A stretch of DNA of 64,000 nt from an uncultured Candidatus Rokubacteria bacterium. GTDB taxonomy: Bacteria; Methylomirabilota; Methylomirabilia; Rokubacteriales; CSP1-6. The position numbers and the translations under genes are program-made. The stretch lies in NCBI GenBank assembly GCA_963771355.1, contig CAVYTA010000005.1, positions 576,001-640,000 on the forward strand, read 5' to 3'. Below, one piece after another: positions 1 to 64,000 of the stretch (positions are counted from its first letter, which is position 1; each line of letters starts with the position of its first letter). The notes beneath the pieces were generated by a model that had not been told where the DNA came from, ran no database searches, and worked only from the letters and a program-made list of their open reading frames with translations.

Positions 1-1
1 C

Positions 2-370
2 GCCCGCTGGGGCGTCGCCCGCGTGGTGCACCGGCAGAAGGCCAACGCCGCCACCCCCGCCGCGCCCGAGATCGTGGAGGCGCTGGCGAAGGAGTGCGAC
101 GTCGTCTTCGCCGGCTCCGCCGACTGAGGGTCCTGCACGTCGTGGAGTCTCCACGACACGCTGGAAGTGGCCAGGGCGGGCACGCCCGCCGGTCTCATCT
201 CGACCACGGTGTTCCAGAAGCTCGCGCTCTCGGAGATGGCGGCCCTCGGCGCCACCGCCCTGCCGCTGCTGGTGGTCCAGCATCCGCTCGGTGGTGAGAA
301 GCCGGAAGGCGTGAGTCGCCGCGCCGCGCAGGCGGTGGAGCAGCTGGCGAGCCTCCTGGGCCCGCAGTGA
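2..370 (+). CDS. UGSC-family (seleno)protein, 5'-truncated by window edge; in-frame TGA (125-127) read as selenocysteine
   Basis: Frame 2 reads ...KANAATPAAPEIVEALAKECDVVFAGSAD-TGA-GSCTSWSLHDTLEVARAGTP...; the U-G-S-C redox motif with coding-like sequence on both sides of the TGA. Confidence 0.85.
139..157 (+). promoter_or_regulatory. Candidate bacterial SECIS hairpin
   Basis: GTCGTGGA-GTC-TCCACGAC perfect 8-bp stem beginning 11 nt after the in-frame TGA. Confidence 0.7.
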
Positions 371-1428
371 GTGCGCTCGCGGCGGACCCGCGGGAGCTCG
401 AGCTCGCCGAGGACGAGGTCTACGAGGAATTCGTCAAGCGCGGCTGGTGCGATGGGCTGCCCATCGTGCCGCCCACCCCGGAGCGGGTGGGCGCGATGCT
501 GGCCGCGGCCAAGGCCGATCCCGGGCGCTCGCTGGGGCTGATGCCGCCGCTCTGGCGCGAGTGCACGCTCGAGAAGCTCGCCGTCAACGCGGTGATGGCG
601 GGATGCGAGCCGGCCTACTTCCCCTTCGTCGTGGCCGCCGCGCAGGCCGTGCTCGATCCCGCCTTCAACCTCTACGGCGTGCAGGCGACCACGCATCCGG
701 TCGCGCCGCTCCTCATCGCGAGCGGTCCCCTCGCGCGGCAGATCGGGATGCACTCGGGCTCCGGCCTCTTCGGTCCCGGCTTCCGGGCCAATGCCACCAT
801 CGGCCGCGCCATCCGCCTCGTCCTCATGAACGTGGGCGGGGGATGGCCGGGACGGCATGACATGGCCACTCAGGGCAGCCCGGCGAAGTATTCCTTCGCC
901 ATCGGCGAGATCGAGGAGGGCAGTCCCTGGGAACCGCTTCACGTGGCGCTCGGGTTCTCCCCCGAGCAGAGCGTGGTCACCATGTTCGGCGGCGAGCCGC
1001 CCCACAACGTGAACGATCACGTGGGGACCACCGCCGCCGGCATCCTCAACAACGTGGCGTCGGTGGCCACATCGCTCGGCTCCAATGTCGGCTGGTACAT
1101 GTCGCAGAGCCAGCTCCTGGTGGTGCTCGGCCCCGAGCATGCCGCGACCATCGCCGCCGATGGCTTCACGCGCGCCGACGTCCAGCGCTTCGTCTTCGAG
1201 CATGCCCGGCTGCCGCTGGGCCGGCTCAAGCTGGGCGGCATGTGGGGCATCCACGACTGGCCGCTCTGGATGCACAAGGTCACCGACGAGGCGGCGCTGC
1301 TCCCGCGGGTCCCCTCGGCGGACGACGTGCTGGTCATGGTGGGCGGCGGGCCGGGCAAGCACTCCGCGGTGGTGCCCAACTGCACCTTCAGCCGCGCAGT
1401 GTCGCGCGTGGTGGATCGCGCCGGCTAG
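367..1428 (+). CDS. Conserved hypothetical protein, partner of UGSC-type proteins
   Basis: GTGA overlap with upstream gene; motifs DGLPIVPPT, NAVMAGC, GPGFRANATIGRA, GPEHA, GGGPGKH. Confidence 0.75.
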   Translation: MSALAADPRELELAEDEVYEEFVKRGWCDGLPIVPPTPERVGAMLAAAKADPGRSLGLMPPLWRECTLEKLAVNAVMAGCEPAYFPFVVAAAQAVLDPAFNLYGVQATTHPVAPLLIASGPLARQIGMHSGSGLFGPGFRANATIGRAIRLVLMNVGGGWPGRHDMATQGSPAKYSFAIGEIEEGSPWEPLHVALGFSPEQSVVTMFGGEPPHNVNDHVGTTAAGILNNVASVATSLGSNVGWYMSQSQLLVVLGPEHAATIAADGFTRADVQRFVFEHARLPLGRLKLGGMWGIHDWPLWMHKVTDEAALLPRVPSADDVLVMVGGGPGKHSAVVPNCTFSRAVSRVVDRAG

Positions 1429-1451
1429 CCGCCGGCCGGAGGGAGCCCGCA

Positions 1452-3908
1452 CTGCGCGAGCGCATCCTCTGCTGGACCCTCATCGGGCTGGCGCTCGCCG
1501 TGAGCGTGGTGGCCACGATGGACGCACGGCGCCGGGTGGGCATGACCTATCCGGGCTTCGCCGTGATGGACCAGCTCCTGGTGGCTCCCGGCGGTGCCGA
1601 GAAGGGGGGGCTGGCGCCCTTCGACCTCATCCGCGCCGTCAACGGTCAGCTCGTCACGCGCGGCCACGAGCTTCAAGCCGAGGTTCGCCGGCATCCTGTC
1701 GGCACCCGCTTCCACTACCTGGTGAGCCGGCGGGGGACCCTGCTGGAGGCGGAGATCCCCAGCCGCGCGATCAGCCTGGGGGACTTCAAGCGGTACGTGA
1801 CCGACGGACTCCTTCCCTCTCTCCTCTATCTGGGCCTCGCCGCGGTCGTGCTCGCGCTGAAACCGGGCGTGCCCGAGACGCGCGTCTTCCTCTTCTTCTC
1901 GCTGACGTGGTTCTGCACCGCCGCGCTGTTCCCCGACTCGTGGACGACCTATCGCTTCAGCGCGCTCTTCCTCACCGCGTGGGCCTTCGCGCCGGCCGCC
2001 TACCTCCACATCGCGCTCCGCTTCCCGCGGCCGCGGCGCATCTTGTTCGTCCGGCCCTGGCTCCTGTGGATCGCCTACCTCACCTCGGCGGTGCTGGCGC
2101 TGGCCATCCAGCTGCCGATGAGGAAGATGCCCGCGGCCTGGACCTTCGTCGTGCCGGCGGTGGCGGCCACCTACTGGGCCCTGGCCTTCATCGTCCTGGT
2201 CGCCAGCCTCATCCAGTCGGCGCTATGGGGCGCGACCCCGCTGATGCGGCAGCGCGCCAAGGTGCTCACCGCCGGCTTCGTGGCCGGCCCTCTCCTGCCC
2301 GTGATCGGCACCGCGGTGGAAGCGGTGACGGGGGCGGTGGTGCCGTATCTCGAGCAGATCTGGCGGCTCAACGTCCTCTTCCCCGCCACCGTCGCCTACG
2401 GGATGGTGCGCTACGACCTCTTCGACCTGCGCGCCGCGATCCGGACGGGGACGGTGTACGCCGCCGTCACCGGCCTCGTGGTGGTGGCCTATGCGGGCGC
2501 GATCACCCTGGTGAACGTGACCTTCGCGCGGCTCGGCATGGGCGAATCCCTGCTCTTTCCCGCGGTGGTGGTGGCGCTCGCGGTGGTGCTCTTCCTCAAT
2601 CCGGTGTACCAGCGCACCCAGGGCCTGGTGGATCGCCTCTTCTTCCGGGAGCGACTGGATATCGGGCGGACCATGGAGCAGGTGGCCGATACCATGACCA
2701 CCCTCCTCGACCTCAATCGCATCGTCCTGCTCATCACGGAGACGGTGGACGGTCTGCTCCATCCCAACGGCCACGCGCTGCTGCTCCTCGACGCGGACCG
2801 GAACGTGTATCGGCCGATGGGTGCGGACAGCGCCTCCTACCTGGCGGTGGCCGCCGACGGTCCGCTCGCGCGCGTCCTCGGGCGGCGTCCCGTTCCCCTC
2901 ACGCGCGAGCGGCTCGCGGCGGATCCCGAGTTCGCGGGGCTGAGCGAGACGGCGCTCGCCAGCCTGGATGCCATGGGCGCCACCCTGGTGGTGCCGGTGG
3001 TGTTCCGGGGGAGTGTCCGGGGCATGCTCGCGCTGGGGCCCAAGCGGGCGGGCACCGCCTACACCACCGAGGACCTCCGGCTCGCCCGCCACCTCGTCAA
3101 CCAGAGCGCGGTGGCGCTGGAGAACGCGCGCGCCTACACCGCGCTGGAGGTCGCGCACACCGAGCTCCAGTCCGCGCTTCGCCGCGTGCAGATCCTGGAG
3201 TCCATCCGGACCAACCTCGCCAAGTTCGTTCCGCGCACCGTCCAGGATCTCATCGAGGAGGCGCCGGAGGCGCCCGCGTTCGAGAAGCGCGAGGTGGACG
3301 TCACCGTGCTCTTCGTGGACATCGCCGGGTACACGCGGCTCAGCGAGCGCTTCGACGTGGCGCGCGTGAACGAGCTCGTCGAGCGCTACTTCGGCGCGTT
3401 CCTCGACGAGATCCTCGGGCAGGGGGGCGACGTCAACGAGACGGCGGGCGACGGGCTCATGGTGATCTTCCGCGGACCCGACCCGCGCGATCACGCCCGC
3501 GCGGCGGTGCTCGCCGCGCAGGGCGTGCTGCGGCGGGCGCACGCGATCAACGCGGAGCTCACCGAGCTCAGCGAGCCCATCCGCCTGCACGTGGGAGTGA
3601 ACTCGGGCACGGCGGGGGTGGGCGCCACCAAGATCGAAGGCAGCGCGGGCACGCGCTGGACCTACACCGCCTCCGGCGCGGTGACCAATCTCGCCGCGCG
3701 GCTGGCGGCGCTGAGCGAGGGCGACGCGGTGGTGGTGGGCAGCGAGACCGCGGGGCGGCTCGGCCCGGAGATGGAGCTCGAGGACTGGGGCGAGCGGCAG
3801 TTCCGCAACGTCGAAGAGTCGGTGCGCGTGTTCCGTCTGCTGGTGCCGATCCTGTCCGCACCGTCACTGGACGGGTCGGCTCCCCGGGTTGACGATGGGC
3901 GCGGCTAG
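1452..3908 (+). CDS. Membrane-bound class III adenylate/guanylate cyclase (PDZ-like, multi-TM, GAF, cyclase); start uncertain (CTG 1452, GTG 1500 or ATG 1518)
   Basis: PDZ-like GLAPFDLIRAVNG, many hydrophobic helices, GAF-like GMLALGPKRAGTAYTTEDL, cyclase motifs VLFVDIAGYT, ETAGDGLM, TNLAARL. Confidence 0.85.
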   Translation: MRERILCWTLIGLALAVSVVATMDARRRVGMTYPGFAVMDQLLVAPGGAEKGGLAPFDLIRAVNGQLVTRGHELQAEVRRHPVGTRFHYLVSRRGTLLEAEIPSRAISLGDFKRYVTDGLLPSLLYLGLAAVVLALKPGVPETRVFLFFSLTWFCTAALFPDSWTTYRFSALFLTAWAFAPAAYLHIALRFPRPRRILFVRPWLLWIAYLTSAVLALAIQLPMRKMPAAWTFVVPAVAATYWALAFIVLVASLIQSALWGATPLMRQRAKVLTAGFVAGPLLPVIGTAVEAVTGAVVPYLEQIWRLNVLFPATVAYGMVRYDLFDLRAAIRTGTVYAAVTGLVVVAYAGAITLVNVTFARLGMGESLLFPAVVVALAVVLFLNPVYQRTQGLVDRLFFRERLDIGRTMEQVADTMTTLLDLNRIVLLITETVDGLLHPNGHALLLLDADRNVYRPMGADSASYLAVAADGPLARVLGRRPVPLTRERLAADPEFAGLSETALASLDAMGATLVVPVVFRGSVRGMLALGPKRAGTAYTTEDLRLARHLVNQSAVALENARAYTALEVAHTELQSALRRVQILESIRTNLAKFVPRTVQDLIEEAPEAPAFEKREVDVTVLFVDIAGYTRLSERFDVARVNELVERYFGAFLDEILGQGGDVNETAGDGLMVIFRGPDPRDHARAAVLAAQGVLRRAHAINAELTELSEPIRLHVGVNSGTAGVGATKIEGSAGTRWTYTASGAVTNLAARLAALSEGDAVVVGSETAGRLGPEMELEDWGERQFRNVEESVRVFRLLVPILSAPSLDGSAPRVDDGRG

Positions 3909-4781
3909 CCCGCTCGGACGAGCAAGAGTAGCGCGGCGAGCAGGAGCGTGGCCCCGGCCATCCCCGCCGGCCCGAGGGATTCGCCGAACACCATCACCCC
4001 CAGCGTGGTGGCGGTGAGCGGCTCGAGGAGCGAGGCCACGCCCGCGGTGGTGGCGGGGACGCGCCGGAGCCCGGCGGTGAACAGGATGTACGCGAGCGCG
4101 GTGGGGCCGACGCCGAGGTAGACGAGCAGCGGCCACGCCGCCGCGAGGGGCCGGCTCACCGACGGCTCCGCCAGCAGCACCGGCGTGATCAGGAGCGCGG
4201 CGAGGGTGAAGGTGGCGGCGGCCAAGGGCAGGGGCGCCGCCTGCGCGAGGAGCCGCTTGGTGCCCACCGCGTAGACGGCGTAAGATAGCCCGGCGCCGAG
4301 GGCGAGCAGCGCGCCCAGGCCGGAGCGGCCCGTGACCTCGCCGGGGCCGCGCGGATCGATCACCAGCAGAGCCGTGCCCAGCACGGCCATGCCGAGCGAC
4401 AGGCGCGCGACGCGGGTGAGCCGTTCGCCGAGGAAGAGCGCGGCGAGGAGCGCGATCATCAGCGGCGCGGAGCAGATGGCGAGGAGCGCGGTGACGGCGA
4501 CGCCGGAGAGCGTCACCGCGCGTGAAGTAGCAGACCTGGTAGGCGGCCATGGCGGCGCCCGCGGCGACGAGGGCGAGGGCGTCGCCGCGCGCGGGCGCGA
4601 CGGCGGGACGCGCGCGGAAGAGCGCGGCGGCGGCGAGCAGGCACGGTGCCGCCACCGCCAGCCGCGCCCAGCCGACGAGCAGCGGGCCCGCGCCCGCGTC
4701 GCCGGCGGCGAGCGTCATGGTCGCGCCGGTGGTGCCCCACGAGATCGCGGCGAGCGCGACGAGGAGAAGCCCGATGAGCAT
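3905..4781 (-). pseudogene. EamA/DMT-family transporter with a single-base frameshift near 4520 (possibly sequencing error)
   Basis: MLIGLLLVALAAISWGTTG...AYQVCYFT in one frame continues as AVTLSGVAVTALLAICSAP...EPLTATTLG in another; one extra base in ttcacg(c)gcggtg. Confidence 0.8.
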
Positions 4782-5718
4782 CGAGGCGACAGTATACGGG
4801 AGCGGCGCGGGCGAGCCGGTGGGCTTCATCGGGCTCGGCAACATGGGCGGGCCGATGGCGGGCCGGCTGATGGAGCATGGGTATCCGCTGGTGGTCCACG
4901 ACGCGGCGCCGGCGGCGGCGGAGCCCTTCCTCACCCGCGGCGCGAAGTGGGCGCCCACGCCGGCGGCGCTCGCCGCGCAGGTCCGCACCATCGTGACCAT
5001 CGTGCCCTCGTCGCGGGAGGTCAGAGCAGTCGTCACTGGCCACGATGGCCTTCTCGAGGGGCTGCAGGCGGGAAGCCTGCTCGTGGAGATGACCACGGCG
5101 GATCCCTCGGAGACGCGCGCGATCGCCGCGCTGGTGGCGGCGCGCGGCGCCACCCTCATCGATGCGCCGGTCTCGGGCGGCGTGCGCGGGGCCCGGGCGG
5201 GCACGCTCGCCATCATGGTGGGCGGGGAGACCGCGCTCCTGGAGCGGGCGCGGCCGATGCTGGCCGCCATGGGCGACAAGATCTTCCACGCGGGTCCGGT
5301 CGGTGCCGGGCATGCGATCAAGCTGGTGAACAATACCTGCTCGGCGGTGGCGCTGGTGATGACGGCGGAAGCGGTGGCGGTGGCCGCCAAGGCCGGCGTG
5401 GATCCCGCGCGGGCGGTGGAGATCATCCAGGCCTCCTCCGGCAAGTCGAACGCCACCGAGACCAAGTTTCCCCGTTTCATCCTCAACGGCGCCTTCGACG
5501 CCGGCTTCGCGGTGCGGCTCATGGCCAAGGACCTCGCCGGCTTCGAGCGCCTCGCCCGCGAGACGGGCGTGGACTCGAAGCTGGCCACGACCACGGCGGA
5601 GCTGTACCGGACGGCGATCGAGCGGGGCCTGGGCGAGGAAGACCACACCGCGGTGGTGCGGCTCATCGAGGAATGGACCAATACCCGGCTGCGGGCCGGA
5701 TCGGGAGGAGCGCGATGA
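4774..5718 (+). CDS. NAD(P)-dependent oxidoreductase, 3-hydroxyisobutyrate dehydrogenase family; start uncertain
   Basis: VGFIGLGNMGGPMA, DAPVSGG, GTLAIMVGG, KLVNN, LMAKDL. Confidence 0.9.
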   Translation: MSIEATVYGSGAGEPVGFIGLGNMGGPMAGRLMEHGYPLVVHDAAPAAAEPFLTRGAKWAPTPAALAAQVRTIVTIVPSSREVRAVVTGHDGLLEGLQAGSLLVEMTTADPSETRAIAALVAARGATLIDAPVSGGVRGARAGTLAIMVGGETALLERARPMLAAMGDKIFHAGPVGAGHAIKLVNNTCSAVALVMTAEAVAVAAKAGVDPARAVEIIQASSGKSNATETKFPRFILNGAFDAGFAVRLMAKDLAGFERLARETGVDSKLATTTAELYRTAIERGLGEEDHTAVVRLIEEWTNTRLRAGSGGAR

Positions 5719-6622
5719 CTCGGATCGGCTTCATCGGCGTGGGCACCATGGGGCTGCCCATGGCCGTCAATCTCGTGAAGAAGGGCTTCACCGTCACCGC
5801 GTTCGACATGAACCCGGCGGCGGTGCAGGCGGCGGCGGGCGCGGGCATGGCCGCGGCGGCCTCGGCGGCGGAGGCGGTGGCGGGCGCCGATCTCGTCATC
5901 ACCATGCTGCCCTCCTCGCCGCACGTGGAGTCGGCCTTCACCGGGGACGGCGGCGTGCTGATGGCGGCGAGGAAGGGCACGCTCCTCGTGGACATGTCCA
6001 CCATCGATCCCGCCGTCACCCGGCGCCTCGCCGCGGCGGCGGCGGAGCGCGGCCTGCGCTTCGTGGACGCGCCGGTGTCGGGAGGCGTGCCCCGCGCCAC
6101 CGACGGCACGCTCGCCATCATGGTGGGCGGCGCGCCGGCCGACTTCGAGGCGGCGCGCCCCGCGCTGGCCGCCATGGGCGCCAACGTCATCCACGTGGGG
6201 CCGGTGGGCAGCGGCGAGGTGGCGAAGCTCTGCAACAACCTCATCGCGGGCGTGGCGGCGGTGGCGGTGAGCGAGGCGTTCCGGATCGCGGAGGGCTTCG
6301 GCGTGGACCCCAAGGTCATGACCGAGGTGATCTCCAAGTCCTCCGGCAACACCTGGGTGATGGAGCACATGCATCCGGTGCCCGGCCTGGTGGCGCGCTC
6401 GGCCTCGACCAATGAGCTACCGGCCCGGATTCATGACCGACCTGATGTGCAAGGACGTCGGGTCTCGCGGTGGACGCGGCCCGCGGGCTGCGCATCCCGC
6501 TCTTCGTGGCGCCGGCCGCGCAGCAGGTGTACCGGCTCGCCTCCTCGCACGGCCTGGGACGCAAGGACTTCACCAGCGTCTACACCTTTCTCAAGCCGTC
6601 GGCGGAGAACGCGCCCGTCTAG
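5715..6622 (+). pseudogene. mmsB: 3-hydroxyisobutyrate dehydrogenase with two single-base frameshifts (~6416, ~6461; possibly sequencing errors)
   Basis: MTRIGFIGVGTMG, DAPVSGG, AKLCNN, SSGNTW..EHMHPVPG; C-terminus YRPGFMTDLMCKDVG / LAVDAARGLRIPLFV...KDFTSVYTFL lies in successive frames and ends at TAG 6620-6622. Confidence 0.8.
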
Positions 6623-6679
6623 CCGCCGGGGGGCTCCCGCTCGCGATCCGGGTGGTAGGATAGGTGGTGGAGCCCCCTG

Positions 6680-9600
6680 GTGATTCGCCGCCGTCCGATT
6701 CTCATCGCCGCCGCCATCCTCGTCGTCGCGATGGTGAGCGTCGGACTCTGGCACCTCCCCGAGCTCGTGCGCCGGGTGGCGGTGGATCAGATCGTCAAGA
6801 TCACCGGTCGTCAGGTCACCATCGAGGACGTGGATCTCAACCTCTTCACCGGTTCCATCGCGGTGAAGGGCTTCCGCCTGGCGGAGCGGGAGGGGCCCGA
6901 GCCCTTCATGCAGTTCGCGCGGCTGGACGCACGGCTATTCCTGCCCGCTCTGGTGCTGCTCGACATTCGCCTCAGCCAGGTGGGCCTCACCGGCTTCACC
7001 GCGCGCGTCATCCGCACCGGCGAGACCGAGTTCAACTTCTCCGACATCCTCGCTCATCTGCCCCGGACCGAGCCCGCCGACGCGAGGCCGAGCCGCTTCA
7101 CCGTCACGCTCGACCGGATCGCGCTCGCGCGCTCCCGGGTGCAGATCGTGGACCGCTCCGTGACGCCGGCGGCGGACTGGTCGCTGCAGAGCCTCGACGC
7201 CGAGGCGCACTCGGTCACCACGCGCGAGAAGACCCCCGGCCGGGCCATGCTGCGCCTGCGCTCCGGCGAGGCGAGCGTCGAGCTCGACAAGGCCGTATTC
7301 CAGCTCTCGCCGCTGGCGGCGTCACTCACCGTGAAGGTGGCCGGCTTCGATCTCACGCGGGTGATCCCGTATATCCAGAATCCCGAGGTCGCCCTCGAGA
7401 GCGGCGTGCTCAGCGCCACCATCGACGGCTCCTTCCGGAGGGTGGGCGGCAAGGTGGAGGAGCTCCGGGCCGGCGGTGAGATCGGGCTGGAGCGCTTCGC
7501 GTTGAGCCACAGCCAGACGCCCGGGCGATCCATCGCGATCGCGCGGCTCGGAGTGGGAATCGCGAAGGTCGACGCGCTCGCCCGCACGGCGGTGATTTCC
7601 AGCGTGGCGATCGAGGGCGCGGATATCGGCGCGGTGCGACACGCGTCGGGCCGGATCGACATTCTCGAGGCCCTCGCCCGCTTGATCGAGCAGCGTGCCG
7701 CCGAGGAACGGGAGCGGCTGGCGCGGGGTCGGGCGGGGGCGCCCGTTGACGCGCCGGCGACACCCGGAGCCGCGACGACGCCCGAATGGCGCGTGCGCGT
7801 GGAGCGAATCACCGTGGCCGGCAGTCGCCTGCAGCTGCTGGACGAGGTGGTGTCGCCGGCCGCCCAGTGGCGGCTCGAGGATCTCGCCGGCACTCTCACC
7901 GGACTCTCCAACTCGGGTGACGAGGCGCCGGCGGTCGGCGGCGTCAAGGGGCAGCTGAGTGGGCCGGGCGAGGGACGGCTCTCGGCCCTCGCGGTGGAGC
8001 TGACGCGGTTGCGGGTGGCGCCGCCGCTGGCCGCACTCGCGCGCGTCACGCTCACGGATCTCGACGTTGCCGCGTTCAATGCTTACATGCCGTCGAATGT
8101 GCCCGACCTCCGCGCCGCCGGCCTCTTCTCCACCGAGCTGGAGCTGGAGGTGGCCCGGCAGGAGGGGACCACCGACCTCGCGGTGGCCACCGCCGCGGGC
8201 TCGGTCCGCATCTCCGATCTCGTCCTGGCCCGCCGCGGAGTGGCCGAGCCCATCGTCAACCTGGACAAGCTGACGCTCGCCATCACCAAGGCGGACCTGG
8301 TGACACGCAAGGTAGTGCTCGGCACGCTCGCGATCGACGAGATCGAGGCCCGGGTCACGCGGGACCCGGACGGAAAGCTGGATGTGGTGAGCCTGCTCGA
8401 GGAGGCGAAAGCACGGCGCGCGGTAGCGCCGGTTTCCCCCGTTGCCATCGCGGCACCCGCTGCCGCGCCGCCACCTCCCTGGAGCGTATCGCTCGATCGA
8501 TTCACGCTCAAGCACGGCGGCGGCACCTGGAACGACCTCGCGGTGACACCCGCGACCGTGCTCACGGTGAGTGACATCTCCGTCACCGCTCGCCGGCTGC
8601 TCTGGCCGACGGTGGGCAACCCCGGCACCCGTCCGGGAACTCTTCGGATCACGGCGGGGCTGCCCGGAGGCGGACTGTTCCTGGTGGAGGTGCGAGCGTC
8701 GTTCGAGCCGCTCGATCTGACCTTCAAGATCTCTATGCTGGACGCGCCGATCGAGCCCTACCAGACGTACATGCCGTTCCCGGCGCAGTTCAAGGGCCTG
8801 TTCAGCGGGGACAGCAACAATCACGTGAAGATCGAGAACGGCAAGCTGATGGCCGCCTCCCAGGGCAATGGCTATGCCAAGCACATCGAGGTGCGCGAGC
8901 CCGGCGCCGAGAACCCCGCCTTCACCCTCGAGCGGATGGAGATTCGCGGGGTGGACTTCTCCTGGCCGAACTACGCCTTCGTGAACCTGGTGAGCCTCCT
9001 GCGTCCCGAGATCCGCGTCGAGCGCGCGGGGGACGGCACCCTCAATCTCCGACGGATGTTCGAGCCCAAGCGCGTGGTCGGGGAAAAGACGGAGCGGGAG
9101 AGGAAGGAAGAGCAAGAGAAGAAGGAAGAGGAAGAGAGGAAGGCGGTGCGGGGCGCGGCGGAAGAAAAGAAGCCCGGGCTCATGGAGTCCATAGTGCTGG
9201 ACTTCGACCGGATCGTGATCGAGGAAGGATACACCCGCTTCCTCGACCAGACCACCAAGCCCCCCTTCTCGCAGGACATCGGACATCTCGCGCTCACCGT
9301 CCGCAACCTCTCCAATACCCGCGACGGGCGCCGGTCCACCTTGGCCCTGCAAGGCATCGTGGGGGGCGACGCCGCGCTGGAAATGCGGGGAGAGCTCTCC
9401 CGCCTGGGGGAAGACCTCTTCGCCGACCTGGTGGGCGAGCTTCGCGACTTCAGCGTGGCCAGCGCCAATCCCTACGCGGAGAGCATGCTGGCGTGGGGCG
9501 TGAAGGAGGGCAAGCTGGGCCTGCGCATGCACTACCGCGTCGAGCACGGCCGCGTCACCGGCGACAACGAGATCGTGGTGAAGAATCTCCAGGTGGCCAA

Positions 9601-10360
9601 GGGGCCGGAGTCCGACGAGGTGCAGAAGCGCGTGGGCCTGCCGCTGGGCCTCATCGTCGCCGTGCTCAAGGATTCGCAGGGCGACATCTCGTTGCAGGTT
9701 CCGGTCTCGGGCACGCTCTCGGACCGGAAGCTGGACTGGGGTGAGACCATCTGGACGGCGGTGAAGCAAGTGCTCGTCAAGGCCGTCGCCTCGCCCTTCA
9801 ACGCCATCGGGCGGCTCTTCACCGGCGGCGGCGACGGCGACGGCGATGGAAAAGATGACGGAAAGGTGGAGGAGGTCAAGGTGGATCCGGTGATCTTCCC
9901 CGCGGGGTCGAGCGTCATCGGGCCCGCCATGGAGGGGCATCTCGACCGGGTAGGCGAGTTCCTGCGCAAGGCGCCATTCGTGAACCTCACGCTGGTGCCG
10001 GTGGCCACCGCAAAGGACCTCGAGAGCCTCAAGGCGCAGGAGCTCACCGCGAAGATCCAGCGCATCCAGCGGGAGCGCGGAGTCGCCAACTATGCGCGCG
10101 CGGTGGGCATCTACTACCGCGATCAAAGCATCGAGGGCCCCGTTCCCGCCACCGCCGAGGAGCAGCTGGTGGTCCTCCAGGCGCGGGAGAAGGTGTCCGA
10201 GATGCGCGTGAAGGAGATGCTCGATCGGCGCGCCGGCGCCACGCGGGAGCTGCTCATGAAGGCGGAGGGCATTCCCGCCGAGCGGCTCCGTCCCGGCGAG
10301 GCTCGTACGGTGCCCGCCGAGCCCACCGACGGGCGCGTGGAGTTCGCGATCACCGAGTAG
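6680..10360 (+). CDS. Large DUF748-domain envelope protein (repeated DUF748-like units, OmpA-like C-terminal region)
   Basis: N-terminal TM, GRQVTIEDVDLNLFTG, FNFSDIL, GLPLGLIVAVLKDSQGDISLQVPVSG, KAVASPF, RVEFAITE. Confidence 0.8.
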   Translation: MIRRRPILIAAAILVVAMVSVGLWHLPELVRRVAVDQIVKITGRQVTIEDVDLNLFTGSIAVKGFRLAEREGPEPFMQFARLDARLFLPALVLLDIRLSQVGLTGFTARVIRTGETEFNFSDILAHLPRTEPADARPSRFTVTLDRIALARSRVQIVDRSVTPAADWSLQSLDAEAHSVTTREKTPGRAMLRLRSGEASVELDKAVFQLSPLAASLTVKVAGFDLTRVIPYIQNPEVALESGVLSATIDGSFRRVGGKVEELRAGGEIGLERFALSHSQTPGRSIAIARLGVGIAKVDALARTAVISSVAIEGADIGAVRHASGRIDILEALARLIEQRAAEERERLARGRAGAPVDAPATPGAATTPEWRVRVERITVAGSRLQLLDEVVSPAAQWRLEDLAGTLTGLSNSGDEAPAVGGVKGQLSGPGEGRLSALAVELTRLRVAPPLAALARVTLTDLDVAAFNAYMPSNVPDLRAAGLFSTELELEVARQEGTTDLAVATAAGSVRISDLVLARRGVAEPIVNLDKLTLAITKADLVTRKVVLGTLAIDEIEARVTRDPDGKLDVVSLLEEAKARRAVAPVSPVAIAAPAAAPPPPWSVSLDRFTLKHGGGTWNDLAVTPATVLTVSDISVTARRLLWPTVGNPGTRPGTLRITAGLPGGGLFLVEVRASFEPLDLTFKISMLDAPIEPYQTYMPFPAQFKGLFSGDSNNHVKIENGKLMAASQGNGYAKHIEVREPGAENPAFTLERMEIRGVDFSWPNYAFVNLVSLLRPEIRVERAGDGTLNLRRMFEPKRVVGEKTERERKEEQEKKEEEERKAVRGAAEEKKPGLMESIVLDFDRIVIEEGYTRFLDQTTKPPFSQDIGHLALTVRNLSNTRDGRRSTLALQGIVGGDAALEMRGELSRLGEDLFADLVGELRDFSVASANPYAESMLAWGVKEGKLGLRMHYRVEHGRVTGDNEIVVKNLQVAKGPESDEVQKRVGLPLGLIVAVLKDSQGDISLQVPVSGTLSDRKLDWGETIWTAVKQVLVKAVASPFNAIGRLFTGGGDGDGDGKDDGKVEEVKVDPVIFPAGSSVIGPAMEGHLDRVGEFLRKAPFVNLTLVPVATAKDLESLKAQELTAKIQRIQRERGVANYARAVGIYYRDQSIEGPVPATAEEQLVVLQAREKVSEMRVKEMLDRRAGATRELLMKAEGIPAERLRPGEARTVPAEPTDGRVEFAITE

Positions 10361-10386
10361 CGCGCCCGCGCCCCGAGGTGTCGCTG

Positions 10387-10395
10387 TGCTATGAT
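10387..10395 (+). promoter_or_regulatory. Extended -10 element for the GYD-AOR operon
   Basis: TGcTATGAT in the intergenic gap followed by GAGGAGG RBS. Confidence 0.5.
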
Positions 10396-10430
10396 TCGCC
10401 CGGTTCCTGGCCGCCGAGGAGGGACGTGTT

Positions 10431-10754
10431 GTGCCCCACTACGTCATGCTGAGCACGCTGAGCGAGTCCGGCCGCCGGGTCCTGCGCGAGCGGCCGGGCT
10501 GGATCCGCAAGGTGAATCGCGAGCTCGAGTCGAAGGGCGCCCGGGTGCGCGCGCAGTTCGCCCTCCTCGGCCCCTACGACTTCGTGACCATCCTCGAGGC
10601 GCCCGACAACGAGACGGTCTCCGCCCTGTCCATCGAGATGGGGGCGCGCGGCTCGGTGCAGATGATGACCATGCCGGCCATTCCGCTGGACACCTTCATC
10701 AACAGGCTGGGGGGACGGAAGACGTCCAGATCCGGCCGGAGGGCCCGCCGCTGA
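10431..10754 (+). CDS. GYD-domain protein
   Basis: MPHYVMLSTL, LGPYDFVTILEAPD, GSVQMMTMPA. Confidence 0.85.
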   Translation: MPHYVMLSTLSESGRRVLRERPGWIRKVNRELESKGARVRAQFALLGPYDFVTILEAPDNETVSALSIEMGARGSVQMMTMPAIPLDTFINRLGGRKTSRSGRRARR

Positions 10755-11224
10755 ACGTTCTCGCGCTCCACCCCGACAAGTGCACCGGCTGTCTCCGCTG
10801 CGAGCTGGCGTGCTCCTACATGCAGACCGGCACCTTCCAGCCCGCCAAGTCCGTGATCCGCGTCTCTCCCTTCGAGGGATACACCTCCTACGCGCCGTAC
10901 ACGTGCACCCAGTGCGCGGAGGGCTGGTGCATGACCGCCTGTCCGGTGGGCGCGATCCAGATCAATGCCGCCGGAGCCAAGGATGTGCTCGACGACAAGT
11001 GCGTCGGGTGCAAGCTCTGCACCATTGCGTGCCCCTACGGGACCATGTTCTTCGATTCCGATACCTACAAGGCGTACAAGTGCAACCTCTGCGGGGGCGC
11101 CCCCGCCTGCGCAGAGGCCTGCCCCACGCAGGCCATCACGTTCGAGGAGGGACCCACCCGCGACTGGCTCGGCGACTTCGCGGCCCAGCGTACGGCGCAC
11201 GTCCTGGCGCGGGAGATCGCGTGA
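10751..11224 (+). CDS. 4Fe-4S dicluster electron-transfer subunit of AOR; apparent CTG start
   Basis: CTGCLRCELAC, CTQCAEGWCMTACP, CVGCKLCTIACP, KCNLC..PACAEACP; CTGA overlap with GYD stop and GGAGGG upstream. Confidence 0.88.
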   Translation: MNVLALHPDKCTGCLRCELACSYMQTGTFQPAKSVIRVSPFEGYTSYAPYTCTQCAEGWCMTACPVGAIQINAAGAKDVLDDKCVGCKLCTIACPYGTMFFDSDTYKAYKCNLCGGAPACAEACPTQAITFEEGPTRDWLGDFAAQRTAHVLAREIA

Positions 11225-12564
11225 TGGCCCGCCACCTCATCGTCGGCGGCGGCACCGCGGGCCTCAACGCGATCCGGACTATTCGGGAAGAAGATGGCGG
11301 TGCCTCCGAGATCACGCTGGTCTCGATGGAGCGCCCCTATTCGCGGATGGTCCTGCCCTACTACCTGGGTGAGACCATCTCCGAGTCGCACGTCTTCACC
11401 GCCACCCCGGCCTCGCTCGCGGCCTGGAAGGTCAAGACCCTGATCGGGCGGAAGGCGTCGGCGCTGAACGCCAAGGCCAATACGGTCACGCTCGACGACG
11501 GGAGCGCGGTGGAGTACGACGACTGCCTGATCGCCACCGGCTCGCGGGCGGCGCGGCCCCCCATCCCGGGCGCGGACGGGCCGGGCGTGCACTCCTTCTG
11601 GACGCTGGACGAGGCGCGGAAGGTGATCGAGCAAGTCACGCGCGGTAGCCACGTCGTCATGGTGGGCGCGGGCTTCATCTCCTTCACCATCCTCAACGCC
11701 ATCCTCGCGCGCGGCGCCAAGCTGACCATCGTGGAAGTGGCCCCGCGCATCCTGCCGCGGATGGTGGACGTGGTCTGCGCGGGGATCGTGGACCAGTGGC
11801 TGCGCCGGCACGGGGTCGAGATCCGCGCGGGGGCGACCGTCACTCGGGTGGAAGAGGTGAAGGGCAAACGGAAGCTCTCCTTCAAGACGGGCGCGCCCAT
11901 CGTGGCGGACGCGGTGATCATGGCCACCGGCATCCGGACCAATCTCGAGTGGGTGAAGGACTCGGGCCTCGAGCTGGCGGAGGACGGGCAGGGAGGCATC
12001 GTGGTCGATGATCACCTCCGCGCGAGCGTCAAGAACGTCTACGCCGCGGGGGACGTGGCCCGGGGGAAGAACCTCGTCACCGGCGCCGCCGAGGTGCACG
12101 CCATCGAGCCCACCGCGCAGGAGCACGGCCGCGTGGTGGGGGCCAACATGGCCGGCCGCGACGTGGCCTATCGCGGCAGCCTGCTCATGAACATCGTGGA
12201 GGTCTGCCACCTGGACGTCGCCTCCTTCGGCCAGTGGGACGACAAGGGAGCGGAGGTCTTCACCGGCATCCGCCCCGAGCGCTCGCAGTACCGCAAGCTC
12301 CTCTTCCGCGGCGGCCGGCTCACCGGCGCCATGATCTGCGGGCGCGCGGACGACATCTGGACCACCAACGACGTGGGCATCCTCAAGGGTCTGGTCCAGA
12401 CCGGCGTGGACCTGTCCGCGTGGAAGGCGCATCTCGCGCGGGATCCCTTCGACGTCAAGCCGGCCTTCATGGCCACGCGGACGACTGCGGCGCTGCTGCC
12501 GCAGACGATCCTCGGTCGGCCTTCCCATTCACCCTCGCTTCCCCAATCGGTGGCCACACGATGA
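11224..12564 (+). CDS. FAD/NAD(P)H-dependent oxidoreductase (NirB/rubredoxin-reductase-like), probable AOR flavin subunit
   Basis: IVGGGTAG, LIATGS, VMVGAGFI, VYAAGDVA. Confidence 0.88.
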   Translation: MARHLIVGGGTAGLNAIRTIREEDGGASEITLVSMERPYSRMVLPYYLGETISESHVFTATPASLAAWKVKTLIGRKASALNAKANTVTLDDGSAVEYDDCLIATGSRAARPPIPGADGPGVHSFWTLDEARKVIEQVTRGSHVVMVGAGFISFTILNAILARGAKLTIVEVAPRILPRMVDVVCAGIVDQWLRRHGVEIRAGATVTRVEEVKGKRKLSFKTGAPIVADAVIMATGIRTNLEWVKDSGLELAEDGQGGIVVDDHLRASVKNVYAAGDVARGKNLVTGAAEVHAIEPTAQEHGRVVGANMAGRDVAYRGSLLMNIVEVCHLDVASFGQWDDKGAEVFTGIRPERSQYRKLLFRGGRLTGAMICGRADDIWTTNDVGILKGLVQTGVDLSAWKAHLARDPFDVKPAFMATRTTAALLPQTILGRPSHSPSLPQSVATR

Positions 12565-14477
12565 GCCCGATCGCAACGACGGCAACGCGCACCGCGAAGA
12601 CGACCACGCCCGCGCCGGCCCCCACCGGCGGCTACGCCGGGAAGCTGCTCCGGGTGAACCTCTCCACCGGGAAGATCTGGACCCAGCCCTGGACGCCGGA
12701 GGAGATGCGCGACCGCCTGGGCGGCATCGGTCTGGGCGCGCGCATCCTCTGGGACGAGGTGCCGGCCGGGGTCCACTGGGACCATCCCGAGAACCGCCTC
12801 GTCCTCGCCACCGGACCCCTGGCGGGGCTGCCGGTGTGGGGCACCGGCGGGCTCACCGTGGTCACGCGGGGTGCCATGACGGACGGCGCCACCTCCACCA
12901 ATGCCAACGGGTTTTTCGGCGCGTCGCTGAAGTTCTCCGGCTACGACGCCATCGTCATCCAGGGGCAGGCCAAGAAGCTGTCCTACCTCTACATCAACGA
13001 CGGGGTGGTGGAGATTCGCGACGCGGCGCACCTCAAGGGCAAGGACACCTGGGAGACGCAGGAGGCGCTGGAGAAGGAGCACGGCCTCAGCGGTCATCGC
13101 ATGAGCGTGTACGGGCCCGGCGTGGCGGGGGAGAATCTCGTCCGCTTCGCCGCCATCCACGGCGACTACGGCCACGTGGCGTCCAAGAACGGCTGCGGCG
13201 CCGTCATGGGGAAGAAGCGGCTGAAGGCGGTGTGCATCGTGCGCGGTACCGGCGGCCTCCGCGCGCATGATCCGCGCGGGCTGGTCCAGGCGGCGGATGA
13301 CATCGCCCACGATCTCAAGACCGATCCCGCCACGCAGACCCTCTACAACTGGGGCACTCTGCCCGGGGTCTCCAACCTCTACAAGCTCGGCGTGCTCCCC
13401 ATCAAGAACTACACCACCAACCTCACCACGGTGGACATGACGGAGTGGGAGCCGGCCAAGCTGCGCGCGGGATTCGACCACCGCGGGCATCAGTGCAATG
13501 CCTGCGGCATGCACCACTGCCATATCCAGGTCATCGGCAAGGGAAAGCACGCCGGCGAGCGGGTGGACGAGCCGGAGTACGAGGGCTGGTCGGGGGCGGG
13601 GTGGCAGATCGGCCTCACCGACAAGGAGGCCATCACCTGGCTCAACACGCGGCTGGACCGCGCCTGCGTGGACGTCAACGAGTTCGGCTGGGTATGCGGC
13701 TGGGTGATGGAGTGCATGGAGAAGGGCTACCTCACCGAGAAGCAGGTCGGCTTCCGCCTCAAGTGGGGCGACGCGGACGGGGCCTATCGGCTGCTCCAGA
13801 TGATCGTCAATCGCGAGGGCTTCGGCGACGTCCTCGCCGAGGGCGTCAAGCGCGCGTCGGAGAAGGTGGGCGGCGAGGCGGCCAAGTGCGCCATCTACAC
13901 CAAGAAGGGTGCCGCCCCGCGCGGGCACGACCATCGCGGCCGCTGGGACGAGATGCTCGACACCTGCACCTCGTCCAACGGGACCATGGAGAGCGCCAAC
14001 CCCACCTTTCCCACGGAGATCGGTCTGCCCGGGCGCATCACCCCCTTCGACGGCGAGCAGGTGGCGCGGCTGACCGGCGGCATCCTCGGCCGGCGCCACT
14101 TCGAGGACTCGCTGGGCGGCTGCTCCTTCACCTTCCGGACGCGGATCGAGCTCCTGGCCCGCGCGCTCTCCGCCGCGACGGGCTGGAACTACACGCTGCC
14201 GGAGGCGATGCGCTTCGGGCGGCGCACCGCGGCCATCCTGCGCGCCTTCAACCTGCGTTGCGGCATCGGGACCTCGGTGGAGTATCCCTCGGAGCGCTAC
14301 GGCTCCCAGCCGGTGGACGGCCCCGCCAAGGAGCACAACGTGATGGCCCAGTGGGAGCGGATGCTCGACGTCTGGTACGAGACGGTGGGCTATGACCGCA
14401 AGACCGGCAAGCCGAAGAAGGAAACCCTCCAGAAGCTCGGCCTCGACTGGCTCGCCAAGGAGCTGTGGAAGAAATGA
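12561..14477 (+). CDS. aor: Tungsten-dependent aldehyde:ferredoxin oxidoreductase family protein
   Basis: GGYAGKLLRVNLSTG, GAVMGKKRLKA, CNACGMHC, EPEYE, REGFGDVLAEG, GKPKKETLQKLGL. Confidence 0.92.
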   Translation: MSPIATTATRTAKTTTPAPAPTGGYAGKLLRVNLSTGKIWTQPWTPEEMRDRLGGIGLGARILWDEVPAGVHWDHPENRLVLATGPLAGLPVWGTGGLTVVTRGAMTDGATSTNANGFFGASLKFSGYDAIVIQGQAKKLSYLYINDGVVEIRDAAHLKGKDTWETQEALEKEHGLSGHRMSVYGPGVAGENLVRFAAIHGDYGHVASKNGCGAVMGKKRLKAVCIVRGTGGLRAHDPRGLVQAADDIAHDLKTDPATQTLYNWGTLPGVSNLYKLGVLPIKNYTTNLTTVDMTEWEPAKLRAGFDHRGHQCNACGMHHCHIQVIGKGKHAGERVDEPEYEGWSGAGWQIGLTDKEAITWLNTRLDRACVDVNEFGWVCGWVMECMEKGYLTEKQVGFRLKWGDADGAYRLLQMIVNREGFGDVLAEGVKRASEKVGGEAAKCAIYTKKGAAPRGHDHRGRWDEMLDTCTSSNGTMESANPTFPTEIGLPGRITPFDGEQVARLTGGILGRRHFEDSLGGCSFTFRTRIELLARALSAATGWNYTLPEAMRFGRRTAAILRAFNLRCGIGTSVEYPSERYGSQPVDGPAKEHNVMAQWERMLDVWYETVGYDRKTGKPKKETLQKLGLDWLAKELWKK

Positions 14478-14517
14478 TTGGCGAGCCGCCGCCGCAGGCG
14501 AGGCGAGCGGATACATA

Positions 14518-15675
14518 ATGGGGTCCCGAGCGGAGCGAGGGCAGTCCAAGGCGGATAAGACTCTCGACGTCACGATCGAGGTCACCACCTGGGTCACCAA
14601 GCAGGTGGGCGGCGACGGCTCCGGCACGCGATTGTTCGAGGAGCCCGTCGTCGAAGGCGACACGGTGCGCACTGTGCTCCGCCGCTTCTCGCGCCGCTTT
14701 CCGGAGCTGGACGCGGCACTCTGGAATCCGGACCGGACCGACCTCGGCGAGCCCATCGAGGTGGTGGTCAACGACGCCGTGCTCGGCGTGCACCACACCC
14801 TCGACACGCCGCTGGAAGGCGGCGAGCGCATCACCTTGCTCGGCCAGTTCATGGGCGGCGGCGACCCGCCGTTGCCCGAGTACCGTCTCCGGGCGCGGAA
14901 CACCTCCAAGGAGAGCGAGAACGCGATCCACGACGATGAGGTGGCCAAGAAGTACGGCTTCGGGGGCGGGCTCGTTCCTGGAGTCACCGTCTACGCCTAC
15001 ATGACCCATCCGCTGGTGGCCGCCTGGGGGCCGGAGTGGCTGGAGCGCGGGACGGCGACCGTCCGCTTCGTCAAGCCCGTGCTGGATGAGGACGAGACGC
15101 TGGTGGCGGGCATCGCGAGCCGGCCTGCGGGCGGCCCGCTCAGCGCGACGGTCACGGTGTCGACGGGATCGGGCGGGCTGTGCTCGACAGGGACCGCGAC
15201 CCTCCCTGCTTCGCTTCCGCCCGCCCCGGACGCGTCCCGCTATGAGACGGCGCCGTTGCCCTCGACTCGGCCCCCCGCGCTGGGGGCGTATCTGGCCGCC
15301 CAGAAGACGCTCGGCACCCCTGTGAACCGGTATGACGAGGCGGCGGCGGCCGCGTGGCTGGCCAAGGTCGCCGACGGCCTCCCGCTCTACCGCGGGCGCG
15401 AGGGCTTCATCCACCCGGCCTTTTACCTCGATCAGGCGAACAAGGCGCTGTCGCTCAACGTGAAGCTGGGCCCCTGGATCCATGCGGGCAGCGTGATCCA
15501 GCATCTGGGCGCCGCCCGGCTCGGGCAAACCCTCAGCACGCGCGGGGGCGTCCGGTCGGTCTTCGAGAAGAAGGGGAAGGAGTTCGTCGAGCTGGACCTC
15601 TTGATCCTCGCCGACGAGCGGCCCGTCGCGCACGTGCTCCACACCGCCATCTTCCGGCTGCCTCCCGCGGCCTGA
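14518..15675 (+). CDS. MoaD/ThiS-like ubiquitin-fold domain fused to a MaoC-type (double) hot-dog domain; start uncertain
   Basis: VVVNDAV...LDTPLEGGERITLLGQFMGGG followed in frame by ENAIHDDEVAKKYGFGGGLVPGVTVYAYM and GPWIHAGS. Confidence 0.78.
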   Translation: MGSRAERGQSKADKTLDVTIEVTTWVTKQVGGDGSGTRLFEEPVVEGDTVRTVLRRFSRRFPELDAALWNPDRTDLGEPIEVVVNDAVLGVHHTLDTPLEGGERITLLGQFMGGGDPPLPEYRLRARNTSKESENAIHDDEVAKKYGFGGGLVPGVTVYAYMTHPLVAAWGPEWLERGTATVRFVKPVLDEDETLVAGIASRPAGGPLSATVTVSTGSGGLCSTGTATLPASLPPAPDASRYETAPLPSTRPPALGAYLAAQKTLGTPVNRYDEAAAAAWLAKVADGLPLYRGREGFIHPAFYLDQANKALSLNVKLGPWIHAGSVIQHLGAARLGQTLSTRGGVRSVFEKKGKEFVELDLLILADERPVAHVLHTAIFRLPPAA

Positions 15676-15722
15676 CTTCCGCGTAGCCGTGGCTGCCCTC
15701 CCGGCAGGGCAGTCGTGAAGGC

Positions 15723-15809
15723 CTCGAAATCCTTGCTAAATTTGACAGATTTCGAGCTTTCCCTTGACTCGCCCTGATTGTCTCTGATAAGTTGCGCCCT
15801 TAGGGCGCA
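15723..15809 (+). promoter_or_regulatory. AT-rich sigma70-type promoter with two inverted repeats upstream of garR
   Basis: TTGACT (15764-15769), 18 bp, TG-a-TAAGTT; IRs CTCGAAATC/GATTTCGAG (15723-15756) and TGCGCCCT-T-AGGGCGCA (15793-15809). Confidence 0.6.
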
Positions 15810-15842
15810 GCCGTTCCTACCTATCCTGGTGCCCACGAGGTC

Positions 15843-16736
15843 ATGATGGCGCAAACCATTGGATTCATTGGACTAGGAATCATGGGTCGCCCCATGGCCA
15901 AGAACCTGCTCAAGGCCGGGTACGCCCTGGTCGTGCACAGTCGGAGCCAGGCTCCGGTCCAGGAGCTGGTGGGCGCGGGCGCCAAGTCGGCGTCCTCGCC
16001 ACGGGAAGTCGCCGGCCAGGTGGACGTGCTGATCACCATGTTGCCGAACTCGCCCGATGTGGAGCTGGTGGCGCTGGGCAAGGACGGCATCATCGAGGGT
16101 GCGCGCCCGGGCCTCCTCTATCTCGACATGTCCACCATCTCTCCGCTCGTCTCGCAGAAGGTCGGGAAGGCCCTGGCGGCGAAGGGCGTGCGGATGCTGG
16201 ACGCGCCGGTATCGGGCGGCGAGAAGGGCGCGATCGACGCCGCGCTGTGCATCATGGTGGGCGGCGAGAAGGCCGACTTCGAGGCCGCGCTGCCCGTGTT
16301 CCAGAGCATGGGCAAGACCATCACCCACCTGGGACCGCTCGGCGCCGGCGGCTTCACCAAGCTGGCCAACCAGATCATCGTCGCGGTGAACCTCACCGCG
16401 CTCGGCGAGGCGCTCACCCTCGCGCGCAAGGCGGGGCTCGATCGCGAGCTGACGCTCAAGGCGCTGGGCGGCGGGCTGGCCGGCTCCAAGTGCCTGGAGC
16501 AGAAGACGCCGAACTACGTGTCCGGCTCGTACAAGCCCGGCTTCAAGATCGACCTCCACTTCAAGGACCTCGGGCTCATCATGGAGTCGTCACGGGCCCT
16601 GGGGGTGCCGCTGCCCGCCACCGCGGTGGTGCAGGAGCTCTTCAACGCCATGCGCGTGAAGGGCCGGGGCGGGCTCGATCACTCGGGGGTGATCACGCTC
16701 CTCGAGGAGCTGGCGGGGTTACCGGAGAAGGCATGA
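15843..16736 (+). CDS. garR: 2-hydroxy-3-oxopropionate (tartronate semialdehyde) reductase, GarR/GlxR
   Basis: IGFIGLGIMGRPMAKNLLKAG, ITMLPNSPDV, KLANQIIVA, PGFKIDLHFKDL, LDHSG. Confidence 0.85.
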   Translation: MMAQTIGFIGLGIMGRPMAKNLLKAGYALVVHSRSQAPVQELVGAGAKSASSPREVAGQVDVLITMLPNSPDVELVALGKDGIIEGARPGLLYLDMSTISPLVSQKVGKALAAKGVRMLDAPVSGGEKGAIDAALCIMVGGEKADFEAALPVFQSMGKTITHLGPLGAGGFTKLANQIIVAVNLTALGEALTLARKAGLDRELTLKALGGGLAGSKCLEQKTPNYVSGSYKPGFKIDLHFKDLGLIMESSRALGVPLPATAVVQELFNAMRVKGRGGLDHSGVITLLEELAGLPEKA

Positions 16737-17761
16737 GGGCCACCGTCGACCGGCCGGGGCTCGACTCGCAGGGCCGCTCCCCGCTCATCAAGATCCGACG
16801 CGTCCGGAAGGGGGATCTCTCCAAGGTCCGCGACGTGATCGAGCAGTCCTTCGCCGACTTCTTCGAGCGCCAGATGGGCACGCGGCCGCGCCAGGTTTTC
16901 GGAGGCGCCCAGTACGTCCACCACCGCTGGCTCATGGAGCCCTGGGGCTGCTTCGTCGCCGAGGAAGGCGACGGCAAGATCGTGGGCGCCGCGGTGGCGG
17001 TGATGTGGGGCACGCTCGGTCTGATCGGGCCGGTGGCGGTGCTGCCCAACTACCAGAACCAGGACATCGGCCAGCAGCTCGTCGCCGCCTGCCAGGGCTT
17101 CTTCGACGAGAACAAGGCGGCGATGCACGGGCTCGTCACCTATCCGCACAGCCCGAAGCACCTGACCTTCTACGGCAAGTTCGGCTATCGCCCGCGCGGC
17201 CTGGTGGCCATCACCTTCAAGGCGCTGGACCGCCGTGAGATCGTGCAGGCCACCCGTTCCGTCCGGCCGGGACTGGCGGTGCGCCGCTACTCCTCGCTCG
17301 AGGAGGCCAAGAAGAAGGCGGCCATCGTCAAGGTGCATCGGATCACCAACGCGCTCTGGCGGGGCATGGACGTGGGCAAGGAGGTCGAGATCGTGGACGG
17401 CCTCGCCCTCGGCGACACCTTGCTCCTCGAGAAGGGGCGGGAAGTGATCGGATTCGCCATCTACCACACGCCCGGCGTGAGCGAGGCGCCGCACGGCTCG
17501 CTCTACGTGAAGTACCTCGCCATCGATCCCCGGCACCGGAAGCCCGAGCACCTGCACTTCCTCCTGGGCGCTCTGGAGGACATCGCGCACGAGGCGCAGT
17601 TCCAGCGCGTGATGGCGCCGGTGTACACCTACTACTGGAGCGCGCATCAGGTGCTCGTCGAGCGCGGCTATCACATCGACTTCACCATGGTTCGCATGAA
17701 GCGGGGCAAGCAGATCGAGGACGAAGATCCCGGCGACCTGGTGCTCGACGACTGGCGCTGA
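16733..17761 (+). CDS. GNAT-family N-acetyltransferase (tandem GNAT-like)
   Basis: ATGA overlap; CFVAEEGDGKIVG, GPVAVLPNYQNQDIGQQL, FYGKFGY. Confidence 0.8.
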   Translation: MRATVDRPGLDSQGRSPLIKIRRVRKGDLSKVRDVIEQSFADFFERQMGTRPRQVFGGAQYVHHRWLMEPWGCFVAEEGDGKIVGAAVAVMWGTLGLIGPVAVLPNYQNQDIGQQLVAACQGFFDENKAAMHGLVTYPHSPKHLTFYGKFGYRPRGLVAITFKALDRREIVQATRSVRPGLAVRRYSSLEEAKKKAAIVKVHRITNALWRGMDVGKEVEIVDGLALGDTLLLEKGREVIGFAIYHTPGVSEAPHGSLYVKYLAIDPRHRKPEHLHFLLGALEDIAHEAQFQRVMAPVYTYYWSAHQVLVERGYHIDFTMVRMKRGKQIEDEDPGDLVLDDWR

Positions 17762-17765
17762 AGTC

Positions 17766-18176
17766 GTGACGCGCTCCCGCCTCCGCGTGGGGCGGCGCCG
17801 CGGCACGGCGGCCGGCTTCGCCGCACTCCTCCTTTCAGGTCTTCTCGCCGGCTCCGCCGGCCCCGCGCACGCGCACGCCATCGTCCTCGAGGCCTCCCCC
17901 GCGCACGACGCCGTGCTCGCGGCGCCCCCCGTGCGCATCGTCCTGCGGTTCAACAGCAAGATCGAGCATGCCCTCAGCCGGGTCTCGCTCGAGACCGCCG
18001 CCGGCCGGCCGGTCGTGCTCCCGGTCGCCCGTGCCACGGAGCTGGATGCCGCCCGCCTGGTCGTGCCGCTGAGCCCGCTGGCGCCCGGCACCTATATCGT
18101 GCGGTACCGCGTGCTCGCCGCCGACGGCCACGTGACCGAGGGGGCACTGCGCTTCACCATCCGGGCGGCGCCCTGA
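17766..18176 (+). CDS. copC: Copper resistance protein CopC
   Basis: Signal peptide ending AHA-HA, LEASPA, YRVLAADGHVTEG. Confidence 0.9.
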   Translation: MTRSRLRVGRRRGTAAGFAALLLSGLLAGSAGPAHAHAIVLEASPAHDAVLAAPPVRIVLRFNSKIEHALSRVSLETAAGRPVVLPVARATELDAARLVVPLSPLAPGTYIVRYRVLAADGHVTEGALRFTIRAAP

Positions 18177-18180
18177 CGGC

Positions 18181-19792
18181 ATGACGCTCCTGGCCGGCTT
18201 CCTCGACGTTCTCCTGCGCGGGCTCGGTCTCATTGCGCTGTCGGCGGCGGTAGGCGGCGTGGCCTATGCGCTGGTAGTGCTGCGTGCGGTGTCCACGCGC
18301 CCGGCAGTCGGGCGCGAGCCGGTCGCGCGCGAGGCGCTCGGCCGCGTGGGCGGCCTGGTGGCGCTGGGCGCCCTGCTACTGGCTCTGTCCCGGGCGGTGG
18401 TGCTGTTCGTGCTGCACCCGTGGGTGCTTGCCGACGCGGACGGACACTGGCCGGTGGTGGACTTCGTCGCCACCGAGTTTGGCCGCGCCAGCCTCGTCGG
18501 TATCGCGCTGGCGCTGGCGCTCGCGGTGGTGGCGGCGCGCCTGCGCCGCCCGCCCACCGCGCGCGTGGCCTGGATGGCCGCCGCCACCATCGCGGTGCTG
18601 GTCCTCGCCAACTCGGCCTGGCTGGCGCATGCGGTGAGCCGGCTCGAGGGCCGCGGCCCGCTCATGCTCGCCACCGTCTTCCATCAAGCAGGCGCGGTGA
18701 TCTGGATGGGCGGGCTCATGCACCTCGCGCGGTCCTGGCGCTGCGCCGCTGCCGCCGGGGGCCCTGGCGCGCTTCTCCCTGCTCGGCATGGCGGGCGTGA
18801 TCCTGGTGGTGGGTCCCGGCCTCGCGCTCGCCTGGGGCTATGTCGGGACCCTCACCGCGCTCATCGGCACCGGCTATGGCGTGATGGTGCTCACCAAGGT
18901 GGCCCTCCTGGCGGTCGTGCTCCTGCTGGGCGGGCTCAACTTCCTTCTCATCCGGCGCTGGACGCGGACCGCGCAGGATCCGTCGCCGGTGCCACGGCTG
19001 CGGCCGTTCATCGAGGCCGAGGTGGGGATCGGGATCACCATCCTCCTCGCCGCCGCCTCCCTCACCTCGCTGCCGCCCGCGGTGGACGTGGTGACGGACC
19101 GCGCCACCCCCGCGGAGGTAGCCGCGCGCTTCGTGCCCAAGCTCCCGCGGCTGGTCTCGCCGCCGGTGGAGCAGCTCCTCGCGGCCGCGGCGCCCATCGA
19201 CGACACGCTCTCCACGCGGCAGCCCGAGGAGTATGCGTGGTCGGAGTACAACCACCACGCCGCGGGACTCTTCGTCTTCGCCATGGGTGTGCTCGCCCTG
19301 CTCGAGCGGACCAGTCGCGCGCGCTGGGCTCGGCACTGGCCGCTGCTCCTGCTCGGGCTGGCCGCCTTCCTGTTCGTCCGGAACGACCCGCGGGCGTGGC
19401 CGCTGGGCCCGGCGGGCTTCTGGGAGAGCATGGTGCTGCCCGACGTCCTCCAGCACCGGCTGGTAGTGCTGATCGTGGTGGCATTCGGCCTCTTCGAGTG
19501 GCTGGTGCGCATCGGCATGCTCGTGCGGCCGCGGTGGCGGCTCGTCTTTCCCGTTCTGTGCGCGGTGGGCGGCGCCATGCTGCTCACGCACTCGCACGCC
19601 ATGTTCAACCTCAAGAACGAGTTCCTGGCCGAGGTCTCGCACGCGCCGATGGGCGTGCTGGCGGTGCTCATGGGCTGGGGCCGGTGGCTCGAGCTGCGCC
19701 TGCCGGCAGAGGACCGCGCGCTGCCGGGCTGGGTCTGGTCCAGCGCCTTCTGTCTCATCGGCGCCATCCTCCTCGTGTATCGGGAGACCTGA
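18181..19792 (+). pseudogene. copD: CopD-family copper membrane protein with a frameshift near 18730-18750
   Basis: N-half SAWLAHA..HQAGAVIWMGGL; C-half in another frame ALARFSLLG..GTGYGVMVLTK..WSEYNHH..QHRL; follows copC. Confidence 0.8.
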
Positions 19793-19797
19793 GCGCG

Positions 19798-20922
19798 GTG
19801 ACCCGCCTCGAGGGTTTCGCCACGCCGGCGGGCACGGCGGCCTACCGCGCGCGTGTCGCTGCCACCACGGTGCCGACGCACTTCCGCGCCTGGGACGGCC
19901 TGGCGCTGTCCTCCATCGGCATCGGGACGTATCTGGGCGGCGAGGATGCCGCCGCCGACCGGGCGTACGAGGCGGCGCTGACCCGCGCGCTGGAGCTGGG
20001 CGTCAACGTGGTGGACTCCGCCATCAACTACCGGCACCAGCGGAGCGAGCGCGCCATCGGCGCCGCGCTGCGGGCCCTGGTCGCGGCGGGAAAGCTCGCG
20101 CGGGACGGGGTGCTCGTCGCCACCAAAGGCGGCTTCCTCCCCGGGGACGGCGTCGCGCCTGCGCGGCCGGAGGCGTACTTCGCGGAGACCTACGTGCGGC
20201 CGGGCATCCTGGCGCCGGAGGACCTCGTGGCCGGGTCCCACTGCCTGGCCCCGCGTTACCTGGCCGACCAGCTCGAGCGGAGCCTCACCAATCTCGGCCT
20301 CGCCACCGTGGACCTGTACTACCTCCACAATCCCGAGACGCAGCTGCAGGAGGTGGAACGTCCCGTCTTCACGGCCCGCATGCGCGCGGCCTTCGAGTTC
20401 CTCGAGGGCGCCGTCGCCGCCGGCAAGATCCGGCGCTACGGCGCGGCGACCTGGAACGGCTTCCGCCAGGATCCCTCTGCCCCGGACTATCTCTCCCTGG
20501 CCGACCTCGTCGCGCTCGCCACCTCGGTGGCGGGCAAGGACCACCACTTCCGCGTGCTGCAGCTCCCGTACAACCTGGGCATGACCGAGGCGTTCACCAC
20601 GCAGAACCAGCGCGCGGGAAGCAAGACGATGAGCCTCCTGGGGGCGGCGCGCCGCCTCGACCTCTTCGTCATGACGTCGGCCTCCCTGTACCAGGGCCGG
20701 CTCGCGCGCGGGCTCTCCCCGGTGATCGCGGAGTTCCTGCCCGGCCTCGAGACCGATGCCCAGCGCGCGATCCAGTTCGTACGCTCCACACCGGGCGTGG
20801 GCGCGGCGCTGGTGGGGATGCAACGGCTGGCCCACGTCGAGGAGAACGCGCGGCTGGGGCGCGTGCCGCCGCTCCCCTGGAGTCGATTCAAGCGCCTCTT
20901 CCAGGGGGAGGAATCGGCTTGA
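19798..20922 (+). CDS. Aldo/keto reductase
   Basis: SSIGIGTYLG, DSAINYRHQRSE, VATKGGF, DLYYLHNPE, LQLPYNL. Confidence 0.88.
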   Translation: MTRLEGFATPAGTAAYRARVAATTVPTHFRAWDGLALSSIGIGTYLGGEDAAADRAYEAALTRALELGVNVVDSAINYRHQRSERAIGAALRALVAAGKLARDGVLVATKGGFLPGDGVAPARPEAYFAETYVRPGILAPEDLVAGSHCLAPRYLADQLERSLTNLGLATVDLYYLHNPETQLQEVERPVFTARMRAAFEFLEGAVAAGKIRRYGAATWNGFRQDPSAPDYLSLADLVALATSVAGKDHHFRVLQLPYNLGMTEAFTTQNQRAGSKTMSLLGAARRLDLFVMTSASLYQGRLARGLSPVIAEFLPGLETDAQRAIQFVRSTPGVGAALVGMQRLAHVEENARLGRVPPLPWSRFKRLFQGEESA

Positions 20923-20995
20923 ATTCCGCCGGGCGCTCGGGCTACGGTGGGTGACGTGAACGGCCGCACTCGGCGACGCCCCCCGGAGCCCTGAC

Positions 20996-21757
20996 ATGGT
21001 CAGCAAGATCCATCACGTCGGCATCGTCGTCGAGAAGCTGGACCATGCCTACACGTTCTGGCGCGATACGCTGGGGCTTCCCCTTCTGCGCGAGGCCGAG
21101 ATCCCGGACCAGGGGGTCCGCGCGGCCCTGCTCGCCGCCGGCGACAGCGAGGTGGAGCTGCTCGAGCCCATCCGGTCGGACAATGGGGTGGCGCGCTTCC
21201 TCGCCCGTCGGGGCGAAGGGCTCCATCACCTCTGTTTCGAGACCCCGGACGTCGCCGGCGCGCTCAGCGCGCTCCACAGCCGTGACGTGCCGCTGCTCGA
21301 CGCGGCACCCCGCGACGGGCTCGCCGGCCGCGTGGGTTTTCTCCATCCCACCGCCAGCCACGGCGTGCTGGTGGAGCTCGCCACCCCGTCGCCCTCGGGG
21401 GCGCCGCCGGAGTCGCCGGTGCGCCTCAAGCGCCTCGTGATCGGTTGCACCGATCCGCAGGCGGCGGCCCGGACCTATCAGGAGCTCTTCGGGCTTCCCG
21501 AGGTCGAGATCAACGGTGGCCCTCGCGGCATGCTCGGCTGGGTGGGCGGCGGCACGCTGCTCATGGTCCCCGCCGCCGAGGTGGGAGGCATGCAGGGCAT
21601 GGTCGCCTTGTCCATGGTCGCGCCCGATCTGCGCGCGCTGGTGGTCCGGCTGGAGGATGCCGACACCAGGATGCTCGTGGGCGCATCGGAGCTCACCGTC
21701 GAGCCGGAGTCCTCGCACGGCGTGCACCTGCACATCAGCCGATACCACTTCCCCTGA
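20996..21757 (+). CDS. mce: Methylmalonyl-CoA epimerase with an extra C-terminal VOC-like domain
   Basis: KIHHVGIVV, EVELLEP, GEGLHHLCF, FLHPTASHGVLVEL. Confidence 0.82.
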   Translation: MVSKIHHVGIVVEKLDHAYTFWRDTLGLPLLREAEIPDQGVRAALLAAGDSEVELLEPIRSDNGVARFLARRGEGLHHLCFETPDVAGALSALHSRDVPLLDAAPRDGLAGRVGFLHPTASHGVLVELATPSPSGAPPESPVRLKRLVIGCTDPQAAARTYQELFGLPEVEINGGPRGMLGWVGGGTLLMVPAAEVGGMQGMVALSMVAPDLRALVVRLEDADTRMLVGASELTVEPESSHGVHLHISRYHFP

Positions 21758-21767
21758 TCGGATCGCG

Positions 21768-23015
21768 GTGACGGGCGGGCGAGGTGGCGACACCGGCTGG
21801 CTCGTCACCCTCTGCGTCGCCCGCGCGGGCGCGTCGGTGATGTCCATGGCCTTTCCTACCGTGCTCGCCGCGGTGCAGACCGAGTGGGGCCTCAGCAATC
21901 GCGCCGCCGGTTCCATCAGCTCCGCGTCCCAGGCGGGCACCGCGCTGTCGCTCGTCGTGCTCTCCGCGATGGCCGACTACTGGGGCCCGCGCGCGGTGTT
22001 CCTCGTCTCGTCCGCAGTGGCCGCCGCGGTCGCGCTGCTCCTGCCTGTGCTCGCCCAGGGTCAGGCCTCCGCCTTCGTGCTCTTCTTCGTGATGGCGGTG
22101 GTGGTGGCGGGCAGCTACACGCCGGGCGTCATGCTCATCGCGGGCCGATTCGAGCCCGGGCGCCGGGGCGGGGCGGTGGGCTGGTTCCTGGCGTCCTCCT
22201 CGGTGGGATATGTGCTGGCCCTCGCGGTGGGCGGCTGGGTGGTGGCCGCGGCCGGCTGGCGCGCCGCCCTCTGGGCGCTCGCGCTGGGCCCGCTCCTCTG
22301 CCTCGTCCTCTCGATCGCGCTGTTTCGCGAGCGGCGGCCCCCCGCCGCCGCCGCCCCGCCGCGCTTCAGCCTGGACACCGGCCTCGGCGGCAACCGCGCG
22401 GGGCAGTTCATGGTGGCCGGCTACGTCTTCCACTCCTGGGAGCTCCTGGGCATGTGGGCGTGGACGCCTGCCTTCATGGCCGCCGTCCTCGTCGCCCACG
22501 GCGCCACGCCGGAGCGCTCGGCGGGGCTGGGGGCGGGGCTCTCCGCGCTCTTCCACGTGATGGGCATCGTGGCGGGGAGCACCGGCGGCTGGCTCTCCGA
22601 TCGCTGGGGCCGCACCGCGGTGATCGCGTGGATGATGGCGGTGAGCACCCTGTGCTCGTTCAGCTTCGGCTGGATGCTCGAGACGCCGGTGCTCGTGGTG
22701 GCGCTGCTCGGCTGCCTCTACGGCTATGCCGCGCTGGGCGATTCGCCGGTGTACTCGACCGCGCTCACCGAGACGGTGCCGCCGGCCCGGCTGGGGTCGG
22801 CGCTGGCCGTCCGCTCGCTGCTGGGCTTCGGCGCGGGAGCGATCTCGCCGTGGGTGTTCGGCTGGATGCTCGATCTGCTCGGAGGGCAGGCGTCCCCGTC
22901 GGCCTGGGGGTGGGCGTTTTCCATGCTGGGAGTGGGCGGCGCGCTCGGCCTCGTCACCGTGCTCTGGCTCCGGCGGCTGCCCGAGGCGCGCCGCCTGGCG
23001 GGGGGCCGGCGGTGA
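21768..23015 (+). CDS. MFS transporter
   Basis: Multiple TM helices; SYTPG, GYVFHSWELLGMWAW, GWLSDRWGR, DSPVYS. Confidence 0.85.
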   Translation: MTGGRGGDTGWLVTLCVARAGASVMSMAFPTVLAAVQTEWGLSNRAAGSISSASQAGTALSLVVLSAMADYWGPRAVFLVSSAVAAAVALLLPVLAQGQASAFVLFFVMAVVVAGSYTPGVMLIAGRFEPGRRGGAVGWFLASSSVGYVLALAVGGWVVAAAGWRAALWALALGPLLCLVLSIALFRERRPPAAAAPPRFSLDTGLGGNRAGQFMVAGYVFHSWELLGMWAWTPAFMAAVLVAHGATPERSAGLGAGLSALFHVMGIVAGSTGGWLSDRWGRTAVIAWMMAVSTLCSFSFGWMLETPVLVVALLGCLYGYAALGDSPVYSTALTETVPPARLGSALAVRSLLGFGAGAISPWVFGWMLDLLGGQASPSAWGWAFSMLGVGGALGLVTVLWLRRLPEARRLAGGRR

Positions 23016-23428
23016 GCCCGGGCCCGGGGCGCATCCGCGGCACCGGCGCCGGACGCAAGACCCGGCGCAGCCTGGAGCGGGGCGGGACGGGCGCCGCCGG
23101 TGAGCTCAACGCGCAGCTGGGGAAGTGGCCGCGCGTGCGCATCACCCCGATGTTCGGGCGCTGGGGCTACTTCGTCGGCGACCAGCTCTTCGCCTGCTTC
23201 CCCCTCCGCACCAAGGACACCGATCTCTGGATCCGCCTCACCCCGGAGGAGCAGAAGCGCGCCCTCCTCGTGCCCGGCTTCACGCCGCACCGGCGCTTCG
23301 CCGCGCGCGGCTGGGTGGAGTGTGAGGTGGAGACCTCGCGCGACGTGGGTCGCGCCATCCGATGGCTGCGGCGAAGCTACGACGCCGTCATCCAGTCGGT
23401 GGAGCGGGAGGAGCGTCGGTCGCGCTGA
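23012..23428 (+). CDS. TfoX-N / MmcQ-YjbR-like small protein
   Basis: GTGA overlap; PMFGRWGYFVGDQLFA, GWV, AIRWLRRSYD. Confidence 0.6.
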   Translation: MSPGPGRIRGTGAGRKTRRSLERGGTGAAGELNAQLGKWPRVRITPMFGRWGYFVGDQLFACFPLRTKDTDLWIRLTPEEQKRALLVPGFTPHRRFAARGWVECEVETSRDVGRAIRWLRRSYDAVIQSVEREERRSR

Positions 23429-24692
23429 GGTCCGCCGGCGCGGCGGGCGGGTCCGCGGGCGCGCGCGCCTGGGCCTCGATCCGGTCGACGTCGAGGAGAG
23501 GAACCAGCACCCACGCCAGCGCGGTCACGGTGGCGGAGATCCACACCAGCGGCGTGTAGCCGTACGTCTCGTACAGGCGCGCCCCCACGTTCTGGGAGAG
23601 CTGGGTGCCGGTGTTGTAGACGGACATGAGCAGCGCGAAGAAGGTCGCCTCCACCCGGCGCGGGCAGGCCTTGGCGGCGAGGTCGAGGAAGGCGAGCTGC
23701 ATGATCATTCCCACGCCCCCGAAGAAGGTGTCGATGGCGATGGCGGACACCGGGCCGCGGTAGACGAGATAGCAGAGGGTGCCGGCCACGCCCACCCCGA
23801 TGGACCAGTTGAGGAGCCGCCGGAGCGGCATCCGTCTCGACAGCGGCGCGTAGACGATGGCCCCCAGGACGGACGCGGCGGAGTTCAGCGAGGCGAGCAG
23901 GCCGATGAAGTGCTGGCTGAAGCCGAGCACGTCGGCCTGGTAGTAGAGGAAGGCGGGACCGAAGGACGGGCTGAACGTGTAGAAGAAGAGGAAGCCCGCC
24001 ACCATCCAGACGTTGCGGTGCGTGAGGGCCTCGCGGATGGCGCGGGCGGTGGCCCGCAAGGCGGCCAGGTCGCGCCGAGCGCGGGCCTCGTGGACGAAGA
24101 AGAGCGCCATCGCGAAGGACACCAGCGGGAAGCAGGCCGCGATCCCGAAGGCCAGGTGGAGCTCGCGCGTCGCCGCGAGATGGCCGCCCACCACGCCGAT
24201 CAGCACCGCCGAGCCGGTGATGCACGCCCACTGTACGGCCTGGAAGGCGCCGGTGAGTCCGAGGGGCCGGCCCGACTCCACCATGAGGGCGTCGGTGAGC
24301 ACGTCGGTGAAGGCGAGCCCGAAGCCCATGATCGTGAAGAGAGCGGCCATCCACCAGAAGGTCTGCACCGGCGTGAGCGCGAGGCAGATCCCGGAGAGTG
24401 CGGCCAGCGTGCAGGTGAGGAGGAAGTAGCTCTTGCGCCGGCGGCCGAACAGCGGCACGAAGTCGGAGATGAGGCCATAGATGGGCTTGATGAACCAGGG
24501 GATGCTGCTGATGAGGAAGAAGCTCGCGACCTGACTCGGGGTGTAGCCCTGATCCTTGAAGAAGACGGTGATGACCTGGTTGGGGAGATACCACATGCCC
24601 TGGGAAAAGTAGACGACGCCGAAGAGGAGGGCGAGCCGCTGAGTTTCCCGCGTCCGGAACGGGGAGAGCCGCTTCAGGCGCTGGCGCATCAT
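23388..24692 (-). CDS. MFS transporter, BT1 (folate-biopterin) type
   Basis: VYFSQG, PWFIKPIYGLISDFVPLFGRRRKSY, DVLTDALMVE, ACPRRVEATFFALLMS. Confidence 0.88.
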   Translation of the reverse strand: MMRQRLKRLSPFRTRETQRLALLFGVVYFSQGMWYLPNQVITVFFKDQGYTPSQVASFFLISSIPWFIKPIYGLISDFVPLFGRRRKSYFLLTCTLAALSGICLALTPVQTFWWMAALFTIMGFGLAFTDVLTDALMVESGRPLGLTGAFQAVQWACITGSAVLIGVVGGHLAATRELHLAFGIAACFPLVSFAMALFFVHEARARRDLAALRATARAIREALTHRNVWMVAGFLFFYTFSPSFGPAFLYYQADVLGFSQHFIGLLASLNSAASVLGAIVYAPLSRRMPLRRLLNWSIGVGVAGTLCYLVYRGPVSAIAIDTFFGGVGMIMQLAFLDLAAKACPRRVEATFFALLMSVYNTGTQLSQNVGARLYETYGYTPLVWISATVTALAWVLVPLLDVDRIEAQARAPADPPAAPADLSATDAPPAPPTG

Positions 24693-24726
24693 CCGGGATT
24701 ACAACCCGTGTTACCCTTGAGCGTCA

Positions 24727-26784
24727 ATGGTTACTCTCGCGCATTCCGTCTGCCCGCACGACTGTCCCTCGCAGTGCGGGCTGGTGGTGTCGGTGACGGA
24801 CGGCCGGGTCACCGCGGTGGCGGGCGATCCCGACCACCCCTTCACCCGGGGCGTGGTGTGCGGCAAGGTGCACGACTACGCGGAGCGGTTGTACGCGCCC
24901 ACGCGCGTGCTCACGCCGCTCCGCCGAGTGGGCAAGAAGGGCGAGGGGCGCTTCGAGCCCATCGCCTGGGACGACGCCATCGAGGAGATCGCGCACCGGT
25001 GGCGGCGCGTGATCGCGCAGTGGGGCGGCGAGGCCATCCTGCCCTTCTCCTACGGCGGCACCCTCGGCGTGCTCCAGTACCGCGCCGGCCATCCGCTCTT
25101 CCACGCCCTCGGCGCCTCCCAGCTCGACCGGACCATCTGCGTCGCCACCGCGTATGCGGGCTGGAGCGCCACCGTCGGCACCGTGGCCGGGAGCGACGCC
25201 GAGCAGATGGTGGACTCGGAGCTGGTGATCCTCTGGGGGATCAACGCCTCCTACACCCACATCAACCTCATGACCCTGGTGAAGCGCGCACGGCAGCGGG
25301 GCGCTTTCGTGGTGGTCATCGACCCGTACCGGACCCAGACCGCCAAGCGGGCGGACCGGCACCTGATGCCGCGGCCGGGTACCGATACCGCGCTGGCGCT
25401 GGGCATGATGCACGTGCTGTGCGCGGAAGGACTGATCGACGAGGCCTATCTCCGGCGGGCCACGCTGGGGTTCACCGCGCTGCGCGACCACGTGCGCCAG
25501 TACGATCCTCGGCGAGTGAGCGAGATCACCGGGATCCCCGCCGAGGAGATCGTGTCGCTCGCGCGCCGCTACGGGGCGAGCCCGGCCGCCTTCATCCGGC
25601 TGGGCATCGGCATCTCGCGCCATGACAACGGCGGCATGACGTGCCGGACCATCGCCTGCCTGCCCGCCCTCACCGGCGCCTACGCGCATCCCGCCGGCGG
25701 CGCGCTGCTCTCGTCCACCGCCGCCTTCGGCCTGGACTACGCGGCGCTGGAGCGCCCGGACCTCCAGCCCATGCCGGCGCCCCGCACCATCAACATGATT
25801 CACCTCGGGCGCGCGCTCACCGGGCCGGACACCGGGCCGCCGGTGAAGGCGCTCTACGTCTACAACGCGAATCCCGCCGCCGTCTGCCCCAACCAGGAGC
25901 TGGTCCTGCGCGGGCTCGCGCGCGAGGATCTGTTCACGGTGGTCCACGAGCAGCAGCTCACCGACACCACCGACTGGGCGGACCTCGTGCTCCCCGCCAC
26001 CACCTCCATGGAGCACCGGGACCTCTACAAGTCGTACGGCCATCTCTACCTCCAGCTCGCGGAGCCGGTGATTCCCCCCGCCGGCGAGTCGCGCTCGAAC
26101 TGGCAGGTGACGCGCGCCCTCGCGCGAGCCATGGCGCTGGACGATCCGCACTTCGACAAGGACGAGGACACCCTGTTCCGCGAGGCGCTCGCCTCCGGAC
26201 ATCCGTCGGTGGCCGGCGTCACCGTGGAGCGCCTTCGCGCGGAGCGCGTGGTACGGCTCGAGATCGGCCGGCCCTTCCTGCCCTTCGCGGACGGCGCGCC
26301 CACGCCTTCCGGGAAGGTGGAGCTGGTGTCGGAGAGCATGGCCCGCCAGGGCCTGCCCGCGCTGCCCACCTACATGCCCCTGGTGGAGGGGCCCGAGCAT
26401 ACGGAGATCGCGCGCCGCTACCCGCTGCAGTGCATCGTGCCGCCCAATCGCTTCTTCCTGAACTCGTCGTTCGCCGAGTCCCCGCGGTTGCGCCGCCGAC
26501 AGGGCGCGCCCGCCGTCTTCCTCCACCCCGCCGACGCCGGCGCCCGCGGCATCGGCGAGGGCGACGCGGTGGTGGTGCACACGGCGCGGGGCGAGAGCCG
26601 GTTCACCGCGCACCTCACCGAGGACACGCGGGCCGGCGTCATCGTCATCGAGGGCATCTGGTGGGCCAAGCACCAGGCGGGCGGCCGCAACGTGAACGCG
26701 CTCACCGACGACCGCGTCGCGGACATGGGGGGCGGGCCCGTCTTTCACTCCAATCTCGCCGAGGTCACCCGCCTTGTCGCCTGA
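24727..26784 (+). CDS. Molybdopterin-dependent oxidoreductase (DMSO-reductase family), no signal peptide
   Basis: CPHDCPSQC, HPFTRGVVCGK, RTICV, PRPGTD, ADLVLPAT, FLNSSF. Confidence 0.88.
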   Translation: MVTLAHSVCPHDCPSQCGLVVSVTDGRVTAVAGDPDHPFTRGVVCGKVHDYAERLYAPTRVLTPLRRVGKKGEGRFEPIAWDDAIEEIAHRWRRVIAQWGGEAILPFSYGGTLGVLQYRAGHPLFHALGASQLDRTICVATAYAGWSATVGTVAGSDAEQMVDSELVILWGINASYTHINLMTLVKRARQRGAFVVVIDPYRTQTAKRADRHLMPRPGTDTALALGMMHVLCAEGLIDEAYLRRATLGFTALRDHVRQYDPRRVSEITGIPAEEIVSLARRYGASPAAFIRLGIGISRHDNGGMTCRTIACLPALTGAYAHPAGGALLSSTAAFGLDYAALERPDLQPMPAPRTINMIHLGRALTGPDTGPPVKALYVYNANPAAVCPNQELVLRGLAREDLFTVVHEQQLTDTTDWADLVLPATTSMEHRDLYKSYGHLYLQLAEPVIPPAGESRSNWQVTRALARAMALDDPHFDKDEDTLFREALASGHPSVAGVTVERLRAERVVRLEIGRPFLPFADGAPTPSGKVELVSESMARQGLPALPTYMPLVEGPEHTEIARRYPLQCIVPPNRFFLNSSFAESPRLRRRQGAPAVFLHPADAGARGIGEGDAVVVHTARGESRFTAHLTEDTRAGVIVIEGIWWAKHQAGGRNVNALTDDRVADMGGGPVFHSNLAEVTRLVA

Positions 26785-27544
26785 CGCCGCCCCGCGCGCG
26801 CCCGCGGCGCCGCCGTCCATCGCCGACGCCATCGAGGGCGCGGTCCGGGCGCTGGACGAGGCCCGCCTCCAGCGGGAGTACTGGGAGCAGGACGAGTTCC
26901 TCTTCCTGCCGCAGTTCCTGCCGCCCGCGGTGGTGGAGCGGCTCCTCGAGGACGTGGGCCGGCTCGAGCCGGGGCTGAACCGGAACTACATCCCGCGGCA
27001 CAAGAAGGGCGGGAGCGTCAGCCACTTCGCGATCGCCGCGGACGGCCCCGCGCTGCTCGCCTTCTACCGATCCGACGCGTTCCGCCAGTTCCTCTCGCGG
27101 CTGGTCCGCGCCGACCTCAAGCTCTGCCCCGACGAGGATCCCCATGCCTGCGCGCTGTACTTCTACACGGAGGCGGGCGACCACATGGGGCGTCACTACG
27201 ACACCTCGTACTACAAGGGCGCCCGCTACACCATCCTGGTGGGCCTCGTACAGGAGTCGTCCAGCCGGCTCCTCTGCCGCCTGCACACGCGCCAGCCCGA
27301 CCGCACCCCGCGCGACCTGGCGGTGGCCACCACCCCGGGGGCGATGGTCATCTTCAACGGTGACAAGGTGTACCACGGGGTGAGTCCCTCCCAGGCCGGT
27401 GACCGGCGCGTGGTGCTGACAATGGAATACGTCACCAGCCAGGAGATGGGACGTCTGCAGCGCGCCTTCTCGAATCTCAAGGACGCCTTCGCCTATTTCG
27501 GCATCAAGAGCCTGTTCCAGCGTCCCGGGCGTCGTGCCGGGTAA
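26774..27544 (+). CDS. 2OG-Fe(II) oxygenase
   Basis: H-Y-D (GRHYDTS), distal His (YHGVSP), Arg in DRRVVL; RNYIPRHKKGGSV. Confidence 0.78.
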   Translation: MSPDAAPRAPAAPPSIADAIEGAVRALDEARLQREYWEQDEFLFLPQFLPPAVVERLLEDVGRLEPGLNRNYIPRHKKGGSVSHFAIAADGPALLAFYRSDAFRQFLSRLVRADLKLCPDEDPHACALYFYTEAGDHMGRHYDTSYYKGARYTILVGLVQESSSRLLCRLHTRQPDRTPRDLAVATTPGAMVIFNGDKVYHGVSPSQAGDRRVVLTMEYVTSQEMGRLQRAFSNLKDAFAYFGIKSLFQRPGRRAG

Positions 27545-27575
27545 CGGCCCCTCCACGTTCGGCAAGGAGACCCCG

Positions 27576-29300
27576 ATGTCCGCATCCGTCGCGTCGTCAC
27601 GCCCGGCCGCCGAGCGCGCCCGCTGGACCCCCGTCGAGGGCGCCGACGCTCTCTTCACGCCGGAATTCGTGGAGTACGTGGTCCGGCTCCACGACGAGTT
27701 CACCCCCCGCGTGCGCGCGCTCATGGCCAAGCGGGCCGAGGTGCTCGCGCGCGCGCTCCGGGGGATCCCGCCGGGGCATCTACCATCCAGTGACGCTAAC
27801 ACGGGAGCTTGGAAGGTGCCGCCGGTGCCGGCGGAGCTGCGGACGCCGGGCATCGAGATCTCGGGCCCCTGCTCGATCACCAGCATGTTCATCAATGCCT
27901 TGAATCCCGGGCCCGAGGGCGAGCGGGCGGAAGGTGATCTCGACGACGACGAGGACTCCGCCGGGCATCGGCTGGTGGACACCGTCCGCGCCGCCCACAA
28001 CCGGCTCGCCGCGGTCAACCGCGAGCTGACGTTCAGCGACCGCGAGCGCGGGCGCGACTACCGGATCGCCCCGGGCGAGCTGCCCTTCTTCATGCATCGC
28101 GAGCGGGGACTGCAGCTCGACGAGCCGGAGTTCACGGTGGACGGCGCCCCCATCCCCGCCGCCATTCTCGGCACCGCGCTGACCTTCTTCTACGCGGGGC
28201 GGGCCCAGGCCGGTCGCGGGCAGGGCATCTACTTCTACCTGCCGAAGCTGGAGTCCGCCGAGGAGTGCGGGTGGTATCGCGACCTCTTCGACCGGAGCCG
28301 GGCGCTGCTGCCCGGCCTCAAGGACGCGCTGATCAGCGCCATCCCGCTCGTGGAGTCGCTCCCGGCGGTGTACCAGATGGAGGAGATGCTCTGGGCGCTT
28401 GGTCCCTACGCGGGCGGGCTCAACGCCGCGCGCTGGGATCTCAAGGCGAGCATCTTCGAGTTCATCATGGCCGACCCCAAACAGGTGTGGCCGGACCGCT
28501 TCGGGGTGGACGTGAAGTCGACGCCCTTCATCGCCGACATCTTCCGCCGGCTGGTCGCGATCTGCCTGAAGCGGGGGGCGGTGCCCATCGGGGGCATGGC
28601 CACCGCGCTGCCGAGCCAGGACCCCGAGGTCAACCAGGCGGCGGCGACGGCGATCCGGGCCGACAAGGAGTGGGAGGCGCAGCAGGGGTTCATCCGCGCC
28701 TGGGTGGCCCACATCTTCCACATGAAGACCGCGGGCGAGCCGTTCAAGCGGCTCATCGCCTCGGGCTGGAAGCCGACCCCCCAGATGGCCGATCCCGACC
28801 GGTACCCGGTGCGCATCGAGGTGCCGGCCGGACCCATCACGGTGGAGGGCACGCGCCGGAATGCGCGGATGGTGGTGGAATACCTCGAGGGCTGGCTCAA
28901 TGGACGCGGGGCCAAGGGCATCGACAGCCTGGCCGGCAAGCCCGGCATCCACCCGGCGCTCATGGAGGATCTCGCCACCGGGCGCATGTCGGTGGCCCAG
29001 ATCGCCCAGCGTATCCGCCATGCCGCGCGGGACAGCCAGGACGGCAAGACCGTGCACGACATGGCCCTCGTGAGCCGGCTCCTCCGCGAAGAGACCGACG
29101 ACATCCTCGCGCTCCTGTCCGCCACCGTGCAGGACGACCGGGGCCGGGCCGCCTTCGCCGCTGCGGAGACGCGCTACCGCAAGGCCGAGAAGATCGCCAA
29201 GCGGTGGATTCGGAACTACACCGAGCTCGACTTCCGCAGCCTGGGGAGCTACACCCGCGCCGACCTCGACGCGATCGCCGCCGCCCCCGACGCCTTCTAG
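27576..29300 (+). CDS. Malate synthase A-like protein (divergent)
   Basis: AAGGAG RBS; FYLPKLES, LVESLPA, LNAARWD, KRGAVPIGGMA, DKEWEA, LMEDLATGRMS. Confidence 0.78.
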   Translation: MSASVASSRPAAERARWTPVEGADALFTPEFVEYVVRLHDEFTPRVRALMAKRAEVLARALRGIPPGHLPSSDANTGAWKVPPVPAELRTPGIEISGPCSITSMFINALNPGPEGERAEGDLDDDEDSAGHRLVDTVRAAHNRLAAVNRELTFSDRERGRDYRIAPGELPFFMHRERGLQLDEPEFTVDGAPIPAAILGTALTFFYAGRAQAGRGQGIYFYLPKLESAEECGWYRDLFDRSRALLPGLKDALISAIPLVESLPAVYQMEEMLWALGPYAGGLNAARWDLKASIFEFIMADPKQVWPDRFGVDVKSTPFIADIFRRLVAICLKRGAVPIGGMATALPSQDPEVNQAAATAIRADKEWEAQQGFIRAWVAHIFHMKTAGEPFKRLIASGWKPTPQMADPDRYPVRIEVPAGPITVEGTRRNARMVVEYLEGWLNGRGAKGIDSLAGKPGIHPALMEDLATGRMSVAQIAQRIRHAARDSQDGKTVHDMALVSRLLREETDDILALLSATVQDDRGRAAFAAAETRYRKAEKIAKRWIRNYTELDFRSLGSYTRADLDAIAAAPDAF

Positions 29301-29335
29301 CACCGCCGCCGCGGGCCAGGCGGCGCCGCCCCCGG

Positions 29336-32086
29336 CTAGGCTGCCGAGGTGCGCTCGGCGGGCTCGGGCGTGTTGACCCGCTGGGGAGCGGGCCGCGGCA
29401 TCAGCCGCAACACCACCGGCAGGACCAGCAGGGCAGCGACGAGGGCGCACGCCGTGCCGATCGTCAGTAGCAGCCCCAGCCCGAGAATGCCCTGGTGGCG
29501 GGACACCATCATGCTCCCGAACCCCACGATGGTGGTGAAGGCATTGAGCGACACGCCCATCACCGCGCTCCGCTGGACGAGCGGGCCGCCGTGCTCGCGT
29601 CCCTCCAGATAGCTCATCACCACGTTGAGGCCGAACTCCGCCGCGGTGCCGATGATGAGCGGCAGGCCCCACACGTTGGCGAGCGTGAACTTGAGGCCGA
29701 ACACCCACATGAGGCCGATGGTCCAGAGCAGCCCGATCACCAGGGGCAGGAGCGCGAGACCGGTCTCGCGGAACCGGCGGAGCTTCAGGAAGATCAGGAC
29801 GCTGACGAGCACGAAGGCGTAGGCGGTGCCTTGAAGGTACGCGTGCTCCATGAGGCGGATCGCCTCGAAGGTGATGACGGGGGCGCCGGTGACGTCGGGA
29901 GCCACCGTGCGCAGCTCGCGCACGAAGCGCTCCGCCCCCTCGCGCTCCCAGATGTCCACCTTGGGATGGACCTGGAGCAGGAAGTGCCCGCTGGCGCCGA
30001 TGAACTTGCGGCGGAGCTCGTCGGGGACGTCGGCCAGCGTCACCGGCCGGGGCTGCAGGTTGCGCTGGAGCGCGTAGAACTTCGCCACGAAGTCCCGATA
30101 GAGCTGCGCCTGCAGGTGGGTGAGGGCGGGCTCGGCCACGTCGCGGTCGATGGTCTCCAGGCGCTTCAGCAAGGTGCCGCTCATCTCACGGACCTTGCGA
30201 AGCTCGGGGGGGAGCTTGTGGCTGCCCTCCGCCGCGGCCATGTCGAACCGGCGCTTGAGGTCGCGCACCACGCGGGCCAGGTGCTCGAGGTCCACCGGGC
30301 TCGAGCGGCCGATCTTCACCGGCGCCACCAGCGGGGCGAAGGTCTTGATGAGCGCGATCTTCTCCGGCTGATCCTCGGGGATGAGACGGAGCACGGAATC
30401 CACTTCGGACACGGTGGAGAGCTTCTCGAACCCCGCCTGCAGTCGCCGCAGCTCCGCCAGGCTGTCGGCGGAAACGAGGCCATTGAAGCCGGAGCGGCCG
30501 GTGGTGGCGAGGATGCGCTTTTCCCAGGCCACCGACTCCGTGCCCTTGGCCTGCAGGTTCAGCAGGTTGTAGTCGAAGGCCACCGACGGCAGGGCCCACA
30601 GCGACACCACGGTGATGGCGCCGGCGACGGTGAGCACGGCCACCGGATAGCGCGTGACCCGCTCGAGGAGCGGCACCCGGATCCGCTCCAGCTCGTGCGC
30701 GCGCGGCTGGTGGTCCCGGGGCCGGCGGGCGTGGCGGCGATCCACCAGGACCAGCACCGCCGGGAACACCGTCATCATGGCCAGCCACGAGAGCATGATG
30801 GCCAGTCCCGCGATGTAGCCCAGCTCCTTGATGCCGCGGAACTCCGTGAGCATCAGCACGAAGAAGGTGCCGCCCGCGGTGAGGGCGCCCAGCAGCATGC
30901 CGGGCCCGGTGCGGGCGGCGGTGATCTCGAGGGCCTCGTTGAGGCGGCGGCCGAGGAAGAGCTCCTCCTCGTAGCGGAAGAGAAAATAGATCCCGTAGTC
31001 GATGCCGATCCCGACCACGATGGAGATGAACATCACCGAGAAGATGGTGAGGTGGCCGAGGGTGAGGGTGATGACCCCCAGCGACCAGGCGATGCTCACC
31101 GCGAGCACGCCGAGCATCAGGATGGGCTTGCCCAGGCGCCAGTAGGCCAGCCCCATGATGCCCAGGGTGAGGACGAACGAGAGCACGGCGGCCACCTGGC
31201 TGTCCTGGAAGGCGGCCGACATCTCGTCGTTGGAGAGCACCGGAGCCCCGGTGACCCCCGCCTGGACGTTCGGGAACACCGCACGCAGGCGGGTCACCGC
31301 GTCCCGGATGACCTCGATGGCCTTGGCGTCGCCGGTGAAGCTCGACTTGTCGCCCTTGGGGGTCTCCACCAGCACGAAGAGGAGGCTCTTGTCGTCGGAG
31401 AGGAAGTAGCCGGCGTCGGGACCCGTGTCCTTGCCGAACGAGAAGAGGGTGGCCCAGGGGGAGCGGTAGGGGGTGGGCCGATCGAGCCGCTGCTCGATCT
31501 GCTCGAGCAGGACCTGCAGGAAGCGCGTGTCGGCGGGCCCTTCGTCGGCGATGCCGAGGTCGAACACGTTGTTCATGAAGGCCTGGGCGAACTGGACGTT
31601 CACTCCCTCGAGGAGCCGGGCCAGGCTGGGATCGTGGGCGAAGCCCTCCATGAACTCCTGATGGTCGAAGATCTTGTCGCGGATCTCCCGGAGCTTCTCG
31701 GTGGAGAGGTACAGGAGCTGGCGGCCCTCGAAGCGCTTGGGATCGATGCGGTACGACAGGCGCGGGAACTTCACCGGCGAGGCGCGGAGCTCCTGGACGA
31801 GGCGGCTCGCGTAGGCCTTGGCCGCCTCGAAGGTGGGAGCGTCCACCACCACCACGATGTCCTCGAGCTCGCCGAAGTCGCGCGCGTACTCCGCATACTT
31901 CGTCACGTAGCCCGCGTTCTGCGGCAGCACGTCGCGCCCGGAGGTCTTGAAGCCCATGCTCTGCACGGTGACGAGGATGCCGGCGGCGGCGAGGGCGAGG
32001 GCCAGGGTCACCGTCACCAGCGGGCGGCGGCAGGACAGCCGAACGAGCCGGCGAAGCAAGCGACCGGTTCGCGAGATGGCAATCAT
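29336..32086 (-). CDS. hpnN: MMPL/RND hopanoid transporter, HpnN-like
   Basis: Two SSD/MMPL halves (GVTGAPVL, GIGIDYGIY, TGAPVITFE, GFGSM) in the shc operon. Confidence 0.82.
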   Translation of the reverse strand: MIAISRTGRLLRRLVRLSCRRPLVTVTLALALAAAGILVTVQSMGFKTSGRDVLPQNAGYVTKYAEYARDFGELEDIVVVVDAPTFEAAKAYASRLVQELRASPVKFPRLSYRIDPKRFEGRQLLYLSTEKLREIRDKIFDHQEFMEGFAHDPSLARLLEGVNVQFAQAFMNNVFDLGIADEGPADTRFLQVLLEQIEQRLDRPTPYRSPWATLFSFGKDTGPDAGYFLSDDKSLLFVLVETPKGDKSSFTGDAKAIEVIRDAVTRLRAVFPNVQAGVTGAPVLSNDEMSAAFQDSQVAAVLSFVLTLGIMGLAYWRLGKPILMLGVLAVSIAWSLGVITLTLGHLTIFSVMFISIVVGIGIDYGIYFLFRYEEELFLGRRLNEALEITAARTGPGMLLGALTAGGTFFVLMLTEFRGIKELGYIAGLAIMLSWLAMMTVFPAVLVLVDRRHARRPRDHQPRAHELERIRVPLLERVTRYPVAVLTVAGAITVVSLWALPSVAFDYNLLNLQAKGTESVAWEKRILATTGRSGFNGLVSADSLAELRRLQAGFEKLSTVSEVDSVLRLIPEDQPEKIALIKTFAPLVAPVKIGRSSPVDLEHLARVVRDLKRRFDMAAAEGSHKLPPELRKVREMSGTLLKRLETIDRDVAEPALTHLQAQLYRDFVAKFYALQRNLQPRPVTLADVPDELRRKFIGASGHFLLQVHPKVDIWEREGAERFVRELRTVAPDVTGAPVITFEAIRLMEHAYLQGTAYAFVLVSVLIFLKLRRFRETGLALLPLVIGLLWTIGLMWVFGLKFTLANVWGLPLIIGTAAEFGLNVVMSYLEGREHGGPLVQRSAVMGVSLNAFTTIVGFGSMMVSRHQGILGLGLLLTIGTACALVAALLVLPVVLRLMPRPAPQRVNTPEPAERTSAA

Positions 32087-32123
32087 GGGGCGTCGTCCGG
32101 GCGGCGCACTCGGGGCGAGGGCG

Positions 32124-33197
32124 CTACTCGGCGGCGGCGATGAAGCGCGCGAGGCGCTCGTGCGCCTCGTCGTCCGACCATTGCTCGGGCGGGGACTTCA
32201 TGAGATAGGCGGAGGGCGCGGCGAGCGCGCCCTTGAGGCCTCGGTCCATGGCCATCTTGCAGCAGCGGATGGCGTCGATGACCACGCCGGCGGAATTGGG
32301 CGAGTCCCACACCTCCAGCTTCAGCTCGACATTGATGGGCTGATCGCCGAAACCGCGCCCTTCCAGGCGGATGTGGGCCCACTTGCGATCGGCCAGCCAC
32401 GGCACGTAGTCGCTGGGCCCGATATGAATGGAGTCGTCCGACATCTCGTGGGCGAGCTGGGAGCGCACCGAGTCGGTCTTGGAGGTCTTCTTCGACTCCA
32501 GCCGCGAGCGCTCGAGCATGTTGTAGAAGTCGGTGTTGCCCCCCACGTTGAGCTGGCTGGTCCGGTCCAGCCGGACCCCTCGGTCCATGAAGAGCCGGGT
32601 CAGCACGCGGTGCACGATGGTGGCGCCCACCTGGGACTTCACGTCGTCGCCCACCACCGGGAGGCCCCGGTCTTCGAAGCGGCGTCGCCAGTACTCTTCG
32701 CGAGCGATGAAGACCGGGATGCAGTTGACGAACCCGCAGCCGGCGTCGAGGATCTGCTCGACGTACCACTTGGTCGCCATCTCGCTGCCCACGGGCAGGA
32801 AGTTCACCACCACGTCGGTGCGGGTCTCCCGCAGGATGCCCGCGATGTCGGCGGTGGAGCCGGTCGCTTTGGTGATCACCTGGGAGAGATAGTGCCCGAG
32901 GCCGTCGTGGGTCATGCCCCGGTGGACGGGCACGCCCAGGTCGGGGACCTCCGCGAAGGACACCGTGTTGTTGGGCGCGGTGAAGATGGCCTTGGACAGG
33001 TCGGTGCCCACCTTGTGGGCGTCGATGTCGAAGGCGGCGGAGAATTCAATGTCGCCCACGTGGTAGGGACCCAGGCGCGGGCGCATGAGACCGGGGACGA
33101 ATCCGTCGTCCGGCGCGCTCCGGTAGTAGTGCACGCCCTGGACGAGGGCCGACGCGCAGTTCCCCACTCCCACGATCGCGACCCGCACTGCTCCCAC
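32124..33197 (-). CDS. ino1: myo-Inositol-3(1)-phosphate synthase
   Basis: [57 protein letters not shown] before GTG 33197. Confidence 0.93.
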
Positions 33198-33267
33198 GCG
33201 CGCCTCCAGGTGATGTGTCGTCCCGCGCAGCGCCACCGAGTCTAGCACATCGAGCCGGAGGGGACGG

Positions 33268-34269
33268 TTACCCCTCCGCGTTCTCGTCGATCATCGATGT
33301 CGGAACCGGCGTGGGTCGGGCGGAGAGCGCGGCGAGGGTGAGCAGCCCGGCGGTGGCCCAGGTGCCCTCGCGCAGTCGGCGCACCAGCGTGTAGGACAGG
33401 CCGATCGCCCCGCCGTAACCGAAGGCGGCGAAGATCGCCATGTTGCCCCCCTCCAGCGCGCCGAGCGAGCCGGGAATCATGAAGCTCGCGAACTTCACCG
33501 CCGCGCCGAACGACTCCATCACCACCGCGGTGAGGAGGGTCACCGGCAGACCGAGAAAGTTGAGCACGAGGTAGATCTCGAGACTCCCCACCGTCCACGC
33601 GAGGAGATGCACGAGGACCGCGCCCACCAGGCGGCCCCGATGGCCACGGTAGAAGCGCAACAGCGCGCGATCCAGCCCCTCCAGCCGCTCCTGATTGCTC
33701 GAGTTCGGTCCCATGCCGAACCGCGCGAGGAGCCGGCCCCCGCGTCCGGCCGCTCCGAGGAGCTGGACCACGACGAAGCCGGTCACCGCGAGGGCCTCGA
33801 GCCCCAGGAGAATGGTCATCCCGGTGAGCACGGGCCCCGACACCGGCACCAGGGTCCGCGCGAGGACAAGTCCCAGCACGAGGAAGAGGCCCTGGCCGGT
33901 GACGATCGCGGTCTTGTCCACGATGACGGCGGCCAGGCCCTCGGGCACCGGCACCCAGTGACGGAGGAGGAACGCCTTGACGGGCTCGCCGCCCACGGAG
34001 GCGATGGGCGTGGTCGCGTTCACCGCCTCGCCGGCGAGCCGCGCGGTCCAGATCTTGGCGAAGGGCGGCACGTGATCGACGAAGGCGAGCCGCCAGGCGG
34101 TGGCGTCCAGGGTGGCGGTGAGGGCGTAGGGAAAGCAGATCACCACCAGCAGCCGCCAGGACAGCGTCCGGATCGAGTCCAGGATGGTGGTGAAGCCGAT
34201 CTGGTGGCCGAGGTAGGCGATCACGCCCACGCCCACCACCACGATCAGCGGACGGAGCAGTCGTCCCAC
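33268..34269 (-). CDS. Lysylphosphatidylglycerol-synthase-TM / flippase-like membrane protein (HpnL-like)
   Basis: [40 protein letters not shown]. Confidence 0.8.
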
Positions 34270-34302
34270 GGAGGCGCGGTCGGGATGGGGTCGCTCGGCC
34301 CG

Positions 34303-35493
34303 CTAGGACGCGGCCGTCCGGCCGCGGCGGATCCGGCCCACGCACGCGATCCAGTATGACTGCGAGCCGAGGGCCACCACGAGGGCCAGCGCGGGAAGGG
34401 TGGAGGGCGCCAGCCACCGGAGCAGGACGAAGCCGAGGAGCAGGAGATAGAAGAGATCGCGGTTGCCCATGTTCTTGAGCGCGCCGCCCACCGTCTCACC
34501 TACCGCGATCTCGCGCGGGAGGTAACGCGCGAAGAAGGCGCTGAGCGCCACGCCGGCCGATCCCAGCACGCCGATGACGGTGGTGACGGCTGGGCCCGCG
34601 GAGACCGCCATGCCCAGCACGAGCCCCGAGTGGATCACGGTATCGATGGCCCAGTCGAGGTGGGCGCCGAACCGTGACTCCTGGAAGGTCAGCCGGGCCA
34701 GCTCGCCGTCGCAGTGGTCCACCACGCAGGCCATCAGGTAGACCACCACGCCCGCCGCGGCGGACAGCGGCGTGGCGTGCCAGAAGGCCCACACCGCGCC
34801 GAGGCCGATGCTGAGGCTCAGCAGGCTCACCTGATTGGGCGTGGCCGGGGTGCGGACCAGGAGGCGCGTGAGTCCGCGCGAGAGCCGCCGGTGCAGGTAG
34901 GAGTCCACGCCGGTGTCGTTGTCGGTGCCGAGCCCGGCATAGAGGAGCCGGTCGGCCTCCATGAGATCGCCGCGCCCGCGCGCGCAGAAGCACAACCCGG
35001 CGGCGGTGACCTGCTTGAGTCGTGTGGCCTCCACGTGGCGCACGAGCACCTGGCCCAGGGGCTCGCCGGCGGCGAGGGCGCAGGCCAGCCGGTCTGCGGT
35101 GTCCCCCATGACGCGGAGGACGGGGGCGCCGGCTTCCAGGGACTCCGTCAGCGCGGTCTCGGCGGTCTCCGCGAAGTCGGCCAGCAGCGGGGCCAGGGTG
35201 CGCGCCTCCACCAGCGCGGCGGCGGGCACGAGCAGGCAGCCGCCGGCGGCGAGGGCGCGCACGGCGCCGGCGTCGCCAGCGCCGAGCCAGCGGACGCGGC
35301 CGCCGAGACCGCGGGTTCCGGCGAGCAGGCGCTCGAGCTCGGCGCTGCGGAGCTGCGCGGGCACGGCGACGATCTCCGCGCCGGCGCGCGCCGCCGCCAC
35401 GATGGCCCGGAGCGCGAGAGGACGACCGGCCACCGGCACCGCGGCGAGGGCGGTACTGGCCGAATCGGTCAGGTAGAGGACGACCGCGGCCAC
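34303..35493 (-). CDS. CDP-alcohol phosphatidyltransferase with degenerate N-terminal nucleotidyltransferase-like domain
   Basis: TPNQVS and DHCDGELARLTFQESRFGAHLDWAID (DxxDGxxAR...GxxLDxxxD); N-terminal VAGRPLALR. Confidence 0.88.
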   Translation of the reverse strand: MAAVVLYLTDSASTALAAVPVAGRPLALRAIVAAARAGAEIVAVPAQLRSAELERLLAGTRGLGGRVRWLGAGDAGAVRALAAGGCLLVPAAALVEARTLAPLLADFAETAETALTESLEAGAPVLRVMGDTADRLACALAAGEPLGQVLVRHVEATRLKQVTAAGLCFCARGRGDLMEADRLLYAGLGTDNDTGVDSYLHRRLSRGLTRLLVRTPATPNQVSLLSLSIGLGAVWAFWHATPLSAAAGVVVYLMACVVDHCDGELARLTFQESRFGAHLDWAIDTVIHSGLVLGMAVSAGPAVTTVIGVLGSAGVALSAFFARYLPREIAVGETVGGALKNMGNRDLFYLLLLGFVLLRWLAPSTLPALALVVALGSQSYWIACVGRIRRGRTAAS

Positions 35494-35494
35494 C

Positions 35495-36235
35495 TCAGTG
35501 CTCGAGCCGCTCGATCCGCGGCAGCACGTCGGTTTCCGCGCGGCGAAGGTCCTCGACGAAGTCCACCTCGGTCCACGGCAGGCCGGTGACGTCCACCCAG
35601 CCCACCGGCACGCGGGTGAGGAGCCGGTGCAGCGCGTCCTCGTACTCGTTGGTGCCGCCGGTCTCGTCGATGGACTCGCCGAGGAGCCGGATGTACTCTG
35701 CCGCGTGCTGGGTGCCGCACTTGAAGAAGCCGATGCCCTCGCCGACCACTTCCCAGTGCTCCGGCACGAACTTCTTGCCCAGCGCGATGACGCGATCGCC
35801 GACCCCGTAGAGCTTGACCTCCTCGCCGGTATCGGTGAAGCCGCGGTCGATCAGCAGCGCGCTGGGCGCCGGGCAGGCGATGAGGCGGGCGAGAAACGCG
35901 TGGGGGAAGAGGACGTCGGCGTCCATCACCAGCGTGTGGTCGCGGACGAGGGTATCGCGCGCGCGCCACAGGGACAGGATGGAGCCCTTCTGGTACTCGG
36001 GGTTCTCCACGAAGCTGATCCGCATGTCGCCGCGCCGCGTCCCTGCCGCCGCCCGCACCTGATCCTGGCAGTGGCCGACCACGATCACCGTCTCGTCCAC
36101 GCCGGCCGCGGCGAGGGAGCCCAGCATCCGGTCCAGCAGGGGCCGCCCCGCGATGGGCAAGAGACACTTGTGCGTGTGATCGGTCAGCGGGGCGAGCCGG
36201 CGCGCCACCCCCGCGGCGAGCACGATGGCCTTCAT
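35495..36235 (-). CDS. Cytidylyltransferase (LicC/PntC/IPCT-like NTP transferase)
   Basis: MKAIVLAAGVARRL, KCLL.IAG, VMDADV, GEEVK, GEGIGF, EYED, WTEVDF.EDL. Confidence 0.88.
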   Translation of the reverse strand: MKAIVLAAGVARRLAPLTDHTHKCLLPIAGRPLLDRMLGSLAAAGVDETVIVVGHCQDQVRAAAGTRRGDMRISFVENPEYQKGSILSLWRARDTLVRDHTLVMDADVLFPHAFLARLIACPAPSALLIDRGFTDTGEEVKLYGVGDRVIALGKKFVPEHWEVVGEGIGFFKCGTQHAAEYIRLLGESIDETGGTNEYEDALHRLLTRVPVGWVDVTGLPWTEVDFVEDLRRAETDVLPRIERLEH

Positions 36236-36864
36236 CGCCCGCTCCCGGCGGCCACCCGCCCGAGGTCGCGCAGGGCCCCGCGAAACCGGTCCCGGATCTC
36301 CTCGGGCGGGTAGGGGATGCGTGGCGCCGGCTGCTCCTCCGGGGTGACCTTGGCCAGGATGAACGACGGGCCGTCCCCGCGCATGGCGGCGGCGGTGGCG
36401 TCGCGCAGCGCGGCCGCCTCCGTCACCGCGACCGTGGTGGCGTAGCCGGCGGCGGCGGCGAGCGCATCGAGACGCGCGTGGCGCGACGGGGACATCTGGT
36501 TACCGGTGGAGCCATACACCTCGTTGTCGAAGACGACGTGGACCAGGTTTCGCGGCCGCCGGCTTCCGGTAGTGCCCGCCCCGAGCACGGGTGCGCCGCC
36601 GATCATGGGCAGGATGCCGAGGTTCATGAGCAGGTTGCCGTCGCCGTCGAAGACCACGGTGGTGAGGTCGGGGCGGGCGAGCGTGACTCCGAGCCCGATG
36701 GCCGAGGCCAGCCCCATGGAGCCGATCATGTAGAAGTTCTGCGGCCGATCTCCCACCGAGAACGACTCGCGGCAGATGAAACCGTTGGCATGCACGACGG
36801 GCGCATCGCCGATCGCGCCGAGCGCGGCACGCAGCGCCTCCAGGCGCGAGATCCGGGGCGTCAG
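36232..36864 (-). CDS. ThDP-dependent phosphonopyruvate/sulfopyruvate decarboxylase beta subunit; start uncertain (CTG 36864, or ATG 37086/37077 across the insertion)
   Basis: NGFICRE, NFYMIGSMG.ASAIGLG, DGDGNLLM, FDNEVYGSTGNQ. Confidence 0.85.
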   Translation of the reverse strand: MTPRISRLEALRAALGAIGDAPVVHANGFICRESFSVGDRPQNFYMIGSMGLASAIGLGVTLARPDLTTVVFDGDGNLLMNLGILPMIGGAPVLGAGTTGSRRPRNLVHVVFDNEVYGSTGNQMSPSRHARLDALAAAAGYATTVAVTEAAALRDATAAAMRGDGPSFILAKVTPEEQPAPRIPYPPEEIRDRFRGALRDLGRVAAGSGR

Positions 36865-36865
36865 G

Positions 36866-37591
36866 TCAGCCCGCGAGGATTCGCGTGAGGGCGGACTTCC
36901 GACAATCACGCGCGGCGGTGAATCTCTGTCTGTTATCAGCGGGGGCCTCGAAATGGCCCCCGCTCTCCCCGTCCGCACTCGATGCGCGGGCCCCCGCTCT
37001 CCCCCCGTCCGCACTCGATGCGCGGATCGCCGCTTTCTCCCCGTCACCGCCGCGCGTGCCGTGCGCCCCCGATGCATGTTCTCCATGACCGCGCGTGGCT
37101 ATGACGCCGGGCGGGAGGAGCAGCGCCACCGGCTGGCTGAGGCGCTCCGCCTCCGCGCGGGCCCAGGCGATGTCGGCGGCCACGCTGCCGGCGGTGAGCA
37201 CGCGATGGGGCACCGCGATGAGCTCGAGGAGGCGCGGGGAGATGTCGCCCATCACGAGGTGCTCGGGGGCGTCCTTGCCCCCATGGCCGCGCCAGGTGAC
37301 GAGGAGCAGGGTGGGAAAGCGGTACATGAGCGACAGGGAGACCAGCGCGTTGAGGCTGGTGCCGAGCCCCGAGTTCTGCATGATCACCATGGGCAGGCGG
37401 CCTGCCATCCACGCCCCCGCCGCCAGGCCCACCGCGACGTCCTCGCGCACGGCGGGCACGTACGGCAGGCGGGGATGGGTCTCCAGCGCGGCGATGACCT
37501 CGCCCACCAGCGAGCAGGGCACGCCCGTGAAGAAGTCGAAGCCTTCCGACTCGGCGACGGCGACGAAGTCCTTCCCGCTGACGGCGCCTAT
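36866..37591 (-). CDS. Phosphonopyruvate/sulfopyruvate decarboxylase alpha subunit; apparent ATA start, repeat-derived C-terminal tail
   Basis: FFTGVPCS, REDVAVGLAAGA, MQNSGLG, TWRG..GKDAPEH..MG; ATAG overlap with upstream stop. Confidence 0.85.
   Translation of the reverse strand: MGAVSGKDFVAVAESEGFDFFTGVPCSLVGEVIAALETHPRLPYVPAVREDVAVGLAAGAWMAGRLPMVIMQNSGLGTSLNALVSLSLMYRFPTLLLVTWRGHGGKDAPEHLVMGDISPRLLELIAVPHRVLTAGSVAADIAWARAEAERLSQPVALLLPPGVIATRGHGEHASGAHGTRGGDGEKAAIRASSADGGRAGARASSADGESGGHFEAPADNRQRFTAARDCRKSALTRILAG
36907..37058. repeat. 152-bp element bounded by 15-bp perfect inverted repeats, with an internal hairpin and ~35-bp tandem duplication (REP/MITE-like)
   Basis: CACGCGCGGCGGTGA (36907-36921) / TCACCGCCGCGCGTG (37044-37058); hairpin AGCGGGGGCC-TCGAAAT-GGCCCCCGCT; two copies of GGCCCCCGCTCTCCCC(CC)GTCCGCACTCGATGCGCG. 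Confidence 0.75.
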
Positions 37592-39252
37592 TTCTTGATC
37601 TCCGCCCAGGCCCGCTGATAGTCCTCGAAGGTATCCACCTCGAGCCAGCCCTTGTAGACGTCCACGCAGTGGACCCGCTCGCCGCGCGCCACCAGCTCCT
37701 GGAGGAGGTCGGTGAAGGCCGCGTGCTCGGCGGAGTCCGCCTCGTGGAAGCGCCCGCCGCCGGCCGCCCGCGCCTCGTCCCAGGCGCGCCGGAGCGCCTG
37801 GGTCCCGCCCTCGGAGAAGAGCGCCATGCCGATGAACTCGCCGTTGGCGCGATCCGGCGCCACCCGGGCGCCCACGGTGACGAGGGTGTCGTCGCCCCCG
37901 CTGGTCAGCGCACGCAGGCCGGAGGCGGGCGCCTGCTCCGTCACCACGAGGTCCAGCGGCTTCGAGAGCGGCAGCAGGCGGTCGCGCTGGTCCACCCACG
38001 CGCGGTCCACCACCACCGCGCAGTCCGCCTCCGCGCGGAGGAGCCGCTCGAGGACGGAGCGCTCGAAGAGGATGTCCGAGTAGAGGAACAGCACGCGCCC
38101 GGACAGCACCGGCGCGGCGGCGAAGAGGGACACGCACTCCCCGCTCTCCTCGTAGCGGTCGTTGTCGAAATAGCGCAGGCCGGGCACGGTGACCTCTTCC
38201 TTCCGGTATCCGCGCACCACCGCGATGTCCTGCACCCCGCACGCGCGCAGGGTGTCCACCTGCCGCTCGAGGATGGTGCGCCCCTTGATGTCCAGCATGC
38301 ACTTGGGCCGGTTTTCCGTGAGCGGCAGCAGCGACTTGCCCGAGCCGGCGGCAATGATCACCGCGCGCACCTGGCTCTCCTGCGGCAGGTACTCCGCCTC
38401 GATGGCCTCGAACTCCGCCACCCCCACGTGCCGATAGATCTCCTCCAGCGGCACGATGTGCGGGTCCAGCGCGTCCAGCCGGCGCTCGCGCGCGAGGGTG
38501 CCCAGCGTGGTCTCCATGCCGCGCACCGCGCCCCGCAGCACCTGGTTGGCCCAGATCACCATCTTCACCCCCGCGCCCTCCAGCTCCTCGAAGGTCACGG
38601 AGGGATAGAGGGTGGGCACCACCACCACCGGCGTGGGGCGCTCCCAGAGGCGCATGAACTCCAGCACCTCCGCCGCCGTCTTCGACTTGGAGTGCATGAG
38701 GATCATGTCGGCCCCCGCGTCCGCATAGGCGTGGGCGCGCCGGAGCGCCTCCTTCATGCCCCAGCCCGCGATGAGGGCCTCCACCCGCGCGATCACCACG
38801 AAATCCGGGTCCCGGCGCGTCTTCACCGCGGCCCGGATCTTTCCCGCGAACTCCTCCACCGACAGGAGCTCGCGCCGCATGCCCGGATAGAGGCTGCACT
38901 TCTTGGGGAAGATATTGTCCTCCATGCAGATCCCCGCCACCCCGGCGCGCTCGTACTCCTCCACCGTGCGCACCACGTTGACGACGTTGCCGTAGCCGTT
39001 GTCGGCGTCGGCGATGACGGGAATGGACACCGCGTCGTTGATGTAGCGGGCGGTCTCGAGGTTCTCCGTCATGGTGAGCAGGTTCACGTCCGGCATGGCG
39101 CGCTGGGCCGCCGACACCGCGAAGCTCGACGACCACACCAGGGGGAACCCGGCGGCCTCGATGAGGCGGGCGGACAGCGCGTCGTGGGCGCCGACCATGG
39201 GGACGAGCCCCGGACGGCGGAGAAGCGAGCGCAACAGGGCGGCCTTGGTCAT
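37588..39252 (-). CDS. pepM: PEP mutase-like enzyme (ICL/PEPM superfamily) fused to a C-terminal nucleotidyltransferase
   Basis: GAHDALSARL, IADADNGYG, EDNIFPKKCS, IARVEALIAG, ILMHSK, VVVPT.Y, IWANQ; second domain AVIIAAG..PKCML..YSDILF..WLEVDTFEDY. Confidence 0.78.
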   Translation of the reverse strand: MTKAALLRSLLRRPGLVPMVGAHDALSARLIEAAGFPLVWSSSFAVSAAQRAMPDVNLLTMTENLETARYINDAVSIPVIADADNGYGNVVNVVRTVEEYERAGVAGICMEDNIFPKKCSLYPGMRRELLSVEEFAGKIRAAVKTRRDPDFVVIARVEALIAGWGMKEALRRAHAYADAGADMILMHSKSKTAAEVLEFMRLWERPTPVVVVPTLYPSVTFEELEGAGVKMVIWANQVLRGAVRGMETTLGTLARERRLDALDPHIVPLEEIYRHVGVAEFEAIEAEYLPQESQVRAVIIAAGSGKSLLPLTENRPKCMLDIKGRTILERQVDTLRACGVQDIAVVRGYRKEEVTVPGLRYFDNDRYEESGECVSLFAAAPVLSGRVLFLYSDILFERSVLERLLRAEADCAVVVDRAWVDQRDRLLPLSKPLDLVVTEQAPASGLRALTSGGDDTLVTVGARVAPDRANGEFIGMALFSEGGTQALRRAWDEARAAGGGRFHEADSAEHAAFTDLLQELVARGERVHCVDVYKGWLEVDTFEDYQRAWAEIKK

Positions 39253-39277
39253 GATGAGTTCCCTCGCGCGCGCCGGA

Positions 39278-39922
39278 CTAGGGAGTCCGGGGCGCCGGCT
39301 TTTTCTTGGGATCGTCGTCCAGCGACACCTCGGCCTGCTTGCTCTTCATGCGCCGGATGAGCTCGCCGTAGGAGGCGGTCTGGATGATCTTGTTGAACTG
39401 CGTGCGGTAGTTGGACACCAGGCTCACGCCTTCGATGCTGACGTCGTAGACGAGCCAGCGCTCGCCGCGCTTGACCAGCCGATAGTCGATGGGCACCTCG
39501 GTGCCGTTCTTGGTGACGAGCCGGGTGCTCACCACGCTGTTGTCGCTCTCGATCTTCTCGCCGGTGTAGAGGATCTTCTCCCCGCCGTACTGGTCGATCT
39601 TGGAGATGTAGGACCGTTCGAGGAGATCGGCGAAGAGCGAGACGAACTCCTCGTGCTCCGCGTCGGTGCGGCCCTGCCAGTGGCGGCCGAGGGAACGCCG
39701 CGCGATCTCGCCGAAGTCGAAGATCTCGTTGGCGATCTTGCGCACGGCGGCGCGCCGCTCCTGCACCCGGTTCTCGCCCTTGTACAGGGGGTTCTCGAGG
39801 GTCTTGACCACCCGCTCGATGGCGCCCTTGAGCTGGTCCGTGGGGATGCCGGCGCTGGCCACGGGCGCCAGCAGCACCACCAGCGCGGCCACCGCTACAC
39901 CGATCATGCGAGCACGAATCAT
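39278..39922 (-). CDS. mlaC: MlaC/Ttg2D (HpnM-like) periplasmic lipid shuttle
   Basis: Signal peptide; FDFGEIARRSLG..W, IDYRL, VYDVSIEGVSLVSNYRTQF. Confidence 0.88.
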   Translation of the reverse strand: MIRARMIGVAVAALVVLLAPVASAGIPTDQLKGAIERVVKTLENPLYKGENRVQERRAAVRKIANEIFDFGEIARRSLGRHWQGRTDAEHEEFVSLFADLLERSYISKIDQYGGEKILYTGEKIESDNSVVSTRLVTKNGTEVPIDYRLVKRGERWLVYDVSIEGVSLVSNYRTQFNKIIQTASYGELIRRMKSKQAEVSLDDDPKKKPAPRTP

Positions 39923-39959
39923 CGGGAACCCTCCACTGTCTGCCGTGACATGGTCGCCG

Positions 39960-40400
39960 CTATACCTTTCCGAAGACGTACTTCGAGAGCAGCTCCTCGA
40001 TGTCCACCGGCGGCTCCACTTCCGTGATCCGGCCGTTGGGCTTGATGATCTTCTCCGATCCGCCGGGGTTGATCCGGATGTACTTCTCGCCGATGAGCCC
40101 ACGCGTCTTGATGGACGCGATCGAGTCTTCCTGCAGCTTCACATCGGTCCTGATGCTCATGATCACGCGGGCCTGGTAGTCCGACAGGGTGATGCCGTCT
40201 ACGCGCCCGATCTCCACCCCCGCGATCTCCACGGTGGAGCCCGTCTTGAGCCCTCCCACGGTGGGGAAGTCCGCGGTGATGGTGTAGCCGCCGCCGCTGA
40301 AGAGCTCCACCCGCCCGAGCTTGATGGAGAGCCAGCCCAGCGCAAGGATGCCGACCAGCACGAATACCCCCACCGCCATGTCCAGCGTCGACCGTCTCAT
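39960..40400 (-). CDS. mlaD: MlaD (MCE domain) protein
   Basis: VGGLKTGSTVEIAGVEIGRV, KTRGLIGEKYI. Confidence 0.92.
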   Translation of the reverse strand: MRRSTLDMAVGVFVLVGILALGWLSIKLGRVELFSGGGYTITADFPTVGGLKTGSTVEIAGVEIGRVDGITLSDYQARVIMSIRTDVKLQEDSIASIKTRGLIGEKYIRINPGGSEKIIKPNGRITEVEPPVDIEELLSKYVFGKV

Positions 40401-40481
40401 TCGGCGCCCCCTGATTGGATCTTGCCGTGCCTGGCGCGCATCGTCTACCTCTTTTCCTGGCCCCCGTGCGCGGACGGGGTC

Positions 40482-41228
40482 TCAGCGAGCCGTCGGCGCG
40501 CTCTCGATCTCGCCGCGGATGAACTGCTGCACCACCGGATTCGCGGAGGCCTGGATGCCCTCCGGGGTGGCACATTCCACGATCACCCCGTCGTGGAGCA
40601 TGGCCACGCGGTCCGCGATCCGGAAGATCTCCGGGATCTCGTGGCTCACCACCACCGCGGTGAACCGAAACTTCCGGTGCAGCTCCACGATCAGGTGATG
40701 GATGGTGTTGACCAGGATGGGGTCCAGGCCGGTGGTGGGCTCGTCGAAGAAGACCACCCCCGGCTCTGTCACCAGGGCCCGCGCGATGGCCACCCGCTTG
40801 CGCATGCCGCCCGAGATCTCCGCCGGGTTCTTGTGCCCCATGCCCTGGAGGCCCACCTGCACGAGCTTTTCCTCCACCCGCTGCCGGACCTCGGTCGCCG
40901 GGATGCGGACCTTTTCCCACAGGGGAAAGGCCACGTTCTCGAATACCGACATGGAGTCGAAGAGGGCGCCGCCCTGGAACACCACCCCGTAGCGCTCGCG
41001 GATGCGGTCGAGCGCGGAGCGTCGCAGCCGGGTGATCTCGGTGCCGTCCACGAAGATGCGACCCGAGTCGGGCCGCAGCAGGCCCACCAGGTGCTTGAGC
41101 AGCACCGACTTGCCGCCCCCGCTCCGGCCGATGATCACGATGATCTCACCGGAGGCGACCTCCAGGTCGATGCCGCGCAGCACGGGCTGGGCGCCGAACG
41201 ACCGCCGCAGGTCTTCCACCTTGATCAT
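40482..41228 (-). CDS. mlaF: MlaF ABC ATP-binding subunit
   Basis: GRSGGGKS, VFQGGALFDSM, ISGGMRKRVAIAR, FDEPTTGLDP. Confidence 0.92.
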   Translation of the reverse strand: MIKVEDLRRSFGAQPVLRGIDLEVASGEIIVIIGRSGGGKSVLLKHLVGLLRPDSGRIFVDGTEITRLRRSALDRIRERYGVVFQGGALFDSMSVFENVAFPLWEKVRIPATEVRQRVEEKLVQVGLQGMGHKNPAEISGGMRKRVAIARALVTEPGVVFFDEPTTGLDPILVNTIHHLIVELHRKFRFTAVVVSHEIPEIFRIADRVAMLHDGVIVECATPEGIQASANPVVQQFIRGEIESAPTAR

Positions 41229-42022
41229 GGCAGTACCGAGCCCAGGAAGTAGTCCCACACGAGGATGAGGACCGAGGACAGCACCACCGCCTGGGTGGTC
41301 GCGCGCGCCACCCCCTCCGCCCCGTGCCCGCAGTAGTAGCCCTTGTAGGTGCACACCCAGGTGACGATGATGCCGAAGGAGAGCGACTTCCAGAAGCCGG
41401 TCATGATATCGGTCCGGTCCACGAAGGTCTGCATCTCCCCGAAGTAGGTCCCGGGGGACAGGCCCAGCAGCTCCACTCCCACCAGGTACCCGCCCAAGAT
41501 GCCCACCACGTCGAAGATCGCCGTCATGAGCGGGAAGGTGATGATCCCGGCCACGATGGGCGGGACTATCAGATAGCGCACGGGGTTGAGCGCCATCACG
41601 GTGAGGGCGTCGATCTGCTCGGTGATCTTCATGATCCCGAGCTCGGCGGTGAGTGCCGATCCGGCCCGGCCGGTGACGATGAGGGCGCAGAGAACGGGTC
41701 CCAGCTCGCGGATGATCGACAGCGCGACCGCGGGGCCCAGGAAGGCCTCGGAGCCGAACCGCGAGAGCACGAAGAAGATCTGGAGCCCGAGCACCATGCC
41801 CGTGAAGGCGCCGGTCAGGATCACGATGGTGAGCGAGCGGAAGCCGATGAAGTGGATGCGCTCCACCAGGCGGGCGAGCTTGAAGGGAGGAACGAAGATA
41901 TAGGTGATCGCCTGGACCAGGAAGCGGCCGAAGCGACCCATGGACTGCAGCACCTGGAGGGTCCCGGCCCCGAGCCCTCCGATGAGGCGGACCGGCAGTG
42001 CGCCGGCGACCGGCCCCGTCAT
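41225..42022 (-). CDS. mlaE: MlaE ABC permease
   Basis: RELGPVL, GRAGSALTAELG.MKITEQIDAL, ATTQAVV; ATGA overlap with shc stop. Confidence 0.92.
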   Translation of the reverse strand: MTGPVAGALPVRLIGGLGAGTLQVLQSMGRFGRFLVQAITYIFVPPFKLARLVERIHFIGFRSLTIVILTGAFTGMVLGLQIFFVLSRFGSEAFLGPAVALSIIRELGPVLCALIVTGRAGSALTAELGIMKITEQIDALTVMALNPVRYLIVPPIVAGIITFPLMTAIFDVVGILGGYLVGVELLGLSPGTYFGEMQTFVDRTDIMTGFWKSLSFGIIVTWVCTYKGYYCGHGAEGVARATTQAVVLSSVLILVWDYFLGSVLP

Positions 42023-43992
42023 CCGCACGCGGTCCGATAGACCCCCAGCGCCCAGAGGGGGAAGTACTTGGCGTACAGGTGATACTTGAGATAGAAGACG
42101 CGGGGAAAACCGGTGCCGTTCCAGAGCGGGTCCGCCCACGCCCCCTCCTCGCGCTGCGTGTCGAGGAGATACTGGATGCCGCGCTCCACCACGGGGCCGG
42201 TGGTGCGGCCGGCGGCGAAGAGCCCCAGCAGCGCCCACGCGGTCTGGCTCGGGATGGACTCTCCACGCCCCGCCCACGCGGGATCCTCGTAGGAGGCCAA
42301 CGTCTCGCCCCAGCCGCCGTCGGCGTTTTGCCGCGCTTCCAGCCACGCCACCGCGCGGCTCACGTACTCCCTCGAGCAGTCCTCGCCCATGGCGCGCAGC
42401 CCGCGGAGTACCGACCAGGTACCGTAGATGTAGTTCGCGCCCCAGCGGCCGTACCACGGCCCGTCCGCGTGCTGATTGCGGCGGAGATAGCCCAGCGCGC
42501 GCAGGGCGGCGGGATGGTCGAGCGTCTCACCCAGCATGCCCAGGAGCTCGAGGCCCCGCCCGGTGAGGTCCTCGGTGGAGGGATCGAGCAGGGCGCCGTG
42601 ATCGGCGAAGGGGATATTGTTCAGGATGAGCCGGTTGTTGTCGGCGTCGAAGGACGCCCAGCCGCCGTCCGAGCCCTGCATGCCCAGGAACCAGGCCATG
42701 CCGCGCGTGAGCGCGCGCCGGCGGCGCTCGGCGTCGAGGCCCTCGGTGCGGCTCAGCGCCATCATCACCATCGCGGAGTCGTCGAGATCCGGATAGAAGT
42801 CGTTGTGGTACTGGAACGGCCAGCCGCCGGGCGGCACGCCGGGCCGCTTGGTCGTCCAGTCCCCGGGCACCGTGATCTGCTTGTCGATCATCCACTCGCC
42901 GGCGCGCACCAGGGAGTGATGGTCGGCGGGAAGGCCGGACTCGATGAGCGCGTTGACCGCCAGCGCGGTGTCCCACACCGGCGACACGCAGGGCTGATAG
43001 TGCAGCGAGGTCGTGGTCTCGACCCCCAGCGCCTCGACCTCCTTCAGCTGGCCGCGGATCAGGGGATGGTCCTCGTCATAGCCGAGGCAGCGCAGCGCCA
43101 GCACCGCGTTCACCATGGCGGGGAAGATCCCGCCCAGGCCGCCCGGCACGGCCAGGCGCTCCTCCACCCACCGGCGCGCGGCGTCGAGCGCGCGGGCGCG
43201 CAGCGGACGCGGGCCCAGCCGCTCCCACCCCTTCAGCGCGTCGTCCACGCCGATGAAGAAGTTCTTCCAGAGAAAGGTCTTCGGCGAGAAGGGGCGGGGG
43301 ACGCGGTGGAAGCGGAGGCTGGCCCGCTCGCGCGGCACCACCCACAGCTCGTCCAGGCGCGCGGAATCGGGCAGGCGCATGACGGGCTTGGCGTCCATCA
43401 GGATGATTAGCGGCACGATGACCGCCCGCGACCAGTAGGAGACCTCGAGGAGGTTGAAGTACGACCAGCGGGGCAGCAGCATGATCTCCACCGGCATGGC
43501 GGGGATGCCCGACCAGTCGTATTCCCCGAACTGCGCGAGGAGGATCTTGGTGAAGACATTGGCCTGCACCGGCCCGCCGAGCTGATGGATCAGCGCTCGC
43601 GCACGGACCATGGCGAGATCCTCCGGCGACACGCCCGCCAGCTTCATGGCGAAATACGCCTTGATGGTCGCGGAGAGGCTGGCCGGTCCGCCCTCGTAGA
43701 GACTCCAGCCCCCATCGGCGAGCTGCTGCGCGCGGAGGTACGTCACGATCTTGGCCTCGCGCTCGCGATCGACGCGATCCATGAGGCGGCCGAACAGAAG
43801 GTACTCGCTGGTGATGGTGCTGTCCGCCTCCAGCTCGCCCACCCAGTGTCCGTCCGGCTCCTGCGTGGAGAGGAGCAGCGCCTGGGCGCGCTCGATCGCG
43901 GCATCCACGCGCGACGACGCCGCGCGCGCCGGCGCCGCCCCCGCTGAGGGCGCGTGTTTCGCGCGGATCGACTCGGTTTTCGGGGCGAACAT
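42019..43992 (-). CDS. shc: Squalene-hopene cyclase
   Basis: YPDLDD catalytic motif, QW repeats (Q..DGGW), SPVWDT, GRWGANYIYGT, GTGFPRVFYLKYH.Y. Confidence 0.97.
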   Translation of the reverse strand: MFAPKTESIRAKHAPSAGAAPARAASSRVDAAIERAQALLLSTQEPDGHWVGELEADSTITSEYLLFGRLMDRVDREREAKIVTYLRAQQLADGGWSLYEGGPASLSATIKAYFAMKLAGVSPEDLAMVRARALIHQLGGPVQANVFTKILLAQFGEYDWSGIPAMPVEIMLLPRWSYFNLLEVSYWSRAVIVPLIILMDAKPVMRLPDSARLDELWVVPRERASLRFHRVPRPFSPKTFLWKNFFIGVDDALKGWERLGPRPLRARALDAARRWVEERLAVPGGLGGIFPAMVNAVLALRCLGYDEDHPLIRGQLKEVEALGVETTTSLHYQPCVSPVWDTALAVNALIESGLPADHHSLVRAGEWMIDKQITVPGDWTTKRPGVPPGGWPFQYHNDFYPDLDDSAMVMMALSRTEGLDAERRRRALTRGMAWFLGMQGSDGGWASFDADNNRLILNNIPFADHGALLDPSTEDLTGRGLELLGMLGETLDHPAALRALGYLRRNQHADGPWYGRWGANYIYGTWSVLRGLRAMGEDCSREYVSRAVAWLEARQNADGGWGETLASYEDPAWAGRGESIPSQTAWALLGLFAAGRTTGPVVERGIQYLLDTQREEGAWADPLWNGTGFPRVFYLKYHLYAKYFPLWALGVYRTACG

Positions 43993-43998
43993 CGGTCC

Positions 43999-44007
43999 AT
44001 ACTAGCA
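43999..44007 (-). promoter_or_regulatory. Extended -10 element for a probably leaderless shc transcript
   Basis: Minus strand TG-C-TAGTAT-GGACCG-ATG (6 nt to the start codon, no room for a normal RBS). Confidence 0.55.
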
Positions 44008-44225
44008 CACGGTTTTGGGTAATCCGTACGACGGCCAAACTTGAAAACATTCGCGCCCTTGGCCCCGATCGCGCCCGGATTCACACGGCCGCCGTCCGCC
44101 CCGCCGGACGACGCCCCGCGCCCGACCGACGGGGACCGAGGCGAGCCGTCGACGATGCGGTGGCGCGGGGGCGGGGGCGCTGGACGAACGCCCGCGCGGC
44201 GGCCCCCAAGTCGTCGCGTTCTTCG

Positions 44226-44259
44226 GGGCGCGCATCGTCATCGGGCGCGCATCGCCATC
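44226..44259. repeat. 17-bp tandem direct repeat in the shc/hpnH divergent region
   Basis: GGGCGCGCATCGTCATC / GGGCGCGCATCGCCATC. Confidence 0.6.
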
Positions 44260-44491
44260 GGCCGGCGTGCTGAGGGCATCCACGCGGCTTCCCCCTCCGG
44301 GCCGGGGGCTCGGCCATCGCGGGCTCGCTTTCGGTCCCGGGTTAACCATTTGAATCGGCAAGTTGACCCGCGCCGGCCCGGGAATCCTGCTCCACGCGCT
44401 GGTCTTTCTGGTAATCTGGACCGGGTCTGGCGGCCGTGCGGACGCGCTCGGCACAGAACCACCTTTACTTACTGAGGAGATATCGTCACCG

Positions 44492-45508
44492 ATGAGTGTG
44501 CCGGTCTCGCAGATGTGGACAGTGGCGACCTACGTGCTCCGCCAGCGGCTGGCGGGGCGCAAGCGCTATCCGCTCGTCCTCATGCTCGAGCCGCTGTTCC
44601 GGTGCAACCTCGCCTGCGCCGGGTGCGGGAAGATCCAGTACCCCGCCCAAGTGCTCCGCAAGCACCTTGCGGTGGAGAAGTGTCTTCAGGCGGTGGAGGA
44701 GTGCGGCGCCCCCATGGTCAGCATTCCCGGCGGCGAGCCGCTCATGTATCCGGAGATCGACCGGCTGGTGGCCGAGCTGGTGAAGCGGAAGAAGTACGTC
44801 TATCTCTGCACTAACGCCATCCTCCTCAAGGAAAAGCTCGACCTCTTCACCCCCTCCAAGTACCTGTCCTTCAGCGTGCACATGGACGGACTCCGAGAGG
44901 AGCACGACGAGGCGGTGTGCCGGGACGGGGTTTACGACCAGGCGGTGCCGGCCATCCAGGAGGCGCTCGCCCGCGGCTTCCGGGTCACCACCAACACCAC
45001 GCTCTTCGACGGGGCCTCACCGCTGCGGGTGCGCGCGTTCTTCGATGAGATGATGCACCTGGGCGTGGAGGGGATGATGGTGTCGCCGGGCTACAGCTAC
45101 TCGAAGGCGCCCGACCAGGAGCACTTCCTCCGGCGGAGCCGGACCAGCCAGCTCTTCCGCGCGATCCTCTCGAATCCCAAGAAGCACTGGCGCTTCAACC
45201 AGTCCCCGCTCTTCCTTCGCTTTCTCATGGGCAAGCAGGACTACGAGTGCACGCCCTGGGGGAACCCGACCTACAACATGTTCGGCTGGCAGCGGCCGTG
45301 CTATCTCCTGCAGGACGGCTACGCGGAAACCTTCGCCGAGCTGATGGAGACCACGCCCTGGGAGAACTACGGGCGCAAGAGCGGCAACGAGAAGTGCCAG
45401 GATTGCATGGTCCACTGCGGGTTCGAGGCCACCGCGGTACACCACACCTTCAACTCCGCGCGCGGCTTCGCGGAGACGGTGCTGGTCACCATCACCGGAA
45501 AGCTCTGA
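44492..45508 (+). CDS. hpnH: Adenosylhopane synthase, radical SAM
   Basis: RYPLVLMLEPLFRCNLACAGCGKI, SIPGGEPL, CTPWGNPT, CQDCMVHCGFE; GAGGAG RBS. Confidence 0.95.
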   Translation: MSVPVSQMWTVATYVLRQRLAGRKRYPLVLMLEPLFRCNLACAGCGKIQYPAQVLRKHLAVEKCLQAVEECGAPMVSIPGGEPLMYPEIDRLVAELVKRKKYVYLCTNAILLKEKLDLFTPSKYLSFSVHMDGLREEHDEAVCRDGVYDQAVPAIQEALARGFRVTTNTTLFDGASPLRVRAFFDEMMHLGVEGMMVSPGYSYSKAPDQEHFLRRSRTSQLFRAILSNPKKHWRFNQSPLFLRFLMGKQDYECTPWGNPTYNMFGWQRPCYLLQDGYAETFAELMETTPWENYGRKSGNEKCQDCMVHCGFEATAVHHTFNSARGFAETVLVTITGKL

Positions 45509-45515
45509 GCCGGGC

Positions 45516-45842
45516 GTGAGCCTGCAGGGCTGGGTGCCCGACATCGGACCGTACCTCACCCTCGAGGAGGTCATCGAGCACGCCTTCGACTATCGCGGCA
45601 ACGTGACGGTCGTGCGGCGGGACGGCTCCGAGCTGGTGGGCTACCTCTTCAACCGCGACTCGAGCGCGCCCGAGCCGTTCGTCCAGCTCATCGACGAGGA
45701 CGGCAACGGTCCCCTCCGGGTGCGCTACGCCGAGATCGCCAGCGTGCGGTTCACGGGCAAGGACACCGCCGAGGGCAATTCGTGGAAGGCCTGGATCGAG
45801 CGCAAGGAGCGCGAGAAAGCGCAGCCCGCGCCCGACGCGTAG
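45516..45842 (+). CDS. Small hypothetical protein in the hopanoid operon
   Basis: Tightly packed between hpnH and hpnG; AFDYRGNVT, GYLFNR, FTGKDTAEGNSW. Confidence 0.75.
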   Translation: MSLQGWVPDIGPYLTLEEVIEHAFDYRGNVTVVRRDGSELVGYLFNRDSSAPEPFVQLIDEDGNGPLRVRYAEIASVRFTGKDTAEGNSWKAWIERKEREKAQPAPDA

Positions 45843-45846
45843 GCGC

Positions 45847-46578
45847 GTGAGCGATCTCCTCATCCTGACGGCCGTCGAGCTCGAGGCCGCGGGGCTGGCC
45901 CGCGAGCTCGAGCTGCCCGCCGAGGCCGCGCGGGCGCACCGTGCCTCGGATCGCTCCTCTCCCTATCGCTCCTACGGCCGGCCCGGCCTCCGCATCGTCC
46001 CCGTCGGCCTGGGCGCGCTCCTCCTCTCCGAGCGCTGGGCCGCCTGCCGGGACGGATTCACGGCGCCCCTCGTGATCTCCGCCGGCGTGTGCGGGGGACT
46101 CGACCCGCGCCTGGCCCCCGGCGACCTCGTCGTGCCCGCGCGCGTCCTCGCTCCCGACGGCGAGACGCTGGCGGTGGCGCCGGCGGCGCATGCGCGGGCG
46201 CTCGCGGCGGCGGGGACGGCGGCCACCGGCACCCTCGTGACCACCCTGACCGTGGTGGGCTCGCCCGCCGCCAAGGCCGCGCTCCGGTCCGCCACCGGCG
46301 CGGAGGCGGTGGACATGGAGTCCGCCGCCATCCTCGCCGCCGCGCAGGCGGACGGGCTGGAGGCGGTGGTCGTACGCGCTGTATCCGACGGGGCCGCGGA
46401 GTCGGTGCCGGCCGAGCTCTCGGCGCTCCTGGGCCCGGAGGGGCGGCTGCGCGGCGGACGCGCGCTCCTTCTTGCGCTCACCCGCCCGCAGGCCTTGCCT
46501 CGCGCCCTCGAGCTCCGGCGCGGCAGCCGCCGCGCGCTCGCCGCGGTGGCGCGCGTCCTGGCGGCCCTGCGGGCCTAG
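45847..46578 (+). CDS. hpnG: Hopanoid-associated nucleoside phosphorylase/nucleosidase
   Basis: ISAGVCGGLDP.L..GDLV, AVDMES, RAVSD; context downstream of hpnH. Confidence 0.82.
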   Translation: MSDLLILTAVELEAAGLARELELPAEAARAHRASDRSSPYRSYGRPGLRIVPVGLGALLLSERWAACRDGFTAPLVISAGVCGGLDPRLAPGDLVVPARVLAPDGETLAVAPAAHARALAAAGTAATGTLVTTLTVVGSPAAKAALRSATGAEAVDMESAAILAAAQADGLEAVVVRAVSDGAAESVPAELSALLGPEGRLRGGRALLLALTRPQALPRALELRRGSRRALAAVARVLAALRA

Positions 46579-46581
46579 CCG

Positions 46582-47589
46582 ATGCGCGCCCTGGTGACCG
46601 GCGGCACCGGCTTCGTGGGCGCCAACCTCGTGCGCGAGCTGCTCGCGGACGGCGACCGCGTGCGCGTGCTCGCGCGCCCGGGCGGCGACCGCCGCGCGCT
46701 GGAGGACTGCGACGTGGAGATCGCGGAGGGCGATCTCCTCGACCCCGCCTCGGTGCGCCGCGCGGTGGCGGGCGTCGAGCGCGTCTTCCACGTAGCCGCC
46801 GACTATCGCCTGTGGGCGCCCGATCCCGCCGCACTCTTCCGGGCCAACGTGGACGGCACCCGGCACGTGCTCGAGGCGGCGGTGGCGGCGGGGGTGGAGC
46901 GGATCGTGTATACCTCCACCGTGGGCGCGCTGGGCATCCCCAAGGACGGCGCTCCCGGCGACGAGCGGACGCCGGTGTCGCTCGCCGACATGGTCGGGCC
47001 CTACAAGGCCTCGAAGTTCGTGGCGGAGGCGGTGGCCCGCGAGTTCGCGGCGCGGGGCGCACCGGTGATCATCGTGAACCCGTCGGCGCCGGTGGGCCCG
47101 TGGGACGTGAAGCCCACCCCCACCGGCCAGATGATCGTGGACTTCCTGCGGGGCAAGATGCTGGGCTCGCTCGACACCGGCCTCAACGTCGTCCACGTGC
47201 GCGACGTCGCCCGCGGGCACATCCTCGCCGCCCAGCGCGGGCGCCTGGGTGAGCGCTACGTGCTCGGCCACGTGAATCTCACGCTGCTGGAGATCTTTCA
47301 GGCTCTCGCCCGCCTCACCGGCGTGGCCGCCCCGCGCTTCCGCGTGCCGTACGCCGTCGCCTGGCTGGCCGCCGCCGGTATGGAAGGCGTGGCCCGGCTC
47401 ACGGGGGGCACGCCGGCGGTGCCGCTCACCGCGGTCCGGATGGCGCGCAAGCGCATGTTCTTCAGCGTGGACAAGGCGGTGCGCGAGCTCGGGCTGCCGC
47501 AGACGCCGGTGGAGCGCGCGCTGGGCGACGCGGTGGACTGGTTCGTGGCGCGGGGCTATGCGCCCGCGCCGCGGCGGCGGGCGGCGTGA
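46582..47589 (+). CDS. hpnA: Hopanoid-associated NAD-dependent sugar epimerase/dehydratase
   Basis: TGGTGFVG, FHVAADYRLW, YKASK, DVKPTPTG, DTGLNVVHV. Confidence 0.92.
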   Translation: MRALVTGGTGFVGANLVRELLADGDRVRVLARPGGDRRALEDCDVEIAEGDLLDPASVRRAVAGVERVFHVAADYRLWAPDPAALFRANVDGTRHVLEAAVAAGVERIVYTSTVGALGIPKDGAPGDERTPVSLADMVGPYKASKFVAEAVAREFAARGAPVIIVNPSAPVGPWDVKPTPTGQMIVDFLRGKMLGSLDTGLNVVHVRDVARGHILAAQRGRLGERYVLGHVNLTLLEIFQALARLTGVAAPRFRVPYAVAWLAAAGMEGVARLTGGTPAVPLTAVRMARKRMFFSVDKAVRELGLPQTPVERALGDAVDWFVARGYAPAPRRRAA

Positions 47590-48467
47590 ACGCGGCGCGC
47601 TTCGTCTCGCGCCTCACCCGCAAGAGCCGCTCGAACTTCTTCTATGCCTTTCTCCTCTTGCCGCGCGCCCAGCGGGACGCCATCTTCGCCGTCTATGCCT
47701 TCTGCCGCATCGTGGACGACGCGGTGGACGAGGGCGTGGACCGCGCGACGCAGCGCCGGGAGCTCGCGCGCTGGCGCGGGGAGCTCGCCCGCATCTGGGG
47801 CGAGGAGCCGACCACGCACCCCGCCGCGGAGCGGCTGCGCGAGGCAGTGCGGCGCTTTCCCATTCCCCGGGAGGCCCTCGAGGAGATCATCGCGGGGGTG
47901 GAGATGGACCTCGATCGCGCCGCCTACGAGTCCTTCGCGGACCTCTACCCGTACTGCTACCGGGTGGCCTCCGCGGTGGGCCTGTGCAGCATCGCGATCT
48001 TCGGATACAAGGATCCTCGGGCCCAGGACTATGCGATCAACCTTGGGGTGGCGCTCCAGCTCACCAACATCCTGCGCGATGTCCAGACGGACGCCCGCAT
48101 GGGCCGCGTCTACCTGCCCCAGGAGGACCTGCGGCGCTTCGGCGTGACCGGTGAGGATCTCCGCGAGGGACGGTACACGCCCGCCTTCGTGGAGCTGATG
48201 ACCTTCGAGGCGAGGCGAGCCCGCGACTACTACGCGCGCGCGTGGCGGGGCCTGCCCGCGGTGGACCGGCGGACTCTCTTCGCCGCCGAGATCATGGGTC
48301 ACACCTACTTCGCGCTGCTGCGGGCCATCGAGGCGCGGCGCTTCGACGTGTTTGGTGAGCGCGTTGCCGTCCCCACGCGCCGCCGCGTCGCCATCGCGCT
48401 TGCGGGCTGGGTGCGCTCCCGCCTCGGCACCCGGGGCCGCTCCCCGCTCGCCGGCGCCGCCAGCTAG
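47586..48467 (+). CDS. hpnD: Presqualene diphosphate synthase
   Basis: SRSNFFYAF, YAFCRIVDDAVD, YCYRVASAVG, QLTNILRD, GRVYLP. Confidence 0.88.
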   Translation: MNAARFVSRLTRKSRSNFFYAFLLLPRAQRDAIFAVYAFCRIVDDAVDEGVDRATQRRELARWRGELARIWGEEPTTHPAAERLREAVRRFPIPREALEEIIAGVEMDLDRAAYESFADLYPYCYRVASAVGLCSIAIFGYKDPRAQDYAINLGVALQLTNILRDVQTDARMGRVYLPQEDLRRFGVTGEDLREGRYTPAFVELMTFEARRARDYYARAWRGLPAVDRRTLFAAEIMGHTYFALLRAIEARRFDVFGERVAVPTRRRVAIALAGWVRSRLGTRGRSPLAGAAS

Positions 48468-48470
48468 CCC

Positions 48471-48838
48471 GTGCGCGCCGCCGTCTATCTCGGCGCGGGC
48501 CGCCTCGAGCTGCAGGACTGGCCCGAGCCGTGTTCGAGGACGAGGGGGCGCCGGCGGCGGCCCTCGCCGAGGCCACCGAGGGCCGCGGCGTCGACGTGGC
48601 GGTGCTGACCGCGGGCGGCGCCGCCGCAGTGGGGGCGGCCGCGGCGGCGGTGCGGGACGGCGGCCAGGTGCATTGCTTCGCGGGTGGGGGCGCGGGCCCG
48701 CTGCCCGTCCCGCTCGATACCGTCTATCACCGCGAGCTGACGATCACCGCGACGTATTCCGCCTCTCTCGCGGAGCTGGCCGAGGCCGTCATCCTCATGC
48801 GCCGGCAGGAAGCGCTGAAGGTCTACGTCACGCCATGA
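48471..48838 (+). pseudogene. Internally deleted Zn-dependent alcohol dehydrogenase remnant
   Basis: First 20 codons VRAAVYLGAGRLELQDWPEP jump out of frame to the C-terminal part TEGRGVDVAV...YHRELTITATYS...ALKVYVTP; catalytic and Zn-binding core missing. Confidence 0.78.
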
Positions 48839-49878
48839 GCGGGCGCATGCGGGCTCAAGTGTTTCACGGCCCCGGCGACCTGCGGCTGGAGGAGCTGCCG
48901 GTGCCGGCGCCGGCATCGGGGGAAGTGGTAATCCGGGTGGAGGCCGCGCTCACTTGCGGCACCGACGTGAAGGTGCTCCGCCGGGGCCATCCCGTGATGA
49001 TTCCCGTCGTGCCCACCGCGTTCGGGCATGAGATGGCGGGTATCGTCACCGCGGTGGGGGCGGGGGTGCACGGCTGGCGCGAGGGCGACCGGCTGGTCGC
49101 CGCCAACTCCGCGCCCTGCGGCAGCTGCCCGCCGTGCCGCGCGGGGCGGCCGAATCTCTGCGAGGATCTCCTGTTCGTCAACGGCGCCTACGGCGAGTAC
49201 CTTGCCCTGCCGGCGCGGCTCGTGGCCAGGAACGTCGTGCGCATCGGCCCCGCGCTGCCGGCGTGGCGCGCCGCCTTCGCGGAGCCGCTGGCCTGCGCGC
49301 TGCACGGGATCGACCGCGGTCGCGTGGCGTCGGGTATGACGGTGGCCGTGCTCGGCCACGGTCCGCTCGGCTGCCTCCTCGCGCTGGCCGCCGCCCAGCG
49401 CAAGGCGCGGGTGCTGCTGGTGGGCAAGGGCGGCTGGCGGCTCGAGCGGGTGCGCGCGGCCGGCATCGCGGAGATGCTGGACGCGCGCGAGGGGGGCGAC
49501 CTTCCCGCCGCGCTCCGCGCGCGCACGGATGGACGCGGCCCGGACGTGGTGGTGGATGCTACCGGGCGCCCGGAAGTCTGGGAGGGGGCGCTGGAGGCTG
49601 TCGGGCGGGGCGGCACCGTCGTCTTCTTCGGCGGTTGCGCCCCCGGAACGACGGTCCAGGTGGATACGCGACGCGCGCACTATGAGGAGCTGACCTTGGT
49701 GGGCGCCTTCCACCACACCCCGCAATTGATCCGCCAGGCCGTCCAGCTCCTGGAGTCCGAGACCCTGGTGCCGGACGCGCTGGTCACCCACCAGATGGGC
49801 CTGGCCGCCGTGCCGGATGCCCTCGCGCTGATGGCCGCCGGCCAAGCCCTCAAGATCGCGATCGATCCAGCCGTTTGA
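48835..49878 (+). CDS. Zn-dependent alcohol/polyol dehydrogenase (sorbitol dehydrogenase-like MDR)
   Basis: CGTD, GHEMAG, CGSCPPC...NLC, EPLAC, GHGPLG. Confidence 0.9.
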   Translation: MSGRMRAQVFHGPGDLRLEELPVPAPASGEVVIRVEAALTCGTDVKVLRRGHPVMIPVVPTAFGHEMAGIVTAVGAGVHGWREGDRLVAANSAPCGSCPPCRAGRPNLCEDLLFVNGAYGEYLALPARLVARNVVRIGPALPAWRAAFAEPLACALHGIDRGRVASGMTVAVLGHGPLGCLLALAAAQRKARVLLVGKGGWRLERVRAAGIAEMLDAREGGDLPAALRARTDGRGPDVVVDATGRPEVWEGALEAVGRGGTVVFFGGCAPGTTVQVDTRRAHYEELTLVGAFHHTPQLIRQAVQLLESETLVPDALVTHQMGLAAVPDALALMAAGQALKIAIDPAV

Positions 49879-49903
49879 GCCAGCGAGCGGCGTCCGGTAT
49901 ACT
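49875..49903 (+). promoter_or_regulatory. Sigma70 promoter for a probably leaderless ispH transcript
   Basis: TTGAGC-17 bp-TATACT, then 7 nt to ATG 49911; no RBS. Confidence 0.65.
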
Positions 49904-49910
49904 GCCTCGC

Positions 49911-50915
49911 ATGGCCACCATCCCTCTCCTTCAAGACATCGTGCTGGCCGGGCCTCGCGGCTTCTGCGCCGGCGTGGACCGCGCCATCGACATCGTCGAG
50001 CTGGCGCTGCAGGTCTGCCCGCCCCCCGTGTACGTGCGGAAGGAGATCGTGCACAACCGCCACGTGGTGGAAGCGTTGCGCGCCAAGGGCGCCCACTTCG
50101 TGGACGAGCTCGACGAGGTCCCCGACGACGCCACCGTGATCTTCAGCGCCCACGGGATCTCGCCCGCGGTGCGGCAGGAGGCCGAGCAGCGGGGCCTGCG
50201 CGTGATCGACGCCACGTGCCCGCTGGTGACCAAGGTGCACCTGGAGGCCATCCGCTACGCGCGCGAGGGCTACTCCATCATTCTCGTCGGCCATGCTGAC
50301 CACGACGAGGTGGTGGGGACCATGGGCGAGGCGCCCGACCGCATGTTCGTGATCGCGCATCCCGACGAGGTCGAGCGGCTGGTGGTGCCGGATCCCGAAA
50401 AGGTGGCCTTTCTCACGCAGACCACCCTGTCCGTGGACGACACCCGCGACTGCATCGCCGCCTTGCAGCGGCGCTTCCCCAAGATCGTGGGCCCGGCCAA
50501 GGACGACATCTGCTACGCGACGCAGAACCGGCAGGCGGCGGCCAAGACGGTGGCCGCGGGCGTCGACGTGCTCCTCGTCATCGGCGCGGCGAACAGCTCG
50601 AACGCCAATCGTCTGGTGGAAGTGTCCAAGGGGCTGGGCACCGCGTCCTACCTCATCAACGACAAGAACGACATCCGGCCCGAGTGGCTCGAGGGCGCGA
50701 CGCGCGTCGGGGTGACCGCGGGCGCCTCCACGCCCGAGTTCCTCGTCACCGAGGTGGTGGAAGCGCTCCGGGCGTCGCGGCCCGCCGAGGTCCGCGAGGT
50801 CCACGTGGTGGAGGAGGACGTCCGCTTCGGCCTTCCCAAAGAGCTGGAGGAGATCGCCCGCCACGCCGGCAAGACGCTGCCCGCCCGTCGCAGCGCGGGC
50901 GTGGACGAGGAGTAG
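49911..50915 (+). CDS. ispH: 4-hydroxy-3-methylbut-2-enyl diphosphate reductase
   Basis: PRGFCAGV, EIVHN, SAHG, DATCPLV, QTTLS, ICYATQNRQ, SSN, TAGASTP. Confidence 0.97.
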   Translation: MATIPLLQDIVLAGPRGFCAGVDRAIDIVELALQVCPPPVYVRKEIVHNRHVVEALRAKGAHFVDELDEVPDDATVIFSAHGISPAVRQEAEQRGLRVIDATCPLVTKVHLEAIRYAREGYSIILVGHADHDEVVGTMGEAPDRMFVIAHPDEVERLVVPDPEKVAFLTQTTLSVDDTRDCIAALQRRFPKIVGPAKDDICYATQNRQAAAKTVAAGVDVLLVIGAANSSNANRLVEVSKGLGTASYLINDKNDIRPEWLEGATRVGVTAGASTPEFLVTEVVEALRASRPAEVREVHVVEEDVRFGLPKELEEIARHAGKTLPARRSAGVDEE

Positions 50916-50917
50916 CG

Positions 50918-51859
50918 GTGCACCTCGTCACCTTCCGCCGAGGCCGGAGCCAGGGGCGGGTGGGGGCGGTGTGGCACGAAGCGGTCCTCGATCTGGGCGC
51001 CATCGCGCGGGACCTTGCTGCCCAGGGCGGCGCCGTGGGGCGCGCCCGCGGCGGCTTCCCCAAGACCATGCTCGAGCTCATCCAGGGCGGCGCCCCCGCG
51101 CTGGAGGCGGCCCGCGCCGCGTGGGAGGCGGGCCAGCGGCTCGTGGAGAGTCAGCCCCTCGAGGAGCTCACGCGGCGCAAGCTGGTCTTTGCCCTCGCCA
51201 AGGTGCGGCTGCAGGCGCCGATTCCCGCGCCCGCCCGGAACATCTTCTGCCTCGGGCGCAACTACGCTGACCATGCCGCCGAGCGCGGTGCCGCCGTGCC
51301 TGAACACCCGGTGTACTTCACCAAGCCGGCGCACGCAGTGGTAGGCCCCGGCGACCGGGTGGTGCACCACGCGGTGACCAAGGAGCTGGACTACGAGGTC
51401 GAGCTCACCGCGGTGATCGGATCGGCCGGGCGGGACATCCCCCGTGGCGAGGCGCTGCGGCACGTCTTCGGCTACACCATCATCAACGACGTCACCGCGC
51501 GGGACCTCCAGAAGCGACACGGCCAGTGGTTCAAGGGGAAATCCCTGGACACCTTCTGTCCCATGGGGCCCATCCTGGTCACCGCCGACGAGATTCCCGA
51601 TCCGCAGGCGCTCGCGGTTTCGCTTCGGGTGAACGGTCAGGTCCGCCAGTCCAGCCACACGTCGAAGATGATCTTCCCGGTGGACCAGTGCATCGAAGTC
51701 CTGTCGCAGGGGCTGACGCTCCTGCCCGGGGACGTCATCGCCACCGGCACGCCGGATGGGGTGGGGGCTGCCACCGGTAACTTCCTCAAGGTGGGCGACC
51801 GGATGGAAGCCGAGGTGGAGCACATCGGAGTCCTCGCCAACCGAATCGCGGCGCCCTAG
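50918..51859 (+). CDS. Fumarylacetoacetate hydrolase family protein
   Basis: IFCLGRNYADH, LDYEVEL, NDVTARDLQ, GKSLDTFCP, GDVIATGTP. Confidence 0.92.
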   Translation: MHLVTFRRGRSQGRVGAVWHEAVLDLGAIARDLAAQGGAVGRARGGFPKTMLELIQGGAPALEAARAAWEAGQRLVESQPLEELTRRKLVFALAKVRLQAPIPAPARNIFCLGRNYADHAAERGAAVPEHPVYFTKPAHAVVGPGDRVVHHAVTKELDYEVELTAVIGSAGRDIPRGEALRHVFGYTIINDVTARDLQKRHGQWFKGKSLDTFCPMGPILVTADEIPDPQALAVSLRVNGQVRQSSHTSKMIFPVDQCIEVLSQGLTLLPGDVIATGTPDGVGAATGNFLKVGDRMEAEVEHIGVLANRIAAP

Positions 51860-51943
51860 CGAAACGGGCGCCTACCGCGCCGGCCCAACGTCACCGTCAC
51901 CCTCAGCCGTCCGGACAGCGTCGTTCGTGGGCCGGGCTTCTCC

Positions 51944-52428
51944 ATGCGCTATCGGTCCTGCTGGGGGTGCTGTGGCTCGCGGCGGTGCCCGCCGCTGCCC
52001 AGACCATGATCATCGGGATCGACGAGAAGGTCACCTGGGACGCCAAGGGCAAGCAGCTCTTCACCCCTCCGGGCAAGGACGCGGTCTCGGTGGTGGACAT
52101 CTCCAACCCGGAGGCCCCCAAGATCATCGCCAACCTGCCCCTGATGAACTCCTTCTTCGGGCCGCCCGTGAACCTCGCGGTCTCGTCGGACGGCAAGCTG
52201 GCGGTGGTGGCCAACTCGATGGATTGGCAGAAGGACGGCGACGCCTGGAAGCCGGTGCCCGACAACAAGCTCGTCGTCTTCAGCCCGGACGGCCAGTACA
52301 TCTACGTCGGGAACTACATGGATCGTGACGTCTCCATCCTCAAGGTCGAGAAGAACGGGCGGGTGGTCAATACCGGGAAGTCGCTCAAGCTTCCCGGCCA
52401 GCCCGCGTCTATGCGCGGCGCGAAGTAG
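51944..52428 (+). pseudogene. Secreted YncE-like beta-propeller protein, apparently internally deleted and with its ATG out of frame
   Basis: Signal peptide, propeller-type repeats (LAVSSDGK; VFSPDGQYIYVGNY) but only ~150 aa; apparent junction at DNKL|VVFSPDG (~52272). Confidence 0.6.
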
Positions 52429-52609
52429 CCGCGCCGCGCACGCGATCTCCGGCCGCGCGCGCGATCTCCCGGGCGGGGCGACGGGTTCTGCGGCGCCCCG
52501 CCCGACCCCCCTGGCACCGTCCTTCGGCGCGTGGTAGCATCCCCCCACATCAGCCCTCTTCCTTCTTCCGTCGTGCTATCTGTCGTGCCGGGATCACGGG
52601 GAGGCGAAC

Positions 52610-54694
52610 ATGGCGCTCGACATCGCGAAGATCCGCAACATCGGCTTCGTCGGCCACGGCGGCGTCGGCAAGACGTCCCTGGTCGAGGGCATGCTCCACG
52701 CTGCGGGCGCGGTGAGCCGCCTCGGGCGCGTGGACGACGGCACCACCACCACCGACTTCGACCCCGACGAGATCAAGCGCAAGATCTCCCTCTCGACGGC
52801 GGTGGCCTTCTGCGACTACAAGGGCCATCGCCTCAACCTCGTGGACACGCCCGGATACGGCGACTTCGTGTCCGATGCACGCGCGGGGCTGCGGGCGGTG
52901 GGCGCCGCGGTGGTGGTGGTGGACGCGGTGGCGGGGGTCCAGGTCCAGACCGAGAAGGTCTGGAAGATGGCCAACGACTACGGGCTGCCGCGCATCATCG
53001 TGATCAACCGCATGGACCGGGAGCGGGCGGACTTCTACCGCGCGCTGGAGTCGCTGCAGCGCCGGCTCAAGGGGCGGCTGTGCCCACTTCAGGTGCCGAT
53101 CGGGAGCGAGGCGGGATTCCAGGGCGTGGTGGATCTCGTCAAGATGAAGGCGCTCCTCACCGTGGACGGCAAGACGCGCGAGGCGGAGATTCCGGGCGAG
53201 GTGATGGACGCCGCCAAAGAGTGGCGCGAGAAGCTGACGGAGGCCGCCGCCGAGACCGACGACGACCTGCTCACGAAGTACCTGGAGGAGGGCTCGATCG
53301 CGGAAGGCGAGATGCTGACGGCCCTCCGGAAGGCCATCGGCGCGGGCGCGCTGGTGCCCGTGCTCGCCGCGGCGGCGACGCGGGGCATCGGGATCCAGCC
53401 GGTGATGGACCTCATCGTGGACGAGTTCCCCTCGCCGATCGAGCAGGGCGCGGTGGAGGGGGTGGACGTCAAGAGCAAGGCGGCGGCCACCCGGGCGCCG
53501 GATCCGAAGGCGCCGTTCTCGGCGGTGGTGTTCAAGACGGTGTCCGATCCGCACGTGGGCAAGCTCTCCATCTTCCGGGTCTGCTCCGGCACGCTCAAGG
53601 CCGACAGCCAGGTGCTCAACGCCACCAAGGGCATCAAGGAGCGCGTGGGCCACATCGGCTGGCTCCAGGGTAAGACCCAGAAGCCGGTGGAGACGCTGGG
53701 GCCGGGCGAGATCGGGGTGGTGGCCAAGCTCAAGGACACCCTTACCGGCGACACGCTCTGCGACGAGGCGCACCCCCTGATCCTCCCCGCCATCAAGTTC
53801 CCCGAGCCCGCCATCTCATTTGCCATCCAGCCCAAGACCCGTGGCGACGAGGACAAGATCTCCACCGCGCTCCATCGGATGGCCGAGGAAGATCCCACCC
53901 TCCACCATCACTTCGACCCCGAGACCAAGCAGCTCCTCGTCTCGGGCATGGGCCAGCTCCACGTGGAGATGGTGGTGGAGCGGATGAAGCGAAAGTACAA
54001 CGTGGACGTGCTCGTCCTCCCGCCGCGCATCCCCTACAAGGAGACGGTGAAGGGGCGGGCGGAAGTGCAGGGCAAGTACAAGAAGCAGACGGGCGGCCGC
54101 GGCCAGTACGGCGACACCTGGCTGCGCATCGAGCCGCTCGCCCGCGGCGGCGGGTTCGAGTTCGAGGACGACATCTTCGGCGGCGCCATTCCGCGTAACT
54201 TCATCCCCTCCTGCGAGAAGGGGGTGCGCGACTGCATGAAGCGGGGGATCTTCGCCGGCTACCCGGTGGTGGACCTCAAGGTCACCCTCTACGACGGGTC
54301 CTATCACGACGTGGACTCGTCCGACATGGCGTTCCAGATCGCGGCCTCCATGGGATTGCAGAAGGGCTTCATGGAGGCGCACCCGATCCTGCTGGAGCCG
54401 GTGATGAACGTGGAGGTGACCGCGCCCTCCGACCATGCCGGCGACGTGATCGGCGACATCAACGGCCGCCGCGGCCGGGTGGTGGGCATGGAGCCCGACG
54501 GCGAGACGGTGTCGGTGCGCGCCCAGGTGCCGATGGCGGAGATGCTCACCTACGAGTCGAGCCTGCGCTCCATGACGGGGGGCCGCGGCGCGTACTCGAT
54601 GGAGTTCTCGCACTACGAGGAAGTGCCCGCTCACCTCGCCGAGAAGGTGGTCAAGGAAGCCAAGGCGGAGAAGGAGAAGGAGAGGGCGCACTAG
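52610..54694 (+). CDS. fusA: Elongation factor G paralogue (EF-G2 type)
   Basis: GHGGVGKT, KRKISL (canonical ERGITI), DTPGY, NRMD, KKQTGGRGQYG, DGSYHDVDSS; outside the str operon. Confidence 0.92.
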   Translation: MALDIAKIRNIGFVGHGGVGKTSLVEGMLHAAGAVSRLGRVDDGTTTTDFDPDEIKRKISLSTAVAFCDYKGHRLNLVDTPGYGDFVSDARAGLRAVGAAVVVVDAVAGVQVQTEKVWKMANDYGLPRIIVINRMDRERADFYRALESLQRRLKGRLCPLQVPIGSEAGFQGVVDLVKMKALLTVDGKTREAEIPGEVMDAAKEWREKLTEAAAETDDDLLTKYLEEGSIAEGEMLTALRKAIGAGALVPVLAAAATRGIGIQPVMDLIVDEFPSPIEQGAVEGVDVKSKAAATRAPDPKAPFSAVVFKTVSDPHVGKLSIFRVCSGTLKADSQVLNATKGIKERVGHIGWLQGKTQKPVETLGPGEIGVVAKLKDTLTGDTLCDEAHPLILPAIKFPEPAISFAIQPKTRGDEDKISTALHRMAEEDPTLHHHFDPETKQLLVSGMGQLHVEMVVERMKRKYNVDVLVLPPRIPYKETVKGRAEVQGKYKKQTGGRGQYGDTWLRIEPLARGGGFEFEDDIFGGAIPRNFIPSCEKGVRDCMKRGIFAGYPVVDLKVTLYDGSYHDVDSSDMAFQIAASMGLQKGFMEAHPILLEPVMNVEVTAPSDHAGDVIGDINGRRGRVVGMEPDGETVSVRAQVPMAEMLTYESSLRSMTGGRGAYSMEFSHYEEVPAHLAEKVVKEAKAEKEKERAH

Positions 54695-54702
54695 CGGACG
54701 GG

Positions 54703-54789
54703 CCGGCGGCCGCGTCGTTCCCGAGCCGGCTCGCGTCCTTCTGTCGGCTCATCCTCTTTGACAAGCGGGGCACCGGACGGTCCGACCGC
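54703..54789 (+). pseudogene. Relic fragment of an alpha/beta-hydrolase domain
   Basis: Intergenic stretch translates to PAAASFPSRLASFCRLILFDKRGTGRSDR, resembling the ILFDKRGTGLSDR motif; no start codon. Confidence 0.65.
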
Positions 54790-54809
54790 GAGCGTGGGCT
54801 GACAACCGC

Positions 54810-56045
54810 ATGAGCTTCGTGACTCACATCGAGTGTACCGTCTGCGGCACGCGCCACGAGGCGGGCCGCCTGCTCACCGTCTGCGAGGCCTGCGGCCAGA
54901 TGCTCGCGGTGCGCTACGACCTCGGCAAGGTGGCGGCCGCCGTCACCAAGGACGCGCTCCGGGTGCGCCCGCCCGGGATGTACCGTTTCCGCGAGCTGGT
55001 GCCGCTTGCCGACGGAGAGGAGCCGGTCACCCTCGGGGAAGGCGGCACGCCGCTGCTCGAGCTGCCACGGCTGGCCGCGCAGGTGGGAGTAGGCCGGCTC
55101 TGGGGGAAGGACGAGGGACAGAATCCCACCGGCTCCTTCAAGGCGCGCGGCCTCGGGATGGCGGTCACCAAGGCGCGCACCCTCGGCGTGAAAGGGATGA
55201 TGATTCCCTCCGCCGGCAATGCCGGCGGCGCGGCGGCGGTGTATGGCGCGCGCGCGGGCGTGCCGGTGGCGGTGGTGGTCCCCCGCGGGACACCCGAGGC
55301 GGCGGTGGCCGAGGCCCTCATCGCGGGCGCCTTCGTCTTCACGGTGGACGGCTCCATCGCGACCGCAGGCCGGCTCACGGCCCGCGTGGCGCCGGCGCTG
55401 GGCTGGTTCGACCTGGCCACCCTCAAGGAGCCGTACCGCCTCGAGGGCAAGAAGACCATGGGGCTCGAGCTGGCCGAGCAGCTCGACTGGGACACGCCGG
55501 ACGTGCTCATGTACCCGACCGGTGGCGGCACGGGGCTGGTCGGCATCTGGAAGGCCTACGAGGAGCTCAGCGCGATGGGCTGGGTGACGTCGCCCCCGCC
55601 GCGCTTCGTGGCCGTGCAGGCCGAGGGCTGCGCGCCGGTGGTCAAGGCGTGGGAGGACAAGGCCGAGACCACCGCGATGTGGGAGAACCCGGTGACGCAT
55701 GCCGCCGGCCTGCGCGTGCCCGGACCATTTGCTGGTCGCCAGATGCTCCGCATCCTCCGGGAGTCCGGGGGGACCGCGCAGGCGGTGAGCGAGGACGAGA
55801 TCGTCGCCGCCCAGCATCTGCTGGCCCGGATCGAGGGCATCTGGACCGCGCCGGAGTCCGCGGCGGCGCTGGCCGCTCTCATCCGGCTGTGCGCGAGCGG
55901 CGAGGTCGGGTCGCGCGAGCGCGTGGTGATCATGCTCACCGGCTGCGGCTTCAAGTATGCCCCGCCGCCCTTGCCCGCGCCCGTCCACCTCGAGGGCTCG
56001 GAGGCCGCCATCCTGGACGCGGTGCGCCGGACCATCGGCGCCTGA
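54810..56045 (+). CDS. thrC: Threonine synthase (PLP, fold type II) with N-terminal Zn ribbon
   Basis: CTVC..CEAC, LGEGGTPL, NPTGSFKARG, SAGNAG, EGKKTMG, PTGGG. Confidence 0.85.
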   Translation: MSFVTHIECTVCGTRHEAGRLLTVCEACGQMLAVRYDLGKVAAAVTKDALRVRPPGMYRFRELVPLADGEEPVTLGEGGTPLLELPRLAAQVGVGRLWGKDEGQNPTGSFKARGLGMAVTKARTLGVKGMMIPSAGNAGGAAAVYGARAGVPVAVVVPRGTPEAAVAEALIAGAFVFTVDGSIATAGRLTARVAPALGWFDLATLKEPYRLEGKKTMGLELAEQLDWDTPDVLMYPTGGGTGLVGIWKAYEELSAMGWVTSPPPRFVAVQAEGCAPVVKAWEDKAETTAMWENPVTHAAGLRVPGPFAGRQMLRILRESGGTAQAVSEDEIVAAQHLLARIEGIWTAPESAAALAALIRLCASGEVGSRERVVIMLTGCGFKYAPPPLPAPVHLEGSEAAILDAVRRTIGA

Positions 56046-56175
56046 GCATCGCCGCCGTCCCGGTTCGCGGGCATCCGTTTTTGCACTGGCATCCCTCTGC
56101 GGGTGTGATCTAGTATCCGCGTTGCGCGTTTCCGGTCGGGAAGCGAGAGGCGGACAGCCAAACCAAGGAGCGGGC

Positions 56176-57441
56176 ATGAGCAAGCTCACGCGCAGGGGTT
56201 TTCTCAAGACGGGCGGGGCCGCGCTCGCGGGAGCGGCCGCCGCGGGCGGTCTCGGCGGATGCGCCGCCATCATGGGGGAGACCCAGCCGACGGCCCGGCG
56301 CCGCGTGGTGGTGATCGGCGGCGGCTGGGGGGGCGCCACCGCGGCGAAGTACGTGCGGATGGGCGATCCGAGCATCGAGGTCGTGCTGCTCGAGCCCAAT
56401 CGCCAGTTCGTCTCCTGTCCGTTCAGCAACCTGGTGCTGGCGGGGCTGCGGAACATCGAGAGCTTGAGCTTCGGCTATGGCGGGCTGCGCCAGCGCGGCG
56501 TGCAGGTACGCCACGAGATGGCCCTGGCGGTGGAGCCCGACACGAAGCGCGTCCGCCTCGCCTCCGGCTACCTCTCCTATGACCGGCTCATCGTCTCGCC
56601 GGGGGTGGACTTCCAGTGGGAGCTGGTCGAGGGGCTGCCGGCCGCCAAGGAGACGGTGCTCCACGCGTGGAAGGCGGGGCCGCAGACGGTGCAGCTGGCG
56701 CGGCAGATCCAGGCCATGCCGGACGGCGGCGTCTTCGTGCTCACGGTGCCGCCGGTCGCGTACCGCTGCCCGCCGGGCCCCTACGAGCGGATCTCCATGG
56801 TGGCCTGGTATCTCAAGGCCAACAAGCCGCGGTCCAAGGTCATCGTGCTGGACGCGAACCCGAACATCGTGTCGAAGACGGCGTTGTTCCGCGAGGCGTG
56901 GAAGGCCTACCCGAACATCGACTACCGGGCCACCAACCGGGTGGTGGCCGTCGATCCGGGCGCCCGCGAAGTCGCCACCGAATTCGGCCGCGTGAAGTAC
57001 GACGTCCTGAACCTGATCCCGCCCCAGCGGGCGGGGCAGATCGCGGTGGACGCCGGCCTCACCGGCGCGGACGGGCGCTGGTGCGAGGTGAATCACATCA
57101 CCTACGAGTCCCTGAAGCAGCCGAACGTCCACGTGATCGGCGACGCCACCACCGGCCTGCCGGTGCCGAAGTCGGGGAACGTCGCCAACAACATGGGCAA
57201 GATCACCGCCATCGCGGTGGTGGCCCTGCTGGGGGACAAGCCGGTGCAGCCCCTCGCCCCCGGCAATACCTGCTACAGCTGGGTCAGCAATACCGAGGCG
57301 ATCGCGGTGGTCAACGCCTACAAGATCGAGGGCGGCAAGGTAGTCCAGATCGAGCAGCGGCTGACGCCGGCTCAGCACGCGTCGGTGGCGGCGCGGGCCG
57401 AGGGCTGGACGCGGAGCATCTGGCACGACGTGATCGGATAG
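56176..57441 (+). CDS. fccB: Flavocytochrome c sulfide dehydrogenase flavoprotein subunit (FccB/SoxF-like), Tat-exported
   Basis: LTRRGFLK Tat motif, VIGGGWGG, SCPFSN, HAWKAG, RCPPGPYER, PKSG, NTCYS. Confidence 0.9.
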   Translation: MSKLTRRGFLKTGGAALAGAAAAGGLGGCAAIMGETQPTARRRVVVIGGGWGGATAAKYVRMGDPSIEVVLLEPNRQFVSCPFSNLVLAGLRNIESLSFGYGGLRQRGVQVRHEMALAVEPDTKRVRLASGYLSYDRLIVSPGVDFQWELVEGLPAAKETVLHAWKAGPQTVQLARQIQAMPDGGVFVLTVPPVAYRCPPGPYERISMVAWYLKANKPRSKVIVLDANPNIVSKTALFREAWKAYPNIDYRATNRVVAVDPGAREVATEFGRVKYDVLNLIPPQRAGQIAVDAGLTGADGRWCEVNHITYESLKQPNVHVIGDATTGLPVPKSGNVANNMGKITAIAVVALLGDKPVQPLAPGNTCYSWVSNTEAIAVVNAYKIEGGKVVQIEQRLTPAQHASVAARAEGWTRSIWHDVIG

Positions 57442-57455
57442 GCAAGGAGACTGCC

Positions 57456-58079
57456 ATGTCGACCATCTGTCGCCTCGCCGTCGTCGCCCTCGCCGGGGTC
57501 GCGGGCGCCGTGCTCGCGGGATCCGCGTGGGCGCAGGGCCCGGCCTCGACGGGGGGGCCCTTCGATACGCCGCTGGCCAAGGTGATCACCTGCTCGGCCT
57601 GCCACGGGGTGAACGGCAACAGCCGCACTGACGCGATGCCGATCATCGCGGGCATGGACGCGGCCTACATCAAGAAGCAGGTCCAGAGCTATGCCGCCGG
57701 CGGACGCCCCTCGCCGGAGATGGGTCCCTACTCCAAGCAGATCCTCGACGTCGGCGTCGATCAGGTGGCGGCCTTCTTCGCCGCCCAGAAGATGGAGCCG
57801 ACGCCGATCAAGGCCGATCCCGCGGCGGTGGAACGGGGCCGCGTGGCCGCCGCGACGTGCGTGGTCTGCCATGGTCCGGCGGGGAAGGGCAATCCCGCGC
57901 GCGGCATCGCGAGCCTGGCCGGCCAGGCGCCGGGCTACCTGCGTGACCAGATCCGGCTCTTCAAGCAAGACGCCCGAAATCCCGGCGATGCCGACCTCGC
58001 CGCGATGAAGGCGCTCATGAAGACGGTTCCCGACGAGCGGATCCCCGACCTCGCTGCCTACTACTCGAGCCTTCGCTAG
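57456..58079 (+). CDS. Dihaem cytochrome c (c4/FccA-like)
   Basis: Signal peptide; CSACH and CVVCH haem motifs. Confidence 0.9.
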   Translation: MSTICRLAVVALAGVAGAVLAGSAWAQGPASTGGPFDTPLAKVITCSACHGVNGNSRTDAMPIIAGMDAAYIKKQVQSYAAGGRPSPEMGPYSKQILDVGVDQVAAFFAAQKMEPTPIKADPAAVERGRVAAATCVVCHGPAGKGNPARGIASLAGQAPGYLRDQIRLFKQDARNPGDADLAAMKALMKTVPDERIPDLAAYYSSLR

Positions 58080-58121
58080 GCGGGAACGGGTGCGCGGCGC
58101 GCGCGCCCGCCGGCGGCCGGC

Positions 58122-58907
58122 GTGACGCCGGCGTTCGCGGCGACGCTGGCGCTGCTCGGCTTCGCGGGCGCCTTCGTCTCCGGCCTCGTGGGCGTGGGCG
58201 GCGCCATCGTCATGATCCCGCTGCTCTACTACGTGCCTCCGCTCCTCGGCGTGGGGAGCCTCCCGATGCGCGAGGTCTCCGGCGTGACCATGGTGCAGGT
58301 CCTCGCCGCCAGCGCGGTGGGCGCCTGGACCCACGGGCGCCACGCCGCCGTCCACCGCGGCCTCGCGCTTCGCGGTGGGATGGCCATGGCGGTGGCGTCG
58401 CTGGCGGGCGCGGTCGTCTCCAGTCAGCTCTCGTCCCGCGCGCTCCTGAGCGTGTTCGCGGTGATGGCCACGGTGGCCCTGCCGCTGCTCGCGGTCCGGC
58501 CGGTCGCCGCCGACAAGTCGGCGACGCCCGCGGGCACCGCGTTGTCCCGGACGCTCGCAGTGGTCGCGCTCGTGCTCATCGGCTTTGCCTCGGGGCTGGT
58601 GGGCGCGGGCGGCGCCTTTCTCACCGTGCCGGTGATGATCGCGCTGCTCCGCCTGCCGGTGCGCCTCGCCATCGGGACCTCTCTCGCGGTGACCGTCATG
58701 TCCGCGCTCACCGGCGTGCTGGGCAAGGCGCTCACCGCGCAGATCCCCCTCGGCCCCGCGGGGGCGGTGATGCTAGGCTCCCTGGTGGGGGCCCGGGTGG
58801 GCGCCCGTGTCAGCCGGCGCATCCCCGTCCGCGTGCTGCAAATCGTGCTCGCCGGGCTTGTCGCGCTGGTGGCGATCCGGGAGTGGTGGGACGTGCTGGG
58901 CCGATAG
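58122..58907 (+). CDS. TauE/SafE-family sulfite/sulfur-compound exporter
   Basis: GLVGVGGAIVMIP and GLVGAGGAFLTVP repeats, AIGTSL. Confidence 0.88.
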   Translation: MTPAFAATLALLGFAGAFVSGLVGVGGAIVMIPLLYYVPPLLGVGSLPMREVSGVTMVQVLAASAVGAWTHGRHAAVHRGLALRGGMAMAVASLAGAVVSSQLSSRALLSVFAVMATVALPLLAVRPVAADKSATPAGTALSRTLAVVALVLIGFASGLVGAGGAFLTVPVMIALLRLPVRLAIGTSLAVTVMSALTGVLGKALTAQIPLGPAGAVMLGSLVGARVGARVSRRIPVRVLQIVLAGLVALVAIREWWDVLGR

Positions 58908-58924
58908 GGCCCCAGGGAGACCGC

Positions 58925-60475
58925 GTGCGCTACGGCTTCGTGATCGACCAGCGGAAGTGCATCGGCTGTCACGCCTGCACGGTGGCCTGCAAGGAAGAGA
59001 ACCAGGTGCCGCTCGGCGTCAATCGCACGTGGGTGAAGTACATCGAGAAGGGGACTTTTCCCGACACGCGGCGCTACTTCTCGGTGCTGCGCTGCAACCA
59101 CTGCGACAACGCCCCCTGCGTGACCATCTGCCCCACGGTGGCGCTGTACCGCCGGCCCGACGGTATCGTGGACTTCGACGGCGACCGGTGCATCGGCTGC
59201 AAGTCGTGCCTGCAGGCGTGTCCCTACGACGCGCTCTACATCGACCCCGTCACGCAGACCGCGGCGAAGTGCCACTACTGCGCGCATCGGGTGGAGGTGG
59301 GACTGGAGCCGGCCTGCGTGATCGTCTGCCCCGTGCAGGCCATCGTCGCCGGCGACCTCGACGACGCCAACACGCCCATCGCGCGACTGGTCGCGGGCCA
59401 GCAGGTCCAGGTGCGGAAGCCGGAGCAGGGGACTCAGCCCAAGCTCTTCTACCTCGGGGCCGAGGCCTCCGCGCTGGTGCCGGAGATGCAGCGGCACGAC
59501 GGGCAGTACATGTTCGCGCAGGCGAGCACCATTCCGGTGCCGGGCCGGCCCAACCGGGCGTCGCCGCCCGTCGTCCCGCCGGCGGCGGCCGAGCCGGTGG
59601 ACCTGCTCCGCATGGCGCGCACCGTCTACGATGTCGCGCACGCCGAACGGCCGTGGGGCTGGAAGGTCTCGACCTATCTCTGGACCAAGTCGGTGGCGGC
59701 GGGGGCGCTGCTGGTGGCGGGCCTCGGCATGCTGGGCGGGCTCGCGTCCGGCAACATGCTCGCGGCCCGCGCCGCGCCCCTCATCGCCCTCGTCTTCCTT
59801 GCCTTGACCACCGCGCTGCTCGTCGCCGACCTCAAGCGGCCGGAGCGCTTTCTCTTCATCCTCGTGAAGCCCAACTGGCGCTCGTGGCTGGTGTGGGGCG
59901 GCTGGATCCTGATGGCCTACGGCGGGGTCGCCACCCTCTGGCTCCTCGCCGGGCTGGCCGGCCGCCCGGGGGCGCTCATCTGGCTCGCGGTGCCCGTCAT
60001 CCTCCTCGCCGGCGCCGCCGCGGGGTACAGCGCCTTCCTCTTCGGGCAGGCGGAGGGCCGTGACTTCTGGCAGAGCCCGCTGCTGCTCCCGCATCTCCTC
60101 GTGGCGGCCCTGGCCGCCGGCAGCGCGGCGCTGCTCCTCGTCGCGCGGGCCACCGGGGGCGGACTCGGCGCGCCCTGGGGGCTTCGCCTGGTGCTGTTCG
60201 GCTCCCTGCTCGCCACCGCGGTGATCCTTCTCGCCGAGCTGTTCGGCTCGCATCCCACGCGCGACGCCGGCCGCGCCGCCTGGCATCTCGCCCGCGGCCC
60301 GCTCGCCACCGCGCTCTGGGGCGGCGTGGGAGGAATGGGCCTCGCGCTGCCCGTCGCGCTCCTCGCCACCTCCTCGCCGGTGGCGTGGACGGTGGCCGCC
60401 GTCCTCGCCCTGATCGGCCTGTGGATCTACGAGGACCTCTGGGTCCGCGCGGGCCAGTCGATCCCGCTGAGCTGA
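58925..60475 (+). CDS. 4Fe-4S dicluster subunit fused to NrfD/PsrC-type membrane anchor
   Basis: CIGCHAC, CNHCDNAPC..CP, CIGCKSC, KCHYC..PAC; then PWGWKVSTYLW, DLKRPERF, SWL, RAGQ. Confidence 0.88.
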   Translation: MRYGFVIDQRKCIGCHACTVACKEENQVPLGVNRTWVKYIEKGTFPDTRRYFSVLRCNHCDNAPCVTICPTVALYRRPDGIVDFDGDRCIGCKSCLQACPYDALYIDPVTQTAAKCHYCAHRVEVGLEPACVIVCPVQAIVAGDLDDANTPIARLVAGQQVQVRKPEQGTQPKLFYLGAEASALVPEMQRHDGQYMFAQASTIPVPGRPNRASPPVVPPAAAEPVDLLRMARTVYDVAHAERPWGWKVSTYLWTKSVAAGALLVAGLGMLGGLASGNMLAARAAPLIALVFLALTTALLVADLKRPERFLFILVKPNWRSWLVWGGWILMAYGGVATLWLLAGLAGRPGALIWLAVPVILLAGAAAGYSAFLFGQAEGRDFWQSPLLLPHLLVAALAAGSAALLLVARATGGGLGAPWGLRLVLFGSLLATAVILLAELFGSHPTRDAGRAAWHLARGPLATALWGGVGGMGLALPVALLATSSPVAWTVAAVLALIGLWIYEDLWVRAGQSIPLS

Positions 60476-60483
60476 GGGAGACC

Positions 60484-63312
60484 ATGACCGATCGCGTGAC
60501 CGAACCGCTGCATCCGGTGGCGCGGGATCTGCAGGCGCCCGCGGAGGGCCTGCACCGTTTCCCGCCCGCCGCGCTCTGGGACAACTGGGAGGAGTTCGAC
60601 TCCCGTGCCTGGCCCCGCAAGGTGAAGCGCCAGTACTCGCTCATTCCCACCATCTGCTTCAACTGCGAGGCGGCCTGCGGGCTCCTCGCCTATGTGGACA
60701 AGCAGACCCTGAAGATCCAGAAGTTCGAGGGCAATCCCGCGCATCCGGGCAGTCGCGGCCGCAACTGCGCCAAGGGTCCCGCCACGCTCAACCAGATCAC
60801 CGATCCCGAGCGCATCCTCTACCCGCTCCGGCGGGTGGGCGCGCGCGGCTCGGGGGAGTGGGAGCGCGTGACGTGGGATCAGGCGCTCGACGACATCGCG
60901 GAGCGCATCCGCCGGGCCCTGGTGGAGAAGCGCCCCACCGAGGTGATGTATCACCTGGGGCGGCCGGGCCACGAGCTGATCTACCTCCAGCGCGTCTTCC
61001 ACGCGTGGGGCATCGACGGCCACAACAGCCACACCAATGTCTGCTCGGCGTCCGCGCGGGCAGGCTACGCCTTCTGGCACGGGCTCGACCGGCCCTCGCC
61101 CGATCACGCCAACGCGCGTGTGATCCTGCTCCTCTCCTCCCACCTCGAGGCCGGCCACTACTTCAACCCCCACGCGCAGCGCATCGTGGAGGGGAAGATG
61201 GCGGGGGCCAAGGTCTGCGTGATCGACACGCGGCTCTCCAACACCGCCTCGATGTCGGACTGGTGGCTGTCGCCCTGGCCGGGCACGGAGGCCGCGCTGC
61301 TGCTGGCCATGTGCCACGTGCTCCTGCGCGAGGGAACGTGGGACCGCGACTTCGTGCGGCGCTGGGTGAACTGGGAGGAGTATCTCCGCGAGGAGCGCCC
61401 GGCGTCGCCGGTCACCTTCGAGGCGTTCGAGACCGCGCTCAAGGCGCTCTACGCCGACTACACGCCGGAGTTCGCCGAGCGCGAATCGGGGGTGCCGGCC
61501 GCGCGCATCGAGGAGATCGCCCGCGAGGTCGGCCGCGCGGGGGGCGCGGTGTCCACCCACGTCTGGCGCAACGCCGCCGCGGGCAATCTCTGGGGCTGGG
61601 AGGTCGCGCGCGCGCTGGAGCTCCTCGTCGTGCTCGCGGGGGCGGTGGCCACCCCCGGCGGCACCGCGCCTTCGGGCTTCCACAAGGCGGTGCCGGCGCC
61701 GCCGATGATGCCGCCGCCCGGGAAAGTCTGGAGCGAGCTGCTCATGCCGCGCGAGTACCCGCTCGCCTTCTTCGAGATGAGCTTCCTGCTCCCGCACTTC
61801 CTCCGCGAGAAGCGGGGCAAGCTGGCGATGTACTTCACGCGCGTCTACAACCCGGTGTGGACGAATCCCGATGGGATGTCCTGGGTAGAGATGCTCTCGA
61901 ACGAGGCCACCGTGGAGCGGCACGCCTGCCTCACCCCCATCTGGAGCGAGACCGCGCACTTCGCCGACTACGTGCTCCCCATGGGGCATGCGTCCGAGCG
62001 CCACGATCTCATGAGCCAGGAGACGCACGCCGCGCGCTGGATCGGCTTCCGCCAGCCGGTGCTGCGGGTGGCGCTCGAGAAGCAGGGGCAGCGCTTCGAC
62101 TGGACGTGGCAGGCGCACGAGGCGGCCGGGCTCGGGCAGGTGTGGGAGGAGGACGAGTTCTGGATCGAGCTGTCCTGGCGCATCGATCCCGACGGGGCGC
62201 TCGGCATCCGCAAGTACTTCGAGTCGCCCTACCGGCCCGGCGAGAAGCTGCGCATCGAGGAGTTCTACCGCTGGATCTTCGAGTCGAGCGTGCCCGGGCT
62301 GCCGGCGGCGGCGCAGAAGGAGGGGCTGACGCCGCTGGCCTACATGCGCAAGTACGGGGCCTTCCTGGTGGAGGAGGGCGTGTACGCCACCCACGAAAAG
62401 GCGCCGTCGGCCGCGGAGCGCGAGGGCGCCCAGGTCGATCCCGTCACCCGGGTGGTCACCAAGGGCGGCGGCGCGGTGGGGGTGGAGATCGACGGCCGCG
62501 CCGCCGTCGGCTTTCCCACGCCGTCGCGCAAGCTCGAGTTCTACTCGAAGACCCTGAAGGACTGGAAGTGGCCCGAGCACGCGGTGCCGACCTATGCTCG
62601 CAGCCACGTGCACTGGTCCGAGATCGACCGCGCGCGGGGGGAGATGCTGCTGCTGCCGACGTTTCGCCTCCCGAACTTGATTCACTCGCGCTCCGGTAAC
62701 TCGAAGTGGCTGTACGAGATCTCGCACACGAACCCGCTGTGGCTGCATCCCGAGGACGCCGGCCGGCTGGGGGTCACCACCGGCGACCTGCTGAAGATCG
62801 AGACCGAGATCGGCTACTTCGTGGATCGCGTGTGGATGACGGAGGCGATCCGTCCCGGCGTCCTCGCCTGCTCGCATCATCTCGGGCGCTGGCGCCTCCA
62901 GGAGTCGACGGGCGGCGAGCGCTGGTCGACCGCGCTGGTGGACCTGCGCGCGGACACCCCGGGGAAGTGGCGGATGCGGCACCTTCACGGGGTGCGCCCA
63001 TTTGACAGCACGGACGGGGACTCGCAGCGCGTGTGGTGGGAGGACGCGGGTGTGCACCAGAACCTGACCTTCCCCGTGCATCCCGACCCGGTGAGCGGCC
63101 AGCACTGCTGGCACCAGAAGGTTCGCGCCGTCCGCCCCACCGCCGACGAGCGCTACGGCGACGTGTTCGTCGACACCGACCGGGCCCACGAGGTGTACCG
63201 GCGCTGGCTGGCGCTGACCCGGCCGGCTCCGGGCCCGGGGGGGCTACGGCGGCCGCTCTGGCTGCCACGCGCCTTCAAGCCCGACCCCTCCGCGTACCGG
63301 CTGGGCGGTTGA
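60484..63312 (+). CDS. Molybdopterin oxidoreductase catalytic subunit (Psr/Phs/Sre-like), no Tat signal
   Basis: CFNCEAAC...NCAKG, HNSHTNVCS, PWPGTE, ADYVLPMG, IHSRS, LWLHPEDA. Confidence 0.88.
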   Translation: MTDRVTEPLHPVARDLQAPAEGLHRFPPAALWDNWEEFDSRAWPRKVKRQYSLIPTICFNCEAACGLLAYVDKQTLKIQKFEGNPAHPGSRGRNCAKGPATLNQITDPERILYPLRRVGARGSGEWERVTWDQALDDIAERIRRALVEKRPTEVMYHLGRPGHELIYLQRVFHAWGIDGHNSHTNVCSASARAGYAFWHGLDRPSPDHANARVILLLSSHLEAGHYFNPHAQRIVEGKMAGAKVCVIDTRLSNTASMSDWWLSPWPGTEAALLLAMCHVLLREGTWDRDFVRRWVNWEEYLREERPASPVTFEAFETALKALYADYTPEFAERESGVPAARIEEIAREVGRAGGAVSTHVWRNAAAGNLWGWEVARALELLVVLAGAVATPGGTAPSGFHKAVPAPPMMPPPGKVWSELLMPREYPLAFFEMSFLLPHFLREKRGKLAMYFTRVYNPVWTNPDGMSWVEMLSNEATVERHACLTPIWSETAHFADYVLPMGHASERHDLMSQETHAARWIGFRQPVLRVALEKQGQRFDWTWQAHEAAGLGQVWEEDEFWIELSWRIDPDGALGIRKYFESPYRPGEKLRIEEFYRWIFESSVPGLPAAAQKEGLTPLAYMRKYGAFLVEEGVYATHEKAPSAAEREGAQVDPVTRVVTKGGGAVGVEIDGRAAVGFPTPSRKLEFYSKTLKDWKWPEHAVPTYARSHVHWSEIDRARGEMLLLPTFRLPNLIHSRSGNSKWLYEISHTNPLWLHPEDAGRLGVTTGDLLKIETEIGYFVDRVWMTEAIRPGVLACSHHLGRWRLQESTGGERWSTALVDLRADTPGKWRMRHLHGVRPFDSTDGDSQRVWWEDAGVHQNLTFPVHPDPVSGQHCWHQKVRAVRPTADERYGDVFVDTDRAHEVYRRWLALTRPAPGPGGLRRPLWLPRAFKPDPSAYRLGG

Positions 63313-63346
63313 CCGATTCCGGGACAGTGCCGTAGGGTGGGCGGAC

Positions 63347-64000
63347 ATGAATCTGGTCAGCCACGTCTACGCCGACGGCGACATCATGCAGGCGTGGCTC
63401 GATCACTATGTCAGGCTCGGGATCACCCGCTTCGACCTCGTGCTCCATGGCCCCGAGGCCGACAATGCCACCCTGCTGGGGCTGCGGGACCGCTACCCCA
63501 TCGTGATCCACGAGATGTACGGCGGGCCGTTCATCAACGCGGAGAAGAAGCGGCGGCTCGACCGCGTGCTGGCCGGGCTCCGGAACCAGTGGGTACTGCT
63601 GGTGGACAGCGACGAGTTCCTGGAGCTTCCCGCGCCCTCCCTGGGTGAGACGATCCGTCTCCTCGAGCGTACCGGCACGGACGCGCTCGCCGCGCCGATG
63701 CTCCAGCGGATCCGCGCCGACGGCTCGCTCGACAGCCCCGACGTCGTCCCGGATCCCTTCCGCGAGTTTCCTCTCTGCTCCTGGAACCTCTACGCGCTCA
63801 TGTCGGTGAAGGCGCCGGTGTCGAAGTTTCCCCTCTTCTACTGTCGGTCCGGCACCGAGATGACCGAGTCGGGAAACCACTACCCTCCGGTGGGATGCGT
63901 GGCCACGCCGGAGATCCTGCAGGGCGTGAGCCATCACTTCAAGTGGCGGAGCGTGGTGCTCGATCGCCTGCGGCGGCGCGCGGAGAGCCCCACGCGCACG
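63347..64000 (+). CDS. Glycosyltransferase family 2-like protein, 3'-truncated by window edge
   Basis: Open frame MNLVSHVYADGDIMQAWLDHYVRLGI...WVLLVDSDEFL...GNH...HHFKW; absent from ORF track because no stop in window. Confidence 0.78.
   Translation, partial: MNLVSHVYADGDIMQAWLDHYVRLGITRFDLVLHGPEADNATLLGLRDRYPIVIHEMYGGPFINAEKKRRLDRVLAGLRNQWVLLVDSDEFLELPAPSLGETIRLLERTGTDALAAPMLQRIRADGSLDSPDVVPDPFREFPLCSWNLYALMSVKAPVSKFPLFYCRSGTEMTESGNHYPPVGCVATPEILQGVSHHFKWRSVVLDRLRRRAESPTRT

Follow-up and report, generated by a model that had tools for sequence, protein, structure and literature searches.

The window, the whole 64,000-nucleotide stretch of Candidatus Rokubacteria DNA analysed here, carries on its minus strand a 554-aa open reading frame (37588..39252) in which a PEP-mutase-type domain (residues 1-291) is fused to an NTP_transf_3 nucleotidyltransferase domain (PF12804) starting at residue 295. 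The sequence-only reading, which had singled out the lid loop of the first domain, made no mention of the second. The loop, at residues 111-120 (38893..38922, minus strand), does read EDNIFPKKCS, with the codons AAT for Asn113, AAG for Lys117, TGC for Cys119 and AGC for Ser120. Contigs from two other runs span it, one of them identical (X9 record 31) and the other with one synonymous change at 38914 (X7 record 20); neither has the canonical motif. Among 120 listed homologues, of which those bearing names belong to Methylomirabilota or Ca. Rokubacteria, 114 have EDN..CS and 1 has EDN..SS, the remaining 5 being fragments without the loop. These contigs and the conservation among homologues rule out a sequencing error as the source of the loop. 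The other PepM-type features noted in the earlier reading are likewise intact: PD (55), DADNGYG (82-88), ARVEA (155-159), MHSK (186-189) and WANQ (234-237).

The fusion gene lies in the middle of a minus-strand operon that begins with squalene-hopene cyclase (shc, 42019..43992) and continues with the lipid-transport genes mlaE, ABC ATPase, mlaD and mlaC/hpnM (39278..42022), directly upstream of the fusion. Downstream follow a phosphonopyruvate-decarboxylase-like gene (36232..37591), a stand-alone PntC/LicC-like nucleotidyltransferase that retains the signature Arg and Lys (35495..36235), a CDP-alcohol phosphotransferase with an N-terminal extension (34303..35493), an HpnL/LPG-synthase-TM (flippase-like) membrane protein (33268..34269), inositol-3-phosphate synthase (ino1, 32124..33188) and an HpnN-like MMPL/RND transporter (29336..32086). 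On the plus strand are the divergent hpnH, a 108-aa ORF, hpnG, hpnA and hpnD (44363..48467) and, on the other side, a 2OG-Fe(II) oxygenase gene (26774..27544), whose product is 51% identical to its counterpart in a Mycetohabitans phosphonate cluster and which lies within the operon in several relatives. The gene order is repeated in 20 fetched relatives as far as their contigs extend, with hpnL or shc absent in some. The 108-aa ORF between hpnH and hpnG (45516-45842, plus strand) is conserved and has no NCBIfam match. In 14 of the 20 relatives a CruF-like hydratase gene (L060:3919-4698 and its relatives) lies between shc and hpnH; it is absent from the window at 43993-44450. One record titled Ca. 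Nitrosocosmicus, an archaeon (L158), carries the operon, with proteins 92-98% identical to those of the window, and is probably mis-binned or mislabelled. Contigs of the RNA run X15 also lie on the locus; they cannot show transcription.

The decarboxylase gene reads in two frames in the window, being 2 nt short at a G run near 36967-36970 in a repeat-bearing linker. The gene is a single ORF in most relatives and in the 98%-identical L158, and the two extra bases appear in contigs of two of four runs. This makes a 2-nt homopolymer assembly error probable, and we therefore set aside a naturally split ComDE-type decarboxylase in the window; in other phyla the split state occurs naturally. No contig fully bridges the repeat, and the two-frame state may instead be a strain-level frameshift. 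The repeat, of about 36 nt and with about 17 copies in the genome, lies inside the interdomain linker (36850-37040), and the linkers of same-genus relatives are 30-45 aa longer, in frame, than those of other family members. Of additional note, the gene has no ATG, GTG or TTG start in the window, in L158 or in L075: an in-frame ATA (37591-37589, minus strand), the probable start, overlaps the upstream TAG and is preceded by GGAG at 8 nt, and in relatives the overlapping start codon at this junction is GTG or CTG. Decarboxylases that accompany the EDN form score under the TIGR03297 cut-off (270-292 bits vs 312.5), those accompanying canonical PepM reaching 304-305; the decarboxylase also matches sulfopyruvate-decarboxylase models, under cut-off.

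By sequence, the nearest solved protein is the PEP mutase of S. platensis (281 bits), ahead of phosphonopyruvate hydrolase (238) and methylisocitrate lyase (125). An AlphaFold model of the protein (58-sequence alignment, pLDDT 96) gives the same order, with a predicted TM of 0.96-0.97 and an rmsd of 1.0-1.1 to the S. platensis enzyme, a TM of 0.94 to the hydrolase and of 0.89 to lyases. With PEP mutase (PepM/Ppm, EC 5.4.2.9; TIGR02320; PDB 5UNC from Streptomyces platensis, 1PYM/1M1B from Mytilus edulis) the protein shares 41-49% identity and the equivalents of W44, D58, D85, D87, E114, K120, S123, L124, R159 and H190 (Mytilus numbering). All Mg2+ ligands (D58, D85, D87, E114), all phosphoryl ligands (R159, H190, S123) and the lid lysine K120, here Lys117, thus have their equivalents. 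It differs at two lid positions, Asn113 standing for Lys116 and Cys119 for Asn122, so that it fails the EDKx5NS motif used by published surveys. TIGR02320 is its best-scoring model, yet at 293.6 bits it stays under the curated cut-off of 319.55. Failing both motif and cut-off, the protein is filed here as a variant outside formal PepM membership.

We compared these residues across 88 EDN..C domains, taking the metal and phosphoryl ligands from the available text of a review (PMC7916636). D55, D82, E111, K117 and R156 are invariant, H187 and S120 are each present in 87 of the 88, and D84 in 77; no lyase-specific residues were found in any of these domains. In nine lyase rows the loop goes on with Gly, and His never stands at the H187 position. 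The gene itself has a dN/dS of 0.05-0.10 against five same-genus genomes, and of 0.05-0.28 over 26 loci. Asn or Ser replaces the Cys in some group members (P0150, P0239, P0207 and L074, the last with a complete AEP operon). The Cys-to-Ser example may rest on one record. Asn recurs at this position among the EDN rows, which suggests that Cys and Asn are interchangeable.

Phosphonopyruvate hydrolase (PalA; TIGR02321; PDB 2DUA) resembles the protein in fold, in 44% identity and in having a residue other than Asn at the 122 position, but there it has Thr, whereas our protein has Cys119; Lys189 replaces the hydrolase Arg188, a weak marker, Lys being found there in two of the three hydrolase-type rows as well. 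The protein scores 260 bits with the hydrolase model, against a cut-off of 374, and differs further in its nucleotidyltransferase fusion, its separate clade and its biosynthetic neighbours, PalA having a transporter and a PLP aminotransferase. With 2-methylisocitrate lyase and related K(K/R)CG(H) enzymes (TIGR02317; 185 bits against a cut-off of 354) it shares the lid K-[KR]-C, the Mg ligands and the barrel fold at about 30% identity. Where lyases have Gly-His after the Cys and an acidic residue (Glu) at the His190 position, it has Ser-Leu (KKCSL; Ser-Leu/Phe in the group) and His187. The same genome encodes separate KKCGH and KRCGH enzymes, and no second, canonical PepM was found among its seven PF13714 matches, of which the loops of four were read. 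In a separate observation, stand-alone EDKxxPKDNS proteins from another family of the same class (L052-L054) score higher with the hydrolase model (338) than with the PepM model (302) and yet pass EDKx5NS; they are possible false positives of that motif.

The domain order is that of the Ppm-PF12804 fusions, the commonest Ppm fusion type in the available text of Rice et al. (2019; PMC6697681). Our protein would fall among the sequences that the same paper removed as motif-less, 22 of which were fused. The Arg of the nucleotidyltransferase signature that Rice et al. found important, within the consensus GxG(T/S)R..PK, is missing from the fused domain. It is also missing from the nucleotidyltransferase fusions of canonical Rokubacteria PepM, while the stand-alone copy in the window has it.

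Trees were built without the loop columns, by FastTree from 225 rows (5 fragmentary and 6 redundant rows excluded) and by IQ-TREE from 85 hand-picked rows (LG+G4, bootstrap not fully settled); L233, a lyase, was treated as one in the tree tests. EDN and EDK proteins join apart from the lyases with a support of 98 in FastTree and 100/98 in IQ-TREE, and the phylogeny thus places the query with PepM and hydrolase. Canonical PepM and hydrolase form a subgroup (95; 91/97), with most EDN rows outside it. The query falls outside the EDK clade in the best tree, though other roots remain, and the EDN rows are paraphyletic in the IQ-TREE run. The three hydrolase-type rows group together as a separate clade within canonical PepM, well away from the query. 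AU tests, on groups named only after the tree was seen, did not reject the EDN rows as one sister clade (p=0.23) or a root within canonical subgroup B (p=0.13), and gave p=0.027 for a root within canonical subgroup A. Two KRCG/KRCA-loop proteins with PISK and PTxF motifs (P0232, P0238) branch as sister to the PepM/hydrolase group. Because the lid pair is Q..C in lyases, N..C in the EDN group and K..N in canonical enzymes, we favour a Cys that was inherited rather than newly gained: its probable source is the K(K/R)CG loop that lyase ancestors had, EDK..NS being the later state, on a root that is not settled. The EDN form may therefore be the older form of the enzyme, and the earlier description of the loop as a hybrid is probably the wrong picture, even if not every other root is rejected. 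A bolder version, which we consider rather unlikely, would make EDN..CS a surviving ancestral PEP mutase derived from a lyase-like enzyme, EDK..NS and hydrolase a later offshoot, the Cys a participant in phosphoryl migration (possibly covalent), and the Rokubacteria product a hopanoid with a phosphonate head group. Our literature search found no description of such a hopanoid.

We surveyed 150 genomes of the family, each with a completeness of 70% or more. The EDN form occurs in 28 of these, with 73-100% identity to the query (27 loops read), and a canonical PepM scoring above the TIGR02320 cut-off in 24 (EDK..NS confirmed by reading the loop in 12). Partial matches were seen in 4. The two forms never occur together; 4.5 genomes with both would be expected if the forms were independent, an expectation that kinship among the genomes qualifies. 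By hand tally, with three unpublished genomes (G071, G203, G204) among the 98 others, the decarboxylase is present in 28/28 EDN genomes, 23/24 canonical genomes and 59/98 others, the aminotransferase in 27/28, 24/24 and 47/98, and the second nucleotidyltransferase in 27/28, 23/24 and 54/98. The nucleotidyltransferase region was fetched for 11 canonical genomes. Ten of them have this gene in the hopanoid operon, and in all ten the EDN gene is absent there; the decarboxylase is absent from the operon in seven, where it lies beside canonical pepM instead, and kept in three. In G199, G070 and G141, from three genera, the hopanoid operon keeps the decarboxylase without the EDN gene, and canonical pepM is elsewhere. 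This replacement by the canonical enzyme is the strongest indirect sign that the two have the same function.

The 59 genomes that keep the decarboxylase without a full PepM often keep it in the same operon, and a PF13714 search of five near-complete ones found no PepM of either type in any of them. Since PepM-less relatives retain them, the neighbouring genes are independent of the mutase, and adjacency is a weaker proof of function than it might appear. Salvage of external phosphonates would explain such retention. Across Rokubacteria (L244-L251, L259-L272), single operon genes or whole blocks have dropped out in many different combinations, the losses being clean and following gene boundaries; often the decarboxylase is the last operon gene left in a genome without PepM.

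The loop is found well beyond this family. The codon pattern EDNx[FY]PKxCS[LF], run on a GTDB collection of 185,579 species, matches about 520 stretches in many phyla, a total estimated from 15 of 64 parts. All 120 of the matches listed are PepM-like; 80 came with flanks and 54 with at least 13.5 kb. Within 7 kb in these 54 full-length loci, the decarboxylase occurs in 44 (it is absent in 10), an AEP-aminotransferase-like gene in 27, the NTP fusion in 47 and a CDP-alcohol transferase in 24. Squalene-hopene cyclase occurs in only 5, and the association with hopanoid genes is thus not a general one. Among the carriers are Nitrospira, Planctomycetota, Polyangiaceae (with Sorangium and Minicystis in culture), Binatia, Acidobacteriota and Actinomycetota. 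One EDN-form protein (P0125) is fused to the alpha half of the decarboxylase. In all five large-contig genomes checked the EDN form is the sole PepM-like gene and the decarboxylase is present; at E<=1e-60, no AEP aminotransferase was found in Sorangium or Minicystis.

Based on these findings, we propose that the EDN..CS protein is likely to be a working PEP mutase that starts an aminoethylphosphonate (AEP) lipid pathway of a predicted cluster type, a proposal drawn from the conserved residues, the predicted fold, the gene context and the distribution relative to canonical PepM. The same set of seven genes appears in the 'Burkholderiales_CDP-OH' or Group 1 predicted phosphonolipid clusters, as described in the available text of Li and Horsman (2022; PMC8942020), citing Yu et al. 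(2013): a Ppm-PntC fusion, Ppd, AEP aminotransferase, a second PntC, a 2OG oxygenase, a CDP-alcohol transferase and an LPG-synthase-type protein. Six of these are in the window, and the unlinked aminotransferase gene is elsewhere on the contig; it lies within the operon in 3 of 20 relatives (L071, L073, L074). Five of the seven Mycetohabitans cluster genes have their best genome-wide match in the window, and the CDP-alcohol transferase has its second best there. The set in the window differs from the Burkholderiales clusters in that its mutase is non-canonical and in its placement between squalene-hopene cyclase/mla genes and ino1/hpnN. According to that text, their products are uncharacterised and the cluster type is a predicted one; it also mentions that squalene synthase and cyclases adjoin ppm in Nitrosococcus, which it reads as hinting at a phosphonoterpene.

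In the proposed scheme, the mutase would turn phosphoenolpyruvate into phosphonopyruvate, with Mg2+ held by D55, D82, D84 and E111 and the migrating phosphoryl group by R156 and H187. The lid would close with K117 and S120, and Cys119 would stand in for Asn122 by packing or weak hydrogen bonding. The decarboxylase, whose adjoining gene provides the linked consumer typical of PepM, would pull the unfavourable equilibrium towards phosphonoacetaldehyde; the unlinked aminotransferase would then give AEP and the stand-alone nucleotidyltransferase CMP-AEP. The CDP-alcohol transferase could put the CMP-AEP moiety on a lipid or polyol, a hopanoid or inositol lipid being a guess from the neighbours.

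Another possibility, which we hold to be quite unlikely, is other pyruvyl chemistry, namely phosphonopyruvate hydrolysis or lyase-type C-C cleavage, with the decarboxylase using salvaged phosphonopyruvate or sulfopyruvate. According to the available text of the review PMC7916636, Asn122 is believed to contact the phosphonyl oxygens, and the hydrolase/mutase switch is mostly ascribed to Asn122Thr. A change at this position, which is implicated in catalysis, can thus alter the chemistry; our search found no mutant kinetics for N122. The hydrolase score (260 vs 294 with the PepM model), the persistence of the decarboxylase in many relatives without any PepM and its matches to sulfopyruvate-decarboxylase models also point this way. 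Set against them are the absence of the lyase Gly-His and Glu and of the hydrolase Thr, the Lys at position 189, the distant clade of the hydrolase-type rows, the replacement of the EDN form by canonical PepM, and a nucleotidyltransferase fusion and aminotransferase/CDP-alcohol transferase linkage that fit synthesis. The earlier suggestion of a different chemistry feeding the decarboxylase found no positive support. A covalent route, in which Cys119 accepts the phosphoryl group and phosphonopyruvate is made through a phosphocysteine, seems very improbable: the Cys stands at a position implicated in phosphonyl contact, is retained across many phyla and has a catalytic equivalent in lyases, for which C123S structures exist, but some group members have Asn there instead, and all residues of the dissociative mechanism are retained. 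We scarcely credit a weak or dead domain kept as a scaffold or ligand-binding partner in a cell that scavenges phosphonates, as clean whole-gene losses in many relatives (which mark the gene as dispensable) and the missing Arg of the fused domain might be read, given the strong purifying selection, the invariant metal and phosphoryl ligands and the lack of the same Arg from canonical Rokubacteria PepM fusions.

If the EDN..CS protein is a working PEP mutase, the filters used for counting would pass it over. EDKx5NS is required in the available texts of Rice et al. (2019), Li and Horsman (2022) and PMC12723261. In that of Acker et al. (bioRxiv 10.1101/2020.11.04.368217), the fourth paper to use it, up to two mismatches are also accepted beside a TIGR03297 gene; this relaxed rule may catch part of the group, but EDN-form decarboxylases score under the TIGR03297 cut-off. 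A cryptic clade discarded by motif filters, as the sequence-only reading had suspected, is supported by the residues, fold, tree and gene context, and the protein slips under the TIGR02320 cut-off as well. As for its size, a pattern admitting both loop forms, which fits 86 of 88 EDN..C and 92 of 99 canonical reference rows, gave among 120 sampled metagenome loci 102 EDK..NS, 9 EDN..CS (95% interval 3-14%), 5 EDN..NS and 4 EDK..SS. The suspected undercount thus holds as a large one only in some lineages: by the motif filter it is about 8% overall, which is modest, and over half in this family. HMM-based tools may already catch part of it: according to the available texts, antiSMASH relies on profile models (PMC10320115) and phosphonate clusters are enriched in Nitrospirae (Sharrar et al., PMC7298704), so that some EDN..CS loci have already been counted, their loop passed over without comment. 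Our literature search found no description of an EDN..CS PepM; the supplements of Rice et al. (2019) and antiSMASH 7 might list such proteins.

Several related loops were seen alongside. EDN..NS, which also fails the motif filter, accounts for 5 loops among the 120 from metagenomes and 3 among the 31 on viral contigs (L314, L324, L359, L400, L410, L425, L439 and L447; P0131, P0135, P0198 and others are further examples). The EDKTFPKDSS loops (L306, L308, L328, L339), 4 of the 120 metagenome matches, resemble variants of the hydrolase in which Ser takes the place of Thr. On viral contigs (L417-L447), EDN..CS was found in none of 31 PepM-type loops, 28 of which are canonical. Among the best 150 cluster representatives, a set biased towards the query, 135 cover the domain: 90 canonical, 16 EDN..CS, 13 EDN..NS and 16 other.

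PepM is the marker gene by which phosphonate producers are counted. If the EDN form is active, the motif held to be diagnostic would be wrong for about 8% of metagenome PepM-type genes (about 12% including EDN..NS) and for over half of those in this family, which is abundant in soil; the candidate phosphonate lineages would then also include Nitrospira, Polyangiaceae, Planctomycetota and Binatia. The EDN form would also offer a natural test of the role of Asn122 and a candidate intermediate between the lyases and the mutase, with Sorangium cellulosum So ce56 and Minicystis rosea as cultured carriers.
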